From IMG/VR virus record IMGVR_UViG_3300040816_000784: a stretch of 64,000 nucleotides of DNA; one strand, given 5' to 3'. Below are positions 1-64,000 of the stretch, one piece after another. This stretch comes from an uncultured virus (IMG/VR IMGVR_UViG_3300040816_000784). Its lineage: Duplodnaviria > Heunggongvirae > Uroviricota > Caudoviricetes. The notes beneath the pieces were generated by a model that did not search any database, was not told the DNA's origin, and saw only the letters and a program-made list of their open reading frames with translations. Numbering within the stretch: the stretch's first letter is position 1; each line of letters starts with the position of its first letter. Position numbers and translations under genes: made by a program.

Positions 1-45
1 AGCATTGATAAATGTTGTGTCAACGTTTATGTGTAAGTAATCCAT
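1..45 (-). CDS. 5' end of a gene running off the window edge (MDYLHINVDTTFINA...)
   Basis: ATG at 45 preceded by a TAAATA box 5 nt upstream, directly after a terminator; frame open to the edge. Confidence 0.5.
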   Translation of the reverse strand, partial: MDYLHINVDTTFINA

Positions 46-60
46 AGCAATATTTAGCCA

Positions 61-88
61 AAAAAAAGCAGGCCGGAGCCTGCTTTTT
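61..88. terminator. Intrinsic terminator downstream of the 1018-aa gene
   Basis: AAAAAGCAGGC-CGGA-GCCTGCTTTTT hairpin with A/T tracts on both sides. Confidence 0.85.
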
Positions 89-104
89 CGTTACCATTCT
101 AAGA

Positions 105-3100
105 TTAAGTTAAGAACTGATATTCAACTGTTGCTGTTACGGCTCCAGCAGTTGGAGTACTTGCTGTACTACCATCTGACTGTTTAAATGATGCTGTTAC
201 TGTCGCACCACCTGTTATAGCCTCTGCACCTAAATCAACAATATAAACACCTGTTACAGTTGGATCGTTTTGAGCCACTGCCATCAAGTCGTTTGTACCG
301 TCGTTTACAACTATGCCATCTACAGAACCACCACTAAAGCCTGTTGAGACTTTTAATGTTAGTTTAGAACCAATGTAAGTTCTTCCTGATGTGTTTGGCA
401 TTGTACCAATTACAAAAGAACTATCACTGCTATTCGCTGTAAATGTTGCTCTTAATACAGTATCATCAACTGCCGCAACCTTAGTATCAACATACGCCTT
501 AACGGATTCAGAAGTTGCAACTGTTGTTGCACTTGCTGTAGCCATTGTGTCGTCGTCAATAAAGTTTGCAATAGTAATTGAACCGTCACTTAAATCAACA
601 AACTGTACTGTACCACTTGAAGTGATATCTTTTGCGTGTACATCTGCATCAGATAAGTTTAAATCACCTGTTGCGTCTGCTGTTTCAACTGTAGTTGCAA
701 ATCTAAATGAGTCGGATGCTTCGTCCCAGCCCATAAATGCGTTGTCGCCTGTTGAGCCTCTTTCCATCAATATACCAATGTCATTAGCATTAGCACCTGA
801 TAAGCCTGAGTTCAATTCAAACAATGTATCTTCAACTGTTGTGTTAGTTGAACTTAGTGTAGTTGTAGTACCGTTTACAGTTAAGTTACCACCAATAACA
901 GCATCGCTTGATGTTGTTAAAGTTGCGGCACTAACGTCACCTGCTGTAACAAAGTTACCTGCAGTTACGTTTCCACTTGCTGTAATAGTTGTTGCACCAC
1001 TCATAGCACCACTAGTAATTGTAGCAGTACCATCTGTTAAACTACCACCAGTTACTGCACCAGTCATAGTAGCAGTTGCACCACTAATATTACCTGTTAC
1101 ATCACCTGTTACATCACCAGTTAAGTCACCTGAGAAACCACCTGCTGTAACTGTACCAGTGAACCCACCAGTAGTAGCACCACTTAAAGCACCACTGCTG
1201 AATGTTGCAGTTCCGTCAGTTAAACTACCACCTGTTACGGCGCCAGATGCAGATATAGATGTAACACTTGGGTTAGCATCTAGGTTTAAAGTAACTGTAT
1301 CAGTTGCACTAACAACTGAAGTAATATTAGTACCACCAGCAACTGTTAAAGTGTCACCACCATCAATTGTTTGAGTGTTACTACCATCTGATAATGTGAA
1401 TGAAGTAGAGATAGCCGCAGTAGATACTGCTGTAACTCTACCTTTTGCATCAACTGTTAGTACTGGTATTGCTGTTGAGCTACCTACTGTACCTGCACTA
1501 ACACCACTATTTGCTAGTGTAGTAGATATAGTTGCTGTATCACCAGCACTTGTAAACGTTGCACTACCTGTTGCATCACCTGATAAAGCAACTGTAACTG
1601 CACTTGATAATGCGTCTGCATCATCGGCTGTACCTGTTAAGTTACCTGTTACATTACCTGTTACATCACCAACTAAGTCTGCTGTTACTGTATCAAATGA
1701 TACGTTGGCAGTTGTTGCTACATCCTGTCCAATTGCTACTGAACCAGAAGTAATAGTTACGCCTGTTCCACCAGTAATGTGTGCTCTAACTTCTGCCGCA
1801 CTAGGACCTGTGTAACTAATTACACCTGTTGAGTTATCATATGATAATGAACCATCACCGCCGTTATCAGTAACACTGATGTTACCTCTTGCTCTTGCGG
1901 CTGTGAAGTATAAGTTAGTACCTTCTGATAAGTCAGATGTACTGTGGTTAGCAATACTACTTACTGTACCAGTTACGTCACCTGTTAAATCACCTTCAAA
2001 TGAAGTTGCTTTTACATTTTCTGAACCAAAGTCCCACTCATCACCAACTGATGTGTAAAGAATTTGTTTAATTACGCCGTTTGCATTTGCTTCAAAACCA
2101 ACATCGGTATCTGCACCGTTGCTGTTTACTCTGAAGATTGCATCAGCAGTTTCTACTGTAGTTGAATTTACAGTTGTTTGTGTTCCTTGTACTGTTAAGT
2201 TACCTGTGATTGTGGCATCACCCGCAATACTAATTGCACTAGACGTAATATCGTCCGAGTTCAATGTTCCAGTAACTGTTAAATCATTTCCGATTGTTAC
2301 ATCATTTGGAAGGCCGATTTGTACTTGGTTGTTTGTAACCGCAGTTTCGATTTCATTAGCAGTTCCTACGAATGCTAATGTGTCTGTTCCAACTGTTACA
2401 GTATCAGTAGCACTTCCATCACCAATTGTTAGTATGGAACTTGTAGCCGCTGTAGAAACACTAGTAACTCTACCCTTAGCATCTACAGTAATTACTGGAA
2501 TAGCACTTGAACTACCATATGAACCAGCACTAACGCCTGAAGCGGCTAGTGTAGTTGAGATAGTTGCTGTGTCTCCAGCACTTGTAAATGTTGCGGAACC
2601 AGTAGCATCACCTGAAAGTGCAACTGTAACTGCACTTGACAATGCATCAGCGTCATCCGCCGTACCTGTTAAGTTACCTGTTACGTTACCAGTGATAGTA
2701 CTGGAGGCATTGATAGTTGTAAAACTACCAGCCGCCGCTGAGTTGGCACCAATAACTGCTCCATCGATAGCACCGCCATCAATGTCCACAGCATTACTTG
2801 CCTGAGTTGCTATGTTACCTAAACCAAGAGATGTTCTACCTGCTGATGCGTCTGCGTCTGCAAGTAGGCCTAATCCAAATGCTGTAATATCAGCGGTAGT
2901 AAATTGGTTGGCTCCGTTCGAGTAAATGATCTTGTCTTGGGCTACACTTGTTAAACCAGTACCACCATAGGCTACGCCTATTGCTGTACCGTTCCATGTA
3001 CCCGCTTCAACAGTTGCAAATTCAATGTTTTCTAATGAAGACCCTGAATCTTTAACTTGGAATTTTCCGTTTGACTTGTCGTATACGAAAAATCCACCAC

Positions 3101-3161
3101 CTTTACCTAATTGAACATCGGAGGCAACACCTTTAATACCAAAGTTTTTTATGTTCGCCAT
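105..3161 (-). CDS. Long tail-fibre-like virion protein
   Basis: 1018 aa, G/T/S/A-rich; GNVTGNLTG and 'VDAKGRVT' fibre-type repeats; SD AGGAG upstream. Confidence 0.75.
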   Translation of the reverse strand: MANIKNFGIKGVASDVQLGKGGGFFVYDKSNGKFQVKDSGSSLENIEFATVEAGTWNGTAIGVAYGGTGLTSVAQDKIIYSNGANQFTTADITAFGLGLLADADASAGRTSLGLGNIATQASNAVDIDGGAIDGAVIGANSAAAGSFTTINASSTITGNVTGNLTGTADDADALSSAVTVALSGDATGSATFTSAGDTATISTTLAASGVSAGSYGSSSAIPVITVDAKGRVTSVSTAATSSILTIGDGSATDTVTVGTDTLAFVGTANEIETAVTNNQVQIGLPNDVTIGNDLTVTGTLNSDDITSSAISIAGDATITGNLTVQGTQTTVNSTTVETADAIFRVNSNGADTDVGFEANANGVIKQILYTSVGDEWDFGSENVKATSFEGDLTGDVTGTVSSIANHSTSDLSEGTNLYFTAARARGNISVTDNGGDGSLSYDNSTGVISYTGPSAAEVRAHITGGTGVTITSGSVAIGQDVATTANVSFDTVTADLVGDVTGNVTGNLTGTADDADALSSAVTVALSGDATGSATFTSAGDTATISTTLANSGVSAGTVGSSTAIPVLTVDAKGRVTAVSTAAISTSFTLSDGSNTQTIDGGDTLTVAGGTNITSVVSATDTVTLNLDANPSVTSISASGAVTGGSLTDGTATFSSGALSGATTGGFTGTVTAGGFSGDLTGDVTGDVTGNISGATATMTGAVTGGSLTDGTATITSGAMSGATTITASGNVTAGNFVTAGDVSAATLTTSSDAVIGGNLTVNGTTTTLSSTNTTVEDTLFELNSGLSGANANDIGILMERGSTGDNAFMGWDEASDSFRFATTVETADATGDLNLSDADVHAKDITSSGTVQFVDLSDGSITIANFIDDDTMATASATTVATSESVKAYVDTKVAAVDDTVLRATFTANSSDSSFVIGTMPNTSGRTYIGSKLTLKVSTGFSGGSVDGIVVNDGTNDLMAVAQNDPTVTGVYIVDLGAEAITGGATVTASFKQSDGSTASTPTAGAVTATVEYQFLT
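1513..2690. repeat. Intragenic direct repeat, two 146-bp copies (1513-1658 and 2545-2690)
   Basis: Both copies encode GNVTGNLTGTADDADALSSAVTVALSGDATGSATFTSAGDTATISTTLA; DNA differs at synonymous sites. Confidence 0.9.
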
Positions 3162-3245
3162 TTGTTACTCCTATAGGATTATATTTCATGCATGAATTCA
3201 GACTATGATAAGTCTGGTTCAAGTATATTTATCTTTAATAAGAAA

Positions 3246-5282
3246 TTAGACGTAAGTTACAGTTAGTGTAAATGCACCAATAGTAGCACTTCTATGGCTA
3301 ATACGAGCTCTTAAGGCCAAGTCTGAGGTTTGTGTTGAAGGATAAAGATAGTTAGGTTGTGCTGAATACACACCTGTTGATTCTAAGTCACTTGCGTCTT
3401 CATCCATGTACGCATTTAAGTCACTTGCTGTACCAACTTCTATAGTAGGAGCAGTACCACCTGAGTAGTTAGTTAAGGCTGTTGTTACTTCAACAGCAAC
3501 TTCTATAATTCTACATCCTGGTGATATATTATCTAAGTTGATAGTTTCTATTCCACCAAAACCACCTCCCGGAGCACTAAATGAGTAACTCATTGTTTGT
3601 GCATCTGTGTTAGCACTATCCTGATTACCTACTTCTACCCAACCGCTACCGTCGTATATAAATAGTCCCCATTCGCTATCACCTGCGTTCACAACATAAG
3701 CCATGTCTCCGCCTTGTGCTGTTAGACTATTTCTTGCACTGATATCATTTACAACTGTTACACCACCACTTCTAACACCGTGTTCAATGTAAAGTCCTAA
3801 TGGGAATTGACCATTGTGTACACTATAGATATCTAAATCTGCTGTGGGTGTGCCTACTTGATCTTCCAAGTCAATTGGACCACCATCAGTTCTAATTAGT
3901 TTTAAGAAGTTACCTGTAGTTGCTGTAGATGATAAAGGTAATCCTGTAACACTACTTGGACCAAACATATTGACATTACCTTGAGCATCACCTGATACAT
4001 TGTATAATGTCATTGCGTTTCCGTTTGATTCAGTTAGTCTTATCTCACCACTACCTAAAACACTTACTGATAAGTTAGCAATATTTCCTGCTTCAATGGC
4101 ATTTTTAATATCAGTTGCATCAGCAATACCAGAACCATATGAACCACTACCACTTGCATCGCTGTTTACAGTTATAAGAACATTACCATCACCTGTGTCA
4201 ATATTACCACTAAATGGTATGTAACCACCTAATAAACCGTAATTATATGTATCAGTTGCACTTGTAAGTGTGCCTGGTTCTGCAACTAAACTTGCACTTA
4301 CAGATGTATTTGCTGTATGGTTATTAAAATCTTGTGCTGTAACAGTAGTATTACCACCAGTGAATGTTACATTAGAACCATTTACTTCTAATATGCTGTT
4401 AGCATTAGCCACAGCACTTGCATTACCACTTACTACGTCACTTGATACTGCATCTTTGATCTTTAAGAATATAACTTTACCTGTCTCAGTTGCAGTTAAA
4501 TCACCATCTGTATCGGCATATATGTAGTCACCTATGTTACCAGGTAGACTAGGATTGAAATCTATTATTCTATTTTGAGGCATGACCATAAATTGATTTG
4601 GCCCTGGCCCTGCTACACTCACAACACCAATTGTTCTTGCCATTGTACTTGCATTTGCTTTCTCATATGATCCGGCTTCTGTTACTACAATAACATCACC
4701 ACGAGCAAAACCATGTGCTGTTTTTTCTAATCTAAAGTTCTCAGCAGGATTCATGTATTCAAATCTACTTGTAACATTAGGGAAGAAGTCTGAACTAACA
4801 ACACTTGCTGGAAGTGGATCTAGTAAAGGCTTACCTGCTTCGTTTAATGTAAATAAGATTGCTGTACCTGGTACACTGAATATTGGTGAACCAGTTGCAC
4901 TTCTAAATGTATTGTATCTTAACACATCTTCTATAATACATGTTACACTAGTAGTAGACTTTGAACTAACACTTACTATCTGCATACATCTACCATCCTG
5001 AGAACCAGCAAGCCAATCGCCTACTGATACATCTAGTCCATTGTATTCTCTAGAGTCTCTGGATTTATGTGAACCGTGGTTTTGTGCTGTAACTGTAAAC
5101 GTTACTGAGTATTGATAAAACTTAGGACTGCTTGAGGACTGCCACCATGGGTCACCCTCTCCATCGTTGTGTGGCCAATATGATTCACCTGTGGCACTGG
5201 TAACTGAACATTGTAAAACCTTTGCTGGTTTGTAAATGTCTAACGTACTTGTTGCACTTTTATTATATATTGACTCAGCCAT
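3246..5282 (-). CDS. Putative virion structural protein
   Basis: 678 aa in structural cluster; C-terminal domain resembles that of 23340..24401. Confidence 0.6.
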   Translation of the reverse strand: MAESIYNKSATSTLDIYKPAKVLQCSVTSATGESYWPHNDGEGDPWWQSSSSPKFYQYSVTFTVTAQNHGSHKSRDSREYNGLDVSVGDWLAGSQDGRCMQIVSVSSKSTTSVTCIIEDVLRYNTFRSATGSPIFSVPGTAILFTLNEAGKPLLDPLPASVVSSDFFPNVTSRFEYMNPAENFRLEKTAHGFARGDVIVVTEAGSYEKANASTMARTIGVVSVAGPGPNQFMVMPQNRIIDFNPSLPGNIGDYIYADTDGDLTATETGKVIFLKIKDAVSSDVVSGNASAVANANSILEVNGSNVTFTGGNTTVTAQDFNNHTANTSVSASLVAEPGTLTSATDTYNYGLLGGYIPFSGNIDTGDGNVLITVNSDASGSGSYGSGIADATDIKNAIEAGNIANLSVSVLGSGEIRLTESNGNAMTLYNVSGDAQGNVNMFGPSSVTGLPLSSTATTGNFLKLIRTDGGPIDLEDQVGTPTADLDIYSVHNGQFPLGLYIEHGVRSGGVTVVNDISARNSLTAQGGDMAYVVNAGDSEWGLFIYDGSGWVEVGNQDSANTDAQTMSYSFSAPGGGFGGIETINLDNISPGCRIIEVAVEVTTALTNYSGGTAPTIEVGTASDLNAYMDEDASDLESTGVYSAQPNYLYPSTQTSDLALRARISHRSATIGAFTLTVTYV

Positions 5283-5285
5283 CTA

Positions 5286-8200
5286 TTACGATCCCATTGT
5301 AAAGTATATCCAAGCATGTGAAGATTGTCCAAAGGAACTACTTGCACCTACTTCTGATCTAGTCAAACTCATTGTGATATTAGCAGTTCCAAAATTACCG
5401 TGAGGATCACTTGAACCATCTAGTTTCAATGTTGTGTTCACTGTATTTTGAGTCATATGCTTGATGTTGTATTCACTTGTTGACTGACTATAACCATATG
5501 CCATAATTGCTGTTGGAGGGAAATTATAATTTCCACCAAAGTCAACAACTATTTCACAACTGTTTGAAGCACTATTATTTACTGTAACGTTACCTATGTT
5601 TGTACTAATATTGGAAATACCACCTGTACCTACACTTGTATCAATTGCTCCACCACTGGTATAATTTAATTTGAAATACTCTACACTGGCACCACCGCCA
5701 CCACCTCCGCCTCCGGAGATAGCCTGGGTTGTAACACCTGTAATACGACCTTGTTGGTCGACTGTTATTCTTGCTGATTGTGTACCACTACCATAAGTAC
5801 CTGGAGTAACTGATGTATCTGCTAAGTTTAATGTAGCATCACCAGTTGTGGCACCACCTGTTAAACCTGTTCCTGCTGTAACGGCTGTGATATCTCCACC
5901 ACCGCCAACACTACCTAGTATTGTTGTTAAGTCAACATTACTATTACTACCACTAATAGTAATAACATTACCTGCTAAGTTTAATGTTTGATCGGAGCCA
6001 CCTAATATACTTGTTAAGTCAACATTACCTGATTGTCCTGTTAAACTTATTACATTACCCGATATAGTTAAATCTTGATTGTCGCTTTCGCTTGTTAAGT
6101 ATGAACTTAAATCTGGTGGTGTAAATGTATAAACACCTGTACTATTATTGTATGCTAAACTACCACCGCCACTTGCACTTGCTGTCGAAACACTAAAGTC
6201 TGTAAGTTGTACCCCATCTGCTCCATCACTACCTGCTGGACCTTGTGGGCCTGTTGGACCTTGTATATTACCAACATCTTGTGTTGAAGTATTTGAATAG
6301 TTAAGAACTAAATTACCACCTACTAAACTAGTGCTTGTTATACCAACACCAGCATTACCTTGTGGACCTGTTGTTCCGTCTGCACCCAGTACATTACCAG
6401 CATCTAAAGTTGTGCTGTCATTTAATGTTATTACCAAGTTGCCTGAACCGTTTACTGTTGCTGAACTTACACCAGCATTACCATCACCTTGTGGTCCTAC
6501 ATTACCCTGTGGTCCTTGTGGCCCTGTTGGTCCAGTTGCACCAGTATCACCTTGTGGTCCCTGAGCACCTGTTTGTCCTACTACACTACTAAGGTCAATG
6601 TTAGCACTATCTAGTGTTAAGTAAGTATTGCCACTTAATGCTAGACTAGGCTTACCTGTTAAGTCACTGTAAGTACCAGTAAATGCTACTGTACTTAATT
6701 CTGTATTGCTGTTTGCTAATGCATTGGCTACTTCTGCCAAACTGTCTAAGTTTACATTAGCACCGCCTATAATTCTTGTTTCTAAATTGTCAACGTATGC
6801 CTGCATATTTGTATTGGCAGTTGCTATATCAGAGTCTGTTGCATAATTATTTGTACTTAAATATGAAGCAACATTACTGTCGCCATAATTGCCTGCTACG
6901 TTTCCTAATGCTGATGTTAAGTCTACTGTTGAAGCATTTCCTGAAATACTTATAAGGTTGCCATTTATAGCAATTGATTGTGCATCAGTATCTGCAGATG
7001 CTAATACTGTAGTTAAATCAACTGTGCTACCACTACCACTAATAGTAATTATGTTACCTGATAAACTTAATGTTTGATCACTATCATCTAATAGTGTACT
7101 TAGGTCTACTGAATTTCCACCACTTATACTTAGGTTGCTATTTGCACTATCCCAAGTTAAACTTTGTGTAGTTGCTTGTACGTTTGCAGGAGTAAATGTA
7201 AATGCACCTGCATTGTCATATGCTAAACTGCCATTACCACTTGGTGTTGCAGTTGTAACACTAAAATCTGTTAGGGCAACATTGCTGTTACCACCACTTG
7301 CAGATACGTTTCCGTATTCAAATTTGCTATTGGCCGCATTCCAAAGTAATGCTTGTCCGTTTGCTATGCCACTAATATTACCTATGTCGCTTAGATCTGC
7401 AACACTACTACCACTGATATTTGCCGCGGCTTCACCTGTTGCTGTAATAACAACTTTGTCTGATTCGCCTACAGTAACATCAATACCAGCACCACCTTCG
7501 AATGTGATAGTGTCTAAAGTGCCATCTGCTACTACACTATTACTACCATCTGTGAGTCTACCAAAAGCAAATGCTTGTGGCACAACTGAATCAATAGTAA
7601 TTGTTTCTGCGTTTACATCTGATGTAATAACTACGTTAGCACCTGCTCTAAGGTCTACTTTAGTACTGTTAAATGGTGTTGAACCATTTGTTACAGTAAT
7701 ATTGCTTATAAGTCCTGATGTATTTGCAACATCTACATTGGCTATTAAGGCATCTATTTCTGTTGAACTATAAGTATTTGCCGCCAACATATAGTTTGCC
7801 GCTGGGTGTGAGCCTAAGTTAGTTGCATTAGTGGCCAAGTCTGCTTCACCTCTAAAGTATGTAGCAAACACTTGACTATATTTGTTTGAACTGTTACCTA
7901 AATTGTATAGGTTTGTTATAGCAGGAGCATGGTCTGATACGGAAGTTATTGCTGTTGCCACATGAGCATTAAAAGTAAGATTGTCTACTTTACCAGTAAT
8001 GTCTGTGTTGTTTACAAAAGTTAGTTGTCCGTTGCCATCTGTTGCTAGTATTTGATGTGCATTACCGTCTGTTGTAGGAAATGCTAATCCACCTGCTATT
8101 GAGAAATTTGTTGTTACAAGATTGCTTGAGGTTATAACTCCGTCTGCAATTGATACATTATTGTTTGCACCTAATATTGAAAGTGTAGTACCATCAAATT

Positions 8201-8573
8201 GTAAGTTATTATTACCAGATATGACGTTGCCGCCATCGTTTACAACAACTACTGTATTAGAGTTGCCATCCGCAATAGATGTGTTGCCTACTCCTACAAC
8301 TGCGTCAATTGTTAAAACGTTATCATTTAAACTTAATGTTACGTTACTACCTGAGTCTAATTTGTAAAACTCTAAATATTGACTATCATTTTGTTTGTAA
8401 AGTCCAACACCTGTACTACCAATGTTTCTACCTAATCCTGTTACAGATGCGTTTGCACTAATGGCAGATGTTTCGTTTTTAAATGTTCCAGTTGCAGAAT
8501 CGTAAACCAAGACCTGATTGTCTTGAATATTACTAAGATCAAAAATTGCGTTGTCGTTTGAGCTAATTGCCAT
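5286..8573 (-). CDS. Collagen-repeat tail fibre-like protein
   Basis: 1095 aa; Gly-X-Y runs (GAQGPQGDTGATGPTGPQGPQG), repeated DQTLxLxGNxITISG units, 'TVDQQGRIT' motif. Confidence 0.75.
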   Translation of the reverse strand: MAISSNDNAIFDLSNIQDNQVLVYDSATGTFKNETSAISANASVTGLGRNIGSTGVGLYKQNDSQYLEFYKLDSGSNVTLSLNDNVLTIDAVVGVGNTSIADGNSNTVVVVNDGGNVISGNNNLQFDGTTLSILGANNNVSIADGVITSSNLVTTNFSIAGGLAFPTTDGNAHQILATDGNGQLTFVNNTDITGKVDNLTFNAHVATAITSVSDHAPAITNLYNLGNSSNKYSQVFATYFRGEADLATNATNLGSHPAANYMLAANTYSSTEIDALIANVDVANTSGLISNITVTNGSTPFNSTKVDLRAGANVVITSDVNAETITIDSVVPQAFAFGRLTDGSNSVVADGTLDTITFEGGAGIDVTVGESDKVVITATGEAAANISGSSVADLSDIGNISGIANGQALLWNAANSKFEYGNVSASGGNSNVALTDFSVTTATPSGNGSLAYDNAGAFTFTPANVQATTQSLTWDSANSNLSISGGNSVDLSTLLDDSDQTLSLSGNIITISGSGSTVDLTTVLASADTDAQSIAINGNLISISGNASTVDLTSALGNVAGNYGDSNVASYLSTNNYATDSDIATANTNMQAYVDNLETRIIGGANVNLDSLAEVANALANSNTELSTVAFTGTYSDLTGKPSLALSGNTYLTLDSANIDLSSVVGQTGAQGPQGDTGATGPTGPQGPQGNVGPQGDGNAGVSSATVNGSGNLVITLNDSTTLDAGNVLGADGTTGPQGNAGVGITSTSLVGGNLVLNYSNTSTQDVGNIQGPTGPQGPAGSDGADGVQLTDFSVSTASASGGGSLAYNNSTGVYTFTPPDLSSYLTSESDNQDLTISGNVISLTGQSGNVDLTSILGGSDQTLNLAGNVITISGSNSNVDLTTILGSVGGGGDITAVTAGTGLTGGATTGDATLNLADTSVTPGTYGSGTQSARITVDQQGRITGVTTQAISGGGGGGGGASVEYFKLNYTSGGAIDTSVGTGGISNISTNIGNVTVNNSASNSCEIVVDFGGNYNFPPTAIMAYGYSQSTSEYNIKHMTQNTVNTTLKLDGSSDPHGNFGTANITMSLTRSEVGASSSFGQSSHAWIYFTMGS

Positions 8574-8630
8574 ATGATTAAATCCTGCGTTCTATATAGC
8601 AGTATTTATCACTTTTCTCAATTTTAGGCG

Positions 8631-9044
8631 TTAAGCGGAAAGTCTAATGTAGTTGAGGGCACCGTAATCGCTATCATATGTAGTCCCATCACCTAGGTAA
8701 CTACGATCCATCTTTACTCTTAAGTAAGTAAAGTTACCTGTTACATTGTATGCTTCTACACCATCTTTACCGGCTGTACCTGTTGCAGGAAATTGTTTGT
8801 AACCACCACTTGCGGCACTTACACCACCAAATACTTGTACGTTAAACCAATCTGCTTCAGTAGGGTCTAGAGATAATGTACCTTCAAAGTAAATTCTGCC
8901 TTTGAAAGCATTATAAGATATTGATATAGTATGTAATCCATCGCTGTAACCGTAGTAACTGTCGCCTTCTACTTTATCTGTAGTAAGGTTCATATTACTT
9001 CCAGTTCCGCTTTGTACTAATACACTTTTTCTGTTTATAGGCAT
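8631..9044 (-). CDS. Hypothetical beta-rich protein, probably virion-associated
   Basis: 137-aa ORF; GATAAATA box 5 nt before ATG. Confidence 0.6.
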   Translation of the reverse strand: MPINRKSVLVQSGTGSNMNLTTDKVEGDSYYGYSDGLHTISISYNAFKGRIYFEGTLSLDPTEADWFNVQVFGGVSAASGGYKQFPATGTAGKDGVEAYNVTGNFTYLRVKMDRSYLGDGTTYDSDYGALNYIRLSA

Positions 9045-9061
9045 ACTACTATTTATCTATT

Positions 9062-9715
9062 TTATCTAATTACCAGACAAGATGTTTTAAACAAAGTAAC
9101 ACCTGGGTGTTTTAGTTTAATAAACAATTCTAAGTCTTCTAATTCTTTTTCTTGCATGTATATAAATCTAGTTCTACGCACAGATCCATATACTTTATAT
9201 TCTTCCAATACGTTTTTTGCTGTGTCTATTGCTTTATGTACTTCTTCTAGTCTTTTAGCATAGTTACTAAAGCCACCACTTCCATAACTATAAGGTAAAA
9301 AGAAATGTACTTTAGTGTCATAATCTTTAAACCACTTTTGTTGTCTAATTTCGTATTCCTGATATCTAGTAGTTTGATTTACTTTTGTTTGTAGCATTTT
9401 AATGTGTGCTTTTGAGACAGGACCACTAATAGATACAACTTGATCGGCAAAAAAATGTAAAAACTCGTCTAGTAATTGTTTAGAATCTAAATATACTATC
9501 CTACTAAATGCTGATCTGATACTAGCATGTTTTGTATGATCAGGATAAAACCAATCAAGTATCTCTGACCAACGTTGACTATCATAAAATATAATATTAT
9601 TTACAAGTTTTACTTTGTATGGATACTTAGAATAATATACTTTATCTGAAGGAGTCAGTTGTGGGTAATCCTTTTTATTCAGCAGTTGTAATTTGTATGC
9701 CGTCGTCATACTCAA
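9062..9715 (-). CDS. Hypothetical protein
   Basis: 217-aa ORF co-oriented with and overlapping the clpA 3' end; start uncertain. Confidence 0.6.
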   Translation of the reverse strand: MSMTTAYKLQLLNKKDYPQLTPSDKVYYSKYPYKVKLVNNIIFYDSQRWSEILDWFYPDHTKHASIRSAFSRIVYLDSKQLLDEFLHFFADQVVSISGPVSKAHIKMLQTKVNQTTRYQEYEIRQQKWFKDYDTKVHFFLPYSYGSGGFSNYAKRLEEVHKAIDTAKNVLEEYKVYGSVRRTRFIYMQEKELEDLELFIKLKHPGVTLFKTSCLVIR

Positions 9716-11855
9716 TCCTTAATTTGGTATCTTTTAAATCTTCAAAAAGCATTTTCTTACTTAATGGTTTTTTAAGTTCACTCTCAAATAATCTTTTAAG
9801 AGGTCTTGCACCCATATTAGGGTTGTATCCTTCTTCAACAAAATATTTTACAGCACTAGCCATTACTTTAACTTTAATGCCTTTTACTTTTGTTTGCACA
9901 TTAAGTTCTTCTTCAAGACGTTTAACAATTTTCTTAATAACATCTGTGCCTAACTTATTAAATTTAATTGTGGCATCTATCCTGTTCCTAAACTCTGGAG
10001 TAAAGAAAGTGTTTACTGCTTTGATGTCTGTGTTCTTTTTCTTTTGATCTCCAAAACCAATCTTAAGTTTTTCTGCATCAGCGGCACCTAAGTTACTGGT
10101 CATTAGCAGTACAACATTTGTAAAGTCTACAGTTTTACCTGTACTACCTGTAAGTCTACCATCGTCCATAACTTGCAGTAACACTTGTAATACTTCTGGT
10201 GCGGCTTTCTCTACTTCATCTAGTAGCAACACACAATTAGGATACTGTTCCACTTCAGCAAGTAGTTGTCCTTGTCCTAGTTTACCTTCAGCATGTCCAA
10301 CATAACCAGGAGGAGCACCAATCAATTTACTCACACTATGACGTTCTTGGTATTCACTCATATCAAAACGTATAAGTTTGCTTTCTAGTTCTTGTGCTAA
10401 TTGTTTTGCTGTTTCAGTTTTACCTGTACCAGTTGGTCCTACTAATAGGAAACTGCCGATTGGCTTATTAGGTTCCCTTAGTCCTGCTTTAGCAACAAAG
10501 ATCGCTTCTACTATTTGATCTACAGCATCATCCTGTCCAAATACTTTTGTTTTAATTCGCTTGTCTAAACTTTTGTATCCTTCAGTACTGTCGATATCAA
10601 TAACATCTTTACCTATGTTACTCATCTTACTAATAACATTCAACACGTCGTCGATAACTACTTCTTCTCTGCCTGCTAGTTTAACAGTTGCACCACTGGC
10701 GTCAATAATATCAACTGCTTTGTCAGGGAAGTATTTATTTTTAATATATCTGTCTGCCAAATCAACACTTTTTTCTAGCAGTTCATCTGCATACTTTACA
10801 CTATGAAACTCTTCAAAGTATGGTTTTAATCCTATAATAATTTTTGTAGTATCTTCAACATTAGTAGGTTCAATATCTACACGTTGAAATCTACGCATTA
10901 GAGCTCTATCTTTTTCAAAGTGTGTGCTATATTCATCACTAGTTGTAGCACCCATAGTAAGTAGTTTACCTCTGCCTAGTATAGGCTTTAACAAGTTAGC
11001 AACGTCTACACTACTACCTCCAGCACTACCGGCACCCATTATCATGTGTATCTCATCAATAAACATAATAACATCTTTTCTCTCTTCTAGGCTCTCTAGG
11101 ACTATTTTAATACGTTCCTCAAAGTCTCCTCTATACCTAGTACCAGCAAGTAAGGCACCAATATCTAGGCTATAAACTGTTTTATCTTTAAGAGCATTGG
11201 GTACTTGACCCTCCACTATTTTCAATGCAAGTCCTTCTGCAATGGCTGTTTTACCTGTGCCAGGTTCACCAATTAGTATCGGATTATTTTTCTTACGCCT
11301 TGCTAGAATATGTACAATATCATTTACTTCTTCAGATCTACCTATTAGTGGATCTATTTCACTTTCTGCGGCTTTCTTATTTAAGTCAATTAAAAATTCT
11401 TCTGCTTCTTTCATACCAGTTTGTGATACACGTTTGGTTAAGCCTTCTACTACCGACAGTCTATCAATACCATTTAATTCACAAATATATTTTGCCATAG
11501 CATCGTCTTCGGATAGTATGCTTACAAATAAGTCTGGTGTGTTTATTTGATCTCTGGCACTAAAGATAACCTGTGCAAATGCACGTTGCATTACACGTTC
11601 TACACTTGTAGTTTTCTTGGGTCTACCCTCATACGGATTCTCTCCTATGAGATTATTTTGCTCTGGATCTTGCAAATAATTTTTTAAATCTTCTTTGGCT
11701 GTTGGCCAATCACATTCTATTGTTTCTAAAAGATCTACAACGTCCTCATCTTCTAATAAGCAATACATTAAATGCTCTAGTGTAACGTACTCGTGTTTCT
11801 GTTCTGATGCTAAGTTTATAGCACCAGTTATAATGTTATCTATTTCGTTTGCCAT
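9675..11855 (-). CDS. clpA: ATP-dependent Clp protease ATPase subunit ClpA
   Basis: N-domain HEYVTLEHL; Walker A motifs GEPGTGKT and GPTGTGKT; GTRYRGDFEER; IGAPPGYVG; KIGFG ClpP-docking loop; no ClpB middle domain. Confidence 0.95.
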   Translation of the reverse strand: MANEIDNIITGAINLASEQKHEYVTLEHLMYCLLEDEDVVDLLETIECDWPTAKEDLKNYLQDPEQNNLIGENPYEGRPKKTTSVERVMQRAFAQVIFSARDQINTPDLFVSILSEDDAMAKYICELNGIDRLSVVEGLTKRVSQTGMKEAEEFLIDLNKKAAESEIDPLIGRSEEVNDIVHILARRKKNNPILIGEPGTGKTAIAEGLALKIVEGQVPNALKDKTVYSLDIGALLAGTRYRGDFEERIKIVLESLEERKDVIMFIDEIHMIMGAGSAGGSSVDVANLLKPILGRGKLLTMGATTSDEYSTHFEKDRALMRRFQRVDIEPTNVEDTTKIIIGLKPYFEEFHSVKYADELLEKSVDLADRYIKNKYFPDKAVDIIDASGATVKLAGREEVVIDDVLNVISKMSNIGKDVIDIDSTEGYKSLDKRIKTKVFGQDDAVDQIVEAIFVAKAGLREPNKPIGSFLLVGPTGTGKTETAKQLAQELESKLIRFDMSEYQERHSVSKLIGAPPGYVGHAEGKLGQGQLLAEVEQYPNCVLLLDEVEKAAPEVLQVLLQVMDDGRLTGSTGKTVDFTNVVLLMTSNLGAADAEKLKIGFGDQKKKNTDIKAVNTFFTPEFRNRIDATIKFNKLGTDVIKKIVKRLEEELNVQTKVKGIKVKVMASAVKYFVEEGYNPNMGARPLKRLFESELKKPLSKKMLFEDLKDTKLRIEYDDGIQITTAE

Positions 11856-11863
11856 ACTACTAT

Positions 11864-12658
11864 TTACAATTCCTTGTCTTTAAATTGCTCTAATTTTCGT
11901 AACTGTTCTTCAGTTAAATTAGGTGCTGTTACTTCTACTAGTACAAATAAATTTCCATATGTACCAGCACGTTTTGGATTAGGCATACCCTTGCCACCGA
12001 GTCTTAACCTACTTCCAGGTTGTGTATGTTTAGGTACCTTAACTTCAAGTTGTTTACCATCAACATGCATAAATCTCACACTAGTTCCAAGCATTGCCTC
12101 AAAGTAATCTACTTGAATTCTAACTATTAAATCTCTACCTACAACATTCCAATTATTATCTCTGTTATGTACATGTACTCTACAAATTAAATCTCCAGGT
12201 GGCAAGTTATCATAGTTCATAGGGCCTTTACCATGCATAATAAATTTAGTACCTGTCTCAGTACCAGCCGGTATAATAAGTTTGAACTGTCCTAGTTCTG
12301 TTCTTATAATTTGTTCTGTGCCTGTATAGGCTTGCTCTAATTCAATGTGTATATCTACAACTGCATCTGGGTTTCTTGCTTGTCGCCTATGCCCAAATAT
12401 GTCTCCAAATATATCACCAAACGGATTACCACCTTGTTGGAATGGATTACCACCCATGTTAGCAAATGGATCTGGATTATCGTATTGGTGTTTCTTTTGA
12501 GGATCACTTAGTGTTTCATATGCTTCTTGTATCTTTTTAAATTGTTCAGGGTCACCTCCCTTGTCAGGGTGATGCTTACTTGCAAGTTTGCGATATGCTT
12601 TCTTAACTTCATTTGGTGTAGATGCGTGATTCACACCTAATGTTTCATAGTAATCCAT
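11864..12658 (-). CDS. DnaJ-class co-chaperone without zinc finger (CbpA-like)
   Basis: J-domain DYYETLGV...HPDKGG, G/F-rich linker, DnaJ C-domain; start placed at second ATG from promoter geometry. Confidence 0.9.
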
Positions 12659-12664
12659 AGTCAT

Positions 12665-12693
12665 ATTATAAAGGTTTTATTTGTTAAAGTCAA
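12665..12693 (-). promoter_or_regulatory. Sigma70-type promoter for the dnaJ-like gene (leaderless)
   Basis: TTGACT-17 nt-TATAAT, 6 nt before ATG 12658. Confidence 0.8.
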
Positions 12694-12738
12694 GAAAAAA
12701 GGGCATCGAAATGCCCCTTAAATTTGTTTGTTTTAAAA

Positions 12739-12972
12739 CTATATTCTATCTTTGATTAGATCAACTAAAGCATTGATGGATTCAAGGTCTTCAACCTCAC
12801 CATCATCGATTTCAATATCAAACTCTTCTTCTATTTCCATTACAATTTCCACAGCACTTAGGCTATCACCGCCTAGGTCGTGTATAATGTGAGCGTCTAA
12901 CTCTATATCTGTTTTGCTATCTATATCTAGATTTTCTTTAATAATTTTAATTACTGCTTCTTCTACGTTCAT
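12739..12972 (-). CDS. acpP: Acyl carrier protein
   Basis: 77 aa, acidic; LGGDSLSAVEIVMEIEEEFDIEI phosphopantetheine motif. Confidence 0.92.
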   Translation of the reverse strand: MNVEEAVIKIIKENLDIDSKTDIELDAHIIHDLGGDSLSAVEIVMEIEEEFDIEIDDGEVEDLESINALVDLIKDRI

Positions 12973-13685
12973 TAGTCTTTACTTCCTGGCAATCCTGGTA
13001 TTAGTTTATTTAAATTAAATCCACTTGTTTCTGGTTTGCCTTCTTGTTTTGGATTATCATTATCCGCTTTTGCGGCTTCTAAGTCATTTGATTGACGTTC
13101 TTTATTTTCGTCTAACCAACCGTCTTTACCTTTTGGTTTAGTTGCTTCTCTATAATACATGATAATTTCTTGTTGTTGTGCAATATATCTTTTAATCTCT
13201 TGTAGGTTAGTGCTTAATGCTTGATAACCTCCTGGAGTAACTGCAAACACGGCAAAGTCTCCATCAAGTAGTTTTTCTACTTCATAGATCTTTTCCTCTA
13301 AGTTACCACATACTTGTATAACTTCACCATTAGCATCTTTAAGTTGTTCAAGTTCAATTCTATTACCTTCGGCATCCTTTACGACCTTACGTCTTTCTTT
13401 ACCGTTTTCATCAGTATACTTTTCGTATTGGAATCGTTCATAAGTGTATAGTTTGGTTTTCTTATCAATACCTGTTGCAGGTCTGCATGGTGTATTAGAT
13501 ATCACTTTCCATTCTACATCTTGTAAATCAATTTCTGGTGGTAAGGGTGGGGCATAGATTTCAACCTCTACTGTTTCAGTTATTACTTTAACTGGTGGCA
13601 GTGGTTGATAACCGCCAGTAGTTGAACATGCACCTAATACAAGTGCCATACTTACTACTGCTATGTTTCTAATTGTCTTGTTCAT
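12972..13685 (-). CDS. Lipoprotein, o-spanin-like
   Basis: Signal peptide with lipobox LGAC, Pro-rich segment; overlaps upstream TM/coiled-coil gene. Confidence 0.6.
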   Translation of the reverse strand: MNKTIRNIAVVSMALVLGACSTTGGYQPLPPVKVITETVEVEIYAPPLPPEIDLQDVEWKVISNTPCRPATGIDKKTKLYTYERFQYEKYTDENGKERRKVVKDAEGNRIELEQLKDANGEVIQVCGNLEEKIYEVEKLLDGDFAVFAVTPGGYQALSTNLQEIKRYIAQQQEIIMYYREATKPKGKDGWLDENKERQSNDLEAAKADNDNPKQEGKPETSGFNLNKLIPGLPGSKD

Positions 13686-14097
13686 TTAATTTTGCTGTCT
13701 CTCTACTTAACTCTTCTATGCCTTCAAACTCCAATTTTGTGGCTTTATTTGCTCTTGGCTCCATGAGCCCTGGTTTGTTTCTGGCAAGTTTAGTGATATC
13801 ATGATTATTAAATATTCTCAATGCTTCAGTCTTTTGACGTTCTGCTTCATTAAACTTTAAAGTTAAGTCTTGTGTAAGTTCTATTTGTCTTTGCATTCCT
13901 GCTTCTAAACTTCTAATAGTGTTTTCGTTCTGCTGAGCCGCAGTTTGGAGTGCAACATTTTGAGCAACATATTGTTCGATTTGCATCGCTTGTTTCTCAA
14001 TAGTATCGTTTAAGTTACCTACTATAAACTTGTGGGCTCCAAAAGCCAATGCTCCAACCACAAGCATATAAGGTAATGATTTTATCATTCCTAACAT
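13669..14097 (-). CDS. Membrane-anchored coiled-coil protein, i-spanin-like
   Basis: N-terminal hydrophobic helix then long coiled coil; overlaps lipoprotein gene. Confidence 0.6.
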   Translation of the reverse strand: MLGMIKSLPYMLVVGALAFGAHKFIVGNLNDTIEKQAMQIEQYVAQNVALQTAAQQNENTIRSLEAGMQRQIELTQDLTLKFNEAERQKTEALRIFNNHDITKLARNKPGLMEPRANKATKLEFEGIEELSRETAKLNEQDN

Positions 14098-14849
14098 GGT
14101 TTTGCTACTAATATCCTGTCTGTTTTTGGATTATGAAAAACAATGTTTCTGTTTATAGGCACAATGTTTAATTCACCTCTCATAGACTCTAGTGTTTTAA
14201 TTAAGTGTCTATCAAAGTCATAATCAATTGCTAAGTCATTAAGTCCTGCTTCTTCTAGTGTGGGTTTACCTTCACCAAAGCCAACAAACTCTAACTTAAT
14301 ATTGTTCTTGGTGTCCATTAAATTTAACACATTTTCTTCAAAGGAACATTTAGTTACGTTGGAATCATTACAAATAAATTCTACTATTGCTTGTTCCTTT
14401 TCTGTTTTTAATCTCATGTCATAATCCTCTTTTGTTTCATATGATTCAGATGACATTCTTACATATTCTGTAAGTTGAGGATCTGCTAATGAAAATTCGT
14501 TATCGCTTAATAATGGTTTTGCTTTCCAGTCTAATTCACCGGAAATGTTTTTTACATCTTTACATATTGCTTGTAGGTCTTCTATCATAGATTCATTTCT
14601 ATCTACTTCTATAAACACCATGTATTTGTTTTCTGGAGTTGGGTTTGGTGTAACTTCTACATCTCTGAAATCAAATGTACTCTTTTCTAAAAAGTTTGCT
14701 AAGTCATCACCTACACTTTTTTCTTCTACATAAAAACCAAATACAGCAACGTCTTCTTTCTCACCAGTCTTTGGTTCAAATTCATCAATGCTGATCTTGT
14801 CTAATACAACACCTTTAAGGTCTTCGTGTTTGAGGTTTTCGTTTATCAT
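14091..14849 (-). CDS. Hypothetical phage protein
   Basis: 252-aa acidic ORF coupled to neighbours. Confidence 0.7.
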   Translation of the reverse strand: MINENLKHEDLKGVVLDKISIDEFEPKTGEKEDVAVFGFYVEEKSVGDDLANFLEKSTFDFRDVEVTPNPTPENKYMVFIEVDRNESMIEDLQAICKDVKNISGELDWKAKPLLSDNEFSLADPQLTEYVRMSSESYETKEDYDMRLKTEKEQAIVEFICNDSNVTKCSFEENVLNLMDTKNNIKLEFVGFGEGKPTLEEAGLNDLAIDYDFDRHLIKTLESMRGELNIVPINRNIVFHNPKTDRILVAKPC

Positions 14850-15421
14850 TATAATCCCATTCCAGGTTCTTGTTGACCAGCACCACCAGGCACTGCCATT
14901 GGATCAGCAATGTCAACTGGAGTATCTAAACTTTGATCCATACCGTCTTGAATAGATTCCATATCAACATATGAATCTTCAGCGGCTTCAATTTGTTCTA
15001 AACTAAATTCGTCAACAAAACGTCTTGGCATTTTGATTTCAACTAACCAAATATCATGCTGTTCTGTTTTAGCAACACGTCTTGGTACGTTTTGTCTTAC
15101 TCTGACTTCGGTGTCTTCTACACTTTTAATCTTTCTTGGTTTTAGTAACTTGTCTTTTTTGAAACTTACTTCACAGCCATTCTTTCTAAGCCTTAATATC
15201 GCTTCTGGATCAGGCATATCTTCATGTGGATACATTAGTGTAACTTCAATAAAGTATCTGCCTAACTTAGGTCCTGCAACTACTTCACCTTTATTCCAGT
15301 TCTTATATGCATACATATCAAATTGATCTAGTACACCTTCGAACTCTAAGAGCATATCCAACAAAGTATTTGTATCGGATATCTTTCTAATGTTATCGTT
15401 TATAATTTTAACTGTTTGCAT
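14849..15421 (-). CDS. Hypothetical phage protein
   Basis: 190-aa ORF; two TAAATA boxes upstream. Confidence 0.7.
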   Translation of the reverse strand: MQTVKIINDNIRKISDTNTLLDMLLEFEGVLDQFDMYAYKNWNKGEVVAGPKLGRYFIEVTLMYPHEDMPDPEAILRLRKNGCEVSFKKDKLLKPRKIKSVEDTEVRVRQNVPRRVAKTEQHDIWLVEIKMPRRFVDEFSLEQIEAAEDSYVDMESIQDGMDQSLDTPVDIADPMAVPGGAGQQEPGMGL

Positions 15422-15597
15422 ATCAAGTTCCTATTTACAAGTATTTATCATTTGATAAACTAATCTTTTAATTTACTTGATCAGCAAACTAAGTAATATA
15501 GTATGATATCAAATCATTACAATCTAAACTTTTCACAACATTACAGACGCAATGCCCTGTACCATAAGGGTAGGGTTTCTGATGACAGGAGTACAAC

Positions 15598-16344
15598 ATG
15601 TCCAGGAAAAAACGTAAAGAACGCGAATTTAGAACAAGATTTAAGGAGAACAACCATTTGAAAATAATTAAAGGTGGTCAAGTCGAGACCATAACTAGAC
15701 AACAAACAGTAAACATAGTTCCTCGTAACTTCAAACAAGATGATTTATTAGCGGCATTAGAGAACACTAATTTAAACATAGTGTTTACAACAGGCCCAGC
15801 AGGAACGGGTAAAACCTTATTAAGTACCTTGTACGCACTTAGAGAATTCAAAAACAAAACATACTCAAAAATTGTAATTACAAGACCTGCCGTTTCGGTA
15901 GATGAGCAACATGGATTCTTACCAGGTACACTAGTTGAAAAAATGGCACCATGGACGAGACCAATATTTGATGTATTTGAACAATACTATCATCCTAAAG
16001 AGATTGAATATCTAGTAGAAAATAATACTGTTGAAGTAGCACCATTGGCATATATGAGAGGTAGAACTTTCAAAGAAAGTATAATTATTGCTGACGAAAT
16101 GCAAAATGCTACACAAGAGCAAATGAAAATGCTACTTACTAGAATAGGTGATGGTTCTAAATTGATAGTAACAGGTGACTTAGCCCAGCATGACAGAGGC
16201 TATGAAACTAATGGATTAAAAGTATTCCTAGAGAAATTAAAGGCTTTTAATAGTAGTAGAATTGATTTAGTTGAATTTGACAGCAGTCAAATTGAAAGAC
16301 ATCCTGCTGTTAGTGAAGTACTTAAGATTTGGAAACAATCTTAA
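15598..16344 (+). CDS. phoH: PhoH-family ATPase
   Basis: GPAGTGKT, TRPAV, GFLPG, PLAYMRGRTF, DEMQN, LLTRIG, GDLAQHD; SD AGGAG. Confidence 0.95.
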   Translation: MSRKKRKEREFRTRFKENNHLKIIKGGQVETITRQQTVNIVPRNFKQDDLLAALENTNLNIVFTTGPAGTGKTLLSTLYALREFKNKTYSKIVITRPAVSVDEQHGFLPGTLVEKMAPWTRPIFDVFEQYYHPKEIEYLVENNTVEVAPLAYMRGRTFKESIIIADEMQNATQEQMKMLLTRIGDGSKLIVTGDLAQHDRGYETNGLKVFLEKLKAFNSSRIDLVEFDSSQIERHPAVSEVLKIWKQS

Positions 16345-16540
16345 TTAGTTTTTCATAAACTAAATTACATAGTGGACCGAATTGATCGTCTTCAATATCG
16401 TGAAGTTCTCTCATTCGGTCTACTGCACTCTGCACTGATCTTAAAGGGTCAGCACTACCCTGCTCAATATGTTTCCACACAAACCCATTCTTTCTAAACT
16501 CAGGTTCCTTGAGAATGTTTTCTGCTAATTGCTCAATCAT
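16322..16540 (-). CDS. Hypothetical protein
   Basis: 72-aa ORF coupled to upstream gene. Confidence 0.55.
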   Translation of the reverse strand: MIEQLAENILKEPEFRKNGFVWKHIEQGSADPLRSVQSAVDRMRELHDIEDDQFGPLCNLVYEKLIKIVSKS

Positions 16541-17087
16541 GTTTAGTTGCTACACAAATATAATATTCTGGTAGCAAGTCATCATAATCATCAAATGCAA
16601 AGTGTGGATCAATACCTTCATTAGTCTGTATATATTTTGCAACCGGACATTTTAAATCTATAACTGCATCTTTAATGCTTTTTACATTATAATCAACCGT
16701 GATTAGTTTACCTTTATCATTTAGTGCATTATATAAATTAGCAAAGCCTTTATTTAATCTTGTTTGATATACGTCAGCAGGCATACTAGGAACAAAGTTA
16801 GGCAAACTGCAATACATCACATCAAAAAACTTTTCTTCTAAATCATATGTACTTAACACATTGTATTCTATTAAGTTTTCACAGTCATTGTAATTATTTC
16901 TATCTGCTTGGAATATGGTTTGATTCCAGTCTTCAATAACATGTACTTCTCTTACTTTATCTTTCAAGTATTTGTATAGTGAACCATCACCTCTACCAAA
17001 CTCTGCTAGACCAACTTTTGCGTCTTTGTTATTAGTTAGTAGTTCAAGTAAAATATCTTCGTAGTTATCAAGTATGTTGTTCGACAT
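16533..17087 (-). CDS. Class I SAM-methyltransferase-like protein (divergent)
   Basis: LAEFGRGDGS motif I-like, FFDVMY, ALNDKGKLITVDY; start at MSNNIL chosen to limit overlap. Confidence 0.5.
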   Translation of the reverse strand: MSNNILDNYEDILLELLTNNKDAKVGLAEFGRGDGSLYKYLKDKVREVHVIEDWNQTIFQADRNNYNDCENLIEYNVLSTYDLEEKFFDVMYCSLPNFVPSMPADVYQTRLNKGFANLYNALNDKGKLITVDYNVKSIKDAVIDLKCPVAKYIQTNEGIDPHFAFDDYDDLLPEYYICVATKHD

Positions 17088-18129
17088 AGTCTTTTGCTCT
17101 CTGTAATGTTGTTTCAAAAATCCATCTAAAGTCGTCTGCATCTAGTTCCACAGGATGACTGTTATAGTTTGCATTTGCTATTGCTGTTTCTACAAATAGA
17201 TCACTATGCTTAGGCAAGTATCTTTGATATAGTTCCCAATCCTCAATGTAAAATTCAAATATTTCTAATAGTTTTACGGTGTCTATGTGTCTGTATGCAT
17301 CGTTACGTTTACGCAAACTTGCTTCTATAATAGCAGGAGCAAACAGACAATTTAGTTCACCATGTTTTAATCCTGTTCTAGGACCTATACTAAAACTTAC
17401 ATTATGAATATGTCCTAATGCACAATCCATTGCTTTACTACCCAGGAAGCCTACTTTAGCAAATGTTTCTCTGAGTTCAGCAGTAACTTCAGTTGTGGGT
17501 AAATGTTCCATTGCAAGTTTAATGCCATGCAAACCGGCACCTTCCGCAATAGGGTGTTCAATTGTACTAGCCGCACCTTCTAAACAGTGTGTAAGGGCGT
17601 CTACGGCTATTATAAGGCCCGTTCTATCGGGTAGTGTATCAGTTAGTGTACCGTCTAATATGAGTACATCAGGTCTACACTTTTCATCATACACTGGCTT
17701 TTTGTTACCTGGTCCTCTGACAATCATAAGTCCTTTAGTTATTTCAGCACCACTGTATGTTGTAGGTACTGCTATAAAGAATGGCCTTACACCTGCTAAA
17801 CTATTAAATATAATTCCTTTACCTAAGTCAACAATACTGCCTCCTCCCATAGCAAACACACAATCAGCATCACTGTGAGCAAACTCTTTGTATGCTTCTA
17901 GTATTTGATCGTTAGTTGGTTCTGTTAGATCACCGTATTGCTCACCCCACATAGTAACTGTATAACCAGCATTTTCTAATATTGACTGTATACCACGTTC
18001 TCTGGCGGCAGGTGTACTTACAACAAATACATGTTCTAATTCATAATAGTGTCTTAGGTCTTTAATATGTTTATTAAGACCATCCATTTCTAGTATGACA
18101 TCTATGTTTTGTTCGTAAAATCTTGACAT
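17068..18129 (-). CDS. Iron-containing alcohol dehydrogenase family protein
   Basis: GGGSIVDLGK, VPTTYSGAE, DALTHCLEG, LGHIH, LKHG metal ligands. Confidence 0.88.
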   Translation of the reverse strand: MSRFYEQNIDVILEMDGLNKHIKDLRHYYELEHVFVVSTPAARERGIQSILENAGYTVTMWGEQYGDLTEPTNDQILEAYKEFAHSDADCVFAMGGGSIVDLGKGIIFNSLAGVRPFFIAVPTTYSGAEITKGLMIVRGPGNKKPVYDEKCRPDVLILDGTLTDTLPDRTGLIIAVDALTHCLEGAASTIEHPIAEGAGLHGIKLAMEHLPTTEVTAELRETFAKVGFLGSKAMDCALGHIHNVSFSIGPRTGLKHGELNCLFAPAIIEASLRKRNDAYRHIDTVKLLEIFEFYIEDWELYQRYLPKHSDLFVETAIANANYNSHPVELDADDFRWIFETTLQRAKDYVEQHT

Positions 18130-18243
18130 TTATCTAATTCAACCTGGTAGTTATGTATGTATTTAAGTTATGTATTTATATAACTCGGAGAGTCTTGGCC
18201 TTAAATATTTGTTGGTTATAGAAAACCATTGGGAGAATATTGT

Positions 18244-18492
18244 ATGGATATTATAAGTAAAATTGGCGCCTGGGCGTCAGCACTTACACATACAGGTTTA
18301 TCAGTACTTGCACTAGGAGTTGTACTCGAAGTATTATTCTCAGGTAACGGAATTCCGTTTTGGCCTGATGTAAGTATAGTAGATAATATTATGGGTATCC
18401 TTAAGGGACTTTCCGCAGAAGGATTGCTAGGTCTCGTAGGTGCTTTTGTTTTATACCACTTGTTCAATAGGCCAATGCCTAAAGTCAAGTAA
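18244..18492 (+). CDS. Small membrane protein
   Basis: Two hydrophobic segments; GGGAG SD before ATG 18244; terminator follows. Confidence 0.7.
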   Translation: MDIISKIGAWASALTHTGLSVLALGVVLEVLFSGNGIPFWPDVSIVDNIMGILKGLSAEGLLGLVGAFVLYHLFNRPMPKVK

Positions 18493-18511
18493 AATTATAA
18501 GACTTTGGAAG

Positions 18512-18536
18512 AGGGACTTTATGTCCCTTTTCTTTT
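18512..18536 (+). terminator. Intrinsic terminator
   Basis: AGGGAC-TTTAT-GTCCCT followed by TTTCTTTT. Confidence 0.65.
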
Positions 18537-19148
18537 GACTTGAAAAGCAAACATGTAATCCTCACGTTCTGCTTCTGGGTTTGACCAGTTAGTATTCAAA
18601 TATGTTTCCATTTCATATTTGTTTTGTTTAACAAACAAGTCTACCATTCTTTTCACAGGACCTTTGTCATAATCAGGTCCACATATAATAGTACCATCGG
18701 TACTTGCCCAATCCCATAGTTCTAATGTTTTACTAATTACTGTTTCTGTAGTATTAGGTGCTTGTTCTAGTTTATAAGGCAATAGTGTATAAATTAAATC
18801 ATACTCTCTATTACCGTCCAAGGCTTCCATATCTACATCAAGTGGACTGGTATTATGATAGTTTATGTTTGTATAACCACTTAGGTCTTGTTTTGTTTTT
18901 TGATATTGTTGTGCCGCTAATGGGTGTTGTTCAAATATATCATGCAAGTGTATTGGATTCTCACTTACCCTTCTAACTAATGCAGTAGTCTTAGCAGTCG
19001 TTTTCATGAACTCATTAAGTATCATGTTACGTTTTGTTTGCTTTACATAGTTTAATAATACACAAGCAATATCTTTGTTGCTGTGACCGGGTATTTCATT
19101 ATCGATTTCGAGAGCCCTGTCGAGTTGACTTTCGGGAATGAGCTTCAT
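18519..19148 (-). CDS. Hypothetical protein, weakly methyltransferase-fold-like
   Basis: EYDLIY and GTIICGPDYD..PVKRMVD resemble the C-terminal half of Methyltransf_24-type proteins; no glycine-rich motif I. Confidence 0.45.
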   Translation of the reverse strand: MKLIPESQLDRALEIDNEIPGHSNKDIACVLLNYVKQTKRNMILNEFMKTTAKTTALVRRVSENPIHLHDIFEQHPLAAQQYQKTKQDLSGYTNINYHNTSPLDVDMEALDGNREYDLIYTLLPYKLEQAPNTTETVISKTLELWDWASTDGTIICGPDYDKGPVKRMVDLFVKQNKYEMETYLNTNWSNPEAEREDYMFAFQVKRKGT

Positions 19149-19402
19149 TAGTAAACCTTTATTATTCTATAATCAAATGGCTCAACAGTTCTGATTTCAA
19201 AGAACTTGTTTTGCATGTCTTTACCAACTATATGTGTAGGGGTCTTCTTACTAATTGCTTTGAGTTTGTAATGCTTAGGAACACGTTTGATAGTTTTAAC
19301 ACCATCTTCTTGTATCATTGTTTCAGAATGAAACCATACGGTTAGGTCGTATTCTTCATATATTAGTGTGTACCACCATTTTTTAATTTCTTTAAGCATC
19401 AA
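19148..19402 (-). CDS. Hypothetical phage protein
   Basis: 84-aa ORF overlapping both neighbours. Confidence 0.65.
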   Translation of the reverse strand: MMLKEIKKWWYTLIYEEYDLTVWFHSETMIQEDGVKTIKRVPKHYKLKAISKKTPTHIVGKDMQNKFFEIRTVEPFDYRIIKVY

Positions 19403-20321
19403 TACTATTTAGTTGAAGTGCAACTAAAGTAGCAGATAAGTTGATTTCTGGATCTGCTACAGTAACACTTTTACTAATACCGTCCCTAATAATTAAGATT
19501 GCTTGATCTTGTTGTTGTTCTGTGCTACCCCAAAGTTCTAAGTTTCTGTACATAAATTTGTATATGTCATCATACTCTTCGGGTCTTGCTTGGCTAACAA
19601 TCAAATTCCTGGCTTCTTTATACTTGCTGGCTTTAAACAGATCTACTGCTGATAGCATCCAGTCACTACTAGATTGGTCACCTTCTTGTGGCTTTTGTAA
19701 AACATTATCGATTACATTTTGTTGTACTAAGTTTATGCATTTACGCAAATCAGGATATGTAGCCTGGCTATAAGAATCTAATGTATCTAAATCTATTTGT
19801 ACACCTTCTTCAATACAGATAGTTGCTATCCTGGCAATAAACTCTTTGATGTCTAGTTTCTCAATATGAAAGCCTTGACATCTGCTGTGCAATGCAGGAA
19901 TAATACGTTGCGGGTAGTTACAAGTTAGTATGAATCTACAACTAGTGTGATATGTTTCCATCACACCACGAAGTGCCGCTTGACCATTAGGCGTAATATA
20001 ATCAGCCTCATCCAGCAATACATACTTCATGTCTCCAAATGGCATTGTGCTACTGAAGTTTGTGATCTTACTCCTGATAGTATCAACACTATTTTCATTA
20101 CTAGCATTTATTTCTAGTATGTCCATGCTGTCAATATCTAATTCAGAGAGAAGAACCTTTGCTAAAGTAGTCTTACCTGTGCCAGGTGCTCCACTGAAAA
20201 GTAAATGTGGTAATGCCCCTTCTTGGACCCAACCACTAACTTGCCCACGTTGTTTATCATCGCGGAATACATAGTCACCGATGTTATTCGGCCTGTACTT
20301 TTCTACCCATAATTCTTTCAT
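19392..20321 (-). CDS. Sliding-clamp loader subunit (RFC small / T4 gp44-like)
   Basis: LWVEKYRP, PHLLFSGAPGTGKTT, EINAS, LDEAD, HSRC. Confidence 0.93.
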   Translation of the reverse strand: MKELWVEKYRPNNIGDYVFRDDKQRGQVSGWVQEGALPHLLFSGAPGTGKTTLAKVLLSELDIDSMDILEINASNENSVDTIRSKITNFSSTMPFGDMKYVLLDEADYITPNGQAALRGVMETYHTSCRFILTCNYPQRIIPALHSRCQGFHIEKLDIKEFIARIATICIEEGVQIDLDTLDSYSQATYPDLRKCINLVQQNVIDNVLQKPQEGDQSSSDWMLSAVDLFKASKYKEARNLIVSQARPEEYDDIYKFMYRNLELWGSTEQQQDQAILIIRDGISKSVTVADPEINLSATLVALQLNSIDA

Positions 20322-20328
20322 AAAATTC

Positions 20329-20559
20329 CTATACGTTGTTTGGCAAAATACTTATTGCAGTAACGTCATTATATTCGCCATTCGTGGAAAATGTTCTAGT
20401 AATAACAGTTTTCTTCACACCATTATCAATGTTTTCAAATGTAGTGAACTCTTGTGCAATTAAGCCTTCTCGAGGTTGTTCAAAAATCATGTCATTAGCA
20501 TAGTCACTGATGACTCTTGCTGACTTTTTGAATTCCGCTTTTGTGTTAAATGTTGTCAT
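20329..20559 (-). CDS. Hypothetical protein
   Basis: ATG 20559 with GGAG SD downstream of a consensus promoter. Confidence 0.65.
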   Translation of the reverse strand: MTTFNTKAEFKKSARVISDYANDMIFEQPREGLIAQEFTTFENIDNGVKKTVITRTFSTNGEYNDVTAISILPNNV

Positions 20560-20583
20560 GTAATTTCTCCATAATAAGTGTGT

Positions 20584-20612
20584 ATTATAATACATCTACT
20601 TACACATGTCAA
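20584..20612 (-). promoter_or_regulatory. Consensus sigma70 promoter
   Basis: TTGACA-17 nt-TATAAT. Confidence 0.85.
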
Positions 20613-20664
20613 GTCTTTTATTTGATAAATAACATTAAATAAAATTCGATTGTAGGAGATCAAA

Positions 20665-23340
20665 TTGGCTAATACATATAATTACGGTCAAAAGGGTGTT
20701 TCAACCGACTTACAATTTGGTAAAAGAGGACCACGTCTAGTAGCAAATGCATCAACAAGTGCATTACAAGTTACCACAGATGACGGTAATACATTATCAA
20801 ACTTAAGAATCGCTAATGCTACAGTTTCCACTGATGCAGTTACCAAGGCTCAATTAGATGCCAGTGTTGCTAACGTTGGAAGTAATGCATTTAATATTAC
20901 ATTAGGCAATATTGATGCAGATGGTGATGGTGATTGGTTTATCACTCCTGACCAAGGTGAATACGACGGAAATTCATCTGTAACTAGATCCGGTGCCGTC
21001 GCTTTAAGTAATTCCACATCAGTGGCAGAGTCAATTGATACTCTTAACGAAACAATGTGGAATATACAAAACAACACATACGTTAGAGATGTAAGTTTTA
21101 CAACTAACGTATCTGAAGGTGGTAACCCATTAAGTGTAACACTAACTATAAATGCTACAGGTAATGCAAATAGATACACTATTGATTGGGGTGACGGAGA
21201 CACTACTACTGCAACATCAGATAGTACTCCAAGTCATACATACACCGATAATACAAACTCACCTTTTGATGTACAAGTAACAGCATTTAATAACAGTGGT
21301 GCAGGTGCAGGTTCAACTGCAACTCACACAGAAACTGACTTTATTACATTGTATACTGCAACACCAGTTGCAGACTTTGACTTGTACTCAGCAAGTTCAG
21401 GTGGTAGTGCTTTAACAGGAAACAACAGATACATGATTGCAGGCAACGTTGTATACTTAGAAAATACAACAACTAACTCAAGTTCAGCAACATGTACATA
21501 TGAAATCAATTGGGGTGACGGTAGTGCTAATACTTCAGTTAGTTCAGGTGGTGCTGGTGACGTAGGTCAAGCAAGAACAAGTCATACTTACTCAGCAAGT
21601 AGTAGCAGTAGCATGTACACAATTACAATGCAACAGACTGCTCACAGTACAGCATCTCCAAGTGAAGTAGGTAGTACAACTACTGATTCATTTAAAGTGT
21701 ACGCAACAACTCCAAGTGTACCACAAGGACTTAGTAGTAAGACTATTAGTTTTGGTGAAAGCAGTTCGGGAACCAGTCCATATCTTGCATCAGGCTTTAT
21801 TGATAACAGTACTGATGATAGTGGTACAGCAGGACAAAGTGTTTCCAGAATTACAAACAATAGTGCAGGAACATATACTGACAGTTCCATAATCAGTACA
21901 TACGCCTACAATGCCGAAGCAGGTGACCTTGGTGTAAATTTAAATGGAACATTATTAGACAACACATCATTTAGTAGTGGTGATGACTCAGGTACATATG
22001 GTAACTTAGTTATTACAGCAGATGATGATTATCAATTTTTAACAGCATCAGGTAGCAGTACTTCTTTTAGTAGCAGTACAAACTACCCAGGTGCATATGA
22101 AGGCTTTAAAGCAAGAGCACGTTTTACAACTGCTGATTTACCAGTTGGTACAAACAGCATGTATTTAAGTCATAGTGCAACAGGTAATACTAACATTGTT
22201 AGTTTTGTAAAAGATGACTTAACATCAGCACCAACAGTAAGCATGACAGGTGCAACTATAACAGAGAATTCACCAGGAACATTAAAGTATGTTTCGGGTA
22301 TTCCTTACTATACTAACAATGCAACACTAGACTTAACAGGTGTTAGTGTTTATAATTGGATAGGACAAACTTATAGAAATACTAGCCAACCATTCGAAGT
22401 AACAAATGGTACTAACCAAGAAGGAACATCGGGTTCTGCTATTGGTACTCAGAACTATACTTACGCACAAATTGATGGTTCAAGTACATTCTTAAGTGGC
22501 GGTATTCCAATTGCTAACACAGGTAAAGACAGTGGTAATGCTTATTCAATAGGTACAATCTCAGTTAGTGTAAACGGTGGCGGTACTGGTATAGAACAAC
22601 TTAAAGCAAGATTGTATAATGTAAATGGCTCAAGTAATTATGAAGAACTAAGTGGCAAATACATTCAAGCATGGAACAGCACATCAGGTATAGACGAAGA
22701 GAACATACCAGTAAGCGACAGTTTAGGTGCTGGCTTTGACGATGACGGATTAAGAATTACAGGTTTTGGTAGTGGCGACACACCAGCATTTGATAATAGT
22801 GTAAACAACTATACTGCAAATGCATGGACTGGTGCAGAAACTATAGCAGGCACAGTAGAAGCAGTAAACAGATTTGGTACAATAAAACATTTTGATACTG
22901 ATCTAAGTGGTTCAGCATACTTCCCAACAGGACCTAATCTAAATTCAGGTAGAAGTGGAGCTCAGTACTTTACTTTTGCATTTAGAAGAACAACAATGGC
23001 AAACTTTGATATCACATTAAGTGGTACTATAAGCGGTTTATTTATTGCCGCACCTGGCACAGACATTGATGATGCGTCAGGGTTAAATGGTTGGTTAGAT
23101 GCAGGTATAACATATGGTGGATCAGGTACTCCAGGTAGTGATACAGGTAATGGTGGTAATGGTTCAAATGGTTGTGCATTTACATCAGGTGATAGAATTA
23201 TAGATGGTACTAGTTATAGTAACAATACATTTACAATGACACTTGGTGACCAAAACGGTACTAATGCCACTGGTAATAATATACTTGTTAGGATCAAACT
23301 AGAGGACGGCGACAGTCTAACTGCGTTGAGTGTGGCATAA
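20665..23340 (+). CDS. PKD-domain virion/adhesion-like protein
   Basis: 891 aa, TTG start with AGGAG SD and GATAAATA box; two YxIxWGDG PKD motifs; N-terminus resembles 105..3161. Confidence 0.7.
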   Translation: MANTYNYGQKGVSTDLQFGKRGPRLVANASTSALQVTTDDGNTLSNLRIANATVSTDAVTKAQLDASVANVGSNAFNITLGNIDADGDGDWFITPDQGEYDGNSSVTRSGAVALSNSTSVAESIDTLNETMWNIQNNTYVRDVSFTTNVSEGGNPLSVTLTINATGNANRYTIDWGDGDTTTATSDSTPSHTYTDNTNSPFDVQVTAFNNSGAGAGSTATHTETDFITLYTATPVADFDLYSASSGGSALTGNNRYMIAGNVVYLENTTTNSSSATCTYEINWGDGSANTSVSSGGAGDVGQARTSHTYSASSSSSMYTITMQQTAHSTASPSEVGSTTTDSFKVYATTPSVPQGLSSKTISFGESSSGTSPYLASGFIDNSTDDSGTAGQSVSRITNNSAGTYTDSSIISTYAYNAEAGDLGVNLNGTLLDNTSFSSGDDSGTYGNLVITADDDYQFLTASGSSTSFSSSTNYPGAYEGFKARARFTTADLPVGTNSMYLSHSATGNTNIVSFVKDDLTSAPTVSMTGATITENSPGTLKYVSGIPYYTNNATLDLTGVSVYNWIGQTYRNTSQPFEVTNGTNQEGTSGSAIGTQNYTYAQIDGSSTFLSGGIPIANTGKDSGNAYSIGTISVSVNGGGTGIEQLKARLYNVNGSSNYEELSGKYIQAWNSTSGIDEENIPVSDSLGAGFDDDGLRITGFGSGDTPAFDNSVNNYTANAWTGAETIAGTVEAVNRFGTIKHFDTDLSGSAYFPTGPNLNSGRSGAQYFTFAFRRTTMANFDITLSGTISGLFIAAPGTDIDDASGLNGWLDAGITYGGSGTPGSDTGNGGNGSNGCAFTSGDRIIDGTSYSNNTFTMTLGDQNGTNATGNNILVRIKLEDGDSLTALSVA

Positions 23341-24401
23341 TGGCAATATCAACATCACAAAAAGTCGACCTATTATGGAAGAAAATTGGTTTTGGTAAAG
23401 CCAAAACAGATACAAATGATGCTAAAAAGGCTCCTAACGAACCAAATGCAAGTAGTTTAATTGTTAAAGACTCTGACATTTGGAATCAGTCGGGTAGCAT
23501 ACCAGCAACATTACCAAGTGCAAATAGCAGTATTGCTAATGTGTATTTGGATAGTGTAAGTGGTGCATTAGAAACAACAGAGGATGGTTCCTCAACAGAC
23601 AATAGAACTTGGAAAACAGGTGTTACAAATTGGATACCACCTCAATTCGGTTCTACATATCAATTAAAAGTATATGCGGCGCCATCTGGAACAGCAAACG
23701 TTGAAAGCAATGGCACACAACTTTTCGAAACAGGTTCAGGTAACAGTGACGAATGGTACTTTGATTATCAATCAGGTATATTAAACTTTATTGGCGATAA
23801 CTTACCAAGCGATATAGGTACAGGTACTAGCAATGTTATACATGTTGCTGGTGCTGTTTATGTTGGTAACACAGGTGTTACATCAACTGGTACCAATATG
23901 GTATATCACAACTTTGCTACTTTAACAGCCACATTTGCATCAACTACAATTGAAGCAGGTGACTTTGTTAAAGTTGACGATGGTGGTGATGGTGAGTATA
24001 GATTATATATTGCCAATCAAGCAGATCCAAGTCAAACAAGTCATCTTACACTAATTGGTACAGCCGATAGTGCAACTACAGATGCCGGAACACTTACAGC
24101 AACATTTGATTATAGTGCTGGTAGTGTATTACTTGGTAATATCTCTGAAGGTTGTAAAGTTACTAGTGTAACAGTTACAACTAATATAGCATTTAACGAC
24201 AATACTGCTGAAGTAACTGTTGGTGATGCCGGAGATAATGAAAGATTGATGACTGCTGATGAGAATGATTTATTAGATGTATTCAGTTATGAAAGCACAC
24301 CTAGTTATGTTTATGGTGCAGGTGATACAGATGTTTACGCATATCTATCACCAGGTACTGCATCACAAGGTAATGTGACTGTATCAGTAAGTTATAAGTA
24401 A
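23340..24401 (+). CDS. Putative virion structural protein
   Basis: 353 aa; TAATG coupling with previous gene; C-terminal domain shared with 3246..5282. Confidence 0.65.
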   Translation: MAISTSQKVDLLWKKIGFGKAKTDTNDAKKAPNEPNASSLIVKDSDIWNQSGSIPATLPSANSSIANVYLDSVSGALETTEDGSSTDNRTWKTGVTNWIPPQFGSTYQLKVYAAPSGTANVESNGTQLFETGSGNSDEWYFDYQSGILNFIGDNLPSDIGTGTSNVIHVAGAVYVGNTGVTSTGTNMVYHNFATLTATFASTTIEAGDFVKVDDGGDGEYRLYIANQADPSQTSHLTLIGTADSATTDAGTLTATFDYSAGSVLLGNISEGCKVTSVTVTTNIAFNDNTAEVTVGDAGDNERLMTADENDLLDVFSYESTPSYVYGAGDTDVYAYLSPGTASQGNVTVSVSYK

Positions 24402-24418
24402 TATTATAAAAATTTGAG

Positions 24419-24444
24419 AAGGGACCTAGTGTCCCTTTTCTTTT
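24419..24444. terminator. Intrinsic terminator between convergent genes
   Basis: AAGGGAC-CTAGT-GTCCCTT followed by T tract. Confidence 0.7.
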
Positions 24445-24446
24445 GA

Positions 24447-24608
24447 CTATTTAGACTGGCCGCTTTCTATTCCAATACCTGCAAGTATTAAGAATGCTGA
24501 TCCTACTAACCACCATGGATTAAGAGAACCAAATATTACACCAGCAAGTACAATACAACCTGCTAGGCCTACTGTGCTAAGTCCTGTTCTTTCGTTTGGT
24601 AATTTCAT
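24447..24608 (-). CDS. 53-aa two-helix membrane protein (not in ORF track)
   Basis: MKLPNERTGLSTVGLAGCIVLAGVIFGSLNPWWLVGSAFLILAGIGIESGQSK; fills the gap; TAAATA box upstream. Confidence 0.7.
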   Translation of the reverse strand: MKLPNERTGLSTVGLAGCIVLAGVIFGSLNPWWLVGSAFLILAGIGIESGQSK

Positions 24609-24633
24609 ATGCGTATATTTACAGTGCTAGACA

Positions 24634-24990
24634 TTACGAAAATGGAGTAATTGATTTATCCGTAGATGATATATTAAATGTGTCTGGCTTTTCATCTGCT
24701 ACAGCCATACATGCTTTGTTTTCAACTAACCAAATCTTTTGGCCTTCTTCTAGTCTATCGTCCTTGATAGAAAAGCCTTCACTCCAACGACCGTATTCTA
24801 CATACACCCATTGTCCTGGTTCAATCCAATCTACATCTGGGCCTACTTCAAATACCTTAAACCAACGTGGAGTTGTTCCTTCTGAAGTACCAATAGTTGC
24901 TTTTACAATAATACCATGTTTAGTAGTTTTGTCGCCAAAGTCACCATCGACACAAAGTATTCTGTCTTTAATTGCTCTAAGTTTACTCAT
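24634..24990 (-). CDS. GroES-like co-chaperonin
   Basis: LRAIKDRIL...KTTKHGIIV...KVFEVGPDV...IEPGQWV matches Cpn10 pattern. Confidence 0.75.
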   Translation of the reverse strand: MSKLRAIKDRILCVDGDFGDKTTKHGIIVKATIGTSEGTTPRWFKVFEVGPDVDWIEPGQWVYVEYGRWSEGFSIKDDRLEEGQKIWLVENKACMAVADEKPDTFNISSTDKSITPFS

Positions 24991-25441
24991 CTTCTGACCA
25001 GTCATCCTCAAATACAGGAACCATTTCTATATCACCGTTTGGTTTTTCTACTTCTTTATAACTGACAATTTTTCTTTCTTCAGTGAGAGTTGGTGGTTGT
25101 TCTTGTACTGGTGCTGGTTCTACAGCATTCATTACACTTTGATCTGCTTCGGTTTTTTGTGCTTCAGCAGTTTTTAATTCTGGTTCTGCTTTAGTTTCAG
25201 TTTGATTAGATACGTCTGGCATTGCACCTTTTAAAGAAGTCTTTGCAGTACTACTCTTGGGATTATCTTTGTAGTATGCTCTAGCACGATCTTCTGCTTT
25301 TTGCACTACTTCGCCATTAGGTCCAAGGACGTCACCTTGTGCGTTCACAGGCATGTTGCCCATAGCACGTTCTTCGCCTTGACTTGCTAACATTGATTCA
25401 AAGTCAATTATCTTACCTTGTCTGCTTCTACGTTGTACCAT
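24983..25441 (-). CDS. Hypothetical phage protein
   Basis: 152-aa ORF with low-complexity middle. Confidence 0.65.
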   Translation of the reverse strand: MVQRRSRQGKIIDFESMLASQGEERAMGNMPVNAQGDVLGPNGEVVQKAEDRARAYYKDNPKSSTAKTSLKGAMPDVSNQTETKAEPELKTAEAQKTEADQSVMNAVEPAPVQEQPPTLTEERKIVSYKEVEKPNGDIEMVPVFEDDWSEDE

Positions 25442-25442
25442 A

Positions 25443-25946
25443 TTACCTCTTTAAAAATTCTCTAATATCTAAATTATATTTAATAGAATCTACTTTGTGT
25501 ATGCCAATTAAATAAAGTATATAACTTGCTACACTAGATCCTCTACCTACTCCCCACACAAGATCATTTCTTCTCAAAATGTCTACTACAAATAATAAAA
25601 CTTGTATAATAGGAAATAAGTTTCTTTCCTTATAAAGTGCTAGTTCCATTTCAACTCTAGCGGTTATGATGTTTACATCTTGTCCTGATGTTGGAACTAA
25701 CCCTCTTATATATTCCTCAACATCTATTTCTTTATAGTGTATTGGTATATTGTATGTATTTATCCTGTCGAAATCATCTTCCCCTAGGATTTTTAGTCTA
25801 TCTATACCTAACTCGTTACAAAACTTATTAAATTTTGCAACATCTTGTGTTTCAGTAAACTCCACATTACTTATATCTTTTCCAGTATAAAGCAATTCTA
25901 TACCAGTCTTTTCGTCACTAAGATATCTATTGTGTTTATCTAACAT
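25443..25946 (-). CDS. DNA polymerase III alpha (DnaE)-like fragment
   Basis: RVEMEL...WGVGRGSSVASYILYLIGIHKVDSIKYNL..REFL; ends before the PDIDxD motif. Confidence 0.85.
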   Translation of the reverse strand: MLDKHNRYLSDEKTGIELLYTGKDISNVEFTETQDVAKFNKFCNELGIDRLKILGEDDFDRINTYNIPIHYKEIDVEEYIRGLVPTSGQDVNIITARVEMELALYKERNLFPIIQVLLFVVDILRRNDLVWGVGRGSSVASYILYLIGIHKVDSIKYNLDIREFLKR

Positions 25947-25952
25947 ATTACT

Positions 25953-25981
25953 AGTATACATTATTTTGTGTTAGTCGTCAA
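25953..25981 (-). promoter_or_regulatory. Sigma70-type promoter for the dnaE fragment (leaderless)
   Basis: TTGACG-17 nt-TATACT with TG extension, 6 nt before ATG 25946. Confidence 0.7.
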
Positions 25982-26720
25982 GTTTTTTTTGTTCTTCTTT
26001 GGATGGGAATAGTTCAATCACTTGGCCTCTTTTCTTTTCTTCTTCTGGATATATAAGTTCCATTTGATTGTATATGTCTTTTTCTATTTTATTAAAGTCA
26101 GCATTTATTTCAGCAGTCCTACCTTCCAAATCTTCTCTAATTTTTATTGCTTCTTCCATGCTAGTTGCATTCATATCATATGAACTAATAGTATCTCTGC
26201 ACCACCATGGGAATTCATATATACTGAACTCTCCTACAAAGTCATTTGCTGAAGGTAACATTTGTAGTACTTTGCTGTACTCAATGTTTTCGTGTTCGTA
26301 TTCAATACCTGTATGATAATCTGTAAGTGTTAAAGAATCTACATACACATTTTCTTTGCACAATGTATTAAATTTTGCCATTAGAACATTTGCTAATGAG
26401 TTTATAGTAACTTCTGGTGTTATAAAAAGATAATTATTTGAACTGGCAAAGTGAGAATTGATGCAACCTTGCGATTCTGGTGAGTACCAAAATGCCTGAT
26501 CTACATAGTTTTCTAACCAATGTACTATTTTTTGGTAACTGATATTTTGATCTACACTAACATCAAATGTGCTAGAGTCTTCCGGCTTTTGAGTATACAT
26601 ACTCCAACTAACTGAAAATTTATTATAAGAAACGTTGTCTATGTCGTTTGAATCCGGAATATGAAATACTCCTAGTAAGCCAATGTCTCTGCCTGATTTA
26701 AGTCTCGCCGTCTGTGTCAT
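25971..26720 (-). CDS. Hypothetical phage protein
   Basis: 249-aa ORF. Confidence 0.7.
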   Translation of the reverse strand: MTQTARLKSGRDIGLLGVFHIPDSNDIDNVSYNKFSVSWSMYTQKPEDSSTFDVSVDQNISYQKIVHWLENYVDQAFWYSPESQGCINSHFASSNNYLFITPEVTINSLANVLMAKFNTLCKENVYVDSLTLTDYHTGIEYEHENIEYSKVLQMLPSANDFVGEFSIYEFPWWCRDTISSYDMNATSMEEAIKIREDLEGRTAEINADFNKIEKDIYNQMELIYPEEEKKRGQVIELFPSKEEQKKLDD

Positions 26721-27078
26721 ATCGGAATATCTCTATTTTGTCTTGTTCTTTCTTTATAGCCTCTTCTTTGGCTTTTTGTGTATAAGAATGTGCAACATTA
26801 TTTATAAGTTTCTGTTCTTCGGGTAAATCAAGATCGAACACCTCTCCTGATATCTCACCAATTTCAATTGTTTGTTCTGGGTTTTGTTTTAGTTTGTCTT
26901 TGTGTATCTGCATTTGCATACGTTCTTGGTATTCTAGTTGTACTGCATCACGTAAGCCTAATACTTGATTGTATAATGGGTTACTACCATTTAAAGTATA
27001 TAATTTTTGTGTATACTTTTTATTAAGTTCCAGTAATTCTTCTGTAGTTTTGGTTGTAAAATCTATTAGTGGATTCAT
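26698..27078 (-). CDS. Hypothetical protein
   Basis: 126-aa helical ORF coupled to neighbours. Confidence 0.65.
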   Translation of the reverse strand: MNPLIDFTTKTTEELLELNKKYTQKLYTLNGSNPLYNQVLGLRDAVQLEYQERMQMQIHKDKLKQNPEQTIEIGEISGEVFDLDLPEEQKLINNVAHSYTQKAKEEAIKKEQDKIEIFRYDTDGET

Positions 27079-27395
27079 AATGATAACTTGAACAACATAG
27101 CATTGTGTTCATCCTTAAATCTTATAGTGTTTCTTCTCAATTGATAATCCCAAAACTCTTTTAACTTATATTTGTTAGTAAACTTTCTTGTAATCTGTTT
27201 AGCATCTAAATACTCATATCTTGTAGCAATCATTGTTGTATCACCACGTGGTAATTCAATCTCAGTATCTTTCCATTCGTGCCAAAGTTTATTAAAATGT
27301 GAAGCACGTTCTTCTGGAGTATCTAGTTTAACATCACCCCACAGTTCCTGTGGAAACAAAGTGCTAATAGTTTGTATTTTATTGGACTGTGACAT
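27075..27395 (-). CDS. Hypothetical protein
   Basis: ORF ending AMLFKLSL; start at MSQSN chosen to limit overlap. Confidence 0.6.
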   Translation of the reverse strand: MSQSNKIQTISTLFPQELWGDVKLDTPEERASHFNKLWHEWKDTEIELPRGDTTMIATRYEYLDAKQITRKFTNKYKLKEFWDYQLRRNTIRFKDEHNAMLFKLSL

Positions 27396-28254
27396 TTTTG
27401 TTTTCTGATAATGTTGAGTAATATAAAAGTGTTTCCTCATTCACACCATTGTGATTATGTTGTTTACTTAATATAATATTCAAATTAGGCAGAGCATTTT
27501 CGAAACACTTTTCAATAACATAACTCTTAGATCTACCAGCAACATTAAAGTCCCAACCATTTATAATATGTTTTGCTACAAACTCATCTTTGTTTGTATC
27601 AAGTATTTTATTTACTTGCATACGTCTATGGGGAGATATAGTTTCACTTTCATAACCTTTAGAAACTAATTTTGCAGTAGCATCTACTATGTCATCTGTT
27701 TTAATAATAAGTGTATCAATATCGTCACTAGTGCTGTGATTGTCCCACAGTATGTTAAATCTATTATTGCTACATACAGTAGTTGTATAGTTGTCTGTTG
27801 ATCTAACGTTTTTAAATTTTAATTGTTCTGATATAACGTTGCTAGGATTAAATGCACTTCTTATTATAATACCTACAAAGTTATTTAATGGTAATTCTGA
27901 ACCTGCTTCATTTGTTGTAATAAAGTGCTTATCATACACTTCTTTAAATTGCTCTACTGGATATGAGTATATGTTTATACCATTTGGACCTTTACCTAAA
28001 TTCATACCAGTTGTTTCACAATACTTACTGCCATCTACTGCATTGCTGTTTAAACCTATACCAGTAATGCCTGTTGGCATGTTTGAATGCCTAGACACTA
28101 ACAGTATACATTTGTTGACTGCCCACATAGTAGACAAATGGTTTCTTGATATGCTGATTTCGTTGAAACCTAAACCACGTAAAAGTACCACAACATTTGT
28201 AATGTCATGTTCATCTGGGTTTACGTTATACTCTAGAAATACTACTTCAGACAT
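27379..28254 (-). CDS. Divergent 4-hydroxyphenylpyruvate dioxygenase-like (VOC fold) protein
   Basis: VVFLEY..LRGLGF..SRNH N-terminal pattern; DIDTLIIKTDDI aligns by eye to GIQHIAxxTDDI; C-terminal QHNHNGVNEETL. Confidence 0.45.
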   Translation of the reverse strand: MSEVVFLEYNVNPDEHDITNVVVLLRGLGFNEISISRNHLSTMWAVNKCILLVSRHSNMPTGITGIGLNSNAVDGSKYCETTGMNLGKGPNGINIYSYPVEQFKEVYDKHFITTNEAGSELPLNNFVGIIIRSAFNPSNVISEQLKFKNVRSTDNYTTTVCSNNRFNILWDNHSTSDDIDTLIIKTDDIVDATAKLVSKGYESETISPHRRMQVNKILDTNKDEFVAKHIINGWDFNVAGRSKSYVIEKCFENALPNLNIILSKQHNHNGVNEETLLYYSTLSENKNVTVQ

Positions 28255-28612
28255 CGAATGTTACACTCTCTCCACAACCACAAGAACCAACTGCTTTAGG
28301 AGATGTAACAATCAAAGATAAACCTTTAATGCCTTCGTCTTTAATATCTATTAGACTACCCTCTAATAAAGGTAGACTTAATTCGTTCACTAGTAGTACA
28401 AATCCATCGCACTCTAGGACATAGGCATATTGATTAGAATAGTATTCAGATACAAGTTCCCAGTCATATTCAAATCCAGCACAACCATTAGGTATTAGAT
28501 TAAGTTCTACTCCTATGTGACTGTCCTTTTGAACTTGTTGGCGTAAATGATCCTGTGCAACTTTAGTTACAGTCAGTTTTTCGCCAGGGTGAAAAGTTTT
28601 TAATGCATCCAT
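28247..28612 (-). CDS. A-type Fe-S carrier (IscA/SufA family)
   Basis: GCAGFEY and CGCGES motifs. Confidence 0.9.
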   Translation of the reverse strand: MDALKTFHPGEKLTVTKVAQDHLRQQVQKDSHIGVELNLIPNGCAGFEYDWELVSEYYSNQYAYVLECDGFVLLVNELSLPLLEGSLIDIKDEGIKGLSLIVTSPKAVGSCGCGESVTFDV

Positions 28613-28624
28613 ACTATTATTTAT

Positions 28625-29215
28625 CTAAGATCTTTGATCAATTATCTCGTCTGCTAATCCCCATGCTAAGGCCTCTTTAGCATTCATAAAGTTGTCACGA
28701 TCCATAGCCGCTTCAAACTCTTGGTATGTTTTACCTTTAGCATTATGCTTAACATAGATATTTGTGAGCTCTTTTTTGATTCTAATAATCTCTCTAGCAC
28801 GGATTTCAATATCACTTGCTTGTCCACTTGCACCGCCTAATGGTTGGTGAATCATTGTTCTAGCATTTGGTAGTAAAAATCTTTTACCTTCTGCACCTGC
28901 TTGAGCAAGTAAACTTCCCATACTAGCCGCTTGGCCCATAACAATAGTTGATACATCTGGTTTGATATACTGCATTGTATCGTACATTGCCATACCACTT
29001 GTAACAGTACCGCCTGGTGAATTGATATAAAAGTTGATATCTGAATTAGGGTCATCTGCTTCTAAGAATAGTAATTGAGCACAAATGGCATTAGAAACAG
29101 TATCATTTACTTCTCCATTTAAAAACACAATTCTTTCTTTAAGTAGTCTGCTGTAGATATCATAACTACGTTCACCTGCACTTGTTTTTTCGATTACATA
29201 TGGTATAAAATTCAT
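28625..29215 (-). CDS. clpP: Clp protease proteolytic subunit
   Basis: [38 protein letters not shown]. Confidence 0.97.
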
Positions 29216-29605
29216 TTAATTTCTCACTATTGATAAAACTTTGTTCATAAAACTTCTAACACCTGTAATTCTTCCTGTGGTTAAATTACTTGGACATATA
29301 AAAGCAAACTTATCATTAAAGTTTATATTTAAAATATCTTCATCACTCATTTCAACAATGTGTGACATTATTATGTTAAGTAAACCTTGAACGAATATGG
29401 CATTTGATTCCCATAACCATTCGCTGTTTTCTCTAGATACCCAAACAAGACTTTGACATCCGTATACACGATTTACATCTTGCTTTAACATGCTCATTTT
29501 AGTGTCATCTTGTACAACACTATCCATGCCATGTTCCATGATGTACTCATGTAAATCTCTTGCTTCTAAGGTATCTAACCACTCAAGGTCTTGTTTCTTT
29601 AACAT
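29216..29605 (-). CDS. sufE: SufE-family sulfur acceptor
   Basis: VYGCQSLVWV, ESNAIFVQGL, LTTGRITG match SufE GCQSxVW / DSDAxIVKGL / LSxxRxNG. Confidence 0.8.
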   Translation of the reverse strand: MLKKQDLEWLDTLEARDLHEYIMEHGMDSVVQDDTKMSMLKQDVNRVYGCQSLVWVSRENSEWLWESNAIFVQGLLNIIMSHIVEMSDEDILNINFNDKFAFICPSNLTTGRITGVRSFMNKVLSIVRN

Positions 29606-29611
29606 GGTATT

Positions 29612-29640
29612 ATTATACGACAACTTTGTTACGTTGTCAA
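29612..29640 (-). promoter_or_regulatory. Consensus sigma70 promoter for sufE-clpP (leaderless)
   Basis: TTGACA-17 nt-TATAAT, 6 nt before ATG 29605. Confidence 0.85.
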
Positions 29641-29650
29641 TATGTATTTA

Positions 29651-29986
29651 CTAATATACGCCTTTACCAAAGTCAAATTGTGATTTGTTTTTCTTTTTCT
29701 TTTTGTGAGGTTTTGTGCCCCAAGAACTGAAATGTCCTGAGACGGTTGGTGCGGAATCAGAGGGAGAAGTGTCACCACTTCCTGCAGACCCTCCGCCTCC
29801 ACTTGAATTTCCGTGAGCACCGCCACCCGTACCATTGCCAGGTCCGGCTCCACCACCTACGCCTGCACCAGCACCTGATCCTGCTCCACCAGAGGCTCCG
29901 CCTCCAGCACCGCCGCCACCTGCTCCTGCTTCAGCATCAAGTCTCTGCCGTACTTTTATGCCTTCGTAGATTTCTGCTATTTTCAT
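29651..29986 (-). CDS. Glycine-rich small protein
   Basis: MKIAEIYE start, long Gly/Ala/Ser tract, poly-Lys near C-terminus; TATAAATA box 6 nt upstream. Confidence 0.65.
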   Translation of the reverse strand: MKIAEIYEGIKVRQRLDAEAGAGGGGAGGGASGGAGSGAGAGVGGGAGPGNGTGGGAHGNSSGGGGSAGSGDTSPSDSAPTVSGHFSSWGTKPHKKKKKNKSQFDFGKGVY

Positions 29987-29995
29987 CGGTGTTAT

Positions 29996-30412
29996 TTATA
30001 CTGTCACGTATTCAGAGTCAGTTAGCAATGTTGCTATTTCGTCTGCATCTGTAATTTGTGCTAATGTGTCGCTATTGCCGTTGTCTGCTTTAAAGTAATC
30101 ACCGTTTGCATCTACAAACCATGTTCTATAATCAACGCCTGATACTGAATCATCATAATGAATTGCTGTGTATCCATCAAAATTACTTGGTCCTTCACCA
30201 TTTGGATTCTCAACACCTACATTATTTAGTTCTGCAATCTTGGCATCCAATAAGGCTTCTGCCGCATCTATGTCTGAATCATTAGTAATATACCAACAAC
30301 TTGGTTCACCATCATCGTTGGTTCCTTGGCTAAAGTATGCCGCATAATCACCACCTTCAGCAATTAGATCGATATGAGCTCTTAATCTTTTTTCTTCTGC
30401 AAAAGTTGCCAT
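29996..30412 (-). CDS. Acidic hypothetical protein
   Basis: 138-aa ORF with GAGGA SD. Confidence 0.65.
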   Translation of the reverse strand: MATFAEEKRLRAHIDLIAEGGDYAAYFSQGTNDDGEPSCWYITNDSDIDAAEALLDAKIAELNNVGVENPNGEGPSNFDGYTAIHYDDSVSGVDYRTWFVDANGDYFKADNGNSDTLAQITDADEIATLLTDSEYVTV

Positions 30413-30416
30413 TTAG

Positions 30417-30581
30417 TTAGTCCTCTTTCTTAACTATTGCCCAGATACCATATGCAAGACCGGCCCATGCCGCCATCTTAACAATGCCACCAAACAATAT
30501 GATTGCTAGTGAGCCGGCAATGATAACACCACCATCCCAACTAGTTCTTTCTTTTATTCTTGCTTTAATATAATCTAACAT
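30417..30581 (-). CDS. 54-aa two-TM membrane protein (not in ORF track)
   Basis: MLDYIKARIKERTSWDGGVIIAGSLAIILFGGIVKMAAWAGLAYGIWAIVKKED; AGGAG SD and GATAAATA box. Confidence 0.8.
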   Translation of the reverse strand: MLDYIKARIKERTSWDGGVIIAGSLAIILFGGIVKMAAWAGLAYGIWAIVKKED

Positions 30582-30601
30582 AATTCTCTCCTATGTTAGT
30601 A

Positions 30602-31393
30602 CTATTTATCTAGTTTAGCAATATTCCCAGCCTTCTCAACATATTGTGGCATAGCATGATCACTTACAAAGTCAAAGAACTTAAACTGTTTACAAGCGGC
30701 CCAAAAGCCTCTCCAGCCGTCTTTAATTCTTTGCCATATTGTAAAGTTTCTAATATTGCCATGATAGTTTATATAATGTAATTGTCCACCATGTACAAAT
30801 CCAAACAATGCTGGTGGTACCCTTGGTACTATGTCATTGTTATTTACATAACGTACATATCTACCAATGTCACAACCTTCTAAATGTTGTCTAAACTTTC
30901 TAGTTCCTACTCTTGGTTGCCCAAAAGTTCTTAATTCTTTTACAGGTATTCCATCTGCCGCAAGTTGTTCTGCTACTAATACTGCCATAGCACCACCTAA
31001 ACTGTGTCCTACAACAAATACGTTTTCTTTTTTCTTACGCATTTTCTTTACCTGAGCGTATATTTCATCATAAACTAAATTGGCATACTCATAGAATCCA
31101 CTATGTACCATTCCGTTCCTTGGATGTCGTACCGGTATTGTTTTTAAGTCTGCGGCTATGTCGGCAAATTTAGTAGGCTCTGTACCTCTACAACTTACAA
31201 TAATTGCATCGTCGCTTGTTACAAATACCCATGCTTCTGCGTCACCGTCTTTTATAAATTTGGCTTTTGATCTTTGCATCTTTAAAGTCTTCTCAGTGGC
31301 TTTTAATTCCTTTTCACTAAGATAGGCTCTACCTGCTAGATTGGCCAAAATACTCGCTCTCTCTGATTCAGAGCAGTCTGCTAACCATCCCAT
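30602..31393 (-). CDS. Lipase class 3 family protein
   Basis: CRGTE, VHSGF, VGHSLGGA, TFGQPRVG, DIVPRVP, C-terminal DH; AGGAG SD before ATG 31393. Confidence 0.92.
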   Translation of the reverse strand: MGWLADCSESERASILANLAGRAYLSEKELKATEKTLKMQRSKAKFIKDGDAEAWVFVTSDDAIIVSCRGTEPTKFADIAADLKTIPVRHPRNGMVHSGFYEYANLVYDEIYAQVKKMRKKKENVFVVGHSLGGAMAVLVAEQLAADGIPVKELRTFGQPRVGTRKFRQHLEGCDIGRYVRYVNNNDIVPRVPPALFGFVHGGQLHYINYHGNIRNFTIWQRIKDGWRGFWAACKQFKFFDFVSDHAMPQYVEKAGNIAKLDK

Positions 31394-31441
31394 AATTACT
31401 CCTACATAATTCTGTGTTTTGTCTACGCAAGTATTTATCAT

Positions 31442-31470
31442 AAAAAAAGGCTACACAAGGTAGCCTTTTA
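31442..31470 (-). terminator. Intrinsic terminator
   Basis: AAAAGGCTAC-ACAAG-GTAGCCTTTT with longer A tract on the left. Confidence 0.75.
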
Positions 31471-31512
31471 GGGAGGATTATGAATATTATATTCTTAAAT
31501 CTGTTTTTGTTG

Positions 31513-31680
31513 TTACATGATCGGCTTCATTGCCACATACATAAACCAAATTACAAAAAGAATACCACCTAAAGTAAAGATATCGTTGCACGTTTGACCG
31601 TCAGGACAATACTTTAGTTTAATATTCTTTAGTGTTTGGATTGTAGGCGCAACAGCCGACTTAATAGTATCGGTTGTCAT
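31513..31680 (-). CDS. 55-aa peptide with C-x5-C and C-terminal TM helix
   Basis: MTTDTIKSAV...YCPDGQTCNDIFTLGGILFVIWFMYVAMKPIM; CAGGAG SD 8 nt upstream. Confidence 0.7.
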   Translation of the reverse strand: MTTDTIKSAVAPTIQTLKNIKLKYCPDGQTCNDIFTLGGILFVIWFMYVAMKPIM

Positions 31681-31689
31681 TTTCTCGTC

Positions 31690-31889
31690 TCCTGAGTCTA
31701 AATCAATATTAGCTCTCACATTCACAGTATCTTACGATCACTGCTAGGGGGTTAAAGTTCTAAACTTTTAATTGTGCTTCGTAATGTTGTATCTTCACAT
31801 TGAGATCTACAGCGGATACTCACCGCTACAACCGACAGCACACAACCGTCCCTTGGTGGAAGTAGGATTGCTATTACACTTCCAATGGG
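31690..31889 (-). ncRNA. Structured 5' leader / riboswitch-like RNA, class unassigned
   Basis: Five or more hairpins plus an enclosing helix between a GATAAATA box (31890-31897) and the SD. Confidence 0.65.
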
Positions 31890-31910
31890 TATTTATCTTT
31901 ATATGATGTT

Positions 31911-33776
31911 TTAAGTGTTTTTTGTGGTATTTTTTATAATACTTTTACCCCACCCTTGTCTGCGTCTAAAATATAACCTGTTAAAGTATTCTTCACCTTT
32001 AACATTTTCACCAATATCTATATTGTATATGACATTTGAATTTTTTAATTCGTCTATACCGTTTATATATTCGTAAATGTTATACTCTTGCAACACTTGG
32101 TGTGGATAGTAATGATCTTCTTTTGTTGTATAGTTTTCTTGTGCAGTCATAAGTGAATAAAATAAATCAGGTTTTAAATCACAAAACTCTTCTGTGAATG
32201 TATCCTTAACAATTTTTTCTACTGCATGTGGGAATCGATGAAAATCTTTTTGTGCCTCCCACATCAATGTATGTCCACTAGCAACTTCAATTTCACCAGT
32301 TTCTAAATACTCTGCAAGTAAAACTCTTGCTTGATTAAAAGCCTTACCAACTGGACCTTCATCTTCTTTGATTTTTTCTAATAGTCTATCATACATCATT
32401 TCATAACTGTAGTCTTTATACATTCTAAGGAACCTAGTTATTACTTGGCTCCAACCAAAGTTATGAAAGTTGTTTATCATCCAACTGTAACTCCAGGCAT
32501 CAATAAATTTAGGTGTAGGCATATACTTTGTGCCTGTAACTAATTCTACTTTCTCTGGAATGTTATCTTCTTCCTCAAAACCACTAATGTAATTTTCTAC
32601 AATAACAGTTGTGAGTCCATGCTTTTCCCTTTCTTCGGGTAAGTTCATGTGTGCATTTTCTAGTAATTGTGCTAACCAACTTTCTATAGCATTGTGTTGT
32701 CCAGCATCTAAAACTTCGCATACACCACGTTTCCAACTTTCGTAAGTTTCTTTTGGTAAGCCTAATATGAGTTCTGTGTAACTGGGTATGTTTTCTCTGT
32801 TACACTTATCAAAAATCATTTTGAGATCAGACATTTCCATATTACGTCTTTTAATCTCATCAAGAACATCCATATCCATGCTTTGCACACTTAATGTAAG
32901 TCCTCTATTAAAGCCACTACTGATAAACTTTTTAACAATTTCTAATATTTCATCACTGCTGTTCTTGTACCATGTGGCATCAACTACTTTAGGATAACCA
33001 TATTCGTTTTGCAATTCAACTAACTTTTCTGTAAACTCTAAATCTCTGTCTGTGAATACACCAAAATTAGCATCAGCAATAGTAACATAGTCTACTTGCT
33101 TTTCAGACATCCATGTAAGTTCCTGTAATACTTTAGGTACAGGAAACTTTTTAATCTTAGCATAAGTTAAACTACCCCAATCACAAAATGTACAAGCAAA
33201 AGGACATCCTCTGTTTGTTTCTATTGTGCCATTCCATAAATCATCTTTTGGTGCATCTGCCATAATTTTATCAAATACGCCTGTGAGGTATGGACTGGGT
33301 ATATCTAACTCTGTTAGTCTACCGCCTTGATATATTTTATCTAGTGTCTCGCCTTTGAGAATTTTGTTTAACATTTCCACAAAGGATTGCTCTCCTTCAC
33401 TTAGGGAGATTGAATCAACATAAGGGTGCTTTGCAAAGAATTGTTCTTCCTCTGGTCTACTTGTAACCTGAGGTCCTCCAAATACAATAATTGATTCTGG
33501 ATTCGATTCTTTTATCTTTTGTGCAACATGTTTATTGTATTCCCAATTCCACATGTAACAACTAAAAAAGAATACCTTGCAATCTTTAATACGTTCTACT
33601 AATTTGCAAGGCTCTTCTCGTTTATAGATAATATCAGCAACTTCAAAATTATCACGTACCCAATCTTCTTGAGCCGCATAACTCCAAAGACAACCAACCG
33701 AATAAGGTAGCCAGTAGCCAGTGAAAGAACCACCACCTATTTTGAAATTAGGTTGGATAAGTACTATCTGGTTCAC
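31911..33776 (-). CDS. Cobalamin-binding radical SAM protein
   Basis: N-terminal B12-binding-type domain (SCYMWN, GGPQ); ETNRGCPFACTFCDW; ELILGLP. Confidence 0.9.
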   Translation of the reverse strand: MNQIVLIQPNFKIGGGSFTGYWLPYSVGCLWSYAAQEDWVRDNFEVADIIYKREEPCKLVERIKDCKVFFFSCYMWNWEYNKHVAQKIKESNPESIIVFGGPQVTSRPEEEQFFAKHPYVDSISLSEGEQSFVEMLNKILKGETLDKIYQGGRLTELDIPSPYLTGVFDKIMADAPKDDLWNGTIETNRGCPFACTFCDWGSLTYAKIKKFPVPKVLQELTWMSEKQVDYVTIADANFGVFTDRDLEFTEKLVELQNEYGYPKVVDATWYKNSSDEILEIVKKFISSGFNRGLTLSVQSMDMDVLDEIKRRNMEMSDLKMIFDKCNRENIPSYTELILGLPKETYESWKRGVCEVLDAGQHNAIESWLAQLLENAHMNLPEEREKHGLTTVIVENYISGFEEEDNIPEKVELVTGTKYMPTPKFIDAWSYSWMINNFHNFGWSQVITRFLRMYKDYSYEMMYDRLLEKIKEDEGPVGKAFNQARVLLAEYLETGEIEVASGHTLMWEAQKDFHRFPHAVEKIVKDTFTEEFCDLKPDLFYSLMTAQENYTTKEDHYYPHQVLQEYNIYEYINGIDELKNSNVIYNIDIGENVKGEEYFNRLYFRRRQGWGKSIIKNTTKNT

Positions 33777-33780
33777 TGTA

Positions 33781-34035
33781 CTACTTTGATGCTTTTAATA
33801 CTTCTGCTACGATATCGTCTTTTTTCTTTCTTTTGTCAACTTCAATACCAAATTCTCTACCCTTTGATTCCAATTGAGCTTTAGTCAATTTAGAAAGGCT
33901 TGCCTTAGTAACTTTCGCTACTTTAGGTTCTGCTTTTTTAGGGGCAGGCTTAGAAGCGGCAGGTTTACTTGCAACCTTAACTTCTTTTACTGGTTCTGGT
34001 TTTCCAAAGAAAAGTTCTTTTAACCATGTAAACAT
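33781..34035 (-). CDS. Small basic protein with Rho-N/HeH-like C-terminus
   Basis: LSKLTKAQLESKGREFGIEVDKRKKKDDIVAEV after a K/A/P-rich linker. Confidence 0.6.
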   Translation of the reverse strand: MFTWLKELFFGKPEPVKEVKVASKPAASKPAPKKAEPKVAKVTKASLSKLTKAQLESKGREFGIEVDKRKKKDDIVAEVLKASK

Positions 34036-34977
34036 TTATAAACTCCTGTCTAGTTTGTTTAATTTATCAAATCTATCACCAAAGATAGGATGAACCAAAT
34101 TAAAAGGATTTGCTCTTTTATATGCTGTAGATTTAACTCTGTCAGCAACTAATTGTGCTTTAGCCTTTATATTTGCATCATCTATACTATTTATGTAATT
34201 TTTGACGCCTTTGTTATTTAATTCCGATAACATATCAAATAATAATATATCAAATTCTAAATAACTCATACCTAATTGATCACTATCACTAGTGCTAATA
34301 CCTAACCCGTCAGTTGGTAATGCTGTGATAGTTGCTTGTGGTACACCAAGCATTGATGCAATAGCAGGTACTTCCCAACTTTTACTTAGTGATTGTATAG
34401 GTGCAATATCACCTACATCACCGTGTAATGTCCAAAAGCCAGCCGCTAACTCGCTAAAGTTGTCAGTGCTACCTACACATCCATTGACTTTATGAGCAAG
34501 GTTATACAAAGTAAGCATACGCAATCTTGCTCGTATGTTACCTTGTCTTTGCAACCCTTTATAGTCAGTATCGTATGCACCTAAAAAATCTCTCATATTA
34601 TCAAACTGTTCTGATAAATCAAAACTATGTCTTTCTAATCTTAGAGCATCGATGTTTTCAATACCTCTATCTGTTTCTGTTTCTATTTGATGAATTGGTA
34701 GTGTTGCACCATGTACTGTCCAACCTGCCTGCTTAAATAAAGCGGCAGTTAAGGCACTATCGATACCTCCACTCATACCAATTACAACATCTTCGATGCC
34801 ATGAACCTTTTTGTACTCTTCTAAATTAGTTACTAATTGTTCAGCAACTTTCTTTAAACTTGCACGTTTAGGATATAATCCAGCATCAATCAATCCCTCT
34901 AGTCTAGTAATAAACCATTCATCGATAGGTTCACCACTACCTGGAGTTATTGCTAATATTTCGTCAACTAAGTTCAC
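34036..34977 (-). CDS. nadE: NH3-dependent NAD+ synthetase
   Basis: GMSGGIDSA, GNIRARLRM, STDNFSE, GFWTLHGD, PTDGL. Confidence 0.93.
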   Translation of the reverse strand: MNLVDEILAITPGSGEPIDEWFITRLEGLIDAGLYPKRASLKKVAEQLVTNLEEYKKVHGIEDVVIGMSGGIDSALTAALFKQAGWTVHGATLPIHQIETETDRGIENIDALRLERHSFDLSEQFDNMRDFLGAYDTDYKGLQRQGNIRARLRMLTLYNLAHKVNGCVGSTDNFSELAAGFWTLHGDVGDIAPIQSLSKSWEVPAIASMLGVPQATITALPTDGLGISTSDSDQLGMSYLEFDILLFDMLSELNNKGVKNYINSIDDANIKAKAQLVADRVKSTAYKRANPFNLVHPIFGDRFDKLNKLDRSL

Positions 34978-35479
34978 GTTGTATCTCCTCGGGCGATTTA
35001 TACTTAATCATCGCACCAATTTTATCTCTGCTTACACCTCTGCGTAACCAGAATCTTAAATCCTTTGTAGGCTTGCCTTCATCCATAAAGAACGAGCCCA
35101 TCTTACCATGCTTACCTTTTATGAAAAGTGTAACAGCATGTCCTCCATCGGGTATTTCAACTCTATGAAAGGCATTATGTGATCGCCAAGCAAACCAGCC
35201 TGGACCTCTCCATTTCCTTTCTTCACCACGAACCTCATAGTATCCTCCCGACAGTATGAGTGTGAAGTAACCCCATGGATGATTATGTTCTACAGGTAAA
35301 TCACTACCTAAAATTAAATTCAGACAAACTCTTCCAGCACCATATTCTCCAGCCAGACCTTTCTGAAAAATTTGTTTACCTAGAAATACTCTGTGCATGT
35401 ATTCATGGTCAGTGTATATATTAGTTAAAGTTTCAGTGCCTCTGCGTTTTGCTAAGTACCAAAAGAGTTTAGTCCACAT
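34964..35479 (-). CDS. Cupin-like protein
   Basis: HNHPW...LSGGYYE...HRVE; paralog of 60898..61329. Confidence 0.7.
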   Translation of the reverse strand: MWTKLFWYLAKRRGTETLTNIYTDHEYMHRVFLGKQIFQKGLAGEYGAGRVCLNLILGSDLPVEHNHPWGYFTLILSGGYYEVRGEERKWRGPGWFAWRSHNAFHRVEIPDGGHAVTLFIKGKHGKMGSFFMDEGKPTKDLRFWLRRGVSRDKIGAMIKYKSPEEIQRELS

Positions 35480-35485
35480 GAATTC

Positions 35486-35698
35486 TTACTTCTCGTTTAC
35501 AAATTCATATAGTTTCTTGGCTTCAGCAATAACTTCGTCTGTAGTGATGCTAATTATAGGGCAGTCTTCTGCCTTTCTAACTTCATCTGGTAATTGGAAG
35601 TGTGCATTCATGACTTGTTCTCTATTGTTTTCCAATAGGCCCATTGCCATTCCTAAGATATCGGTTCTTAATTCGAACCCTGATTTACTATTTGACAT
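35486..35698 (-). CDS. Small hypothetical phage protein
   Basis: 70 aa; AAGGAG SD; GATAAATA box at 35751-35758. Confidence 0.75.
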   Translation of the reverse strand: MSNSKSGFELRTDILGMAMGLLENNREQVMNAHFQLPDEVRKAEDCPIISITTDEVIAEAKKLYEFVNEK

Positions 35699-35803
35699 AA
35701 TTGTCTCCTTCTGTGTCAGTGTGTTGTATTACATTTTATAATACGAAAATTATTTATCTAACGATTATTATATGATAAATAATATTGAGTAATATTTTAA
35801 CTC

Positions 35804-35916
35804 ATCGTTCATCTCGAAAGAGACGGAAGTAGTTATAAGACGAAGGAACGCCGAAATCGTTCATTCACTCTAAATGTAGCAGTGAACGGAAGTAGGTTAT
35901 AGTACCGAAGGAACGC
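35804..35916 (+). ncRNA. Tandem glnA-motif (glutamine-I) riboswitch, aptamers at 35804-35851 and 35856-35916
   Basis: Each copy reads AUCGUUCA-[P2]-CGGAAGUA-[P3]-GAAGGAACGC; P1 CGUUC/GAACG; P2 UCUC-GAAA-GAGA or UUCACU..AGUGAA; AGUA/GAA E-loop. Confidence 0.88.
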
Positions 35917-35937
35917 ATCTTTGTAAAAGGAGATGAC

Positions 35938-36087
35938 ATGACTAAGTATCAAGAAACAGTACTCGTAAGACGTGCTGTACAAAAACAACTTAAGAAAGAA
36001 AAGAATGTGTCAACTCTGAGTTTCCCCACTATGGAGAAAAAATCAGATTGGCCTAAGTATATCACAGATAATCCTTTCTATCCTTAA
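35938..36087 (+). CDS. 49-aa basic peptide downstream of the riboswitch (not in ORF track)
   Basis: MTKYQETVLVRRAVQKQLKKEKNVSTLSFPTMEKKSDWPKYITDNPFYP; AAGGAG SD; terminator 5 nt after stop. Confidence 0.8.
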   Translation: MTKYQETVLVRRAVQKQLKKEKNVSTLSFPTMEKKSDWPKYITDNPFYP

Positions 36088-36092
36088 GACAT

Positions 36093-36124
36093 AAAAAAAG
36101 GGCGGTATTACTACTGCCCTTTTT
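36093..36124. terminator. Bidirectional intrinsic terminator
   Basis: AAAAAGGGCGGTA-TTAC-TACTGCCCTTTTT between convergent genes. Confidence 0.85.
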
Positions 36125-36142
36125 CCTATATATAATTCTTAA

Positions 36143-36772
36143 TTAAATATATGATACTTCGATTGCTTTTCTCTTTGTAGGGAAAACTAAATCTGGATTC
36201 AAGTGATGTTCTCTTCTTGGTCTTGATTCATCAGGAAATCCTACACCCATTAAGAGTACAGGCTTCTTGTCAATACCTAGTGTTCTTTGAATTTCACCTT
36301 TATCACAACAAGAGCAACATCCTGTACCATAGCCTAATAGACCTGATACCATATTTACATATCCTGCCGCAACACCAATTGCTGTTTGACGATCGCTTTC
36401 CATTGTATCTCCGTCCCAACTAATATCTGTTTTATTCTTAGCATCATCTTCGTTAAAATCTTCTGCAAAAACAATTAAGAGATTAGCAAGAGTTTGAGTA
36501 TTAGTTGTCAATCTATCGCCTTTAGGTGCTTTACCACCTTGCTTACCATCATGTATCATGAAGCCTTTTGTACTTCTATGTACTGCTTCGATTGTTTTTC
36601 TGTCTGTTATAAAGTAAGGCTTGAAAAAAGTAACGTTCTGCTTACTAGGAGCACCAGTAACTGCTTCTGCAATTAAATCTAAATCTTCTTGTGGAATAGT
36701 TTTGGATAGGTCCCAGTTTCTTTGAACGTGTTGACTTTTATGAATAGCCTTCTTAAGCATATTTCTAAACAT
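36143..36772 (-). CDS. Nitroreductase family protein
   Basis: QRNWDLSKTIPQEDL, APSKQN, LLGYGTGCC, LLMGVGFP. Confidence 0.8.
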   Translation of the reverse strand: MFRNMLKKAIHKSQHVQRNWDLSKTIPQEDLDLIAEAVTGAPSKQNVTFFKPYFITDRKTIEAVHRSTKGFMIHDGKQGGKAPKGDRLTTNTQTLANLLIVFAEDFNEDDAKNKTDISWDGDTMESDRQTAIGVAAGYVNMVSGLLGYGTGCCSCCDKGEIQRTLGIDKKPVLLMGVGFPDESRPRREHHLNPDLVFPTKRKAIEVSYI

Positions 36773-36851
36773 TTTTTTCTCCGTCTAGGGTGTCTAAACC
36801 CGTTTTGCTACGCATTGTATCTAGTTTCGTCTTGCGTATAGACAATAGTAT

Positions 36852-37640
36852 TTATCTAATTTTGGAGTTTGTTTTAACTGCTTTTTCTAATATGTTTAAT
36901 TTGAGATTTTTCTTTCTAGCATAGTGTAATAATGCTTCGGTGTCTTTGGGAAAACAATGACCGCCAAATCCAAATAAACCATCTGGTCCTGGCACACTCA
37001 TATGACTGTTACCCATACGTGGATCGTTTTTAAGTATGTCTGTGAATTGTTCCCAACTTACCATACTACTACTTGATTTGTGTAAATTGTAAAGGTCATT
37101 AAAGAATACAACCTTTGTTGCTAACCAACTGTTTACTGTATATTTTATTAAACTTGCTGTGGTTAAATCTGTTTTAAATGTAGGCACAATTTTTACTTTA
37201 CTGTGTCTAAGATATGCTTTTTCAACTACTTCACAGTCTTTCCATTTACCACCAAGTATTTGAAAGTTAGGGTTTACAAAGTCATCAAAAGCATTTGCTT
37301 CTGTGAGAAACTCTGGATTGTAAACAATCTTTAAATCAAACTCTCTTTTAAACTCATGTAAATAATCTGGGATAATAGTACTCTTGATAACACAAACACC
37401 CTTGTATTGCAGTCTATTAAGCTCTGTAAGTACGTTTTTTGCTATAGTGGTATCACAACTACCATCTTCTGCAATAGGCGTAGGTACGCATACAAACAGC
37501 AACGGAGGACTAAATTCTACTAACTCTTCCAATGTGTTATTGTTAAACTGTGGATCTACAATAAATTGGTCAACATCTTTATTAAAGCCATTGCTTACAG
37601 CAGAGCCAACAAATCCATTTCCAACAATACCTAGTTTCAT
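36852..37640 (-). CDS. UDP-glucose/GDP-mannose dehydrogenase family protein
   Basis: GNGFVG, CVPTP, IKST, YNPEFL, GFGGHCFPKD. Confidence 0.9.
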   Translation of the reverse strand: MKLGIVGNGFVGSAVSNGFNKDVDQFIVDPQFNNNTLEELVEFSPPLLFVCVPTPIAEDGSCDTTIAKNVLTELNRLQYKGVCVIKSTIIPDYLHEFKREFDLKIVYNPEFLTEANAFDDFVNPNFQILGGKWKDCEVVEKAYLRHSKVKIVPTFKTDLTTASLIKYTVNSWLATKVVFFNDLYNLHKSSSSMVSWEQFTDILKNDPRMGNSHMSVPGPDGLFGFGGHCFPKDTEALLHYARKKNLKLNILEKAVKTNSKIR

Positions 37641-37912
37641 ACTTTGCCTTTTATTCTTTCTAGTAAATAAATATCTTCGTAGTCTGGGTCATTTACATAT
37701 TCGGGTGCTTTGAGAATTGCTTGATCAACTCTCATTTTAATATCCCATAATCGTTTCTTCATATCAGAACCTGTCCATCCATCATTACGTGGATTGAGCA
37801 TTTCAAACTCTAGTTCCCATATAATATGTTTTGCTTTTTCACTATCTGGTATAATCATTCCTTTCTCATTATAATACACACGTTCATTGTGTGCATTGTT
37901 TTTTGTTACCAT
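37637..37912 (-). CDS. Hypothetical phage protein
   Basis: 91-aa ORF coupled to neighbours. Confidence 0.65.
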   Translation of the reverse strand: MVTKNNAHNERVYYNEKGMIIPDSEKAKHIIWELEFEMLNPRNDGWTGSDMKKRLWDIKMRVDQAILKAPEYVNDPDYEDIYLLERIKGKV

Positions 37913-38115
37913 GCTTCAACGGCTTTAATATTTTCAGGCATGCCGTGTACACCTTCGAGCAAATCATTTTCAAACTCTTCTGGTGTATTTGCTTCTCCAT
38001 AAAATGTTGCCCAACCATTATTCAACACCAGTTGGAATTCGTTTAATCTATTGTTTGGTTTAGGTACTAAGGTTTGTCCTTTTGGTACTTCTACTGTTAC
38101 ACTAAATCTATTCAC
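37906..38115 (-). CDS. Hypothetical protein
   Basis: 69-aa ORF overlapping both neighbours. Confidence 0.55.
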   Translation of the reverse strand: MNRFSVTVEVPKGQTLVPKPNNRLNEFQLVLNNGWATFYGEANTPEEFENDLLEGVHGMPENIKAVEAW

Positions 38116-39223
38116 CTATTGTAAACCTCTCTAAACTTTGATTGTATGTTGAATTGCTTACTTGCACAAATGTAGTACACTTACTTAATTGTTTAAGAGT
38201 ACGAGCCCCCACATAAGTACAACCGCTACGAAGACCTCCAAGTACGTCATTGACAACATTTCTAACCGGCCCTTTATAAGGAATCTCAACAATCCTTCCT
38301 TCACTTGTTCTATGCTCTTGAACACCACCACTCTCCTTCTGTGCTTCAGTAGTACTACTACCATAAAATTTTACATAACTTTTTTGTTCTGACTTAGTGG
38401 CTTGTGCTCCTCCAGATGGATTACGCTCATTTGTAAAATAAGATTTAGACAGTACTTCTCCACCGCCCTCATCACAACCAGCCATCATGCCTCCAAGCAT
38501 AACAAAATCTGCTCCGCCACCAAATGCTTTTACTACATCGCCAGCACTTGAACAACCGCCATCAGCAATGATGTGTCCACCAAGACCATGAGCGGCATCC
38601 ATGCACTCCATGACTGCGGATAACTGCGGATACCCAACACCAGTCTTAATCCTAGTAGTACAAACACTACCAGGCCCAATACCAACTTTAACAATGTCTG
38701 CTCCTTTGAGGAGTAATTCCTCTGTAATATCTGCTGTTACAACATTACCTGCAATAATGGTAATGTCAGGATGTTTATCTCTAAACCTTGCAACGTAATC
38801 TAAGAATCTTTCACTATATCCATTTGCTACATCAATACAAACATATTGAATACTACGACAAAGTTTTAGTGTTGCTTCAATACGTTCATCATCTATATCT
38901 GTGATGCCTGTACTAACTGCTGTGTGTTTACACATATCAGGCTTGTTTACATGATGTCCTATCCAATCCCAAATCTCAGCCGGTTGATAATTTTTATCTA
39001 GGCATGTAAACATTGGCACTTTAGCAAGTTCTTCTGCCATTTTAAATGTACCAACACCTTGCATGTTTGCCGCCATAACAGGAATGCCTGTCCATTCCTT
39101 TTGACTGTTTCTAAACTTATAAGTTCTTGTTAAGTCTACTTCTTTGCGACTGCCCATTGTACTACGTTTAGGTCTAAGTAGAACATTATTGTAATCTAGT
39201 TTAATATCATTTTCTATACGCAT
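38108..39223 (-). CDS. guaC: GMP reductase
   Basis: [44 protein letters not shown]. Confidence 0.95.
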
Positions 39224-39576
39224 AATAAGTATATAATCCCAATGTAAGTTAGTAAGTGTAATAATTGGTCAACACCATGTGTTACCCAAAACATTTGATC
39301 TATTGATGTGTATCCTTTAGACTTCCAAATATTGCTTTTAGCATAGTCTATGTGATAATGTATAATTGAATCTGCTACTGCAAAGCCTATAATGGCTAAC
39401 CATGTTGCACATGGTACAGTAAGCAAAACTAGAAAAGTTAAAAATCCGTGGTAGCCTGCATGAGCCAATCCACCTTTAGCACCGTAAGTGCCTTTGTCTT
39501 TGATCATCCAACTGTATTGCATGAAATAATCTGCTACAGTATGTTTTACTATAAACAGAGTCATGAGTTCGAGCAT
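39214..39576 (-). CDS. DUF3307-like membrane protein
   Basis: KHTVADYFMQ, HxxxH, HYHIDYAK, GVDQLLH. Confidence 0.75.
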   Translation of the reverse strand: MLELMTLFIVKHTVADYFMQYSWMIKDKGTYGAKGGLAHAGYHGFLTFLVLLTVPCATWLAIIGFAVADSIIHYHIDYAKSNIWKSKGYTSIDQMFWVTHGVDQLLHLLTYIGIIYLLCV

Positions 39577-39896
39577 TACAAGTCTCCTTCTTTGACGAAA
39601 ACTCCGTCTACCATTCTCCCTTTACGATCTTTAATGTCGTCCCATGCTTGACGCACACATTCGGTAATTGATATATTGTTACGTTCAGCAATATTGATTA
39701 AGACTACAATCATATCACCGATGTCGTCTTTAATGTCATTACCTTTACAAATGTTATCTGACAGTTCGCCTGCTTCTTGAATAAGTTTAGCAAACTGGCT
39801 TTTGTCATCACTGCCTTCAATTAAGTTCCTATCGTGATGCCAACGTTTAATATTGTTTACATCTTCTATAAGGGACTGTGTTTCTGTGCTTTTCAT
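39576..39896 (-). CDS. MazG-like nucleotide pyrophosphohydrolase
   Basis: KLIQEAGEL, DDIGDMIVVL, IKDRKGRMVDGVFVKE. Confidence 0.85.
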   Translation of the reverse strand: MKSTETQSLIEDVNNIKRWHHDRNLIEGSDDKSQFAKLIQEAGELSDNICKGNDIKDDIGDMIVVLINIAERNNISITECVRQAWDDIKDRKGRMVDGVFVKEGDL

Positions 39897-39897
39897 A

Positions 39898-40284
39898 TTA
39901 GGCTTTCCAAATTAGTGTGTCTTGTTCGACAGCAATGTTGTCTGACTCTCCATTTTTAGAATAGTCTCGGTATTGTTCACCAGGTAAGAAGTACATCCAT
40001 GCTCTACCTTGTGTTGTTTCTGTTTTTTCTTTGTTATAGAACTCTGGATATCCTTCTATCATATCAAGTTCTAATGCTGTTTGTTCATCTACTTCCCAAA
40101 CTTCACCTTGTATATGATGTTCTCCATTTTTTAGTACACCTGGAAAAGCACCTAAATCAATCATGTGATAATCAGGATAGGTTGTTTTTGCTTTGCCTAC
40201 AATAGTTGCACCTGGAAATCCATCCAGTCCTCTTACTTTACCACCACTCTTAAGTGTGCCATATACAAATACTAATTCGCTCAT
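39898..40284 (-). CDS. Gamma-glutamylcyclotransferase family protein
   Basis: VFVYGTLKSG, IQGEVWEV, LDMIEGYP. Confidence 0.88.
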   Translation of the reverse strand: MSELVFVYGTLKSGGKVRGLDGFPGATIVGKAKTTYPDYHMIDLGAFPGVLKNGEHHIQGEVWEVDEQTALELDMIEGYPEFYNKEKTETTQGRAWMYFLPGEQYRDYSKNGESDNIAVEQDTLIWKA

Positions 40285-40496
40285 TTGTTTTCCAGTTGTT
40301 CTTCAAGTTTCTTGACTCGGTTATTAAGTCCAGCAATTAAAATACTTGTGTCTTGATCTGCAACGATAGTGTCTAATGCAATCCTATCATTACGCAAAAC
40401 CTCAACTTCTGATTCTAACGTTTTAATTGCTTGTTCTTTTTCCTTTAGCAGTTCTATTAGTTCTGCTTTAGTCATTTGTGTCTTAGATTTCTTCAT
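40281..40496 (-). CDS. Small coiled-coil protein
   Basis: 71-aa ORF directly after a sigma70 promoter. Confidence 0.65.
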   Translation of the reverse strand: MKKSKTQMTKAELIELLKEKEQAIKTLESEVEVLRNDRIALDTIVADQDTSILIAGLNNRVKKLEEQLENK

Positions 40497-40503
40497 TCAG
40501 TAT

Positions 40504-40531
40504 ATTATAGCAAAATATTGTTAAATGTCAA
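40504..40531 (-). promoter_or_regulatory. Sigma70 promoter (leaderless)
   Basis: TTGACA-16 nt-TATAAT with TGn extension, 7 nt before ATG 40496. Confidence 0.8.
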
Positions 40532-40536
40532 GTATT

Positions 40537-41040
40537 TTATGACAGTTTTTCAACTTTGCATCCACTTTTTTCCAGGAAGTCATATCCACTTCCTTTATCT
40601 GCTTTATAAGAGTTTTTAAATATTACATGCCTTATGCCGCTTTGATGTATTAGTTTTGCACAATCTAAGCAAGGCTCATGTGTGCAAAATAAAACAGCAT
40701 CTTTAGTACTTTCATTACTTTGTGCCATTTTTGCAATGGCATTAGTTTCTGCATGTAGTACTTCGTCTTTGGTTTTTAGTCTACTCCATGTACTACCGTG
40801 TGGAGATTCGTGCATTGTTGCACCTGACTCTTCATATTCTTTTCTCATGTGAGGTACATCATTCCAAGTGATTACTTCTTCACACTCGTTAGTCCATCCG
40901 CTAGGCATACCATTGTAACCAATGCTAACTATACGATTGTCCTTCACAATGATTGCGCCTACTTGGGCACGTTTGGCACTACTCAGTTGTGCAAATCTTT
41001 CTGCACAATCCATAAATGCTAATTTGAATTTATCCTTCAT
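40537..41040 (-). CDS. dCMP deaminase
   Basis: VGAIIVK, GYNG, HAETNAI, PCLDC. Confidence 0.92.
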   Translation of the reverse strand: MKDKFKLAFMDCAERFAQLSSAKRAQVGAIIVKDNRIVSIGYNGMPSGWTNECEEVITWNDVPHMRKEYEESGATMHESPHGSTWSRLKTKDEVLHAETNAIAKMAQSNESTKDAVLFCTHEPCLDCAKLIHQSGIRHVIFKNSYKADKGSGYDFLEKSGCKVEKLS

Positions 41041-42241
41041 GTTTAGTTACACTAATTGCGGCACTTCTACCACCAAAGCCAAAACTAGTTTTAAACATGT
41101 TATTATAATCTTTATCTATTACTTGACTTAGTAAATTAAAGTGTCCATCTTCAGTAAATGGTTTTACTAATCCTGCGTTTGCTGGCACAAAGCCTTGAGT
41201 CATTGCTTCTGCACCTAATACTACTTCTGCTAATCCACTAGCACCCATTAAATGGCCCACTTGTCCTTTATTACCATACAAGTGACTTCCTTCTGGAAAG
41301 TAATCTTTCAACACGTTATACTCAACAGGATCACCAAATGGTGTACTAGTAGCATGAGCATTCAGTACATTGTACTCACTGGCATCTTTGCCGGATTGCT
41401 TTAACACATTGTCTATTGCTATTCTGGCACCTGTGCCTTCTAGGTCAGGTTGTGTTGCATGAGCACCATCGTTTGCAATGCTTAAACCATCAACTACCCA
41501 ACGTATGTTAGCACCTCTGGCTTCAGCAAGTTCTAATGGTTCTACAACCAAATATACACTACCCTCGCCCATTACAAAACCATCTCTGCTTTCGTCCCAT
41601 GGTACACTTCTGCCTGTTGGACTAATTGCACCTAATAGTTGGAAATAAATACTGCTCATTGAACTGGTCATAAAATCAGTACCACCTACAATAGCACATG
41701 TATATCCTTCAGTCATCATATACTTTTTGGCAATGTCTAATGCTTGGACACCACTTACGCAAGTACCACTGGTACCCATGCTAATGCCATGCCACTTGTA
41801 ATGACTGCTTATATGATTACTAACATATTCATGCGAACTGCTTAGTAGTATTTGTGGGTGTACCTTACTGCGTTGTTGATGTAGTATTTGTCCATACCTT
41901 GCTAAGTTAGGAGCACCACCTCTAATGGTTCCTACAAACACTGGTGTGTTATCAGGAAAGTCTAGTCCACTTTGCTGAACTGCTTCATCTACTGCTATCA
42001 TACTAGTAATAACAGTTGGGTCTAACCATTTTCTATCTTTTGATTTTACTAAGTGATCTGTATCAACATCATTGTAATTACAATGAAATGCTCTTTCAAT
42101 TTTAATAATCCAATCACTGAAATGTCCTTGAGGCCTATACTCTTGGTTAGGCACTTCTAAGTTTTTTAAATTTGTTATATTTTCTTCTAATGTGTTTCCT
42201 AACGGTGAAACAATACCTACCCCGGTAATTGCTAACTTCAT
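41030..42241 (-). CDS. fabF: Beta-ketoacyl-ACP synthase (FabF/FabB family)
   Basis: ITGVGIVSPLG, GTCVSG, RDGFVMGEG, NAHATST, KGQVGHLMGASG, SFGFGG; Cys-His-His triad present. Confidence 0.88.
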   Translation of the reverse strand: MKLAITGVGIVSPLGNTLEENITNLKNLEVPNQEYRPQGHFSDWIIKIERAFHCNYNDVDTDHLVKSKDRKWLDPTVITSMIAVDEAVQQSGLDFPDNTPVFVGTIRGGAPNLARYGQILHQQRSKVHPQILLSSSHEYVSNHISSHYKWHGISMGTSGTCVSGVQALDIAKKYMMTEGYTCAIVGGTDFMTSSMSSIYFQLLGAISPTGRSVPWDESRDGFVMGEGSVYLVVEPLELAEARGANIRWVVDGLSIANDGAHATQPDLEGTGARIAIDNVLKQSGKDASEYNVLNAHATSTPFGDPVEYNVLKDYFPEGSHLYGNKGQVGHLMGASGLAEVVLGAEAMTQGFVPANAGLVKPFTEDGHFNLLSQVIDKDYNNMFKTSFGFGGRSAAISVTKHEG

Positions 42242-43071
42242 TAGTATGTTCTCCTAATTGCGGCACATTTATATGGACCTGTCTTTGGTGGTGGGAAAGC
42301 ACTCAGTAACCATTCTGTTTCATGTCCTTTGCCAGCCGCATCCATTATTCTATAAAGGTCCCATAATGGTTCGTTCACTCTTGCGTAGGCTATATCAAAC
42401 ACTAACATCACTCCACCAACTGGCAATCTATTGAACGAACTACACATTGAACTTAATAATCCTTTTCTTTCATGTAATTCAAATCCCAAACTAATCGGGA
42501 AAGGAAAAATTGCTGTTAGGTCTACAACAAAGTCATCATCTTCACTTCCAATTGCATCTCCATTTACATTTACTATTCTTTCTGGCAAGTAACTTGCATC
42601 TGTGGTAAAATTACCATAATAAACATCAGATACTGTTTCTGGATCTTGTGTTAGATCAACCTTTGTGGTTGCACCATTTGGATAGGTTATTGTAGTGCTT
42701 ACAACTTCACCTGCTTCGTTATATTCTACTGTATTTGGTATTTGAGGGTTTTGATATACTCTAAGGTCATCTTCTACAGTTTCCCAAAAGTCATCGCAAT
42801 ACAAAAATGTATTTACAAATGTATCTTGGACAACTATTTTAGGAACGTTAGCATCGTTATCAGCATTGTCTATGATAAATTTAGCAGTTTTTCCAGTGCC
42901 TGCATTTGGCTCTTTAAGTAAAATTGTTTGATCTGCTGTCATTTGATCAGCAAATGCTTTTAAAACTGCGGCTTGCTCCATAGTGAGTGTGCCATCTGCA
43001 ATATCGTCCCAGATAAAATTCGCTGTGTCTATTGCACGGATTTCTTCTTCTGTTGGTATGTTAAAGGCCAT
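42241..43071 (-). CDS. Acidic hypothetical protein, paralog of 43129..43944
   Basis: Shared QAAV(L/I)K, DQM(T/S)AD, TGKTxKFI, FNxLPVxGV; AGGAG SD before ATG 43071. Confidence 0.7.
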   Translation of the reverse strand: MAFNIPTEEEIRAIDTANFIWDDIADGTLTMEQAAVLKAFADQMTADQTILLKEPNAGTGKTAKFIIDNADNDANVPKIVVQDTFVNTFLYCDDFWETVEDDLRVYQNPQIPNTVEYNEAGEVVSTTITYPNGATTKVDLTQDPETVSDVYYGNFTTDASYLPERIVNVNGDAIGSEDDDFVVDLTAIFPFPISLGFELHERKGLLSSMCSSFNRLPVGGVMLVFDIAYARVNEPLWDLYRIMDAAGKGHETEWLLSAFPPPKTGPYKCAAIRRTY

Positions 43072-43128
43072 AAAAAAACTCCTAGTTCTTAACACTATTT
43101 AGTGATACAAAAAAGGAGTTTTAATATT

Positions 43129-43944
43129 TTATGATAATCTTTTAATACAGATAATGTCTACGCCTGCGTCACTACCGTTTATCTCTGATGTTTCGTAAGT
43201 TCTACCTACTGAATCTTGTGCGGCAAGCATTGTCCACACAGATGTATTTACTTTAGAATACATTGCATTCATTATAACTAATACACCATTTACTGGTAAT
43301 TCGTTAAAACCAGCACACACTAAATTTAAAATATAATCTTTAACCCAAGCATCAGGTACACCAACATCTACTACATTTGGAAAAAGTGCAATTAGATTTG
43401 AACCTAATTCATCACTGTCTGTTCCTAGAGCAACATCGGCATGATTTTTAATTTCTGATAAATCATAAGTTGATTTAAAATTTAAGTTTGCCATTTGTGC
43501 TGAATTCAATGCAACTGGGTCTGCAGTAAAATCAATAGTTGAATCACTTGAATCACCTGGTAATCTTGTTGTTATAGAAACAATTTCATCATCATCGTTT
43601 GTACCTGCTGAACCACCAACGACCGTGTGTTTAAATACCTTATCATGATTGCCTGACATTGTAAAGAAAGTACTAGTATCTAAAACTGCATTACCCCATA
43701 CATCAGTTGTTACAATATTTGGTATTGTTGTACAATCGTTTACTATAAACTTTTCTGTTTTTCCTGTAGATTGGAATGTAGATCTTATATGAACAGTTTC
43801 ATCAGCACTCATCTGATCAATAAGGTTTTTGATGACTGCGGCTTGATAATCTACAATTAGGCCAGCATCATCTGAAGAGAGGGTATAACCACTCTTATCA
43901 ATTGCTTCTATGTCTGCGTTTGAAGGTAAGACAAAATCTGTCAT
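43129..43944 (-). CDS. Acidic hypothetical protein, paralog of 42241..43071
   Basis: Same shared motifs; GGAG SD. Confidence 0.7.
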   Translation of the reverse strand: MTDFVLPSNADIEAIDKSGYTLSSDDAGLIVDYQAAVIKNLIDQMSADETVHIRSTFQSTGKTEKFIVNDCTTIPNIVTTDVWGNAVLDTSTFFTMSGNHDKVFKHTVVGGSAGTNDDDEIVSITTRLPGDSSDSTIDFTADPVALNSAQMANLNFKSTYDLSEIKNHADVALGTDSDELGSNLIALFPNVVDVGVPDAWVKDYILNLVCAGFNELPVNGVLVIMNAMYSKVNTSVWTMLAAQDSVGRTYETSEINGSDAGVDIICIKRLS

Positions 43945-43974
43945 TTTAAAATCTCCGTTAAACTTTTATATACT

Positions 43975-44883
43975 TTATTTATCATCGATTGTGATAATTT
44001 CTTTGATAGTAGGAAATTCAATTGCCATAGTTTGTATTTGTTCTATGTCATAGTTCCCTACTAATTCGCCCAGTCTTAAACGTCCTAAACGATACTCTGG
44101 AGACATATAATCTATATAATCTCCTAGATTATTTCTTTCACACCAATGGTAGTAATCTTGCATTTTTTGTGCATCTGTTTCTGCTGTAGGGCCCATATGA
44201 GGGCCTGTCATAAAATTAGCGGCAACACAAGGTGTTAGTTGCGTTTGCTGTCTAATTTCTCCACTTTTAACTAGTTCAACATCTTCTGTCCAGTAACAAG
44301 CACCTAAATCCTTTCCTATAGTATGATAATCTAATTCTAATACACCCCATAATGCATGTGGCATTCTCAATAAATGATCATCTTCTGTAAAGTCAATATC
44401 AAGTTCTGTTGATACAACACCTTCCTGTTTTGCTACAAAAAATACTTGATCTATTTCTACAGGACCTGCTTCTAGCATGTGAACTAATATGTTTACACGT
44501 TCCAGTAACTCTTGTGTTCTGTTTATGCCTGTACCGTGCTTCTCACTATACAGTTGAAATATTTCGTGAAGTGTATTTAATTTCTTAACTTGCTCATGTG
44601 GTGGTATTGCTAAATCCAATTTTAATGCTAAATCTATTTCACAACCATCGCACTCGGCATTGATTTCATCAATGACCCAGTTCATTTCTTCTGCAAGTTT
44701 AAGTGTGGTTTGTTCTGTTTTCTTTTGCCGTACATCTATTCTGCCGTACATTGTGCTGGCAGGTTTAGTATACTCTAACAAATTAAAAACTTTATCAGCA
44801 GAGTGAGTATCGTAAAGTTCCCACTCTAACCGATCAGTTTTAGTTTTATTTTCGTTCTCAAGAATTAGTTGAATTTTCTTCAT
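43975..44883 (-). CDS. Hypothetical phage protein
   Basis: 302-aa ORF. Confidence 0.7.
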   Translation of the reverse strand: MKKIQLILENENKTKTDRLEWELYDTHSADKVFNLLEYTKPASTMYGRIDVRQKKTEQTTLKLAEEMNWVIDEINAECDGCEIDLALKLDLAIPPHEQVKKLNTLHEIFQLYSEKHGTGINRTQELLERVNILVHMLEAGPVEIDQVFFVAKQEGVVSTELDIDFTEDDHLLRMPHALWGVLELDYHTIGKDLGACYWTEDVELVKSGEIRQQTQLTPCVAANFMTGPHMGPTAETDAQKMQDYYHWCERNNLGDYIDYMSPEYRLGRLRLGELVGNYDIEQIQTMAIEFPTIKEIITIDDK

Positions 44884-45439
44884 TTTGCATTCTTTTGATT
44901 TCTTCTCTTCTTATATCCTTGACACTAGTTAAGTATGTAAGCATTGAGTCAGCATCACTGACATCAAAAGGATCACCTGCAAAATTATCTGTTTTACCTT
45001 CTTCAACAAAAATCATTTCTATTCTACCGTTGTCAACAACCATAGAATATCTTTGACTTCTATCACCAAAATCAACTGCTCTCTTCTGAACAAGCATACC
45101 CATGTGTCTAGTAAAATCGCCGTTGCCGTCTGCAATAGGCTTAACTTTACTACAACCAATATGGTCCATCCATGCATTCATTACAAATGAATCGTTTACA
45201 CTTAAACAATAGATCTCGTCTACGTCTTGTGATATGATATCCTCATACTTTGCTTCATATCCTGGTAAATGTGTGCTAGAACATGTAGGTGTAAATGCAC
45301 CAGGTAATGCAAATAATACAACTCTTTTATCTTTAAAGATATCTTCTGATGTCTCTTTTACCCAATCATAATCTACTTGACCTTCAGGAATTGCTCTTTT
45401 ATTCCAAGTTATGTTTGGTATTGTCATTTCGATCGCCAT
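44858..45439 (-). CDS. Peroxiredoxin (Prx5 type)
   Basis: LPGAFTPTCSSTHLPGY, SVNDSFVMNAW, DGNGDFT, RSQRYSM. Confidence 0.93.
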   Translation of the reverse strand: MAIEMTIPNITWNKRAIPEGQVDYDWVKETSEDIFKDKRVVLFALPGAFTPTCSSTHLPGYEAKYEDIISQDVDEIYCLSVNDSFVMNAWMDHIGCSKVKPIADGNGDFTRHMGMLVQKRAVDFGDRSQRYSMVVDNGRIEMIFVEEGKTDNFAGDPFDVSDADSMLTYLTSVKDIRREEIKRMQNEENSTNS

Positions 45440-45464
45440 TTATATTCTCCGTAAATGTGTGTAG

Positions 45465-46958
45465 TTAGTTATCTAAAATGTTTTCAAAATTGAAGAAATC
45501 TTTGTAATCTTTTAGAGACTGGTCTGTGTCAGCACGTTTTTCATTGTCCAACAAGTTCTCTACAAAGTACCTACTTTGATTTCTCATAAAATGTGCTTGA
45601 TGTAAATTACTCAACATAGAAAATATCATTTTTCTATTATGATTTATTTTATCTTGACATTTTAACCAACGTTGATGTAATTCTGCAATTGGTACAGTTG
45701 ATATCTGTTCCATTTGATCTGCTATCATTCTCATACGTTCGCCGCTATCAGTTATGTTATCATAACTTTCATTTATGCCCAATTCTTCTGCTAACGTATA
45801 AAAACCTAATTTTTTAAATGCATCAACAAATCCTGCTTGGGCATAAACAACTAAAGCCTGGCCATGTGCTATTGGCTTTAAAACTTTTTCTGTAAAGAAA
45901 TAATTTTTTTCGTTTAGTTCACTTGTGCTTTCACAAGTAAGCCATACATAAGCATCGTTATCTAGTGGCATAAACTTTGATTCCGTATCACCAATGTATG
46001 GTGCATCTCCCTCAATAGTTTTACCTACTCTCATTTCGCTTACAAACTTGTTTACTAATTCTTGATTTATATGGGTTACAGGACCACCATAGTATTTTTT
46101 CATAACTGTTTGAAAAAATATTTCTGTGTAATGATTTCTAACTTCACCCTCACTAGGTGTTGCATCTGATCTAGTAGGATCAATACCAAATAGTCTCAAT
46201 GGTGGAAATGCACTTATGATATTTTTGTATGCTTTAATACGTCTTTCCCATAACAACCAAAGTAGTGCTACTCTGTTTTCTACTTCTCTACGATTTAAAA
46301 AGGTGAATGTGTGTTTTTTCTGTTTGAGTGAAACTGGATTTAATTTATATGTCTGATCACTTAAAGGATCACAAATCTTCTCTAATTGATTTGTATCCAT
46401 GTGGCCTAGCATCCACCAAGATACAATATACTTTAATGGTATCTCACCATTATCTTTTGCATATTGATCTATAACTTCTTGCCCTGCAAAATTATTACCT
46501 AAGAAAAATACTTTATCTTCAGGTATATCATACAAAGCCATTAAATTATATAATATTTCTAGACTGTCTTTGATAGTTGGACTTTCATCACAAAAACTAA
46601 TACATAAAGGCTTGTTTATTTCATCAAAATTTTCAAAGTAACTAATTAAAAAATCTATTTGTTGATCTCTAAAACTAAAATCTGTGAACAAGTTTCCAGC
46701 AGAATCAAAATTTGCATAACCACTTGTAGGAATAAAAAATTGTACTGCGATAAACTTATTATCACCTTTGTGTTCATTTAAAATTTCTCTAGTATATCCA
46801 CGTAATATAAAAACAGGATGATTTGATTCAATCAAAGGATGTTTGTGATTTGGTATGTTGCTTTCAATTTGCCACATTGAATATTGATCTACTTCAGAAT
46901 CTCCTAGATCAATTACATCACCATGTACTGTTTGTAAATTGCGGACGTCTATAGTCAT
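45465..46958 (-). CDS. Putative glycosyltransferase-like protein
   Basis: FLNRR...R, ES...FFTEKVLKPI...LGFYT; related to 53921..54868; function inferred. Confidence 0.5.
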   Translation of the reverse strand: MTIDVRNLQTVHGDVIDLGDSEVDQYSMWQIESNIPNHKHPLIESNHPVFILRGYTREILNEHKGDNKFIAVQFFIPTSGYANFDSAGNLFTDFSFRDQQIDFLISYFENFDEINKPLCISFCDESPTIKDSLEILYNLMALYDIPEDKVFFLGNNFAGQEVIDQYAKDNGEIPLKYIVSWWMLGHMDTNQLEKICDPLSDQTYKLNPVSLKQKKHTFTFLNRREVENRVALLWLLWERRIKAYKNIISAFPPLRLFGIDPTRSDATPSEGEVRNHYTEIFFQTVMKKYYGGPVTHINQELVNKFVSEMRVGKTIEGDAPYIGDTESKFMPLDNDAYVWLTCESTSELNEKNYFFTEKVLKPIAHGQALVVYAQAGFVDAFKKLGFYTLAEELGINESYDNITDSGERMRMIADQMEQISTVPIAELHQRWLKCQDKINHNRKMIFSMLSNLHQAHFMRNQSRYFVENLLDNEKRADTDQSLKDYKDFFNFENILDN

Positions 46959-47314
46959 ATTACTACATAGTCTCTGATTAGTGTGTTAAGAAATAAAATA
47001 ATTCCCACACCATTTAACAATATGAGTGCTCTGTCTTTCCATAAAAAGCCTACCCACATCCAACCTGCTACACCAACTAAACTTAACATCAAGTCATATT
47101 GTTGTAAGCCGTCTACTCCTCTAATGCTCATACTGGAAAGAATAAAAATACTAGCAATCCATTTTATATACCAACTTAAATCTTGTTTGGGTGTGGCACT
47201 TTTCTGTATTCTGTTAGAGTGTTTAATCTCGCCTACAGTGAACTCTTGGCCTTTTGCAGTTTCAATAATAACATCATCTAATTTTTCTGAATGTGGTTTA
47301 ACTGTTCTACTCAT
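46955..47314 (-). CDS. Three-TM membrane protein
   Basis: SWYIKW...WKDRALILLNGVG. Confidence 0.7.
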   Translation of the reverse strand: MSRTVKPHSEKLDDVIIETAKGQEFTVGEIKHSNRIQKSATPKQDLSWYIKWIASIFILSSMSIRGVDGLQQYDLMLSLVGVAGWMWVGFLWKDRALILLNGVGIILFLNTLIRDYVVI

Positions 47315-47646
47315 AATATGCCTAACTGATATTTTCCTTCATCGCTGATTGCGTCTGGATTCCAAGGTGGATCAAATGTAAGTACTACCTTTACATGATT
47401 TAATCCGTTGACTGCCCTTGTGGCAAACTCTACTTCCATTGGTAGTATTTCTGCGGCTGGACAATTTGGTGAAGTAAGTGTCATTATAACCTGACAGTCA
47501 TATTCTTTGTTTACTTCAACGTTATAAATAAGTCCTAAGTCATAAACGTTTAAATTTATTTCAGGATCAAATACTCTTTTTAAATTTGCTACAACTAAGT
47601 CTAAGAATTCTTCTTGTAATGACTTATCTTCTCTAGTGTCTTCCAT
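47311..47646 (-). CDS. sufT: DUF59 Fe-S assembly protein (SufT-like)
   Basis: VFDPEI..NVYDLGLIY, MTLTSPNCP, FDPPW. Confidence 0.9.
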   Translation of the reverse strand: MEDTREDKSLQEEFLDLVVANLKRVFDPEINLNVYDLGLIYNVEVNKEYDCQVIMTLTSPNCPAAEILPMEVEFATRAVNGLNHVKVVLTFDPPWNPDAISDEGKYQLGIL

Positions 47647-48830
47647 AATCCCTCTACTAGTTGTACACAATCGTGTTCGTTGTTATATGGTGCTGAACTA
47701 ACTCTCAATACACCGGTGTTTTCTTTATTAAATCTTCTACTGGCAGGCTGGGCACATAAGTGACCTGTCCTAACACAGACTTTATCAAAGTTTAAATATG
47801 ATGCAATATCACTTGGATTTATGCCTGGCGTTACAAAACTGTATACACTTCGTGGACCTATATCACCAATTAGTTTTAATTGTTCAATATCAAACAAACC
47901 TTTATCATTTAACATGTTAAAGAAGTCTGCTTCACATTCTTGTATATCTTTGTAACTAATATCTTGTATCCATTTAGCCGCGGCTCCTATGGCATGTACT
48001 CCTGCTACGTTGGGTGTACCTGCTTCTACTCTTTTGAAGTCAGGGTATAATGAATACTGACTGAAGTCTGCAAAACTTACAGTTCCCCCACCTATGTCAT
48101 GACTGCCTTCAGCAAGATCTACAAATCCGCCTCTGTGAAATAATACACCGGTACCAGTAGTAGCATACATTTTATGTCCACTAAATACTAGCCAGTCAAT
48201 ATTATTTTTTGCTACACTAATTGGCTCGTGTGCTATACTTTGACATACATCTAATATAACATCACAGTCATACTCTTTGGCAATCCTAATCATATCTTGC
48301 CATTTTAATTTTATACCAGTTAAGTTACTTTGTGTTAAAAATGACACAATGCTACCTGGATTATCTTTTACTGCTTTTGTGAAATCTTCTATACTGACAT
48401 CACCGTGATCACTTGCTGGCACTACAACGATTTCATATTTGTGTTGTAGCCAAGGCAATATGTTACTGTGATGTTCAAGTTCTGTTAGTATTACTTTACG
48501 TTTACTTTCTTTATAATGTCTAGCAATAATATTAAGTCCTTGTGTTGTACCAGCAGTAAAACTTACTTCACTAATATCAGACTCAATTAAATCTGCAATA
48601 TGTTGTCTTGCTTGATCAAACTTATCACTTGCTATACTACTAGTTTCAAAATCACCTCTATGTACATTTGCTCTGTAGTTGTAATGATAATCACTGACAG
48701 CCTTAATTGCACTATCAACTGTTTGACTACTAGCGGCATTATCTAGATATACTAAATCAGAATATGCTAAACTAGGGAAACAATTTCTTATCTCCTTTAT
48801 TGCTTTTGTTTTATTGTATACGTTTAGCAT
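47601..48830 (-). CDS. sufS: Cysteine desulfurase, group II
   Basis: YLDNAASSQ, ANVHRG, EHHSNILPW, SGHKM, EAGTP, RTGHLCAQP. Confidence 0.93.
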   Translation of the reverse strand: MLNVYNKTKAIKEIRNCFPSLAYSDLVYLDNAASSQTVDSAIKAVSDYHYNYRANVHRGDFETSSIASDKFDQARQHIADLIESDISEVSFTAGTTQGLNIIARHYKESKRKVILTELEHHSNILPWLQHKYEIVVVPASDHGDVSIEDFTKAVKDNPGSIVSFLTQSNLTGIKLKWQDMIRIAKEYDCDVILDVCQSIAHEPISVAKNNIDWLVFSGHKMYATTGTGVLFHRGGFVDLAEGSHDIGGGTVSFADFSQYSLYPDFKRVEAGTPNVAGVHAIGAAAKWIQDISYKDIQECEADFFNMLNDKGLFDIEQLKLIGDIGPRSVYSFVTPGINPSDIASYLNFDKVCVRTGHLCAQPASRRFNKENTGVLRVSSAPYNNEHDCVQLVEGLWKTLEKISHYKKNS

Positions 48831-50080
48831 AAAAAACTCTCAATTAAAATTTCTTCTATGTTTTCAACACCTCGGCTTTGTAAGTAATACTTTTGATGTT
48901 CATTTATATTACTAATAGTACAACCATGTTGGCATTGTATTTCTTTTGTTTTAATATCTAGTATTGGTCTAGTATGCATTTTAGTATTCTTGTTTAACAT
49001 TAGATTTTGATTGTTCATAGTACCATTAAAATTTGTACTCATTGAACCAACATCATAACGACCAATAAAACTAGTGTTGGCGTATTCGTTACCAACATTT
49101 TTAATATCTATATTACTGTAATTATCAACATCGTTGCTAATATGATGTATGAACTGGTGATAATCGTTTCCTTTGTGAATATTGTTTCTACCTATCACTT
49201 CAACCTTGTTACCAGATGAACTCTGTATGTAAAAATTTTCTTGTGTATATTGGCTACCAGTGTTTGTAGATTTAATTGTTAGTTCGCTATTAGGGTGGCA
49301 AATAAATACACTATCAAACAAACTCCAACCACCTTTATCTTTTGTTGTTCTATCTATTTCAAGTTTACTACCTTCACGTAAAATATAAATGCTGTAATTC
49401 ATTTGTCCAGCACTAGTTCTAACTTTTTCTTTTAGTTTTACACTAACGTTATGTTGTATATCAAACATAGTTGTATTGCTGGATAATGTGTTTTCTTTAA
49501 GTTCATTTAAGTAATTTACAGTCAATGGTTTCTTTTCATACAACTGTTTACTACTAGCAGGAAATACCATTATGTTTACAAAAGGACTAAGTGAATATGT
49601 AGTGTTTGTAAAATTATCCATTTGCTTGATATACTTTATATACTCCTTTTGTTTTGAAGTATTAGTTGTAATAGCATCAAGTATAGTTACACTAGGCGAC
49701 CTATTGTGAGAGATATTGTTACTAGCAAGAACTGTGCCATCTACAATAACCATTTCATTTGATTTATCTGCTACCCATTCAAAATCACCATAAGATGATT
49801 TTCTATCTGTTCTAGGAGCAATCTCTAAACCATATAGTTTATGTAGATTAGAAAAATTAAATTGTTCGCTTTTAGGATTAGGCAACCCTGTTTGTTTAAG
49901 ATATTTTAAATTATCTATATATGGTTTTTCAAAAACATTAGCATAACTTACAACATTTTTATCATCAAGTAATCCTGGTAATAATGTTTCTGTGGTGAAT
50001 TCAAACAACTCAGATAATTTGTAGTTGTCTGTTTTTTGAGGGTCTGCTAGTAATACTTCTGCAAATAAATTCTTATACAT
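48824..50080 (-). CDS. sufD: SufD-like protein (divergent)
   Basis: GLPNPKSEQFNFSNL; C-terminal TRPILDI..IQCQHGCTI...YYLQSRG; position between sufC and sufS. Confidence 0.82.
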   Translation of the reverse strand: MYKNLFAEVLLADPQKTDNYKLSELFEFTTETLLPGLLDDKNVVSYANVFEKPYIDNLKYLKQTGLPNPKSEQFNFSNLHKLYGLEIAPRTDRKSSYGDFEWVADKSNEMVIVDGTVLASNNISHNRSPSVTILDAITTNTSKQKEYIKYIKQMDNFTNTTYSLSPFVNIMVFPASSKQLYEKKPLTVNYLNELKENTLSSNTTMFDIQHNVSVKLKEKVRTSAGQMNYSIYILREGSKLEIDRTTKDKGGWSLFDSVFICHPNSELTIKSTNTGSQYTQENFYIQSSSGNKVEVIGRNNIHKGNDYHQFIHHISNDVDNYSNIDIKNVGNEYANTSFIGRYDVGSMSTNFNGTMNNQNLMLNKNTKMHTRPILDIKTKEIQCQHGCTISNINEHQKYYLQSRGVENIEEILIESFLC

Positions 50081-50768
50081 TTTCAAACCCACTACTAAAA
50101 ATTTTATCTGCTAATGACTTATCACCAATTTGTACACCGTCTTTTTTAAGTAAGACAACAGCATCTGGGTTTAAACCATCAATGAGTTTTTCGTAGTGAG
50201 TAACAACAACCAATGTGTTGTTTTCGTTTTTCCAGGTAGATAGTTTTTCTATAAGTGACTTTATACCGTCAACATCTAAACCACTATCTGGTTCATCTAA
50301 CATTGCAATTTTAGTGTCTAACATAAGCATTTGTATGAGCTCATTCTTTTTCTTTTCGCCACCACTTGCGTCTGTGTTTAAGTTTCTTTTATCCCATTCT
50401 TCTGGCAAGCCTAATTGTGTACTAATATCTCTAAACTTATCTAAGTTTTCTTTTAAGTCGATTGCTTTAATATTGTTTGCTTGTCTGATAAACTGGAAGT
50501 TACTTAATCCTGGAATACTAGTAGGTGCTTGAAAACCTATAAAGATTCCTAGTTTTGCACGTTCATCAGTTTCAAGTTCTGTTAAGTCTATACCATTAAA
50601 TTCTACATCACCGTGTGTATCAAGATCAGGTCTTCCCATGATACCATGTAATAATGTGCTTTTGCCTACGCCATTAGCACCCATAACAACATAAGTCTTA
50701 CCTTCCTCAAAGGTAATATCAACATTGCTGAATATATCTTTAATACTAAAATTTTGTAGTTTTAACAT
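50073..50768 (-). CDS. sufC: Fe-S assembly ABC ATPase
   Basis: GANGVGKST, SGGEKKKNE, LDEPDSGLDVD, VTHY. Confidence 0.95.
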   Translation of the reverse strand: MLKLQNFSIKDIFSNVDITFEEGKTYVVMGANGVGKSTLLHGIMGRPDLDTHGDVEFNGIDLTELETDERAKLGIFIGFQAPTSIPGLSNFQFIRQANNIKAIDLKENLDKFRDISTQLGLPEEWDKRNLNTDASGGEKKKNELIQMLMLDTKIAMLDEPDSGLDVDGIKSLIEKLSTWKNENNTLVVVTHYEKLIDGLNPDAVVLLKKDGVQIGDKSLADKIFSSGFENV

Positions 50769-50774
50769 AAGGTT

Positions 50775-50803
50775 ATTATATACTATTTCTCTTCGCTTGT
50801 CAA
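50775..50803 (-). promoter_or_regulatory. Consensus sigma70 promoter for sufCDST (leaderless)
   Basis: TTGACA-17 nt-TATAAT, 6 nt before ATG 50768. Confidence 0.85.
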
Positions 50804-50941
50804 TTTTAAAATATAGTTATTGGCATCTTCTTCGGTGAGAAATTTTCTCTCCTTAATGATAACATTAGCATCATTATATAAAACTGCTCTATACGATATT
50901 TTATCACCTTCAAAATGTGTTGTAACAACTTGCCAATTCAT
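50783..50941 (-). CDS. 52-aa ORF between sufB and sufC (not in ORF track)
   Basis: [56 protein letters not shown] overlap with sufB stop. Confidence 0.65.
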
Positions 50942-52383
50942 CCTACTGCTCCTTCTAATGTAACACCTAATAAACCATTCGCCTCAGCGGCAAACTCTAA
51001 AGGAAGTTTTTGAAAAACGTCCTTACAAAAACCATTTACAATCAAGTTCATTGCATCGTCTTCACTTAATCCTCTGCTTTGCAAATAATACATTTGCTCT
51101 TCACTGATTTTACCAGCACTTGCTTCATGCTCTAAAACAGCAGAATCGTTTTGACATGTTACATAAGGTAATGTAAGTGCTCTACTATCCTGTAGCATTA
51201 AACTATCACACTTAGTATAGTTCCTGGCATTGTGAGCACCTGGATTTACTTTAACAGAACCTCTATATGTATTTGTACTATCGCCAAAACTAATACCTTT
51301 AGATATAATGGTGCTTTTGGTGTTCTTACCAATGTGTATCATTTTAGTTCCTGTGTCTGCTTGTTGTTTACCTTTGGTGACAGCAACACTAAAAAATTCT
51401 CCTATACTGCCTTCGCCTTTTAATATACAACTTGGATATTTCCAAGTTACTGCTGAACCAGTTTCAACCTGTGTCCAACTTACTTTTGAATTCTTGCCTT
51501 CACACTTTGCACGTTTAGTAACAAAATTATATACTCCACCTACGCCGTTCTCATCTCCTGGATACCAGTTTTGTACTGTTGAATATTTTATTTCAGCATT
51601 ATCTAGGGTCACTAGCTCTACACACGCCGCATGTAACGTGTTTTCATCGTATGCTGGTGCTGTACACCCTTCTAAGTAACTAACGTAACTGTCCTCGTCT
51701 GCTATAATAAGTGTGCGTTCAAACTGCCCTGTGTTACGAGCATTTATGCGGAAATATGTATTAAGTTCCATAGGACATCTTACACCCTTTGGAATATAGC
51801 AAAATGTTCCGTCTGTGAATACTGCTGAGTTTAGTGTAGCAAAGTAATTATCTGTATATGGTATAACACTACCTAAATACTTTTTTACTAAGTCTGGATG
51901 TGATTGTATGGCTTCGCTGATGCTACCAAATACAATACCATACTTTTCTAGTTCTGCTTTGAATGTTGTAGCAACACTAACACTATCAAATACTGCGTCA
52001 ATGGCTACTGAAGGAATAACATTTGGATCTTTTTCAATACCAAGTAATGCGTCACGTTCGTGTAATGGTACACCTAACTTTTCAAATGTATCAAATATTT
52101 CTTGTGGGATATCATCTTTGTCTCTGCTTTTAGGTGCTGAATAATAACTGAGGGCCTGATAGTCAATTGGATCATAATTTAATTCACTCCAATCAGGCTC
52201 AGCCATTTCTTGCCAACGTTTAAATGCTTTTAGTCTAAATTCCAATAACCATTCGGGCTCTTCTTTAATTGCACTGATATTTCTTATAGTGGATTCATCA
52301 AGGCCAGGAGGTAAACTTACCGAATCTGTTTCGGTACTAAACCCTTCTTTGTATTTGGTTTGATTTAAATTATTTACTGTCAT
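50938..52383 (-). CDS. sufB: Fe-S cluster scaffold SufB
   Basis: [50 protein letters not shown]. Confidence 0.97.
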
Positions 52384-52679
52384 TCTACTCGTTCAACTTT
52401 AAGTTGCAAAGGATGTCCTGATGCTCTACTTATAGCAATGGCTTCAGTACATTTTTGATCTGCAATCTCATGATTATATGTACCGGCAATAGCACTTCCT
52501 TTGTTGTGAACAAGCATTGTTAAATCTTTCGCTGTATTAAGATTTCTATTAAAAATTTCTACTAGGATTCTAATTACAAAATCCATAGGAGTAAAATCAT
52601 CGTTAAATATGATTACATTATAGTTAGAGGGATATCGTAGTTCTGTTCTAACTTTAGTTTTTGTTTGTTGTTTTGACAT
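52380..52679 (-). CDS. clpS: Clp protease adaptor ClpS
   Basis: [28 protein letters not shown]. Confidence 0.93.
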
Positions 52680-52682
52680 ATA

Positions 52683-52886
52683 CTATTTACTGTGTGGTGG
52701 TAACTTTGCTTCTATGAACCATTCGTGTTTTTGCTTTACCGGATTATACTTCTTTAATTTTAACTTAATATTTTCAGAAGTCAACCTTTTTGTTTTCACT
52801 GCGGTGTAATGGTAGGTGTGACTATCTCTAGTTTCACCTTCAGGTATCATATATACTGTAGTTCGTCTCTTGTCTTTCTTTGCCAT
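52683..52886 (-). CDS. rpmG: Ribosomal protein bL33 (no zinc-binding cysteines)
   Basis: MAKK...YHYTAVKTKR...KLKLKKYNPVKQKHEWFIEAK. Confidence 0.8.
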   Translation of the reverse strand: MAKKDKRRTTVYMIPEGETRDSHTYHYTAVKTKRLTSENIKLKLKKYNPVKQKHEWFIEAKLPPHSK

Positions 52887-52947
52887 AAATCTACTCAATA
52901 AAAAGGGGAGAACAGTTCTCCCGTCTCCCCAATATTTACCTATAGAT

Positions 52948-53391
52948 CTACTTGATTGAAATCTTTTGTGGTTTCATTGCATCAGGAACATTCTTAAACA
53001 ATGAAATTCTCAAAATACCGTCTTCAAGTTTGGCATCTTTAACTTCTACATACTCTGCTAATTTGAAAGTTCTCACGAAGTTTCTTTCAGCAATACCCTT
53101 ATGTAACCATTCTCTATTGTCACTGTCAAGTACTTCTGACTTACCAGTAATTTTTAGTGTGCCATCTTCAAGTTCAATATCAATGTCTGCTTTCTTAAAT
53201 CCTGCAACTGCAAGAGTAATTTCATAGACATCTTCTGCATCTTTTGAGATGTTGTAAGGGGGATAACCAGATGTATTTACAAATGAAGGTTCATTAAAGA
53301 ATTCATTTACAAGTTGGTCGAAGCCAATTGAGGCTTTATAAAGTGGGGAAAGTGTGTCGGTCGTGACACGGAATTGTTGTTTTGCTACCAT
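52948..53391 (-). CDS. Small heat-shock protein (Hsp20/IbpA-like)
   Basis: GYPPYNI, LAVAGF, LHKGIAERNF, LEDGIL. Confidence 0.95.
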   Translation of the reverse strand: MVAKQQFRVTTDTLSPLYKASIGFDQLVNEFFNEPSFVNTSGYPPYNISKDAEDVYEITLAVAGFKKADIDIELEDGTLKITGKSEVLDSDNREWLHKGIAERNFVRTFKLAEYVEVKDAKLEDGILRISLFKNVPDAMKPQKISIK

Positions 53392-53464
53392 AATAATCTC
53401 CTTAAATTAAGCAAGTTTATATTCTATTTTCCTAAGATGTTTAAACCCAATTGGCGAATAAACA

Positions 53465-53838
53465 AATCGTCTTTAGCAGGGCATTCGTTAGTGTGTGTCC
53501 TGTCCTGCTAAATCCTTCCCTAACTTCGCTTTCTACTAACAGGTGTTGCCATCTATTAGTCTGTACTTGGTAGGGCCAAGTTGTATTTCTACACGTGGTC
53601 GATTAGGCCCGTGCTCTTTTGAAGACTTATATTGCAAAGCCCGAGCACTTTTGAAGATCTAATCTTCCTAGCCTCTTATTACTATCCAGTCACAATCATC
53701 CGTAGTAGGCAAATTTCACTTACGATCCTTTTGCCCTTACTTCGATTGCTCCCTTCGTTTGCACATCGAGGGCAATTTTGATTTGCAGTAGACTTTAGTT
53801 TCTTACGATTCTATTGCCCTTGCATTTCTAAATTGCAA
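53465..53838 (-). ncRNA. Candidate large structured ncRNA, class unassigned
   Basis: ORF-free, less AT-rich region with about 9 helices, GNRA loops, two 19-nt internal repeat pairs; upstream TATAAATA box. Confidence 0.7.
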
Positions 53839-53841
53839 AGT

Positions 53842-53888
53842 TATTTATACAACTTATATATTATATAGTGTTTTTTTGGTAAAAATCA
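53842..53888 (-). promoter_or_regulatory. T4-type late box plus sigma70-like promoter in front of the ncRNA/hsp20 unit
   Basis: Exact TATAAATA at 53842-53849; TTGATT-18 nt-TATAAT further upstream. Confidence 0.65.
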
Positions 53889-53920
53889 ACCTATTTTTGC
53901 AAAAAACCATAAGTATTTGC

Positions 53921-54868
53921 ATGATTTTCCATAAACATAGCCATGTTGGGGTGATTGGTGATAGAAATATACAGATTTTAGAACACATTCAAAACCAATT
54001 ACCAGGGTGGCATATCATAGATGCAACCTACTTATTTAGACTAAAACCAGTATATTGGCAACACCCAGATAATAGATTTTTGTATAATGATACTATTCCT
54101 AATAGAAGATTACTTGTACAACAATTAGATCCTGGTACTTACTTAAAAAATAATGAATTCATGGATCAATTGAATTTTAATCATTTGCCATGTGTAAGTG
54201 ATGTTACATGTGATTGGAATTTTTGGGCATGGTTGTATGGACAAGACAGAGAATATTATAACTTGAATTCTATTCCATTAAATTTAAAAGATGACTTTAA
54301 TCACTTTTTGTTTTTTAATAAGAAAGCACCATTACATAGAAAACATGCAATAGATAATATAATAAACCATGACCTAACTGATTATGGCATTGTAACTGTT
54401 GATGATGGTGAACGTTATATGACTTTTGAAGGCAACACCAGAGAACCTACAGACTACGGTGGTCAATTATTTAACGATCACAACAAGACACCGCCTGATG
54501 GTGGTTTAGGTAATAAAGATGTAGTTGCAAACACCTTCTGTTACATTGTAGGAGAAACTACTTTTAATGATAGATTTCTAAGTGAAAAAACTTGGAAGCC
54601 TATTATAGCAAAAAGACCTTTCTTACATTTACATCCAGAAAAGTACAAGGCATTACAGGATATGGGATTCAAAACATTTGATTGTTTATGGGACGAAGAA
54701 CGTGATTGGTTTGAAAACTTATTACATCTAACTACATGTAACAAACAGCAAGTACAGGATATGTATGATTCAGTACAAGATATACTAGATTATAATTATG
54801 ACTACTTTTGGGGAGAGTTCCAAGAGAAAAATATTGCTAATTTGAATCAGTACCTTCTTCAGATCTAA
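53921..54868 (+). CDS. Putative glycosyltransferase-like protein
   Basis: FFNKK..HR, ET...FLSEKTWKPI..RPF...MGFKTF; start taken at ATG 53921. Confidence 0.55.
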   Translation: MIFHKHSHVGVIGDRNIQILEHIQNQLPGWHIIDATYLFRLKPVYWQHPDNRFLYNDTIPNRRLLVQQLDPGTYLKNNEFMDQLNFNHLPCVSDVTCDWNFWAWLYGQDREYYNLNSIPLNLKDDFNHFLFFNKKAPLHRKHAIDNIINHDLTDYGIVTVDDGERYMTFEGNTREPTDYGGQLFNDHNKTPPDGGLGNKDVVANTFCYIVGETTFNDRFLSEKTWKPIIAKRPFLHLHPEKYKALQDMGFKTFDCLWDEERDWFENLLHLTTCNKQQVQDMYDSVQDILDYNYDYFWGEFQEKNIANLNQYLLQI

Positions 54869-55238
54869 GTGCTTCTTCTATGTAAGGACCTAAATCATGT
54901 ATAGGCAACTTGTTACTAAACTTTAATTTAAACATCATCATATCTTCTTTAGACCATGGTCTAGTTCTAAGTGATGCTTTTGCAATCACATTCACATACA
55001 ATGTCATACTATCTACAACAGACTCGTCCCAAGGATTGCCATAGTTTATTTCAAACTGATAATCAGTGTCCATACTCTCAAACCACTTTCTAAAAGGTAT
55101 AAGAGCATTGTGGATACCTGCTTCAGTTATCCATTCATAGTCTGCATCATCATTGCATGGAGCACAAATCAACAATACTGAATCTATAGTATTCTCGTGA
55201 ATATTCTTCTTTAAAAAGTTTTCTTTATTATCTGCCAT
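54837..55238 (-). CDS. Hypothetical protein
   Basis: 133-aa ORF. Confidence 0.6.
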   Translation of the reverse strand: MADNKENFLKKNIHENTIDSVLLICAPCNDDADYEWITEAGIHNALIPFRKWFESMDTDYQFEINYGNPWDESVVDSMTLYVNVIAKASLRTRPWSKEDMMMFKLKFSNKLPIHDLGPYIEEALRSEEGTDSN

Positions 55239-55243
55239 AAACG

Positions 55244-55450
55244 TTATGATTCGTCTTCGCCATAACGTCCACGTTCACGATTGCCATCACTGTTAAGTTC
55301 CGTAAGGTCTTGTTGTTTGTGTTTGAAATTTTTTTCTACTTCTGGTGTTTTCTTTCCCCAAATCCTTTCCCAAGAATCTGCGTAAGTGCTATTGTCACTG
55401 CTTACTTTAGATTGAATACTGTCACCAGTAATGTCATTTTTTGTTGCCAT
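55244..55450 (-). CDS. Hypothetical phage protein
   Basis: 68-aa ORF with AAGGA SD. Confidence 0.65.
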   Translation of the reverse strand: MATKNDITGDSIQSKVSSDNSTYADSWERIWGKKTPEVEKNFKHKQQDLTELNSDGNRERGRYGEDES

Positions 55451-55637
55451 TTTCCTTTGCCTTATTAGTGCGTTCCTCTGCTGTTACTAGAACCGCTTCA
55501 CAATGAGGACATGTTAAATCAATATCTAACATATCACAAATTGCTTGGTGTTTTACAAAATTTTCTTTAGGTTCTTTTTCCATACTATTCCACATTTCTG
55601 TTGGTACAGGGTAACCCACGTGCTTAATAGTTTGCAA
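55434..55637 (-). CDS. Small protein with CPHC motif
   Basis: 67-aa ORF overlapping neighbours. Confidence 0.55.
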   Translation of the reverse strand: MQTIKHVGYPVPTEMWNSMEKEPKENFVKHQAICDMLDIDLTCPHCEAVLVTAEERTNKAKENGNKK

Positions 55638-55890
55638 TGAACTTTAACTCATTATCAACTTCAGGATCATTCAAATGCCCTTTGACATCTGGATAGTCTT
55701 CGTTGTAATATATTTCGTTACCTTTGAGTAAGGCAAGTTCCCATAGACCTTTTTTGCCACCGTAACTATATTTATGCTTAATTACACTAGCACCGTAACC
55801 ATTCTTGAACTTGTACACATATTGTATACCACCGTATTCAGGTTTGTGTGTTTCAAAAGATTCTAACAGGTCGCTGTCTCTCATACTCAT
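55624..55890 (-). CDS. Hypothetical phage protein
   Basis: FKNGYGASVI...SYGG..GLWELA. Confidence 0.7.
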   Translation of the reverse strand: MSMRDSDLLESFETHKPEYGGIQYVYKFKNGYGASVIKHKYSYGGKKGLWELALLKGNEIYYNEDYPDVKGHLNDPEVDNELKFIANY

Positions 55891-55899
55891 TTTATTTTC

Positions 55900-56727
55900 C
55901 TATTTTAATAATTTATTATTATCATACATATGACAGATATCGCTAAATGTGTAATCATTATTGCCCATAAATCTTAGGCTCAATCTATTACCACTACTTG
56001 CATGTACTTTATGCCAACTACTTAGAGGTATAATGTACCCACAATCATATTTCACTTTTTCGCCAACCACGTTTAAACTATCTGCATGTTCTTTAGATAA
56101 TAAAAAATCTCCATGTGATGCTGTCAGTATATCCTGTTTTAACGTTATAGGTTCTAACCCTTCTGCATCTGATTGTTGCAGTAAGTTATGTTTTTGTTTA
56201 TGTTCTGATAGTAACTTTTTAGATAGATTTTCTAGCTCAATTGAACCTTTAGCAAATTGTACACTAGTTTCTTCTTTCTCACCATAAAAAGGAAAATTAA
56301 ATGCAAAATTACTTCTATTGTTTAAGTACTCACGCATCTGATCATCAGCCCAATAAGGATGTCCTTCTCTGTGCCAAAGAGTTGTTCCATGAAATTTAAT
56401 TAAAGTTATAGGAAAATGTACTTTACCAAATCCTCTTTGTGGAGACATAAGAAGATTACTTTGAAAAGTATCTAGGAACCATTCATAAAGTGTTCTACCT
56501 ACTCTATTACCGTTAGGTACTGCTAATAAATAAGGAAGTTCACTGTCACCTGATTTTATAAGTTGAGGCAACCACATAAAACTTGTAGTAGCAGTTGGTT
56601 TATCTACATGATAACTGCCGTCTGCTATATCTATATCCTGATCGTCAAAAACATCTTCCCACTTTATAGGTAACTCTAGATTAGGTAAATCTATAAAAGG
56701 ATGTGTTTCTTTATCTTCCCTCAACAT
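55900..56727 (-). CDS. Putative 2OG-Fe(II) oxygenase-like protein
   Basis: WHRE (HxE), FNFP, WHKV, RLSLRF. Confidence 0.5.
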   Translation of the reverse strand: MLREDKETHPFIDLPNLELPIKWEDVFDDQDIDIADGSYHVDKPTATTSFMWLPQLIKSGDSELPYLLAVPNGNRVGRTLYEWFLDTFQSNLLMSPQRGFGKVHFPITLIKFHGTTLWHREGHPYWADDQMREYLNNRSNFAFNFPFYGEKEETSVQFAKGSIELENLSKKLLSEHKQKHNLLQQSDAEGLEPITLKQDILTASHGDFLLSKEHADSLNVVGEKVKYDCGYIIPLSSWHKVHASSGNRLSLRFMGNNDYTFSDICHMYDNNKLLK

Positions 56728-56736
56728 AATTTGTAT

Positions 56737-56970
56737 TTATTCTTTTATTTTTCTAGCAAACTTTAATTCTTGTTGCCAGTTACTATCATTCATAGCCTCA
56801 TGGCCTGAGCCTTCCTGTGCTAAAATAATTCTACCACCATCCATATCTATACGAATACTATCGGTAGTAATAACTTCACCGTGCCTACCCATAAACACGC
56901 CTGTCATTTTTCCTTGGGTATCTTCTTTATGTACCTTTTCAATTAGTTCTATTAGTTCTTCCTTTCTCAT
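56737..56970 (-). CDS. Hypothetical protein
   Basis: 77-aa ORF. Confidence 0.6.
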   Translation of the reverse strand: MRKEELIELIEKVHKEDTQGKMTGVFMGRHGEVITTDSIRIDMDGGRIILAQEGSGHEAMNDSNWQQELKFARKIKE

Positions 56971-57125
56971 ACTATATTTTCAGTTTTTTTAATTTCAACA
57001 TCATCAAAATAATTTTTTAACTCATTATTATTTTGGGTTTGGAATACAACAAATCCTCCTACGATTATTACTCCGAGAAGCAATAATGGTATTACTATAA
57101 GTTGCATTATGTCATCAAAGCTCAT
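56967..57125 (-). CDS. 52-aa single-TM protein (not in ORF track)
   Basis: MSFDDIMQLIVIPLLLLGVIIVGGFVVFQ...; ATGA overlaps at both ends. Confidence 0.65.
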   Translation of the reverse strand: MSFDDIMQLIVIPLLLLGVIIVGGFVVFQTQNNNELKNYFDDVEIKKTENIV

Positions 57126-57610
57126 CCTCTACGCATCCTTGCAATATCTTTTGCTTGGTCTGTGCCTTTCATGACTGGTACTGCATTACTTTTGTGCATA
57201 GTTGCAATACCTTGTATAAGGTCGCCTGTGTACTTCATAGGCTCTTTCTTAGTGCCTTTACCGTCCATGCTAGTATTAAAAGTACCATTCTTCATAGCCT
57301 CTTCCATAAGACTAGGATACTTTTCTCTGTGTTCTCTATCTGCGTCTGCTCTCCAGTTAGTTTCTGGTATGCGAGTTTTAAATGTAGAACGATCACGTGG
57401 ATCAGGCTTTTTCTTGAGACCGTAACAGTACTCAATATACTCATCAAGTGTATCGTATCTCATATGATGCAAATATTTTTGCTTCATAGATTTGTTGTAC
57501 TCACGCCACCTAAGTTCTAACTCTTTAAGTTTACCTTTAGTCATCTTAGGTAACTTGCGAGTTTTACGAGTGTTGATAGTACTTAGACCTTGTTGTAAAT
57601 GCATTGTCAT
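57122..57610 (-). CDS. Basic hypothetical phage protein
   Basis: C-terminal YTGDLIQGIATMHKSNAVPV...ARMRR. Confidence 0.75.
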   Translation of the reverse strand: MTMHLQQGLSTINTRKTRKLPKMTKGKLKELELRWREYNKSMKQKYLHHMRYDTLDEYIEYCYGLKKKPDPRDRSTFKTRIPETNWRADADREHREKYPSLMEEAMKNGTFNTSMDGKGTKKEPMKYTGDLIQGIATMHKSNAVPVMKGTDQAKDIARMRRG

Positions 57611-57612
57611 AA

Positions 57613-58353
57613 TTATATTATAACTCCTAACTTTGCTTTTGTCAACAATTCTTTTTCGCTTTTATACTCTCCAACTAAGTAATCGCCAGCCATAACATCA
57701 CTTAGAGATAAATGGCCTTCATTTGTAGTACCGTCTTCTAATATAGCACCAGCATGTTGGTTAGTAATTTTAAGTGTACCATTAAGTATGTCCTCACTAG
57801 GAACAAGATACATGTTTACTTGATCTCTACAAACTAGCACACAAAGAATATAATCAAACTCTTTTGCTTTTGTTTGTTGAAAACTGCCATTACCACTTTG
57901 CGAAATATCTGCAAATGATAATGCACGTTCTTCAAGTAGGCTAGGAATAGCCTGATACTTCTTGCCTTTATTTTTAGGCTTACCACTGGCCGCCCTTATA
58001 ACTTTGATTTCTACTTTAAGCATATCATTGCCTTTCTCAAGTAGTCTATCAAAGTTAGTAGCCTTACAGTTGTTTGCTTTGTAAAACTCCTCGTAGATAA
58101 CTTTGGTTTGTTTGGTCTTAGTCAAGATATCAATAAACTTATCTTCAACTATTTCTTCAACAGTTTCACCAATACCTGTACCGTAATTAGCATACAAGTT
58201 GTAAAAAGGAAAGTCTGCTGTTTTTATAGACTCGATAACTTTGTCTAGCAGTTGAGGACTATGTTTAAGTGCCTCAAAGAAGTCTAGTGTATCACCAGCA
58301 GTATCCTCAGACCTTTCAAAACCAATTGCTTCTAAAACATGTTTATCTAACAT
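57613..58353 (-). CDS. PD-(D/E)XK nuclease, restriction-endonuclease-like
   Basis: GETVEE helix, FDRL...VEIKVIRA, FQQTK..FDYILC. Confidence 0.6.
   Translation of the reverse strand: MLDKHVLEAIGFERSEDTAGDTLDFFEALKHSPQLLDKVIESIKTADFPFYNLYANYGTGIGETVEEIVEDKFIDILTKTKQTKVIYEEFYKANNCKATNFDRLLEKGNDMLKVEIKVIRAASGKPKNKGKKYQAIPSLLEERALSFADISQSGNGSFQQTKAKEFDYILCVLVCRDQVNMYLVPSEDILNGTLKITNQHAGAILEDGTTNEGHLSLSDVMAGDYLVGEYKSEKELLTKAKLGVII
57617..57645 (-). promoter_or_regulatory. Consensus sigma70 promoter (leaderless)
   Basis: TTGACA-17 nt-TATAAT, 6 nt before ATG 57610; lies in the 3' end of the upstream gene. Confidence 0.8.
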
Positions 58354-58715
58354 TATTTGACCACCGTTCTTAAAACTTCAACTATTACTTTACCGTATTT
58401 GGCAAACCACCCTTGATCTTCTGCCATTGCTAGTTCAGGCATCAGCATAAGTGCTGTTTCTGTGCCTAAGAATGCATTACCAATTAGTAAAAAGCCTGCA
58501 CTTGATACTAGTAGGTACATGTGATCGTTATCTCTGAAACTGTGAATTATAATCAACAAGGTTCCAAAAATCATTGATAGGTATGCAAATATTTCCATGT
58601 CAGGATTGCTTTTACCTAGTGCAACGGTCATTCCAATAAACAAACTGGAACAACCGATTATCTTCAAAGTGGTTTGAACAACACTATGAATTTTTTGCTT
58701 TTGCTTCTTAGTCAT
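58353..58715 (-). CDS. Three-TM membrane protein
   Basis: Hydrophobic segments in a 120-aa ORF. Confidence 0.65.
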   Translation of the reverse strand: MTKKQKQKIHSVVQTTLKIIGCSSLFIGMTVALGKSNPDMEIFAYLSMIFGTLLIIIHSFRDNDHMYLLVSSAGFLLIGNAFLGTETALMLMPELAMAEDQGWFAKYGKVIVEVLRTVVK

Positions 58716-58721
58716 TATTCC

Positions 58722-59237
58722 TTATTGGATAATGCCGTTAGACAGTTCGTATTGGATAGCAATACTGTTAAACAAGTTATAGTACTCGTCATCACTGTTT
58801 GGTCTGTGTTCTGAACCATAAAGGTCAGCATCAACAAAGTTCCAATTCACTGAACCGTCTTTGTTAGTGTTTTCGTCTGAACTGACTGCTCTGTTAAATG
58901 CTCTAGCAAACTCGCTATCAAAAGTAACACCAGGTCTGTAAGCGGCACCTTTACCAAAGAAACCCATTTTTTCTAATGCATGACCAACTGAGTTGAGTGA
59001 AAACTTACCACTGTCTCCATCAGCATCACCTAAAGTGATTTGCATTGGATCATCAATAATATAGAACTTGTCTTCACCAAGTTCACCAAAGTTCTTAGAC
59101 ACATAGTCTTCTACAAACTTTTTACCCTTTTCAAATGCTTCAGCATCATTAGTTCTGTATTGCATATCGTACATTTCCATACCTTTCTGCAACATTGTTG
59201 GCTCTTGTTGTTCGCCTAAAATTCTAACATTTAACAT
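58722..59237 (-). CDS. Hypothetical early protein
   Basis: 171 aa; AGGAG SD and own promoter. Confidence 0.7.
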   Translation of the reverse strand: MLNVRILGEQQEPTMLQKGMEMYDMQYRTNDAEAFEKGKKFVEDYVSKNFGELGEDKFYIIDDPMQITLGDADGDSGKFSLNSVGHALEKMGFFGKGAAYRPGVTFDSEFARAFNRAVSSDENTNKDGSVNWNFVDADLYGSEHRPNSDDEYYNLFNSIAIQYELSNGIIQ

Positions 59238-59272
59238 AAAAAACTCCTACTGTTTTATTAAATTATGTATAT

Positions 59273-59308
59273 ATTATAGCAAAAAAGGCCGAACGAGTCA
59301 ACCTTTTT
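59273..59308 (-). promoter_or_regulatory. Early promoter, AAAAAGGTTGAC class
   Basis: AAAAAGG-TTGACT-17 nt-TATAAT. Confidence 0.8.
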
Positions 59309-59329
59309 GCCACTTTTTTTGGTATTTTT

Positions 59330-59530
59330 TTACGATTTTTTGCTATTAAGTAGTCTCAAATCACCCATTGTATAGGCTACAAACAATAATATGGGTGTGA
59401 AAGCCAATGCAATTTGAGTGTTTTTAGACACATCTAGCATACTGATTAGGTAGTTATATCCATACACTACTGCAAACATAGTGAACAAAATACCCAGTCC
59501 AATTGAGGTTTTTTTGATAATATCTAACAT
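59330..59530 (-). CDS. Small two-TM protein
   Basis: 66 aa; AGGAG SD. Confidence 0.65.
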   Translation of the reverse strand: MLDIIKKTSIGLGILFTMFAVVYGYNYLISMLDVSKNTQIALAFTPILLFVAYTMGDLRLLNSKKS

Positions 59531-59562
59531 AAATTTACTCCTGTTATGTGTTTAATTACTCT

Positions 59563-59601
59563 ATTATAGTACTACATCTAGTATGTAAGGTCAACCTTTT
59601 T
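59563..59601 (-). promoter_or_regulatory. Early promoter, AAAAAGGTTGAC class
   Basis: AAAAAGG-TTGACC-17 nt-TACTAT(AAT). Confidence 0.7.
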
Positions 59602-59615
59602 CACAATATATAGTC

Positions 59616-59643
59616 AAAAAAATACCCTCCGAAGAGGGTATTT
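59616..59643 (-). terminator. Intrinsic terminator after the porin gene
   Basis: Minus strand AAATACCCTC-TTCG-GAGGGTATTT plus T tract; UUCG tetraloop. Confidence 0.85.
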
Positions 59644-59666
59644 AAACTCATAATCGGGGTGTCGAT

Positions 59667-60275
59667 TTAGAATTTGTATGAGTAGCCAACATAAAAGTTG
59701 TCAACGTCTTGTACCTTATCTAAAAGGTCTTCGTCGTTGTTATCGTGATCGATAAAACCAACTTTTACTGAACCACCCGCTAAGTCAAAAGACTTAGATA
59801 CTTCAATGTAAGAACCTGCATTGTCCCAGTCGCCATAGGCAACGTCAACAACTTTTAATGCACTTGTTTCTACTAAGTAGAAATCACCTGCATCGTCAAG
59901 TCCTTTAGCATAGTATACGCCAAATAGATCAAAGTTTGCTGAAACGCCCACTTCTTCCCATCCGTCAATGTCAATACCTTGGTAGCCACGGTCAACGTAT
60001 GCAACGTTTAAATCAACGCCACCTAAGTCAAAACCATAACCAACCATAGTAGTTGTCATTAAATCTGAAGTTTCATTCAAAGACATAACTTTTGCACCAG
60101 CAAAGATACCATTATCAAGACTTACTAAGCCTTGTGCTGAATATCCAATACCGTCACTCATAGTTACACCTCTGAAGATATTATCAGATGCGATACCAAC
60201 TTTACCACTAATATCAGCGGCAAATGTTGGAGTCGATAGCATAATTGCTACCATAAATGTGAATATACCTTTCAT
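59667..60275 (-). CDS. TorF-family / outer-membrane beta-barrel protein
   Basis: Signal peptide, ISGKVGIASDNIFRGVTMSD, C-terminal VGYSYKF barrel signature. Confidence 0.8.
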   Translation of the reverse strand: MKGIFTFMVAIMLSTPTFAADISGKVGIASDNIFRGVTMSDGIGYSAQGLVSLDNGIFAGAKVMSLNETSDLMTTTMVGYGFDLGGVDLNVAYVDRGYQGIDIDGWEEVGVSANFDLFGVYYAKGLDDAGDFYLVETSALKVVDVAYGDWDNAGSYIEVSKSFDLAGGSVKVGFIDHDNNDEDLLDKVQDVDNFYVGYSYKF

Positions 60276-60351
60276 ATATTCCTCCTTTCTTATATACGTT
60301 ACTGAATTTTAAAGACGACTAAGGCCGGCCTTTTGCGACAGTAACTATTCT

Positions 60352-60389
60352 ATTTTACTAAAAATTGACTCTAAGGTCAACCTTTTTTT
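60352..60389 (-). promoter_or_regulatory. Early promoter, AAAAAGGTTGAC class
   Basis: AAAAAAAGG-TTGACC-17 nt-TAAAAT. Confidence 0.75.
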
Positions 60390-60477
60390 GGGAGTATTTT
60401 GAATCTTTTTTTGATATTATAAGACTTTTATTTATCAATAGTTTGTGCGATTTTTATGCAGACTCTTTAGACGATCC

Positions 60478-60508
60478 AAAAAAAAGCACCCTTAAGGGTG
60501 CTTTTTTT
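60478..60508. terminator. Intrinsic terminator
   Basis: AAAAAAAGCACCC-TTAA-GGGTGCTTTTTTT. Confidence 0.85.
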
Positions 60509-60522
60509 CTAACAGTTAGTTG

Positions 60523-60786
60523 TTACACTAAGCCGTTTGCCATTGCTTTATAACCAGCGGCAATAACAGCTCTCGAAGGTGTACCTAAACGGTATACATT
60601 TCTGCTTCTGTTTTTAGTGTCGGTCACTGTGTTCAAATAGATAGGATATCCTTTGAATCTTAGTGATTGAATCACTGCTTGTGGGTTACCAGCACCGAAA
60701 AAACTTCTGATTTGTGCTGAAGATAAAGTTCTGCCTTCTTGTAAAGCGGCTAAAACTTTGCTTTCTTTAGTTGTTGATGTAGTCAT
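60523..60786 (-). CDS. Small winged-helix-like DNA-binding protein
   Basis: KVLAALQEGRTLSSAQI...NPQAVIQSLRFKGYPIY...YRLG; AGGAGG SD. Confidence 0.65.
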   Translation of the reverse strand: MTTSTTKESKVLAALQEGRTLSSAQIRSFFGAGNPQAVIQSLRFKGYPIYLNTVTDTKNRSRNVYRLGTPSRAVIAAGYKAMANGLV

Positions 60787-60843
60787 ATGACCTCCTAATT
60801 TTCAACTTTTTGGTTAGAACACCCTTGCTCTAACTTGTATACT

Positions 60844-60878
60844 ATTATACACATTTTATACACAAGGTCAACCTTTTT
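60844..60878 (-). promoter_or_regulatory. Early promoter, AAAAAGGTTGAC class
   Basis: AAAAAGG-TTGACC-16 nt-TATAAT. Confidence 0.75.
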
Positions 60879-60897
60879 ATGAATATTCCTATATCCA

Positions 60898-61329
60898 TCA
60901 TCCTTTATATCTCTCTGCTAGGTACGTTTGGTGATGTTTCCAAACGCCTTTATCTATAAAACCCCATTCTCTTACATGGGGACCTGGAATAAATAGAGTC
61001 CAAGTATCAACGCCAGGCTCCAACTCAATGCGGTGTAGGCTACGACTGCCTGCAAAACGACAGGAACCGGGCCTCCGCCATTTTCGTTCGCCAGTTTTAA
61101 GGTGCTCCCAATAGCCACCTTTAAGGATAATAGTGCAATAAGGCCAAGGATGGTCATGTAAATCATCTGGGTCTCCTTTGTGAAAGTTATGTAAAAATAT
61201 GTTGAAAGGGAACCACTTGCGTTCTTTTAAAAACAAGTAGTACCTAGTTAAATATGGTATGTTACTTTGTCTATCTAGTATTACCCTTTTTCGTCCAAGA
61301 GCATCTAAAAACTTTAGAAAAAGTGTCAT
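60898..61329 (-). CDS. Cupin-like protein
   Basis: LHDHPW...LKGGYWE...HRIEL...WTLF..REWGF. Confidence 0.75.
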   Translation of the reverse strand: MTLFLKFLDALGRKRVILDRQSNIPYLTRYYLFLKERKWFPFNIFLHNFHKGDPDDLHDHPWPYCTIILKGGYWEHLKTGERKWRRPGSCRFAGSRSLHRIELEPGVDTWTLFIPGPHVREWGFIDKGVWKHHQTYLAERYKG

Positions 61330-61341
61330 ACTGTGTAATAC

Positions 61342-61779
61342 CTATTTGTTTGCTTCTGATACACGTTTGCGTAAACTACTACTACTAAAAGAATGATCTC
61401 TTCCATTGTATATAATTTTACTGCCACGTTGCTTGGCAATGTCTTTGCCAGTGAAGTCTTTTGTTTTATACTCGTCACCTAAGATACGAACGTCTATTGG
61501 TAATGTGAGCAGTAAATCAATTAAATCTTGTTCTGTGTTGTAGATAACAATTTCATCTACATACTTTACTGCCGCTAGTTGTATTTGTCTTTCGACAATG
61601 CTCTGCACTGGTGCATTCTTTTCTGGACGGTCTAATGTAGGGTCGTTTTGTAATCCTACTATTAAAAAGTCACAATGTCGTTTGGCTTCTTCTAACATTG
61701 TAACATGTCCTGCATGTAGCAAATCAAATGTGCTACATGTAAATCCTATTTTACCGCAATCTTTATAATGTAGTCTCAT
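61342..61779 (-). CDS. Cytidylyltransferase (glycerol-3-phosphate CT-like)
   Basis: TFDLLHAGH, VKYVDEI, RDHSFSSS. Confidence 0.88.
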   Translation of the reverse strand: MRLHYKDCGKIGFTCSTFDLLHAGHVTMLEEAKRHCDFLIVGLQNDPTLDRPEKNAPVQSIVERQIQLAAVKYVDEIVIYNTEQDLIDLLLTLPIDVRILGDEYKTKDFTGKDIAKQRGSKIIYNGRDHSFSSSSLRKRVSEANK

Positions 61780-61957
61780 CTCTTATAACCGGTCGTTTAC
61801 AGTAATCTAATTTACCTGCCTGTGTTTCATGTGGTATAAAATCAGCATTCTTTATAACTCGCCTAAGTTCTTTATCTAACTTTCTACCATCGTTTAGTAG
61901 TTCATTACTGTAAGGTAATTCTACAGTAATAGTTGCTCTAATTATTTTATCTGCCAT
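61763..61957 (-). CDS. Hypothetical protein
   Basis: 64-aa ORF coupled to neighbours. Confidence 0.55.
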   Translation of the reverse strand: MADKIIRATITVELPYSNELLNDGRKLDKELRRVIKNADFIPHETQAGKLDYCKRPVIRDETTL

Positions 61958-62397
61958 TATGAATAATCTTGTAACATTTTCCTTATTTCTAATGCGTGTT
62001 GTTCTTCCATGCCAATTTGCCCTCTTGCATATTCTTCAAGCATAATACTTGCATCAGCAACTTCCATTAGTAGTTCTTTGTATGTCTCTACTGCTTTCAT
62101 TTCGTGTTCTAAACTCTCAGTGAGAATTTGTTCAACACTATGATTGTGATTTTCTTCAATAGCAGATATATTTTGACTTGGGTGTCCACCAAAGCCTGTG
62201 ATGTACTCACCTGCTTGTAAGGCATGTGCTAAACTTTCGTTTGCCTGTTCCTGTAAAAATGTCACAATAGGAATCCTATTGGGTCCAGTAACCATCAGTG
62301 AACTGTGAGCATATCTAACTACTCCAGCCATTTCTAATTCCACAATTCTGTTAAGTATATCGCATACTTTGGATGTGTTTAATTCTTTCAATTCCAT
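61957..62397 (-). CDS. Bacterioferritin / ferritin-like protein
   Basis: ELEMAGVVRY, ESLAH, EHE, EEQH di-iron pattern. Confidence 0.85.
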   Translation of the reverse strand: MELKELNTSKVCDILNRIVELEMAGVVRYAHSSLMVTGPNRIPIVTFLQEQANESLAHALQAGEYITGFGGHPSQNISAIEENHNHSVEQILTESLEHEMKAVETYKELLMEVADASIMLEEYARGQIGMEEQHALEIRKMLQDYS

Positions 62398-62403
62398 ATG
62401 TCC

Positions 62404-62853
62404 TTATTTTCCTGGTAAGCCTGCTTCTATAAACTTACCGATTGTTTCCATATCTTGGTCACTGAGCATTCCTGCCTGTGCCCACATAGTGCTACTCATA
62501 GCACCTACTTGTCCTCTGTTCTTGTAAGTGTTAAGTCTACCTACAATATAGTCTGAACTCTGTCCTGCTAGTTTAGGGAATGGTCCCATACCTTCACCTG
62601 CTTGTCCATGACATGCGGCACAACCTGCCCATAAACTTCTAATACTGCTGAACTCATCTGCGTTAGCAAGTTCTTTTTTACGTTGTTCTATTTCAACAAC
62701 TGTGCCGTTAAGTGCTACATACTCTTCGTAGCATTCTCCTGTACAGGCACCCGAACTGGAAAAACCCGTGTATTCTAAATCTGGGTATACTTTAAATCCA
62801 AAGAACACCGCTATTGCTAGTGTTCCTAATAATGCCATTCCTAATTCTTTCAT
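62404..62853 (-). CDS. Membrane-anchored c-type cytochrome (c553/c4-like)
   Basis: N-terminal TM, CAACHG, FPKLAGQ, distal Met (STMWAQA), LSDQD. Confidence 0.9.
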   Translation of the reverse strand: MKELGMALLGTLAIAVFFGFKVYPDLEYTGFSSSGACTGECYEEYVALNGTVVEIEQRKKELANADEFSSIRSLWAGCAACHGQAGEGMGPFPKLAGQSSDYIVGRLNTYKNRGQVGAMSSTMWAQAGMLSDQDMETIGKFIEAGLPGK

Positions 62854-63632
62854 TACTCTCCGTTGTAATACTCAAGACGTTCTATATCGTCTTCAGTGGT
62901 TTCTTCACCATATTGTATTTCTATAATATGACATGGTTGATCACTTTCATTTATTACTTGATGCCAGTCACCTTTTTTAATATGAATAACTTCATCAGTC
63001 TTTAAAGTAGTCATTATAAAATCGTTTGGATTGTTTGTGTCTAGTCCATGTTTTATATAACACTCACCTTTACTAACAAACCACATTTCACTACGTTTAA
63101 AGTGTCTTTGGTAACTGATACCTTTACCTGGTTCTATTACCAATTCTTTAACTTTAACTGCTGAGTCTTGAAACAAGTCACTGAACTCGCCCCACACTCT
63201 ACGTTCTGTTGGGTACTTCCATTCTTTGAGTATCCAACTACTGCTATTGGCTTTGTTATCGCCACCAACAGCAAATTCAAACTCATAACCCTCAACATCC
63301 ATTTCTGGTATGTTGTCTTTACCTCTGTCGCCGCCATTACAAAATACATATTTGTGTTGATGACCAAATGCATTTCTAACTTGTATGAGACCGTGTGTTA
63401 CACTGCCATCACTGTCATCAACAGCATACACATTGTCTACCATATCCATGCGTTGAATTATAATTGAGCGTTCTTCAAAAGGCATAAAAGGTCTGCCCTT
63501 CTTTCTAGTGAGCCATTCGTCACTGTTTACCAGTACAACAAGTTTGTCACCATATGCTTTTGCACTTTCTAATAGATTTATATGACCAGAGTGCAGTGGA
63601 TCGAAACCTCCACTAACAACAACTATTTTCAT
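62853..63632 (-). CDS. Cytidylyltransferase fused to mannose-6-phosphate isomerase-type cupin
   Basis: SGGFDPLHSGH, NGGDR, KANSSS; then RVWG, SYQRHFKRSEMW, IIEIQYG..EDDIER. Confidence 0.88.
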   Translation of the reverse strand: MKIVVVSGGFDPLHSGHINLLESAKAYGDKLVVLVNSDEWLTRKKGRPFMPFEERSIIIQRMDMVDNVYAVDDSDGSVTHGLIQVRNAFGHQHKYVFCNGGDRGKDNIPEMDVEGYEFEFAVGGDNKANSSSWILKEWKYPTERRVWGEFSDLFQDSAVKVKELVIEPGKGISYQRHFKRSEMWFVSKGECYIKHGLDTNNPNDFIMTTLKTDEVIHIKKGDWHQVINESDQPCHIIEIQYGEETTEDDIERLEYYNGE

Positions 63633-64000
63633 TATGCTACACCGCGTGAGCGAAGCCTTCTTTGTATAGCCTCTTTGTATTGAGCATGTTTACGTTTCTT
63701 ACGTTTACACTTCATCCACTTAGTACCAGTTGACTGATACATGTGAAAGTCTCCACGTTGCTCTGCATCTCTAACGTATTTGCTCCAACGTTTTTTTGCT
63801 TGGTCCTTCATACGTTTACGTTTAACTGAAGGCTTTTCGTAATATTGCTGTTTAGCAATTTCTTTTTGGAAATCAGATTTTTCTAATCTCTTCTTGAGAA
63901 TTCTAATGGCTTTATTTACATCACCATTTCGAACTTCAATACTGGCATCAAATTCTTTTTCTTTAGGTTTAGTTTTATCGAACTTTTTCTTAAAGTCTCT
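63632..64000 (-). CDS. rpsU: Ribosomal protein bS21 with N- and C-terminal extensions; 5' end outside the window (not in ORF track)
   Basis: IEVRNGDVNKAIRILKKRLEKSDFQKEIAKQQYYEKPSVKRKR core; frame open from 64000 to TAA at 63632. Confidence 0.85.
   Translation of the reverse strand, partial: RDFKKKFDKTKPKEKEFDASIEVRNGDVNKAIRILKKRLEKSDFQKEIAKQQYYEKPSVKRKRMKDQAKKRWSKYVRDAEQRGDFHMYQSTGTKWMKCKRKKRKHAQYKEAIQRRLRSRGVA

Follow-up and report, generated by a model that had tools for sequence, protein, structure and literature searches.

The non-coding DNA in front of a small peptide gene in the 64,000-nucleotide stretch of an uncultured virus that we analysed (the window) is, as judged from sequence comparison, a leader RNA conserved across many uncultured marine phages. 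It stands strictly before genes for homologues of the same peptide, its helices include many base pairs maintained by compensatory change, and one of its strands takes part in two mutually exclusive pairings. By comparison with Rfam 15, we rate the leader as a new RNA family, a structured cis-acting leader and riboswitch candidate. The reading that we favour, with a probability of about 0.58, is that of an uncatalogued riboswitch-like leader that would control translation, in which helices P1 to P5 form a sensor and the choice between a P1-loop pseudoknot and the P6 hairpin forms the switch.

Layout of the leader-peptide unit

The unit lies on the minus strand between a B12-binding radical-SAM gene and a class-3 lipase gene that has an ATAAATA box of its own (Table 1). 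The sequence and coordinates given in the preliminary description agree with the letters of the window, and all components of the monocistronic unit with its own terminator that it proposed could be located: the GATAAATA box, leader, Shine-Dalgarno (SD) sequence, open reading frame (ORF), and terminator-like hairpin.

Table 1. Positions of the features of the unit and its upstream neighbour. RNA numbering starts at window position 31889.
Feature	Window positions	Strand	RNA positions	Remarks
B12-binding radical-SAM gene	31911-33776	-		upstream of the leader unit
GATAAATA promoter-like box (NATAAATA type)	31890..31897	-		4-5 nt 5′ of P1
Leader RNA, non-coding, 209 nt	31889-31681	-		between box and start codon
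P1 hairpin, UGGAAGU...ACUUCCA	31857..31884	-	6-12/27-33	predicted 5′ end
P1-loop pseudoknot strand (5′ half)	31866..31873	-		UAGC + UC in the window
P2 enclosing helix, AGGG-AC-GGUUG/UAACC-CCCU	31746..31853	-	37-40/141-144, 43-47/136-140
P3 variable domain	31773..31842	-		P3.1, P3.2, P3.3, P3a, junction GUAG, P3b
P3.1, UGUGCU/AGCACA			48-53/112-117
P3.2, UCG/CGA			55-57/109-111	92.4% paired
P3.3, GUUGU/ACAAC			58-62/100-104	87.9% paired
P3a, AGCGG-UGAGUAU-CCGCU			63-67/75-79	loop UNNGUAU; 88.5% paired
P3b, AUCU/AGAU			84-87/96-99
P4 hairpin, AAAGUU-UAG-AACUUU	31754..31768	-	123-127/131-135
P5 hairpin, GNRA tetraloop GUAA	31724..31744	-	146-150/162-166, 152-154/159-161
P6 hairpin, UGAG-AG-CUAA...UUAG-A-CUCA	31693..31718	-	172-175/194-197, 178-181/189-192
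Shine-Dalgarno AGGAG	31689..31693	-		8 nt 5′ of ATG; read from sequence
55-aa peptide gene, stop included	31513..31680	-		ATG at 31680
Intrinsic terminator-like hairpin and U-run	31438..31469	-		closes the unit; hairpin with U-run at 31469-31445

Transcription is predicted to start near the GATAAATA box. An ATAAAT(A) core stands at a constant distance (4-5 nt) from P1 in 63 distinct aligned upstream regions, as GATAAATA in most of them and as TATAAATA or CATAAATA in a few, and most relatives have the palindrome TTAAC-N6-GTTAA 5′ of the box, the window a degenerate form of it. Sixteen of the 31 ATAAATA sites of the window are intergenic, intergenic DNA making up 12.3% of its length, and these sixteen lie mostly just 5′ of genes. 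In PMC2984593, NATAAATA is reported as the late promoter of T4-like cyanophages. The nearest relatives of a tail-like protein of the window are in phiCbK-like Caulobacter phages (34%), and that of its SufB is in a Microcystis jumbo phage (61%). At the other end of the leader, GGAG is kept 5′ of the start codon in all aligned sequences. A G+C-rich hairpin followed by a U-run was seen by eye 3′ of the peptide gene in 11 distinct relatives and also at loci L196 and L215; such a terminator-like hairpin with its U-run follows the peptide gene even where SufE is the next gene. Metatranscriptome contigs from four runs of four studies cover positions 31479-31917, 31472-31872, 31472-31840, and 31494-31843 and are separate from the contigs of the lipase and radical-SAM genes. 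One contig extends 20 nt upstream of the promoter box, and contigs cannot prove transcription or its ends; as a set they give a weak hint that the leader-peptide unit is expressed on its own.

The 55-aa peptide (MTTDTIKS...YCPDGQTCNDI...) contains one C-terminal hydrophobic helix and is predicted to be tail-anchored. Cys25, Gly28, Cys31, and Met47 are invariant in the peptide alignment (A4), the C-x5-C motif lying within Y-C-P-D-G-Q-T-C. Comparison with Pfam, PHROGs, a 5.8-billion-protein search, and the ESM Atlas returned no named family, NCBI name, or Atlas relative. The peptide has no charged C-terminal tail and no endolysin family was recognized in a scan of 64 long and 28 short ORFs of the window; a holin-like role in lysis is possible but unsupported.

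The neighbours of RNA-bearing units vary among loci. A radical-SAM gene upstream is combined with a class-3 lipase gene downstream at five loci (the window, L190, L200, L207, and L209), NAD synthase lies upstream at L197 and L208, and SufE lies downstream at L196, L205, L208, and L215. A RiPP-like modification of the peptide by the radical-SAM enzyme was considered, but a promoter and terminator of the unit's own, together with the changing neighbours, spoke against it. A second peptide subfamily (MQxAxRFLNRYAS...) is not accompanied by the RNA. It begins 9-11 nt after an Hsp20 gene (all six upstream ORFs tested were HSP20), and an IscA/HesB-like ORF and then a T4-type lysozyme gene follow (5/5 loci tested). 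A second RNA was sought between peptide and lysozyme at these loci and rejected, the gap being coding sequence for the IscA/HesB-like ORF. The peptide gene tends to sit among Fe-S and chaperone genes. In its own gene content, the window encodes SufB, C, D, S, E, A-type, and T-type proteins, together with ClpA/B-like, ClpP, ClpS, DnaJ, and Hsp20 proteins, ferritin, and cytochrome c. No clear ligand candidate emerges from the gene context (Fe-S genes, radical-SAM, Hsp20).

Homologues and covarying helices

A query with the peptide identified eight viral loci. Aligned with the window, the DNA upstream of the peptide in these loci has a mean column identity of 76% and visible compensatory changes. 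A covariance model (R1) built from six of the eight sorted all later candidates. Pattern scans of viral contigs returned 33 loci for the P5/P6 region (16/33 true) and 67 for P4 (24/67 true), and each of the 22 distinct true matches inspected lies directly 5′ of a peptide homologue. The A4 peptide profile found 155 relatives in marine metagenome contigs. At 73 of the 80 metagenome peptide loci that were kept (three of the 73 cut by a contig end), the RNA is present on the same strand and ends at the start codon, and it is present at 20 of the 48 peptide loci of viral contigs. The peptide does occur without the RNA, but the RNA was never found without the peptide gene. R1 matches the window once (31681-31889, 192 bits) and detected no second copy in the window or in about 405 kb of flanking DNA. 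Searches of 50,697 deposited phage genomes gave no nucleotide match to the unit and no protein match to either peptide subfamily. The nearest record, a 48-kb fragment designated G001, has no match to the RNA. Among 185,579 prokaryote genomes (one per species), the peptide profile returned only two chance matches of 8-10 residues.

Folded as a single sequence, the leader reaches a minimum free energy of -49 kcal/mol (z = -0.89), and 40 of 200 shuffled sequences fold as well. The comparison with shuffled controls suggested in the preliminary description thus came out no better than chance, and the case for an RNA depends on comparative evidence. The second check it suggested, covariation among collected homologues, gave a clear signal. 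In an alignment of 68 distinct homologues of the leader, drawn from contigs of marine viruses and metagenomes (A7), 94.9% of 2956 cells are in standard pairs and 36 of the 47 modelled pairs have changed on both sides (406 cells). When the 3′ partner was moved by 1-3 columns, only 35-43% of cells were paired and 9-11 pairs were compensatory, and none of 500 shuffles reached the observed values. Because A7 is fitted to the model, MAFFT-only alignments were used as well: six sequences gave 15/47 compensatory pairs, and 24 diverse sequences gave 24/38 and recovered P1, P2, P3a, P3b, P4, P5, and P6.

Five of the seven stems listed in the preliminary description are confirmed at the level of sequence comparison: P1, P2, P3.1, the core of P3a, and P5. 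P1 (UGGAAGU/ACUUCCA) has five compensatory pairs among seven, with 90.8% of cells paired in the 68 sequences, and it is also recovered in a MAFFT-only alignment. All nine pairs of P2, described earlier as AGGG-GGUU/AACC-CCCU, are compensatory (92.1% paired); the helix contains a conserved AC bulge and encloses the P3 and P4 branches. Seven of the eight pairs of P5 (CAGU-AUC-GUAA-GAU-ACUG) are compensatory and 99.1% of cells are paired, the loop is kept as GNRA (GUAA, GAGA, GUGA, or GCAA), and the flanking AGC and GUGAA are conserved. The G-U pair at the base of P5 is invariant in 68/68 sequences, and such invariant G-U pairs fit the minus strand only. P6, which was missing from the earlier list of stems, has nine pairs, of which seven are compensatory, with 98% of cells paired, and the last base of its 3′ strand is also the first of the SD sequence.

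The P3 domain is shortened or missing in several relatives and is therefore regarded as peripheral. P3.1 (UGUGCU/AGCACA) is of variable length, and A7 misaligns it (41% paired, and 67% with the best choice of columns). Its columns being inconsistent, support for P3.1 comes from a duplex test rather than a second covariance model: cognate strands pair at -4.06 kcal/mol and non-cognate strands at -1.02 kcal/mol (n = 33, 0/5000 permutations). The same test applied to P3b gave -2.27 and -0.42 kcal/mol, respectively (n = 22, 0/5000 permutations). In the hairpin previously drawn around UGAGUAU, the inner AGCGG/CCGCU helix (P3a) covaries, whereas the outer UGU/GUA pairing competes with P3.3, which by eye is kept with altered sequence in relatives that lack P3a. 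The proposed AAUGU/ACAUU helix lacks support, with 62.4% paired versus 63.6% in shuffles; P3b (AUCU/AGAU) and P3.3 (GUUGU/ACAAC) take its place.

P4 reads AAAAGUU-WAGG-AACUUU in most relatives, with the loop AAGGA or UAGGA. It is 99.4% paired and no pair has changed on both sides: three of its five pairs never vary, and the other two depart by one unpaired cell each. For want of variation, covariation neither supports nor refutes the AAAGUU/AACUUU stem as it had been proposed.

Two competing pairings of the P6 5′ strand

In its 3′ part, the P1 loop is complementary to the P6 5′ strand (outer strand, bulged G, and initial nucleotides of GCUAA), and the two segments change together by clade: CAUUGGUC occurs with GACUAGUG, UAGC-A-AUCC with GGGU-GCUA, and GCACU-A-CUC with GAG-AGUGC. 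Among 42 distinct combinations of loop and target evaluated with RNAduplex, cognate partners pair at -6.71 kcal/mol versus -4.96 kcal/mol for non-cognate partners (0/2000 permutations), and when each distinct target is represented once (n = 25) the values are -6.75 and -4.70 kcal/mol (0/5000 permutations), shared ancestry not being fully removed in these permutation tests. Shuffled P1 loops gave -3.56 in the n = 25 test. For 15 of the 25 loops the cognate target is among the five best; for six it comes tenth or lower. As a positive control, the two strands of P6 gave -5.45 for cognate and -3.84 for non-cognate pairs. The duplex test detected no cognate advantage of the P1 loop for P5, the P2 5′ strand, the SD region, or the P6 3′ strand; because these null controls use the same sequences, we argue that ancestry alone would not yield the pseudoknot signal. 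A pairing of the P1 loop with the P4 loop was also tried: on inspection by eye it suits certain clades (CCUU:AAGG, CCUA:UAGG) and fails in others, and it was rejected.

The pseudoknot and P6 draw on overlapping bases, so the two pairings are mutually exclusive, and their mean strengths over 53 distinct sequences are similar (-5.45 kcal/mol for the P6 hairpin and -7.2 kcal/mol for the pseudoknot duplex). The pseudoknot of the window itself is comparatively weak, with 4+2 predicted pairs and -5.5 kcal/mol. Together, the covariation of P6 and the cognate pairing of the P1 loop show that two alternative conserved structures of the P6 5′ strand exist at the level of comparative prediction. In two variants (L158 and L159) the P6 3′ strand is missing and the pseudoknot target is kept, 7 nt from the SD sequence. 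The hairpin alternative is therefore not indispensable, and these variants point to the pseudoknotted fold as the central device.

The preliminary description had placed a different contact at the SD sequence, between the UGAGU loop and the adjoining ACUCA, as the mechanism of a riboswitch-like translational element. This pairing reaches 71.7% versus 68.9% in shuffles, with two compensatory cells and a central pair formed in 8/48, and it lacks support; the conserved multi-stem cis-acting leader stands, and riboswitch-like control remains the best reading of it.

Partition functions were calculated for the 68 leaders, each with 45 nt of coding sequence. When the P6 5′ strand was withheld, the probability that the 6 nt just 5′ of the SD sequence are unpaired rose from 0.17 to 0.48. 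P6 covers one or two SD bases, and the GGAG core is unpaired with a probability of 0.45 versus 0.48 in the two states. These models do not show occlusion of the SD sequence itself, and the direction in which the two pairings may gate access of the ribosome is a guess. Reading of the sequence revealed no U-run after P6; this feature and the constant end of the RNA at the SD sequence point to control of translation or of mRNA fate and not of termination.

Candidate functions and known relatives

The leader folds into a P1 hairpin, a P2 helix enclosing the P3 arm and the invariant P4, a GNRA-capped P5, and a P6 hairpin that runs into the SD sequence. From this architecture we infer a switch whose output would be translation, whose on state would contain the pseudoknot, and whose trigger would be sensed by the P1-P5 domain. 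When this domain is folded or bound by an effector, the pseudoknot would be held and P6 blocked, and some 20 A/U-rich bases before the SD sequence would stay single-stranded; otherwise P6 would form and draw the 5′ edge of the SD sequence into a helix. Translation of the peptide may be tuned by this choice. During synthesis the P6 3′ strand appears last, after P1 and the P6 5′ strand, so that the pseudoknot can form early and may later be displaced by the hairpin. A more specific version, which we put forward only tentatively, is a new orphan riboswitch class confined to large uncultured marine phages, in which P1-P5 would form an aptamer (about 165 nt) for a metabolite or ion and set the output of the peptide late in infection. 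Its ligand would report the state of the infected cell, and binding would lock the P1-loop pseudoknot. Since the unit accompanies SufE, IscA-like, and radical-SAM genes, the signal could be linked to iron or redox state.

The invariance of P4 can also be read as the mark of a protein. A translational operator, bound by a protein of phage or host at the P4 hairpin and at the GGA of the SD sequence in a CsrA-type two-site repression, with the remaining structure serving to display both sites, would account for the one helix that is 99% paired yet free of both-sided changes, as sequence-specific recognition predicts, and GGA occurs both in the P4 loop and in the SD sequence. CsrA binding sites present GGA in hairpin loops and at the SD sequence. 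The same invariance fits a tertiary contact or a ligand pocket equally well, however; no CsrA, Hfq, or other RNA-binding family was recognized among the 64 long and 28 short ORFs of these 64 kb of a larger genome, and the covarying competition between pseudoknot and P6 is left unexplained, so that we consider an operator unlikely.

Rather more doubtful is a constitutive 5′ stabilizer or translation enhancer whose compact fold at the 5′ end would shield the mRNA from decay that depends on that end and offer a standby site without switching, the second pairing being a folding intermediate. P1 begins within 4-5 nt of the promoter-like box, exposure of the SD core is about equal in both states, and some variants do without the P6 alternative, all of which would suit such a role. 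A terminal hairpin would suffice for it, whereas 68 distinct sequences preserve junctions, a GNRA loop, and unpaired invariant bases over about 165 nt, and both exclusive pairings are maintained by compensatory change.

We regard as very improbable an RNA thermometer or other physical sensor in which the weak (mean -5.45 kcal/mol), A/U-rich P6 would melt with changes in temperature or ionic conditions during infection; the position of the RNA-less peptide gene 9-11 nt after an Hsp20 gene adds a heat-shock theme, but known thermometers are short hairpins that sequester the SD sequence or start codon and make up the whole element, whereas here P6 does not include the SD core, the conserved domain upstream (about 165 nt) would be superfluous, and no ROSE or FourU match was found in Rfam at E<=10. 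Least credible is an independent non-coding RNA, trans-acting or catalytic, that merely shares the transcript: the RNA exceeds many riboswitch aptamers in size and ornateness and an L106-type relative is abundant in RNA libraries (contig depth 46-58), but in the loci collected the RNA always accompanies the peptide gene and ends at the SD sequence with P6 abutting, no terminator or processing signal separates it from the ORF, and it matched no ribozyme family in Rfam. An operator, a stabilizer, a thermometer, and a free-standing RNA all explain the covarying competition less well than a riboswitch-like switch.

To our knowledge, few complex regulatory RNAs are native to phages and not borrowed from their hosts. 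The leader combines dozens of diverse representatives, strong covariation, competing structures, and one conserved target gene, a combination that makes it accessible to direct experiment. Should its trigger be a metabolite or ion, the phage would be monitoring the physiological state of its host cell and timing the synthesis of a membrane peptide accordingly. The leader would then also offer a way into the function of this peptide, whose gene neighbours in abundant marine viruses include Fe-S assembly and chaperone genes. Even as a protein operator or a stabilizer, the leader would be a well-defined new RNA family for Rfam.

When the window was compared with the 4227 models of Rfam 15, the leader matched no family at the gathering score, wcaG and the known riboswitches and ribozymes included, in answer to the database check that the preliminary description had proposed; the only hits were two glutamine riboswitches (RF01739) at 35804-35919. 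At E<=10, the region 31400-32000 gave six chance-level hits, none of them relevant: five on or beside the terminator (31400-31536) and one 14-bit miRNA model on the opposite strand. The manA motif (RF01745), a multi-stem 5′ element of marine and phage setting, had been suggested as an identity for the leader. No RF01745 match was obtained at E<=10 in 31400-32000, and given the lack of any Rfam 15 match the leader is not manA; both are multi-stem 5′ elements of marine or phage DNA, but their downstream genes differ. A functional parallel can be drawn with sdi of the lambda S gene, an upstream stem-loop that sets the ratio of holin to antiholin. In both cases an RNA structure lies just 5′ of the start of a small phage membrane protein, with tuning proposed for the leader. 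The sdi element, however, is a single short hairpin serving two starts, whereas the leader is a multi-domain RNA of 200 nt serving one, and for the peptide a holin role is no more than possible.

PMC10690425 describes the DNAVirus_X catalogue of 8,495 candidate RNAs, mined by covariation from IMG/VR intergenic regions, with entries of 29-151 nt, compared with about 150-215 nt for the leader. The P4 string does not occur in six supplementary files of that paper, which do not include the alignments, and the catalogue could hold a fragment of the leader. No description of the leader was found in abstracts on structured phage RNAs, marine phage riboswitch candidates, riboswitches with holins, or cyanophage hsp20 and holin genes.

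The two glutamine riboswitches of the window lie behind an ATAAATA box and before a 49-aa ORF and provide a precedent for riboswitch control of tiny proteins in this phage. Glutamine riboswitches precede small ORFs in marine phages and cyanobacteria. The leader resembles them in its promoter-like box and small downstream ORF, but the RF01739 fold is much smaller (53 positions) and the leader does not match it. The closest parallels are with translational riboswitches. SAM-II, preQ1-II, and ZTP riboswitches act on translation and place a pseudoknot or switching helix beside the SD sequence. Unlike these, the leader has a pseudoknot that excludes the SD sequence and is known from uncultured phages only. 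Like riboswitches in general, it has a conserved, structured 5′-UTR domain supported by covariation, and it shares with the translational classes a location in the 5′ UTR, a covarying sensor-like domain with a variable peripheral arm, a predicted long-range pairing of a loop with the 3′ tail that would compete with an SD-adjacent helix, and a leader free of any terminator.

Leader variants and upstream elements

A natural variant of the leader RNA at homologous loci L158/L159 (= L205/L206) lacks the loop and 3' strand of P6, the hairpin adjoining the Shine-Dalgarno sequence; the pseudoknot target in these loci, GAGAGUGC, is located 7 nt from GGAGG. The most divergent leader (L188:528-689, 50.5 bits) is followed by a 46-aa peptide containing neither cysteine.

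Upstream of the leader, a 16-bp palindrome, TTAAC-N6-GTTAA, is conserved ∼6–8 nt 5' of GATAAATA in L106, L121, L087, and most other relatives, and a AAAAUACCA-like sequence is positioned 5' of the palindrome in the same loci. The copy in the window is degenerate. The palindrome may act as an operator, or else as a -35-like element.

Peptide relatives lacking the RNA

One peptide subfamily, encoded at viral loci L202-L204 and L216-L236 and metagenome loci L102, L114, and L116-L120, is without the leader RNA. Its gene order is fixed (Hsp20, peptide, IscA/HesB-like ORF, T4-type lysozyme), with the peptide located 9–11 nt past the Hsp20 stop codon.

Phage gene content and a second leader unit

The phage encodes a near-complete SUF Fe-S assembly set consisting of SufB, SufC, SufD, SufS, an FeS_assembly_P protein, SufE, and an A-type carrier. 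Further genes specify ClpA/B-like, ClpP, ClpS, DnaJ, Hsp20, and PhoH proteins, together with ferritin, cytochrome c, peroxiredoxin, ACP with KAS, and an L33-like ORF.

Locations of additional features in the window
Feature	Position	Strand	Remarks
SUF set	28247-29623, 47311-52383	-
111-aa ORF	29651-29986	-	mostly Gly/Ala/Ser runs (GAGGGGAGGGASGGAGSGAGAG...)
54-aa ORF	30417-30581	-	directly after class-3 lipase gene
ATAAATA box	35775	+	opens unit 35775-36087
Glutamine riboswitch, first of tandem pair	35804-35854	+	58 bits
Glutamine riboswitch, second of tandem pair	35856-35919	+	60 bits
49-aa ORF	35938-36087	+	3' of tandem riboswitches
Long leader or small-ORF region with ATAAATA box	53392-53848	-	box 450 nt before next long ORF (Hsp20)
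Long leader or small-ORF region with ATAAATA box	55239-55775	-	box 530 nt before next long ORF (133 aa)

Two segments of the 54-aa ORF are hydrophobic and its terminus (KKED) is charged; it looks holin-like. None of the scanned window ORFs matched an endolysin family. Neither the 111-aa ORF (any family) nor the 49-aa ORF (Pfam) gave a family match. The segment containing the 49-aa ORF and the glutamine riboswitches constitutes a second unit within the same phage in which a leader is paired with a tiny ORF.

What the first reader, a model, noticed from the sequence alone, without database searches (positions are those of the whole stretch)
35774..36124. Phage-encoded tandem glutamine riboswitch driving an unannotated 49-aa peptide
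Seen: a self-contained plus-strand unit in a minus-strand region: GATAAATA box (35774), two aptamers sharing AUCGUUCA..CGGAAGUAG..CGAAGGAACGC with different P2/P3 stems that both still pair, AAGGAG SD, a 49-aa basic ORF ending WPKYITDNPFYP, and a terminator. Known: this matches the glnA RNA motif (glutamine-I riboswitch), often tandem, which in cyanobacteria controls the glutamine synthetase inactivating factor gifB. Inference: the phage senses host nitrogen status and makes a small effector, possibly acting on GS, PII or lysis timing. The other genes do not suggest a cyanophage.
Basis: partly seen in the sequence, partly recalled or inferred. Interest (0 to 1): 0.85.

Follow-up and report, generated by a model that had tools for sequence, protein, structure and literature searches.

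The report
Phage glutamine riboswitch gating a microprotein
A large uncultured marine phage carries two genuine glutamine-sensing RNA switches in a row that most likely let a small, conserved, previously undescribed 49-residue protein be made only when the infected cell is rich in glutamine.

Summary
Rfam's glutamine riboswitch model (RF01739) hits 35804-35854 (58 bits) and 35856-35919 (60 bits), against a cut-off of 35. The 49-codon ORF 35938-36087 is a real gene. Homologues lie in 34 viral contigs and 125 database clusters. They share an invariant C-terminus (YITDNPFYP) in which almost only third codon positions vary.

The tail of the second aptamer pairs with the Shine-Dalgarno sequence in every relative examined, with compensatory changes. 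This is the arrangement proposed for the glutamine-ON gifB switch of Synechocystis.

All 25 distinct viral versions carry a [G/T]ATAAATA box, a T4-late-type promoter motif. The chromosomal versions in small-genome marine Gammaproteobacteria do not.

The peptide matches no Pfam or PHROG family and is not recognisably IF7/IF17. Its target is unknown. A regulator of nitrogen assimilation is the best guess and is unproven.

Phage-borne and tandem glutamine riboswitches are already published. The effector family, the promoter swap and a recurrent 70-aa partner gene were not in the papers I searched. This scan has already noted the same peptide family on other DNA (e1-6026991, e1-6027003).

The parts
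35774..35781 (+). GATAAATA promoter-like box (T4-late-type motif)
   Evidence: A [G/T]ATAAATA box lies 7-30 nt upstream of aptamer 1 in 25 of 25 distinct viral upstream sequences and in 0 of 9 bacterial ones. In the window, 13 of 21 KATAAATA hits fall in the 7.8% of sequence that is intergenic (binomial p 4.5e-10), and 11 of them lie within 200 nt upstream of a same-strand gene.
35786..35804 (+). Small 5' hairpin (UGAGU...ACUCA) between the box and aptamer 1
   Evidence: Read directly. By eye, 17 of 25 distinct viral upstream sequences have a hairpin at the same place with a different stem sequence, such as GUAAC...GUUAC. This was not tested formally.
35804..35854 (+). Glutamine riboswitch aptamer 1
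   Evidence: RF01739, 58.0 bits, model positions 1-53 of 53.
35856..35919 (+). Glutamine riboswitch aptamer 2
   Evidence: RF01739, 60.0 bits, model positions 1-53 of 53, with a longer P2 loop.
35916..35935 (+). Expression platform: the aptamer-2 tail CAUCUUU (35916-22) pairs with GGAGAUG (35929-35), which holds the Shine-Dalgarno sequence
   Evidence: The MFE fold shows the helix. The same helix forms in 16 distinct viral tails and in the bacterial tails. On alignment A4 (16 viral + 3 bacterial tails), 94% of cells are paired (0 of 500 shuffles reach this), and 3 of 7 pairs change on both sides (2 of 500 shuffles).
35938..36087 (+). 49-aa microprotein gene (N-terminal basic helix, invariant C-terminal YITDNPFYP)
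   Evidence: Homologues are in 34 viral loci, 125 clusters and 31 representatives at 50% identity. In the last 9 codons the variable columns by codon position are 1/0/8. AF2 predicts a helix at residues 3-27.
36095..36124 (.). Intrinsic-terminator hairpin, flanked by A-run and U-run, shared with the convergent minus-strand nitroreductase-family gene
   Evidence: -17.6 kcal/mol, z = -4.5. Sequence. The nitroreductase-family gene ends at 36143.
35486..35698 (-). Divergent 70-aa helical protein gene, a recurrent neighbour of phage glutamine-riboswitch units
   Evidence: blastp finds homologues beside riboswitch units in 18 of 154 viral loci. 113 homologues exist, all unnamed. It was not found in 201 bacterial genomes searched.
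35751..35758 (-). Second GATAAATA box, facing the 70-aa gene
   Evidence: 53 nt upstream of the 70-aa gene's start.

Best explanation
This is a self-contained phage gene unit. A T4-late-type promoter box comes first, then a short 5' hairpin, then two complete type-1 glutamine aptamers in tandem. A Shine-Dalgarno-sequestering helix follows, built from the 3' tail of the second aptamer. The unit ends with a 49-codon gene and a terminator.

At low glutamine, the tail (CAUCUUU) pairs with GGAGAUG and hides the ribosome-binding site. When L-glutamine binds, the C that starts the tail is drawn into the aptamer's long-range pair. The helix then opens and the microprotein is translated, so the switch is glutamine-ON.

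Shown here:
- aptamer identity
- conservation and covariation of the sequestering helix
- protein-level selection on the ORF
- the conserved promoter-like box
- sharing of the aptamer-peptide unit with chromosomes of small-genome marine Gammaproteobacteria

Inferred: the direction of switching, by analogy with the Synechocystis gifB switch, and use of the box as a late promoter.

The microprotein has a basic N-terminal helix and an invariant C-terminal peptide motif. It most likely binds a conserved host protein of nitrogen assimilation. A glutamine-synthetase-type enzyme is my first guess, at about 0.3. This would make it a functional analogue of cyanobacterial IF7/IF17, not a homologue. That last step is a guess and is not shown.
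For: Aptamers: (58 and 60 bits against a cut-off of 35).

ORF is real:
- 34 viral loci hold homologues at 45-88% identity.
- By my regex, 29 of the 34 loci have two aptamers directly upstream, 4 have one, and 1 is cut off.
- Rfam confirmed 6 tandem and 3 single among the 9 viral loci I submitted.
- Alignment A1 (23 of the 35 sequences, the distinct ones) has an invariant M1, T2, P39 and Y41-P49.
- In the last 9 codons of 29 sequences, the variable columns by codon position are 1/0/8.
- Indels are whole codons.

Expression platform. The published model for the same architecture was read in PMC6212724, section 20.

Promoter-like box.

Bacterial counterparts:
- One MAG hit lies next to genes I read from their sequences as pssA/ilvC/ilvH/ilvI; these were not run against a family library.
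- 11 of 201 genomes of that order have a hit, 7 of them strong.
- 9 of the 11 loci have tandem RF01739 directly upstream.
- They have the same sequestering tail and a terminator.

RNA libraries: in four seawater metatranscriptome runs (coded as four studies, all 2025, possibly one campaign), contigs lay on the unit with 0-1 other letters each, for example 35812-36146 in X1. This is weak support, because contigs from RNA libraries can hold DNA.

Hint towards a nitrogen-assimilation target:
- In that bacterial order, RF01739 passes the cut-off in 64 of 151 genomes.
- In the 30 loci returned, the gene downstream is GSII-like in 18, GSI in 3, gltB in 3, Gcw_chp in 4 and CP_ATPgrasp in 2. Representatives were checked with Pfam.
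- In the 7 peptide carriers that have riboswitch hits, the only matches over the cut-off are the pair in front of the peptide.
- A GSII-like gene is present in all 5 carriers tested.
Against: - No ligand-binding or expression experiment exists for this unit.
- Nothing here shows the direction of switching (ON or OFF) directly.
- The whole leader is not more stable than shuffled sequence (z = 0.15).
- The role of aptamer 1 is unexplained, because its tail does not touch the SD.
- The peptide has no Pfam or PHROG match and no usable ESM-Atlas neighbour, so the target is a guess.
- The complementary-distribution argument rests on 7 carrier genomes of unknown completeness.
- The peptide occurs in only 11 of 201 genomes of the order.
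- KATAAATA is not over-represented in raw count (21 hits against 14.4 +/- 3.7 expected; 6 of 100 shuffles reach 21). Only its placement is non-random, and my gene map for that test is a crude ORF map. I dropped six doubtful plus-strand ORFs and the antisense ORF and added the peptide gene.
- The host of this phage is not known.
Confidence: 0.72

Rival explanations
1. The switch and ORF are as described, but the microprotein acts on something unrelated to nitrogen assimilation, such as translation, transcription, nucleotide metabolism or lysis timing. Glutamine would then serve only as a read-out of host nutritional state. The protein may work together with the phage-only 70-aa helical protein.
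For: - No homology to any nitrogen regulator.
- The 70-aa family recurs beside riboswitch units that drive quite different small ORFs. It was not found in 201 bacterial genomes, which suggests a phage-specific process.
- The Melnitz authors speculated on lysis timing (PMC9004378, passage read).
Against: - The peptide with the same riboswitch also sits alone on bacterial chromosomes, without the 70-aa gene. Its basic function therefore does not need phage partners.
- Every other gene found under this riboswitch in that bacterial order that has a recognised role is in nitrogen assimilation (GS types, gltB).
Confidence: 0.35
2. The peptide is a diverged member of the IF7/IF17 (DUF4278) glutamine-synthetase inactivating factors, as the first reader's gifB analogy implies.
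For: - The same riboswitch class precedes gifB in 25 of 28 cyanobacterial genomes (PMC6212724, passage read).
- 2 of the 23 aligned members (L004, L008) carry a YRG-type motif in the variable middle.
- Other phage units drive clear YRG-repeat peptides.
Against: - No Pfam match at E<=10 in any of 23 members.
- The window's peptide has no YRG motif.
- The invariant part, LPxYITDNPFYP, is not among the motifs I recall for IF7/IF17. This rests on recall and was not tested.
- A profile search of 1.84 billion representatives found only 38-69-aa relatives of the same family, plus three longer hits. The two I read (P0241, P0254) are repeat artefacts. The third (P0253, 410 aa, five matched stretches) I did not read.
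Confidence: 0.08
3. The riboswitch works the other way (glutamine-OFF), or works on transcription or RNA stability and not on translation initiation.
For: - Direction was not measured.
- In the same bacterial order, the aptamers in front of GS genes have a different platform and lie about 80 nt from the start codon. The class can therefore be wired in other ways.
Against: - The only conserved structure after aptamer 2 is the SD-sequestering helix. It uses the very nucleotides that glutamine binding recruits in the published structure-based model.
- No terminator-like hairpin lies between the aptamer and the start codon, which are only 18 nt apart.
- Reporter assays for the gifB switch gave glutamine/ammonium-ON (PMC6212724, passages read).
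Confidence: 0.1
4. The RNA alone is the product (a glutamine-binding sRNA or decoy) and the ORF is incidental, or the stretch is bacterial DNA and not phage DNA.
For: - The aptamer parts reach high depth in one metatranscriptome run (X5).
- The unit also exists on bacterial chromosomes.
Against: - Third-position-only variation in the invariant C-terminus, whole-codon indels and a conserved SD and ATG.
- The window encodes prohead protease, virion proteins, spanins, clamp loader and PhoH/MazG-type phage genes.
- The unit carries the phage-type box that the bacterial copies lack.
Confidence: 0.03

Closest known systems
Type-1 glutamine riboswitch of the Synechocystis gifB (IF17) leader (Klaehn et al. 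2018, PMC6212724; passages read)
   Same: - Same aptamer family (RF01739).
- A small basic protein as the regulated product.
- The tail after P1 can pair with the ribosome-binding site.
- Proposed glutamine-ON translational control.
   Different: - Two aptamers here, against one there.
- The product has no DUF4278 or other Pfam match.
- A phage-type [G/T]ATAAATA box replaces an NtcA-controlled promoter.
- The carriers are a phage and marine Gammaproteobacteria, not cyanobacteria.
Glutamine riboswitch of Methylophilales phage Melnitz and pelagimyophages (Buchholz et al. 2022, PMC9004378; passages read)
   Same: A glutamine riboswitch encoded by a marine phage of a heterotroph. I confirmed RF01739 at 52.8 bits in MZ577097.1.
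   Different: - Melnitz has a single aptamer, and its authors read it as part of the tmRNA gene, controlling ssrA.
- In that record I find an unannotated 32-codon plus-strand ORF that starts 23 nt after the aptamer, behind a GGGGAGAG motif.
- That ORF is of a different small-ORF family from the window's.
- The window has no tmRNA.
glnA RNA in T4-like cyanophages (e.g. S-CREM1, PMC9964418 Table 4, read; statement in PMC9602691, passage read)
   Same: A phage-borne RF01739 element.
   Different: - Those papers list the RNA only and name no regulated gene.
- The host is a cyanobacterium.
- The window's replication gene is closest to the PA5oct-type jumbo phages of Proteobacteria.
Tandem glnA RNAs in marine metagenomes (Weinberg et al. 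2010, PMC2864571; passage read)
   Same: Tandem arrangement, proposed there to give a more digital response.
   Different: That paper lists PII, GS, GOGAT, ammonium transporters and PMT1479 as associated genes. In the passages I read, this peptide family is not mentioned. I did not see its additional files.

Membership tests
Glutamine riboswitch type 1 (glnA RNA, Rfam RF01739) | Covariance-model score at or above the curated gathering score (35 bits), over the full model | tested here: met
   58.0 and 60.0 bits, positions 1-53 of 53 for both.
Glutamine riboswitch type 1 (glnA RNA, Rfam RF01739) | P1/P2/P3 three-stem layout with the conserved AUCGUUCA, ACGGAAGUAG and CGAAGGAACGC segments | tested here: met
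   The cmscan alignments show all three stems paired, no non-canonical pair is flagged, and the conserved segments are identical to the consensus.
Glutamine riboswitch type 1 (glnA RNA, Rfam RF01739) | Lies in the 5' leader of a same-strand gene, with an expression platform | tested here: met
   The start codon is 18 nt after aptamer 2. The SD-sequestering helix is conserved with covariation.
Glutamine riboswitch type 1 (glnA RNA, Rfam RF01739) | Selective binding of L-glutamine with a conformational change | not testable with these tools
   Needs in-line probing, ITC or a reporter assay.
GS inactivating factors IF7/IF17 (Pfam DUF4278) | Sequence match to the DUF4278 model | tested here: not met
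   No Pfam family at E<=0.001 for the window peptide. None at E<=10 for 23 family members beyond two chance-level hits to unrelated families.
GS inactivating factors IF7/IF17 (Pfam DUF4278) | YRG-type motif. That this is the family's hallmark is my recollection, not a tool result. | tested here: not met
   Absent from the window peptide. Present only in the L004 and L008 members of the 23 aligned.
GS inactivating factors IF7/IF17 (Pfam DUF4278) | Binds and inactivates glutamine synthetase | not testable with these tools
Needs a binding or activity assay.
Glutamine-II / Downstream-peptide riboswitch (Rfam RF01704) | Score at or above the gathering score of RF01704 | tested here: not met
   The only window hits at gathering threshold are the two RF01739 matches.
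T4-type late promoter (TATAAATA) | The octamer lies just upstream of the transcript start and recurs in front of phage genes | tested here: inconclusive
   GATAAATA or TATAAATA is present in 25 of 25 distinct viral units. Its placement in the window is non-random (13 of 21 hits intergenic, p 4.5e-10). However, the raw count is not enriched and no transcript start was mapped.
T4-type late promoter (TATAAATA) | The phage encodes a gp55-type late sigma factor | not tested
   The window's own assembly is not held. I did not search for one in the window.

The most novel reading that the evidence does not exclude
The MTKYQ...YITDNPFYP microproteins are a new class of glutamine-induced, trans-acting regulators of nitrogen assimilation. 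They would be the heterotroph and phage counterpart of the cyanobacterial GS-inactivating factors, but unrelated to them in sequence.

On this reading, small-genome marine Gammaproteobacteria use the microprotein in place of a riboswitch on the GS mRNA itself. Large marine phages have placed the unit under a late promoter and paired it with a phage-only 70-aa helical protein, so as to reset host nitrogen flow late in infection.

More broadly, nearly all phage glutamine riboswitches may gate microproteins of at least seven unrelated families, including the case published as a tmRNA regulator.
Probability: 0.25. Interest if true: 0.75.

Novelty: new variant of a known kind. Interest (0 to 1): 0.58.

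Why it matters
Glutamine is the cell's main read-out of nitrogen status. Here a phage reads it directly with RNA and answers with one tiny protein.

The sensor class is known. What phage copies control has not been worked out in the papers I could search. One paper assigns the switch to a tmRNA, and others list only the RNA.

This unit gives a concrete, testable effector. The gene is 49 codons, with an invariant nine-residue C-terminus, many natural variants, and chromosomal counterparts in abundant uncultured marine Gammaproteobacteria. Finding its target would show how these streamlined bacteria feed glutamine status back onto metabolism, and why large phages copy that circuit.

A compact natural glutamine-ON translational switch with two aptamers could also serve as a biosensor part.

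Tried and rejected
**Searches of phage records and own assembly**
- blastn/megablast of the unit and of 12 kb around it, and tblastn of the peptide at E<=10, against 50,697 GenBank phage records: no match.
- The window's own assembly is not held. The nearest virus record, G001, has no RF01739 match.

**Family and neighbour searches for the peptide**
- Pfam, PHROGs and ESM Atlas gave nothing usable.
- Complex prediction (GS-like enzyme x2 plus peptide) was not available, so no binding test was made.

**Fused or longer forms**
- A profile search of 1.84 billion representatives gave only 38-69-aa proteins plus three longer hits.
- The two I read, P0241 and P0254, are translated repeats. I did not read P0253.

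**Synteny**
- 27 of 34 viral loci share none of 15 window neighbours within 3 kb. The surroundings therefore give no functional clue beyond the 70-aa gene.

**The 70-aa protein**
- AF2 gives a confident helical hairpin (pLDDT 88).
- Foldseek against the PDB has no match at E<=0.001.

**Direction of transfer**
- An ML tree of 36 distinct units (of 44 extracted) puts the 6 bacterial units on one side of one well-supported branch (100/99).
- The tree is unrooted and its backbone is weak (74/72), so no donor can be named.

**Carrier genomes**
- GlnE was not found in 0 of 5 carrier genomes, and PII was found in 5 of 5.
- I first read this as 'GS without adenylylation control'. However, the 464-aa GS-like enzyme scores below every NCBIfam equivalog cut-off, so I do not lean on it.

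**RNA contigs**
- No contig of the four runs covers 35740-35783, between the two divergent units.
- The contigs on the 70-aa gene stop at 35725-35733.
- A gap in contigs proves nothing, so I draw no transcript start from it.

**Other**
- Ames & Breaker 2011 (PMC3127080) is not held, so I could not read what they report on tandem aptamers or associated ORFs.
- The antisense ORFs 35833-35988 and 35949-36065 were rejected. The conservation pattern fits the plus-strand frame.
Full report
**Observation.**
- Rfam release 15 finds just two matches in the whole 64-kb window. Both are to the glutamine riboswitch RF01739, both cover all 53 model positions, and both are on the plus strand.
- They lie at 35804-35854 (58.0 bits, E 3.5e-10) and 35856-35919 (60.0 bits, E 9.3e-11), against a gathering score of 35.
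- A 49-codon ORF runs from 35938 to 36087 behind AAGGAG.
- A 13-bp G+C-rich hairpin with a U-run sits at 36095-36124. Its energy is -17.6 kcal/mol, z = -4.5, and 0 of 200 shuffles fold as well.
- All flanking genes are on the minus strand.

**What genome this is.**
- PHROG and Pfam scans of the window's ORFs give prohead protease, virion structural proteins, Rz-like spanins, a gp44-type clamp loader, a DNA-polymerase fragment, PhoH, MazG and Hsp20.
- They also give many metabolic genes: ClpB, DnaJ, a SufB/C/D/S set, a ketoacyl synthase, NAD synthase, a GMP-reductase/IMPDH-family enzyme and UDP-glucose dehydrogenase.
- The clamp loader is closest, at 56% identity, to the 284-288-kb Pseudomonas phages of the PA5oct group. 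Next come Atu_ph07 and other jumbo phages. Melnitz is at 38%.
- SufB is closest (61%) to that of the jumbo Microcystis phage MaAM05.
- No GenBank phage record matches the unit or its surroundings at the DNA level, or the peptide by tblastn.
- Clusters of peptide homologues include contigs of 203, 320 and 322 kb.
- I therefore call this a large, probably jumbo, uncultured marine phage whose host is not known.

**The ORF is a real gene.**
- A back-translated scan of IMG/VR found 34 loci encoding relatives at 45-88% identity.
- A profile search of the 5.8-billion-cluster protein collection found 125 proteins of 40-83 aa. All are unnamed and none has a Pfam domain.
- An exhaustive HMMER search of 1.84 billion representatives found 31. 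All are 38-69 aa except three longer hits. The two I read, P0241 and P0254, are translated repeats. I did not read P0253.
- In the alignment of the 23 distinct sequences (of 35), M1, T2, P39 and Y41-P49 are invariant. The N-terminus reads MTKYQ..RAVK..LK. The middle varies in sequence and in length by whole codons.
- Across 29 sequences (24 viral including the window, 5 bacterial), the last nine codons vary at codon positions 1/2/3 in 1/0/8 columns. This is the signature of selection on the protein, not on an RNA or the opposite strand.
- AlphaFold2 with this alignment gives a helix at residues 3-27 (pLDDT above 90 for the first 20) and a less confident tail.
- A sister branch of the family ends in ...NNPWY.

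**The switch is tied to the gene.**
- By a regex for the three conserved aptamer segments, 29 of the 34 viral loci have two aptamers directly upstream. Four have one, and one locus is cut 45 nt upstream.
- Rfam at gathering threshold confirmed this for the nine viral loci I submitted: six tandem and three single.

**Expression platform.**
- In the window, the MFE fold pairs the tail of aptamer 2 (CAUCUUU, 35916-22) with GGAGAUG (35929-35), which contains the Shine-Dalgarno sequence.
- The same helix forms in all 16 distinct viral tails and in the bacterial ones. Two variants change both strands together: CAAUCU with AGAUUG, and CAUUUUCC with GGAGAAUG.
- On the alignment of 19 distinct tails, 94% of cells pair (0 of 500 shuffles reach that). 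Three of seven pairs change on both sides (2 of 500 shuffles). Sliding the partner by 1-3 columns drops pairing to 34-72%.
- Klaehn et al. proposed this for the gifB switch. The conserved C after P1 makes the long-range pair with G on glutamine binding. The nucleotides next to it otherwise pair with the ribosome-binding site, and their reporters were induced by ammonium (PMC6212724, passages read).
- I therefore read the unit as glutamine-ON at translation initiation. The direction is inferred, not measured.
- What aptamer 1 adds is open. Its P1 3' strand can pair with the P1 5' strand of aptamer 2 (centroid). Occupancy of one aptamer could then help the other fold. That is my speculation.

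**Promoter.**
- Every one of the 25 distinct viral upstream sequences has GATAAATA or TATAAATA 7-30 nt before aptamer 1, usually right after the terminator of the preceding gene. None of the nine bacterial upstream sequences has it.
- TATAAAT(A) is the T4-type late promoter motif. This is my knowledge, and it is also quoted in the methods of PMC9004378.
- In the window the octamer is not enriched in number: 21 hits against 14.4 +/- 3.7 expected, and 6 of 100 shuffles reach 21.
- Its placement is non-random. 13 of 21 hits fall in the 7.8% of the window that my ORF map leaves intergenic (binomial p 4.5e-10). 11 of them lie within 200 nt upstream of a same-strand gene. That map is crude, and I dropped seven ORFs from the list and added the peptide gene.
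- A second copy at 35751-35758 faces the other way, towards the 70-aa gene.
- Between the box and aptamer 1 there is a short hairpin (35786-35804). By eye, 17 of the 25 viral sequences have one at that place with other stem sequences.

**Bacterial counterparts.**
- The scan of one genome per GTDB species used the single pattern YITDNPFY. It found one locus, in a MAG titled uncultured Gammaproteobacteria. The locus is at a contig end and is followed by genes I read from their translated sequences as pssA, ilvC, ilvH and ilvI, without a family-library check, so it is chromosomal.
- Notes from earlier sessions of this scan said that SAR86-type bacteria share the unit. Prompted by them, I searched 201 genomes of that MAG's order, which are 0.7-1.8 Mb in size.
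- 11 of the 201 have a match, 7 of them strong.
- 9 of the 11 loci have tandem RF01739 directly upstream. One locus is cut by a contig end, and one weak hit has none.
- The bacterial peptides are 46 aa and end in YVTDNPFYP. They have the same sequestering tail and their own terminator.
- Their neighbours are unrelated housekeeping genes.
- The tool does not name the order. The label SAR86 comes from the earlier notes and from PMC12379486, which reports RF01739 in SAR86 (passage read). I did not verify it.
- An ML tree of 36 distinct units places the six bacterial ones on one side of a well-supported branch (100/99). It is unrooted with a weak backbone, so one transfer is enough and its direction is open.

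**A hint about function.**
- In the same order, RF01739 passes its cut-off in 64 of 151 genomes.
- In the 30 loci returned, the first downstream gene is a 311-336-aa GSII-like enzyme in 18, GSI in 3, the GOGAT large subunit in 3, a Gcw_chp protein in 4 and a circularly permuted ATP-grasp protein in 2. These classes were assigned by similarity of their N-termini, and seven representatives were checked with Pfam.
- In the seven peptide carriers that have riboswitch hits, the only matches over the cut-off are the pair at the peptide gene. All five carriers tested still have the GSII-like gene elsewhere.
- So glutamine control sits either on the GS mRNA or on this peptide. This fits a peptide that passes the glutamine signal to a nitrogen-assimilation enzyme, as IF17 does in cyanobacteria.
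- It is a correlation in few, possibly incomplete, genomes. I give a GS-type target about 0.3.
- The binding prediction I set up could not be run.

**Wider pattern in phages.**
- In 116 of these 120, an ATG-started ORF of at least 15 codons begins 19-32 nt after the last aptamer. My criterion is permissive, and three of the four misses have under 80 nt of downstream sequence held.
- The ORFs fall into several unrelated small families. Ten carry the window's C-terminal motif and six belong to the NNPWY branch. The others include YRG-repeat peptides and at least five further types.
- In the published Melnitz genome, RF01739 scores 52.8 bits. It is annotated inside the tmRNA gene.
- Twenty-three nt after it, behind GGGGAGAG, lies an unannotated 32-codon plus-strand ORF of one of those other families.

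**The 70-aa neighbour.**
- The minus-strand gene 35486-35698 has homologues next to riboswitch units in 18 of the 154 viral loci. They occur divergently as here (L062), after the small ORF, or joined behind a short MIYRGI... leader directly after the aptamer (L099, L131, L135).
- It has 113 unnamed homologues of 42-89 aa.
- It was not found in 201 genomes of the bacterial order.
- It folds confidently as a helical hairpin (pLDDT 88).
- It has no PDB match at E<=0.001.

**Expression.**
- Contigs of four seawater metatranscriptome libraries lay on the unit with 0-1 other letters each. The four are coded as four studies, all from 2025, and may be one campaign.
- Examples are X1 35812-36146, X4 35866-36042, X2 35833-36069 in two pieces, and X5 35905-36053. 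Contigs also lay on the 70-aa gene.
- Such contigs can contain DNA and show neither ends nor strand, so this is weak support.

**What is known and what is new.**
- Already published: the aptamer class, its tandem form (PMC2864571), its ON-switch model and small-protein product (PMC6212724), and its presence in phages of cyanobacteria and of SAR11/OM43 (PMC9004378, PMC9602691, PMC9964418).
- My full-text searches returned no paper that, from its listing or the passages I read, describes this peptide family or its C-terminal motif. The searches were: 'glutamine riboswitch'+phage, 22 papers; +viral+'small protein', 1; RF01739+virus, 5; 'glnA RNA'+cyanophage, 4; SAR86+'glutamine riboswitch', 1; the string DNPFYP, 0.
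- Subscription papers and the supplements I did not open are not covered.
- This scan has noted the same family before on other DNA (e1-6026991, e1-6027003; related units e1-6081739, e1-6001223).

**Verdict.**
- This is a real, complete, conserved unit.
- It is a new variant of a known kind: a known sensor and mechanism with a new effector family, a phage-type promoter and a recurrent phage partner gene.
- Interest 0.58.

Noticed in passing
window 35486-35698 (-), with a GATAAATA box at 35751-35758 (-): A 70-aa helical protein gene is transcribed divergently from the riboswitch unit. Its family recurs beside glutamine-riboswitch units that drive quite different small ORFs, in 18 of 154 viral loci. 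In L099, L131 and L135 it follows the aptamer directly, behind a short MIYRGI... leader. It was not found in 201 bacterial genomes, and no fold match was found.
   Followed up: partly
L035-L154 (IMG/VR loci): 116 of 120 viral glutamine-aptamer loci have a small ORF starting 19-32 nt downstream. These ORFs fall into at least seven unrelated families of about 30-90 aa. 33 of the 120 loci have two aptamers by my regex.
   Followed up: partly
L209:570-668 (+) = MZ577097.1, about 46469-46567: In the published Melnitz phage, the riboswitch is annotated inside the tmRNA gene. It is followed 23 nt later by an unannotated 32-codon ORF behind GGGGAGAG. The record instead annotates a minus-strand hypothetical protein across the same place.
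   Followed up: partly
L177-L206 (genomes of the order of G002): In small-genome marine Gammaproteobacteria, RF01739 (often tandem) precedes GSII-like, GSI, gltB, Gcw_chp and CP_ATPgrasp genes. The platform is different: a GUUAAAC...GUUUAAC hairpin about 80 nt before the start codon. Peptide carriers have the riboswitch only at the peptide.
   Followed up: partly
L164 and L165 (genomes G060, G056): A more distant 53-aa paralogue in bacteria has a similar N-terminus, a different C-terminus, a tandem riboswitch upstream and a longer SD-sequestering hairpin.
   Followed up: no
L012:3180-3600: About 440 nt without a convincing ORF lie between the peptide's terminator and the 70-aa homologue. They contain isolated pieces that resemble aptamer segments (AUCGUUCA, ACGGAAGU) far apart. 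This may be a degenerate or interrupted aptamer.
   Followed up: no
window 47601-52383 (-); also 9675-12664 (-) and 52948-53391 (-): The phage carries a SufS-like aminotransferase, SufD, a SufC-like ATPase and SufB in a row. It also carries ClpB, DnaJ and Hsp20. SufB is 61% identical to that of the jumbo Microcystis phage MaAM05.
   Followed up: no
window 36095-36124: The terminator hairpin is flanked by an A-run and a U-run, and it lies between convergent genes. It probably ends both the peptide mRNA and the minus-strand nitroreductase-family gene.
   Followed up: no

Follow-up and report, generated by a model that had tools for sequence, protein, structure and literature searches.

Organization of the hsp20 locus

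A folded RNA of about 465 nt precedes the small heat-shock gene hsp20 of an uncultured marine phage. The window analysed here, a stretch of 64,000 nucleotides, carries this gene on its minus strand next to a divergent plus-strand ORF. The span between the two is 484–529 nt long, depending on whether the divergent ORF starts at the TTG at 53876 or at the ATG at 53921. The following elements frame the gene and its leader.

52906..52922, minus strand: intrinsic terminator behind hsp20, GGGAGAAC-TGT-TCTCCC and then a T run (terminator scan)
52948..53391, minus strand: hsp20, encoding an IbpA-like small heat-shock protein of 147 amino acids (Pfam HSP20, E = 5.9e-19)
53842..53849, minus strand: (T)ATAAATA box just 3' of the -10 element (exact match)
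53860..53889, minus strand: promoter, TTGATT, an 18-nt spacer and TATAAT (10 of 12 in a consensus scan)

A preliminary description of the window had singled out 53465–53849 as its largest ORF-free stretch; in a listing of ORFs of at least 80 amino acids, the span between hsp20 and the divergent ORF is indeed the longest without one. The GC content is 0.39–0.425 within the stretch and 0.275–0.375 in the flanks. The same description noted an exact TATAAATA and a 19-nt unit, AGGGCAAWAGRAUCGUAAG, present twice; both are found, the former at 53842–53849 on the minus strand, and the two units are identical at 17 of 19 positions. The columns of the (T)ATAAATA box are nearly invariant in 11 leaders, and the box is present in most of the long-class leaders examined. 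The box may be a further promoter, of the phage type, or may mark where the RNA begins. The promoter spacer, TTTTTACCAAAAAAA-CAC, is conserved in relatives, and the extended promoter motif occurs nowhere else in the window. No terminator-like site was found on the minus strand from this promoter to the terminator after hsp20.

Folding, strand and RNA-family searches

The minus strand of the stretch has a predicted folding energy of -102.4 kcal/mol, compared with -81.3 ± 5.1 kcal/mol for 100 dinucleotide shuffles (z = -4.12), none of which was as low. The comparison with shuffled controls, put forward as a check in the preliminary description, thus shows the minus strand to be clearly more stable; the plus strand has z = -3.02. 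Covariation was measured on alignments that had not been fitted to the structure and was compared with shuffles and with slid pairings. On this comparative sequence evidence, compensatory changes back the GUAA hairpins, module C, the H-type pseudoknot, the GCAA stem and the stem with a 23-nt loop, all of which are described below. G–U pairs had been taken to favour the minus strand, and they are retained in the alignments: column pair 189–204 is G–U in 79 of 79 sequences of the core alignment (A2) and pair 29–80 in 68 of the 103 sequences of the module C alignment (A3). Since such pairs are kept in all or most sequences, we assign the RNA to the minus strand.

The 385-nt stretch is without an Rfam family, in agreement with its claimed novelty. 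At gathering scores, an Rfam scan of the 64-kb window gave only two glutamine riboswitches, both elsewhere, and a scan of 53300–54000 at E ≤ 10 gave only mir-722, RefA9 and ROSE_3, all well under their thresholds. Signatures of RNase P, tmRNA and introns are lacking, as first stated, in the Rfam scans and in ARAGORN, which reported 0 tRNA or tmRNA genes in the window. A sponge of the CsrA type was considered and tentatively dropped, as the hairpin loops carry no conserved GGA when the sequences are read.

ROOL, GOLLD, HEARO and OLE, which we take to be large ornate ncRNAs of bacteria and phages, offer a further comparison. Their models gave no match in 53300–54000 at E ≤ 10. Like them, the present RNA is several hundred nucleotides long, with many helices, GNRA tetraloops and a pseudoknot, is associated with a phage and is abundant in RNA libraries. 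Unlike them, it is bound to one downstream gene and is made of interchangeable modules.

The core

The core lies in the downstream half of the leader and consists of two hairpins, an enclosing pseudoknot and a stem with a large loop.

53518..53581, minus strand: hairpin P1, H-type pseudoknot and stem P2 (alignment A2)
53581-53565, minus strand: hairpin P1, with loop 53575-53571 pairing with 53522-53518
53561-53532, minus strand: stem P2 with GCAA loop 53549-53546, enclosed by the pseudoknot
53473..53511, minus strand: stem P3, UUUAGCAGG/CCUGCUAAA, with a conserved 23-nt loop, ACAGGACACACACUAACGAAUGC

In alignment A2, which comprises 79 distinct sequences, 84.3% of the cells are paired, a value that 0 of 500 shuffles attained; shuffled and slid pairings gave 72.0% and 39–48%, respectively, and 30 of the 47 pairs show changes on both sides. 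The pseudoknot between CCCUA and UAGGG, suggested in the preliminary description, is strongly upheld, with changes on both sides at 5 of 5 pairs and 86.3% of cells paired. The GCAA-closed stem P2 (8 of 9 pairs change) and P3 (8 of 8 on both sides), drawn at the same time, are likewise supported. P1, the ACUUGG/CCAAGU hairpin, is counted as supported by covariation; 80.4% of its cells are paired and one pair changes. The columns of the P3 loop are largely invariant. A pairing of this loop with the 5' arm of a hairpin inside the hsp20 ORF was tried by eye; it fits the window and locus L003, fails in L010 and L011, and was rejected.

Modules upstream of the core

Several self-contained elements precede the core.

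53582..53593, minus strand: candidate UGUA-GAAA-UACA hairpin, predicted in both folds and seen also in loci L001 and L035
53603..53662, minus strand: module C, three stacked helices (alignment A3)
53662-53656 with 53609-53603, minus strand: helix C-P1
53648-53643 with 53616-53611, minus strand: helix C-P2, GUGCUC/GAGCAC
53641-53638 with 53627-53624, minus strand: helix C-P3
53701..53741, minus strand: hairpin A2, second copy of the A1 type, GGGCAAA/UUUGCCU, C-GUAA-G
53784..53824, minus strand: hairpin A1, basal UGCA/UGCA, GGGC/GUCU, UAG/CUA, UC-GUAA-GA
53772..53836, minus strand: candidate helix P0, GCAAUUU (53836-53830) with AAAUUGC (53778-53772), around hairpin A1

Module C corresponds to a long bulged hairpin first drawn at 53601–53664, and it covaries. 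In alignment A3 (103 sequences) 91.1% of the cells are paired, compared with 78.0% in shuffles (0 of 500) and 19–44% when slid; all cells (100%) of C-P2 are paired, and two of its pairs show A–U/U–A swaps. Two identical 7-nt bulges, UUCAAAA (53655–53649 and 53623–53617), each face a single G and give the module a pseudo-twofold symmetry. The copy described here is the only one in the window. A GAAGAU/AUCUUC hairpin before module C was discarded because it is displaced by C-P1, which covaries.

Hairpin A1 is capped by GUAA, a GNRA tetraloop. An alignment of 69 hairpins of the A type (A4) has 76.1% of its cells paired, more than in any of 500 shuffles (57.3%) and more than the 29–45% obtained when slid, with changes on both sides at 9 of 13 pairs. 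A covariance model scores A1 at 61.8 bits and A2 at 54.9 bits, both copies being within its training set, and finds no third copy in the 64-kb window at E ≤ 0.5; relatives have one or two copies. The GGCAAA/UUUGCC helix of the preliminary description survives as part of A2. Two other helices proposed there, UUGCA/UGCAA and AGGGCAAU/AUUGCCCU, do not: their arms are complementary here but compete with the covarying A1 (53824–53784), and by eye they are not preserved in relatives. A further candidate minus-strand helix, UCGAU-UGC/GCAAUCGA, was proposed from the sequence alone. P0 is predicted in both free and constrained folds, and counterparts in relatives, GUAAU/AUUAC and UACAAUUUA/UAAAUUGUA, were recognized by eye rather than counted.

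The ROSE-like end of the leader

Two hairpins separate the core from the hsp20 AUG (53391–53389), and two short elements follow within the ORF.

53437..53465, minus strand: P4, A-U-rich stem with apex C[G]CC-N4-GGG, the first ROSE-like hairpin, beyond the stretch originally flagged
53394..53418, minus strand: P5, UUGCU (53414-53410) opposite the Shine–Dalgarno sequence AGGAG (53402-53398), with one unpaired G
53386-53382, minus strand: AGCAA within the ORF, complementary to UUGCU of P5
53369-53354, minus strand: 5-bp hairpin GUGUC/GACAC within the ORF, codons 8–13

This final part of the leader (53465–53394) resembles a bacterial heat-sensing RNA. In alignment A2, 6 of the 10 pairs of P4 change on both sides and 88.6% of its cells are paired. 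P5 is paired in 91% of cells, its pairs being mostly invariant: one of nine changes on both sides, a U–A/A–U swap (53 and 21 sequences). Covariation says little about P5 because the hairpin is almost invariant. Both UUGCU and AGGAG are invariant in the 79 distinct sequences.

ROSE-like elements are defined, in the pertinent passages of PMC3669281, by U(U/C)GCU imperfectly paired with the Shine–Dalgarno sequence in a 3'-proximal hairpin. P5 has this arrangement, and the leader, like such elements, belongs to the 5' UTR of a gene for a small heat-shock protein. As in the ROSE-like thermometers of Pseudomonas ibpA, a two-hairpin unit stands immediately 5' of the gene. The likeness is limited to the last 75 nt or so of the leader (53465–53394). 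Known ROSE-like elements span 60 to more than 100 nt with two to four hairpins, according to the same passages (PMC3669281), whereas the present leader, which is phage-borne, contains a pseudoknot and no fewer than nine helices in its roughly 465 nt and falls outside the class in size and architecture. The ROSE_3 model (RF02523) scores 16.2 bits here (E = 1.2), short of the gathering score of 43; in relatives it reaches 25.4–34.8 bits (E = 0.16 to 6.6e-4) at 4 of the 12 loci scanned, with matches that span P4 and P5.

In a partition-function calculation, which ignores the non-canonical pairs that ROSE hairpins use, the Shine–Dalgarno sequence is free of pairing with a mean probability of 0.57 at 4 °C, rising to 0.70 at 42 °C. 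The minimum free-energy structure pairs UUGCU with AGCAA of the ORF rather than with the Shine–Dalgarno sequence. Blind to such non-canonical pairs, the nearest-neighbour model thus does not predict masking of the ribosome-binding site. AGCA[AG] occurs no more than 27 nt from the AUG in 77 of 79 ORFs. The hairpin in the ORF is paired in 205 of 205 cells (41 distinct sequences; 100% compared with 81.5% in shuffles), and two of its pairs covary by way of amino-acid changes.

Distribution and exchange of modules

The search for covarying homologues, another suggested check, turned up more than 200 loci from marine viruses and metagenomes. Among the matches listed, an Hsp20-like N-terminus lies downstream in 176 of 205 module-C loci; of the remainder of these matches, 28 have DNA that is too short or cut and one is without hsp20. 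Linkage to hsp20 among the matches listed is thus 176 of 177 loci with enough DNA. The core is carried by 18 of the 117 hits of the first pattern scan, the other 99, without the core, being mostly chance hits, and by eye 15 of 15 distinct cores examined lead into an hsp20-type ORF.

The leaders of relatives are 267–563 nt long, with modules mixed and matched; those of L001–L015 combine them differently. This variation in the order and number of modules argues against one obligate global fold. Two loci depart from the usual arrangement. L337 retains A-type hairpins, module C and the core as far as P3, the P3 stem being compensated, and is without P4, P5 and hsp20; a convergent PhoH-like gene comes next. 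In L229 a module-C-like hairpin (31.1 bits, E = 6.6e-6) follows a gp32-like gene.

Searches with blastn against 50,697 phage records gave no match to the leader (distant mode) or to the surrounding 8 kb (near mode), and no cultured relative was found among them. A search of 185,579 species genomes gave one occurrence of the exact double-repeat pattern, on a MAG contig. Full-text searches of a limited literature collection turned up neither a phage hsp20 thermometer nor an account of this RNA. Supplementary file 5 of PMC10690425 does, in the entries concerned, list at least 17 unnamed candidate RNAs no more than 25 bp upstream of viral HSP20/IbpA genes, including DNAVirus_2151, DNAVirus_3649 and DNAVirus_4684, with 2–110 members each. 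By this listing the candidates share their position with the leader; the main text makes no mention of hsp20, heat shock or thermometers (PMC10690425).

Transcripts and alternative readings

Metatranscriptome coverage, likewise suggested as a check, is present at high depth in 4 of 4 runs from ocean RNA libraries. Contigs with 0–1 differing letters cover 52945–53814 at a depth of 152–6656, compared with 2.6–9.5 for contigs of the flanking genes. Among the contigs listed none extends past 53814 to the promoter, and some portions of the flanking genes likewise lack cover, a gap to which no weight is given. In all four runs the contigs over 53629–53814 have a depth of 2110–6656 and those over 53188/52945–53637 one of 152–613. 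The 5' part is thus 10–20 times deeper than the 3' part plus hsp20 by contig depth, a weak measure that assigns each contig a single value and pools related strains, from contigs that reveal neither strand nor ends. A joint between 53669 and 53772, seen in 4 of 4 runs with only 28–29 letters on its shorter side, was considered as an isoform and dropped; we read it as other strains because it matches relatives without the middle modules. An RNase III site in module C was also considered; the possible RNA ends at 53625–53637 fall in the apex of the module, outside the 6-bp duplex.

The preliminary description had left the choice between an independent large ncRNA and a complex leader of hsp20. 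The leader fits the locus, with some probability left to the independent RNA: the 10–20-fold difference in contig depth and the hsp20-less L337 would fit an upstream part with a role of its own. That part (about 53819–53626, or all of 53849–53473) would then be a stable, abundant trans-acting ncRNA processed from the leader, with hsp20 merely its usual neighbour, and might have, for instance, the function of a scaffold or of a sponge that takes up an RNA-binding protein of the host or the phage. We regard this as a serious though unlikely alternative. In run X15 sequencing-adapter sequence is attached to the stretch at both 53819 and 53625, L229 places its module-C-like hairpin after another gene, and the A-type hairpin is repeated, with two copies in the window and one or two in relatives. 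Yet loose ends at 53608/53609 reveal other variants in the same runs, no terminator-like site separates the RNA from hsp20, the linkage to that gene is nearly complete among the matches listed, the set of modules differs among relatives and L337 is possibly a deletion remnant. Rather unlikely, in our view, is a broader version in which the upstream modules belong to a new class of interchangeable phage RNA blocks, forming an abundant RNA with its own function to which the hsp20 thermometer is an optional last module. Such an RNA would serve either to capture dimer-based Hsp20 oligomers on a multivalent platform, as an RNA-level sensor or buffer of the chaperone pool, or as a sponge for a host RNA-binding factor, and the copies in L337 and L229 would be instances of the kit employed on its own.

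Invariant unpaired nucleotides framed by covarying helices form a pattern typical of aptamers. The core has many of them, flanked by covarying helices and a pseudoknot, and always stands immediately 5' of the hairpins opposite the ribosome-binding site, so that it could act as the aptamer of a riboswitch that senses a small molecule or an ion, with P4/P5 as its expression platform. This is improbable, as no Rfam riboswitch family matches 53300–54000 at E ≤ 10, short-class leaders control the same type of gene while lacking the core, no alternative base pairs linking the core with the platform were found and no ligand is obvious for a heat-shock gene. Least credible of all is that the stretch holds no RNA element and reflects a small protein gene or a base-composition effect. 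ORFs of 33–49 amino acids do overlap it on both strands, but the folding z score of -4.1, compensatory changes in five helices or modules, the gain or loss of entire modules between relatives, alignment indels that are not multiples of three and G–U pairs specific to the minus strand all speak against it.

A probable modular leader and its putative control by Hsp20

Genes for small heat-shock proteins rank with the commonest host-like genes that marine phages carry, and bacterial ibpA is a textbook example of control in layers, by a sigma-32 promoter, by an RNA thermometer and through self-repression. In a widespread uncultured clade of marine phages the bacterial leader of 60–100 nt appears enlarged four- to eightfold, with covarying, swappable RNA modules that are missing from Rfam. 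Should the chaperone or some other factor bind to these modules, the latter would provide a tractable natural case of modular RNA evolution and an example of phage control over host proteostasis. With its size, GNRA loops and pseudoknot, the RNA is well suited to structure determination.

Our best reading of the RNA at the hsp20 locus is a modular cis-regulatory leader. A single promoter lies upstream, a single intrinsic terminator follows hsp20 and no minus-strand terminator-like site lies between them; the stretch 53465–53849 continues directly into the ROSE-like hairpin pair opposite the Shine–Dalgarno sequence; and the modules, although found by RNA patterns alone, are mostly upstream of an Hsp20 ORF. 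All three observations fit such a leader. With a probability of roughly 0.6, we consider minus-strand 53465–53849 (385 nt) to be the upstream four-fifths of the multi-domain 5' leader, about 465 nt in all, of a monocistronic hsp20 mRNA regulated by gating and self-binding of Hsp20. The hairpin of UUGCU and the Shine–Dalgarno sequence would gate translation of hsp20, and AGCAA in codons 2–4 may serve as the alternative partner of UUGCU. The upstream modules would act in cis, protecting and stabilizing the 5' end and providing structured binding sites. Expression of hsp20 would then track temperature and the load of unfolded protein.

The likeliest binder of the upstream modules would be the IbpA-like Hsp20 itself, as it keeps the arginine that E. 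coli IbpA requires to bind and repress its own leader; binding of Hsp20 to its own leader through these modules is our leading guess, drawn by analogy. The passages on self-repression in PMC10474464 report that R93 of E. coli IbpA is irreplaceable for binding its own 5' UTR, that the aromatic Y34 and the cationic R97 and K98 are also involved, and that IbpA prefers RNA rich in secondary structure. The phage locus likewise places an IbpA-like protein downstream of a leader rich in secondary structure, whereas binding is only putative here, and the symmetric module C and the other modules are without a described counterpart in ibpA leaders. The best identities found for the phage protein are below 50%. 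Compared with Salmonella IbpA and with IbpB from locus L397, it retains the equivalents of Y34, R93 and R97, with threonine in place of K98; arginine occupies the R93 column in the Hsp20 of the window and in three relatives, and is absent in IbpB.

The hsp20 leader and its anatomy

The stretch singled out in the preliminary description (53465-53849, minus strand) is part of a real, conserved, modular and abundantly covered leader RNA of about 465 nt that precedes the phage hsp20 gene. The leader ends in a ROSE-like element of a novel form; the upstream 385 nt belong to no known family and the functions proposed for them are putative.

Features of the hsp20 transcription unit, in the order of the minus strand
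53921-54868, plus: divergent neighbour ORF, 315 aa from ATG, without Pfam or PHROG family
53392-53920: gap between hsp20 and the divergent plus-strand ORF
53889-53860, minus: sigma-70-type promoter (TTGATT, 18 nt, TATAAT)
5'-most element of the leader, minus: conserved ATAAATA box
53836-53772, minus: candidate helix P0, enclosing hairpin A1
53824-53784, minus: hairpin A1
between A1 and A2, minus: insert specific to the window
53741-53701, minus: hairpin A2
53662-53603, minus: module C
between module C and P1, minus: GAAA hairpin
53581-53518, minus: P1 and pseudoknot (CCCUA/UAGGG), enclosing GCAA-capped P2
53511-53473, minus: P3 with invariant 23-nt loop
53465-53437, minus: P4
53418-53394, minus: P5, with UUGCU facing the Shine-Dalgarno sequence
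53391, minus: AUG of hsp20
52948-53391, minus: hsp20 (Pfam HSP20, E = 5.9e-19)
52922-52906, minus: intrinsic terminator, directly past hsp20

No terminator-like site was found on the minus strand between promoter and terminator, and the extended promoter motif has a single occurrence in the window. The TATAAATA of the preliminary description is an exact match at 53842-53849. GC content is 0.39-0.425 in the stretch versus about 0.28-0.375 in the flanks. The proposed comparison with dinucleotide shuffles favoured a structured RNA: the minus strand of 53465-53849 folds at -102.4 kcal/mol against -81.3 +/- 5.1 for 100 shuffles (z -4.12, 0/100 as low), the plus strand giving z -3.02. A scan of Rfam, also proposed, returned no family at gathering scores in the stretch and, at E <= 10, only three matches in its region, all far below threshold, one of them to ROSE_3. 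ARAGORN detected neither tRNA nor tmRNA in the window, in agreement with the reported lack of a tmRNA signature. The only two Rfam matches of the window at gathering scores are a tandem pair of glutamine riboswitch aptamers (RF01739, 58 and 60 bits) at 35804-35919 on the plus strand, with no ORF of at least 80 aa directly following on that strand.

Covariation

Covariation was assessed on MAFFT alignments that had been fitted to no structure. In the core (80 sequences) 84.3% of cells are paired, compared with 72.0% after shuffling (0/500 as high) and 39-48% with partners slid, and 30 of 47 pairs have changes on both sides: 5/5 in the pseudoknot, 8/8 in P3, 8/9 in P2, 6/10 in P4, 1/4 in P1 and 1/9 in P5, the pseudoknot count being conservative because window-type sequences sit one column off there. 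The corresponding values are 91.1%, 78.0% (0/500) and 19-44% for module C (103 sequences), and 76.1%, 57.3% and 29-45% for the A-type hairpin (69 copies). Because relatedness among the aligned sequences inflates the significance obtained by shuffling, the slid controls are the fairer comparison. The central 6-bp duplex of module C is paired in all sequences, though the search pattern left both variable positions free on both strands.

Six of the helices drawn in the preliminary description are confirmed: the long bulged hairpin, GGCAAA/UUUGCC, the pseudoknot and stems P1, P2 and P3. UUGCA/UGCAA and AGGGCAAU/AUUGCCCU are not supported; both compete with hairpin A1, which covaries, and relatives do not retain them. 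Constraining the window leader to the supported helices gives -111.7 kcal/mol compared with a free optimum of -116.9, a cost of only 5, and most of these helices are already present in the free optimum.

Relatives and distribution

There is no DNA match among 50,697 phage records and no cultured relative, and Hsp20 is less than 50% identical to isolate proteins. A Hsp20 search of viral contigs produced 32 loci; in one (L001) the match spans the whole leader at 92%, and in ten others the two ends of the leader are matched. Scans with RNA patterns, which take no account of hsp20, placed the core in 18 of 117 pattern matches and the two loop classes in 15 and nine loci, while the module C pattern occurs in 102 viral loci, one species-genome locus and at least 120 metagenome loci. 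Among the matches listed, 176 of the 205 double-repeat module C loci have a Hsp20-type N-terminus downstream; in 13 the locus stops within the ORF, in 15 the DNA is too short, and L337 is the sole locus lacking it despite enough DNA. Leaders measure 267-563 nt from ATAAATA box to AUG.

Module C loci have two architectures. The long class (87 loci) has the core, with 197-344 nt from module C to the AUG; in the short class two ROSE-like hairpins lie directly 3' of module C, with 61-77 nt to the AUG. Promoters of the short class (e.g. loci L183, L230 and L234) have CCCCTTGAAA, about 13 nt and CCCTATAT, a pattern like the E. coli sigma-32 heat-shock consensus; the window promoter (GGTTGATTT ... 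ACACTATAT) bears a poorer likeness to it. In 185,579 species genomes the double repeat is matched once, at L276, where a hsp20 leader of the short class lies on a 121-kb contig that is binned to a Sphingobacteriales MAG and may come from a phage.

By covariance-model search, neither the A-type hairpin nor module C has a further copy in the 64-kb window. Among relatives the combinations differ: L005, L009, L011, L013 and L014 have two A-type hairpins and lack module C, and L010 has only module C. The modules are thus exchangeable and not tied into a single obligate fold. L337 (520-905, plus) has a complete upstream RNA: two A-type hairpins, then module C, then the core as far as P3, whose stem is compensated relative to the nearest relatives. 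P4, P5 and hsp20 are missing, and the RNA leads into a convergent PhoH-like gene that ends at 918. At another locus, L229 (890-980, plus; 31.1 bits, E = 6.6e-6), a module-C-like hairpin with one UUCAAAA bulge is followed by a U run. It is flanked by a gp32-like gene on one side and a convergent gene on the other, which makes it a terminator-like occurrence of the motif remote from hsp20. These two cases tell against a pure leader role, and the modules may have a function independent of hsp20.

The ROSE-like 3' end

P4 and P5 form a ROSE-like two-hairpin unit. The window matches ROSE_3 (RF02523) at 53386-53436 with 16.2 bits against a gathering score of 43 (E = 1.2), and sub-threshold matches spanning both hairpins occur at 4 of 12 scanned loci of relatives (25.4-34.8 bits, best E 6.6e-4). 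U(U/C)GCU opposite the Shine-Dalgarno sequence is given as the defining motif of ROSE-like thermometers (PMC3669281). It is found in the phage leader and is invariant, but neither by score nor by size does the leader belong to Rfam ROSE_3. In the nearest-neighbour model no masking of the Shine-Dalgarno sequence is predicted, P(unpaired) being 0.57 at 4 C and 0.70 at 42 C; the model favours pairing of UUGCU with AGCAA (53382-53386, codons 2-4).

The motif AGCA[AG] is a complement of the anti-Shine-Dalgarno UUGCU. Of 79 long-class ORFs, 77 have it no more than 27 nt from the AUG, and they reach it by different codons (AAG-CAA, AGC-AAA, GCA-AAA). The Lys codon ahead of Gln is AAG in 57/77, against a background, from 15 window ORFs, of 26% of 385 Lys codons and 3/18 Lys-Gln pairs; where Lys is AAA, Ser or Ala codons provide the motif. 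As a second partner of UUGCU the motif looks to be under selection, judged from these sequences. Codons 8-13 of hsp20 (53354-53369, minus) form a 5-bp hairpin, paired in 205/205 cells over 41 distinct sequences, in which compensating changes alter the protein (Val/Ile/Phe together with Asp/Glu). The regulated region therefore reaches into the ORF.

Expression

The stretch was matched in 14 DNA runs and six metatranscriptome runs, and four RNA runs (Logan contigs) were compared over window 50500-56500. Long contigs with 0-1 differing letters, for example 717 nt over 52945-53637, place the phage in those samples. Contig depth is 152-613 over hsp20 and the 3' leader, 2110-6656 over 53629-53814 and 2.6-9.5 over the flanking genes; the silent flanks argue against DNA carry-over. 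Depth is a single figure per contig and related strains share the same runs; the 10-20-fold step within the leader, like the adapter joins at 53819, 53625 and 52945, is therefore no more than a hint of processing.

A possible self-binding mechanism

Module C consists of three stacked helices joined by two identical UUCAAAA bulges, each facing a single G, and is thus pseudo-two-fold symmetric. Small heat-shock proteins are built from dimers. From this build and the symmetry of the module we infer that phage Hsp20 might bind module C.

E. coli IbpA binds its own structured 5' UTR and represses its own translation; Arg93 cannot be replaced in this role, to which Y34, R97 and K98 also contribute (PMC10474464). 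We aligned the window Hsp20 and three short-class phage Hsp20s with IbpA and IbpB of Salmonella (locus L397). Each of the four phage proteins has Arg in the R93 and R97 columns and Tyr at Y34, as in E. coli IbpA; IbpB lacks this set. K98 is replaced by Thr in the window Hsp20.

Earlier records and gene content

A literature search, largely at title and abstract level, found no description of a phage hsp20 thermometer or of this leader RNA. In supplementary file 5 of a bulk catalogue (PMC10690425), at least 17 candidates without names lie no more than 25 bp upstream of HSP20/IbpA genes of viruses; the main text has no discussion of them. These candidates may overlap the hairpins nearest hsp20.

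The gene content of the phage includes tail-fibre-like proteins, a ClpA-like protease, ClpS and a Suf operon. A 71-aa ORF has a sub-threshold match to ribosomal L33 (21.4 bits, cutoff 25). Around hsp20 (9675-11855 and 47601-52898, minus) there is a protein-quality-control and Fe-S set comprising a ClpA-like ATPase, ClpS, SufS, SufD, SufC and SufB.
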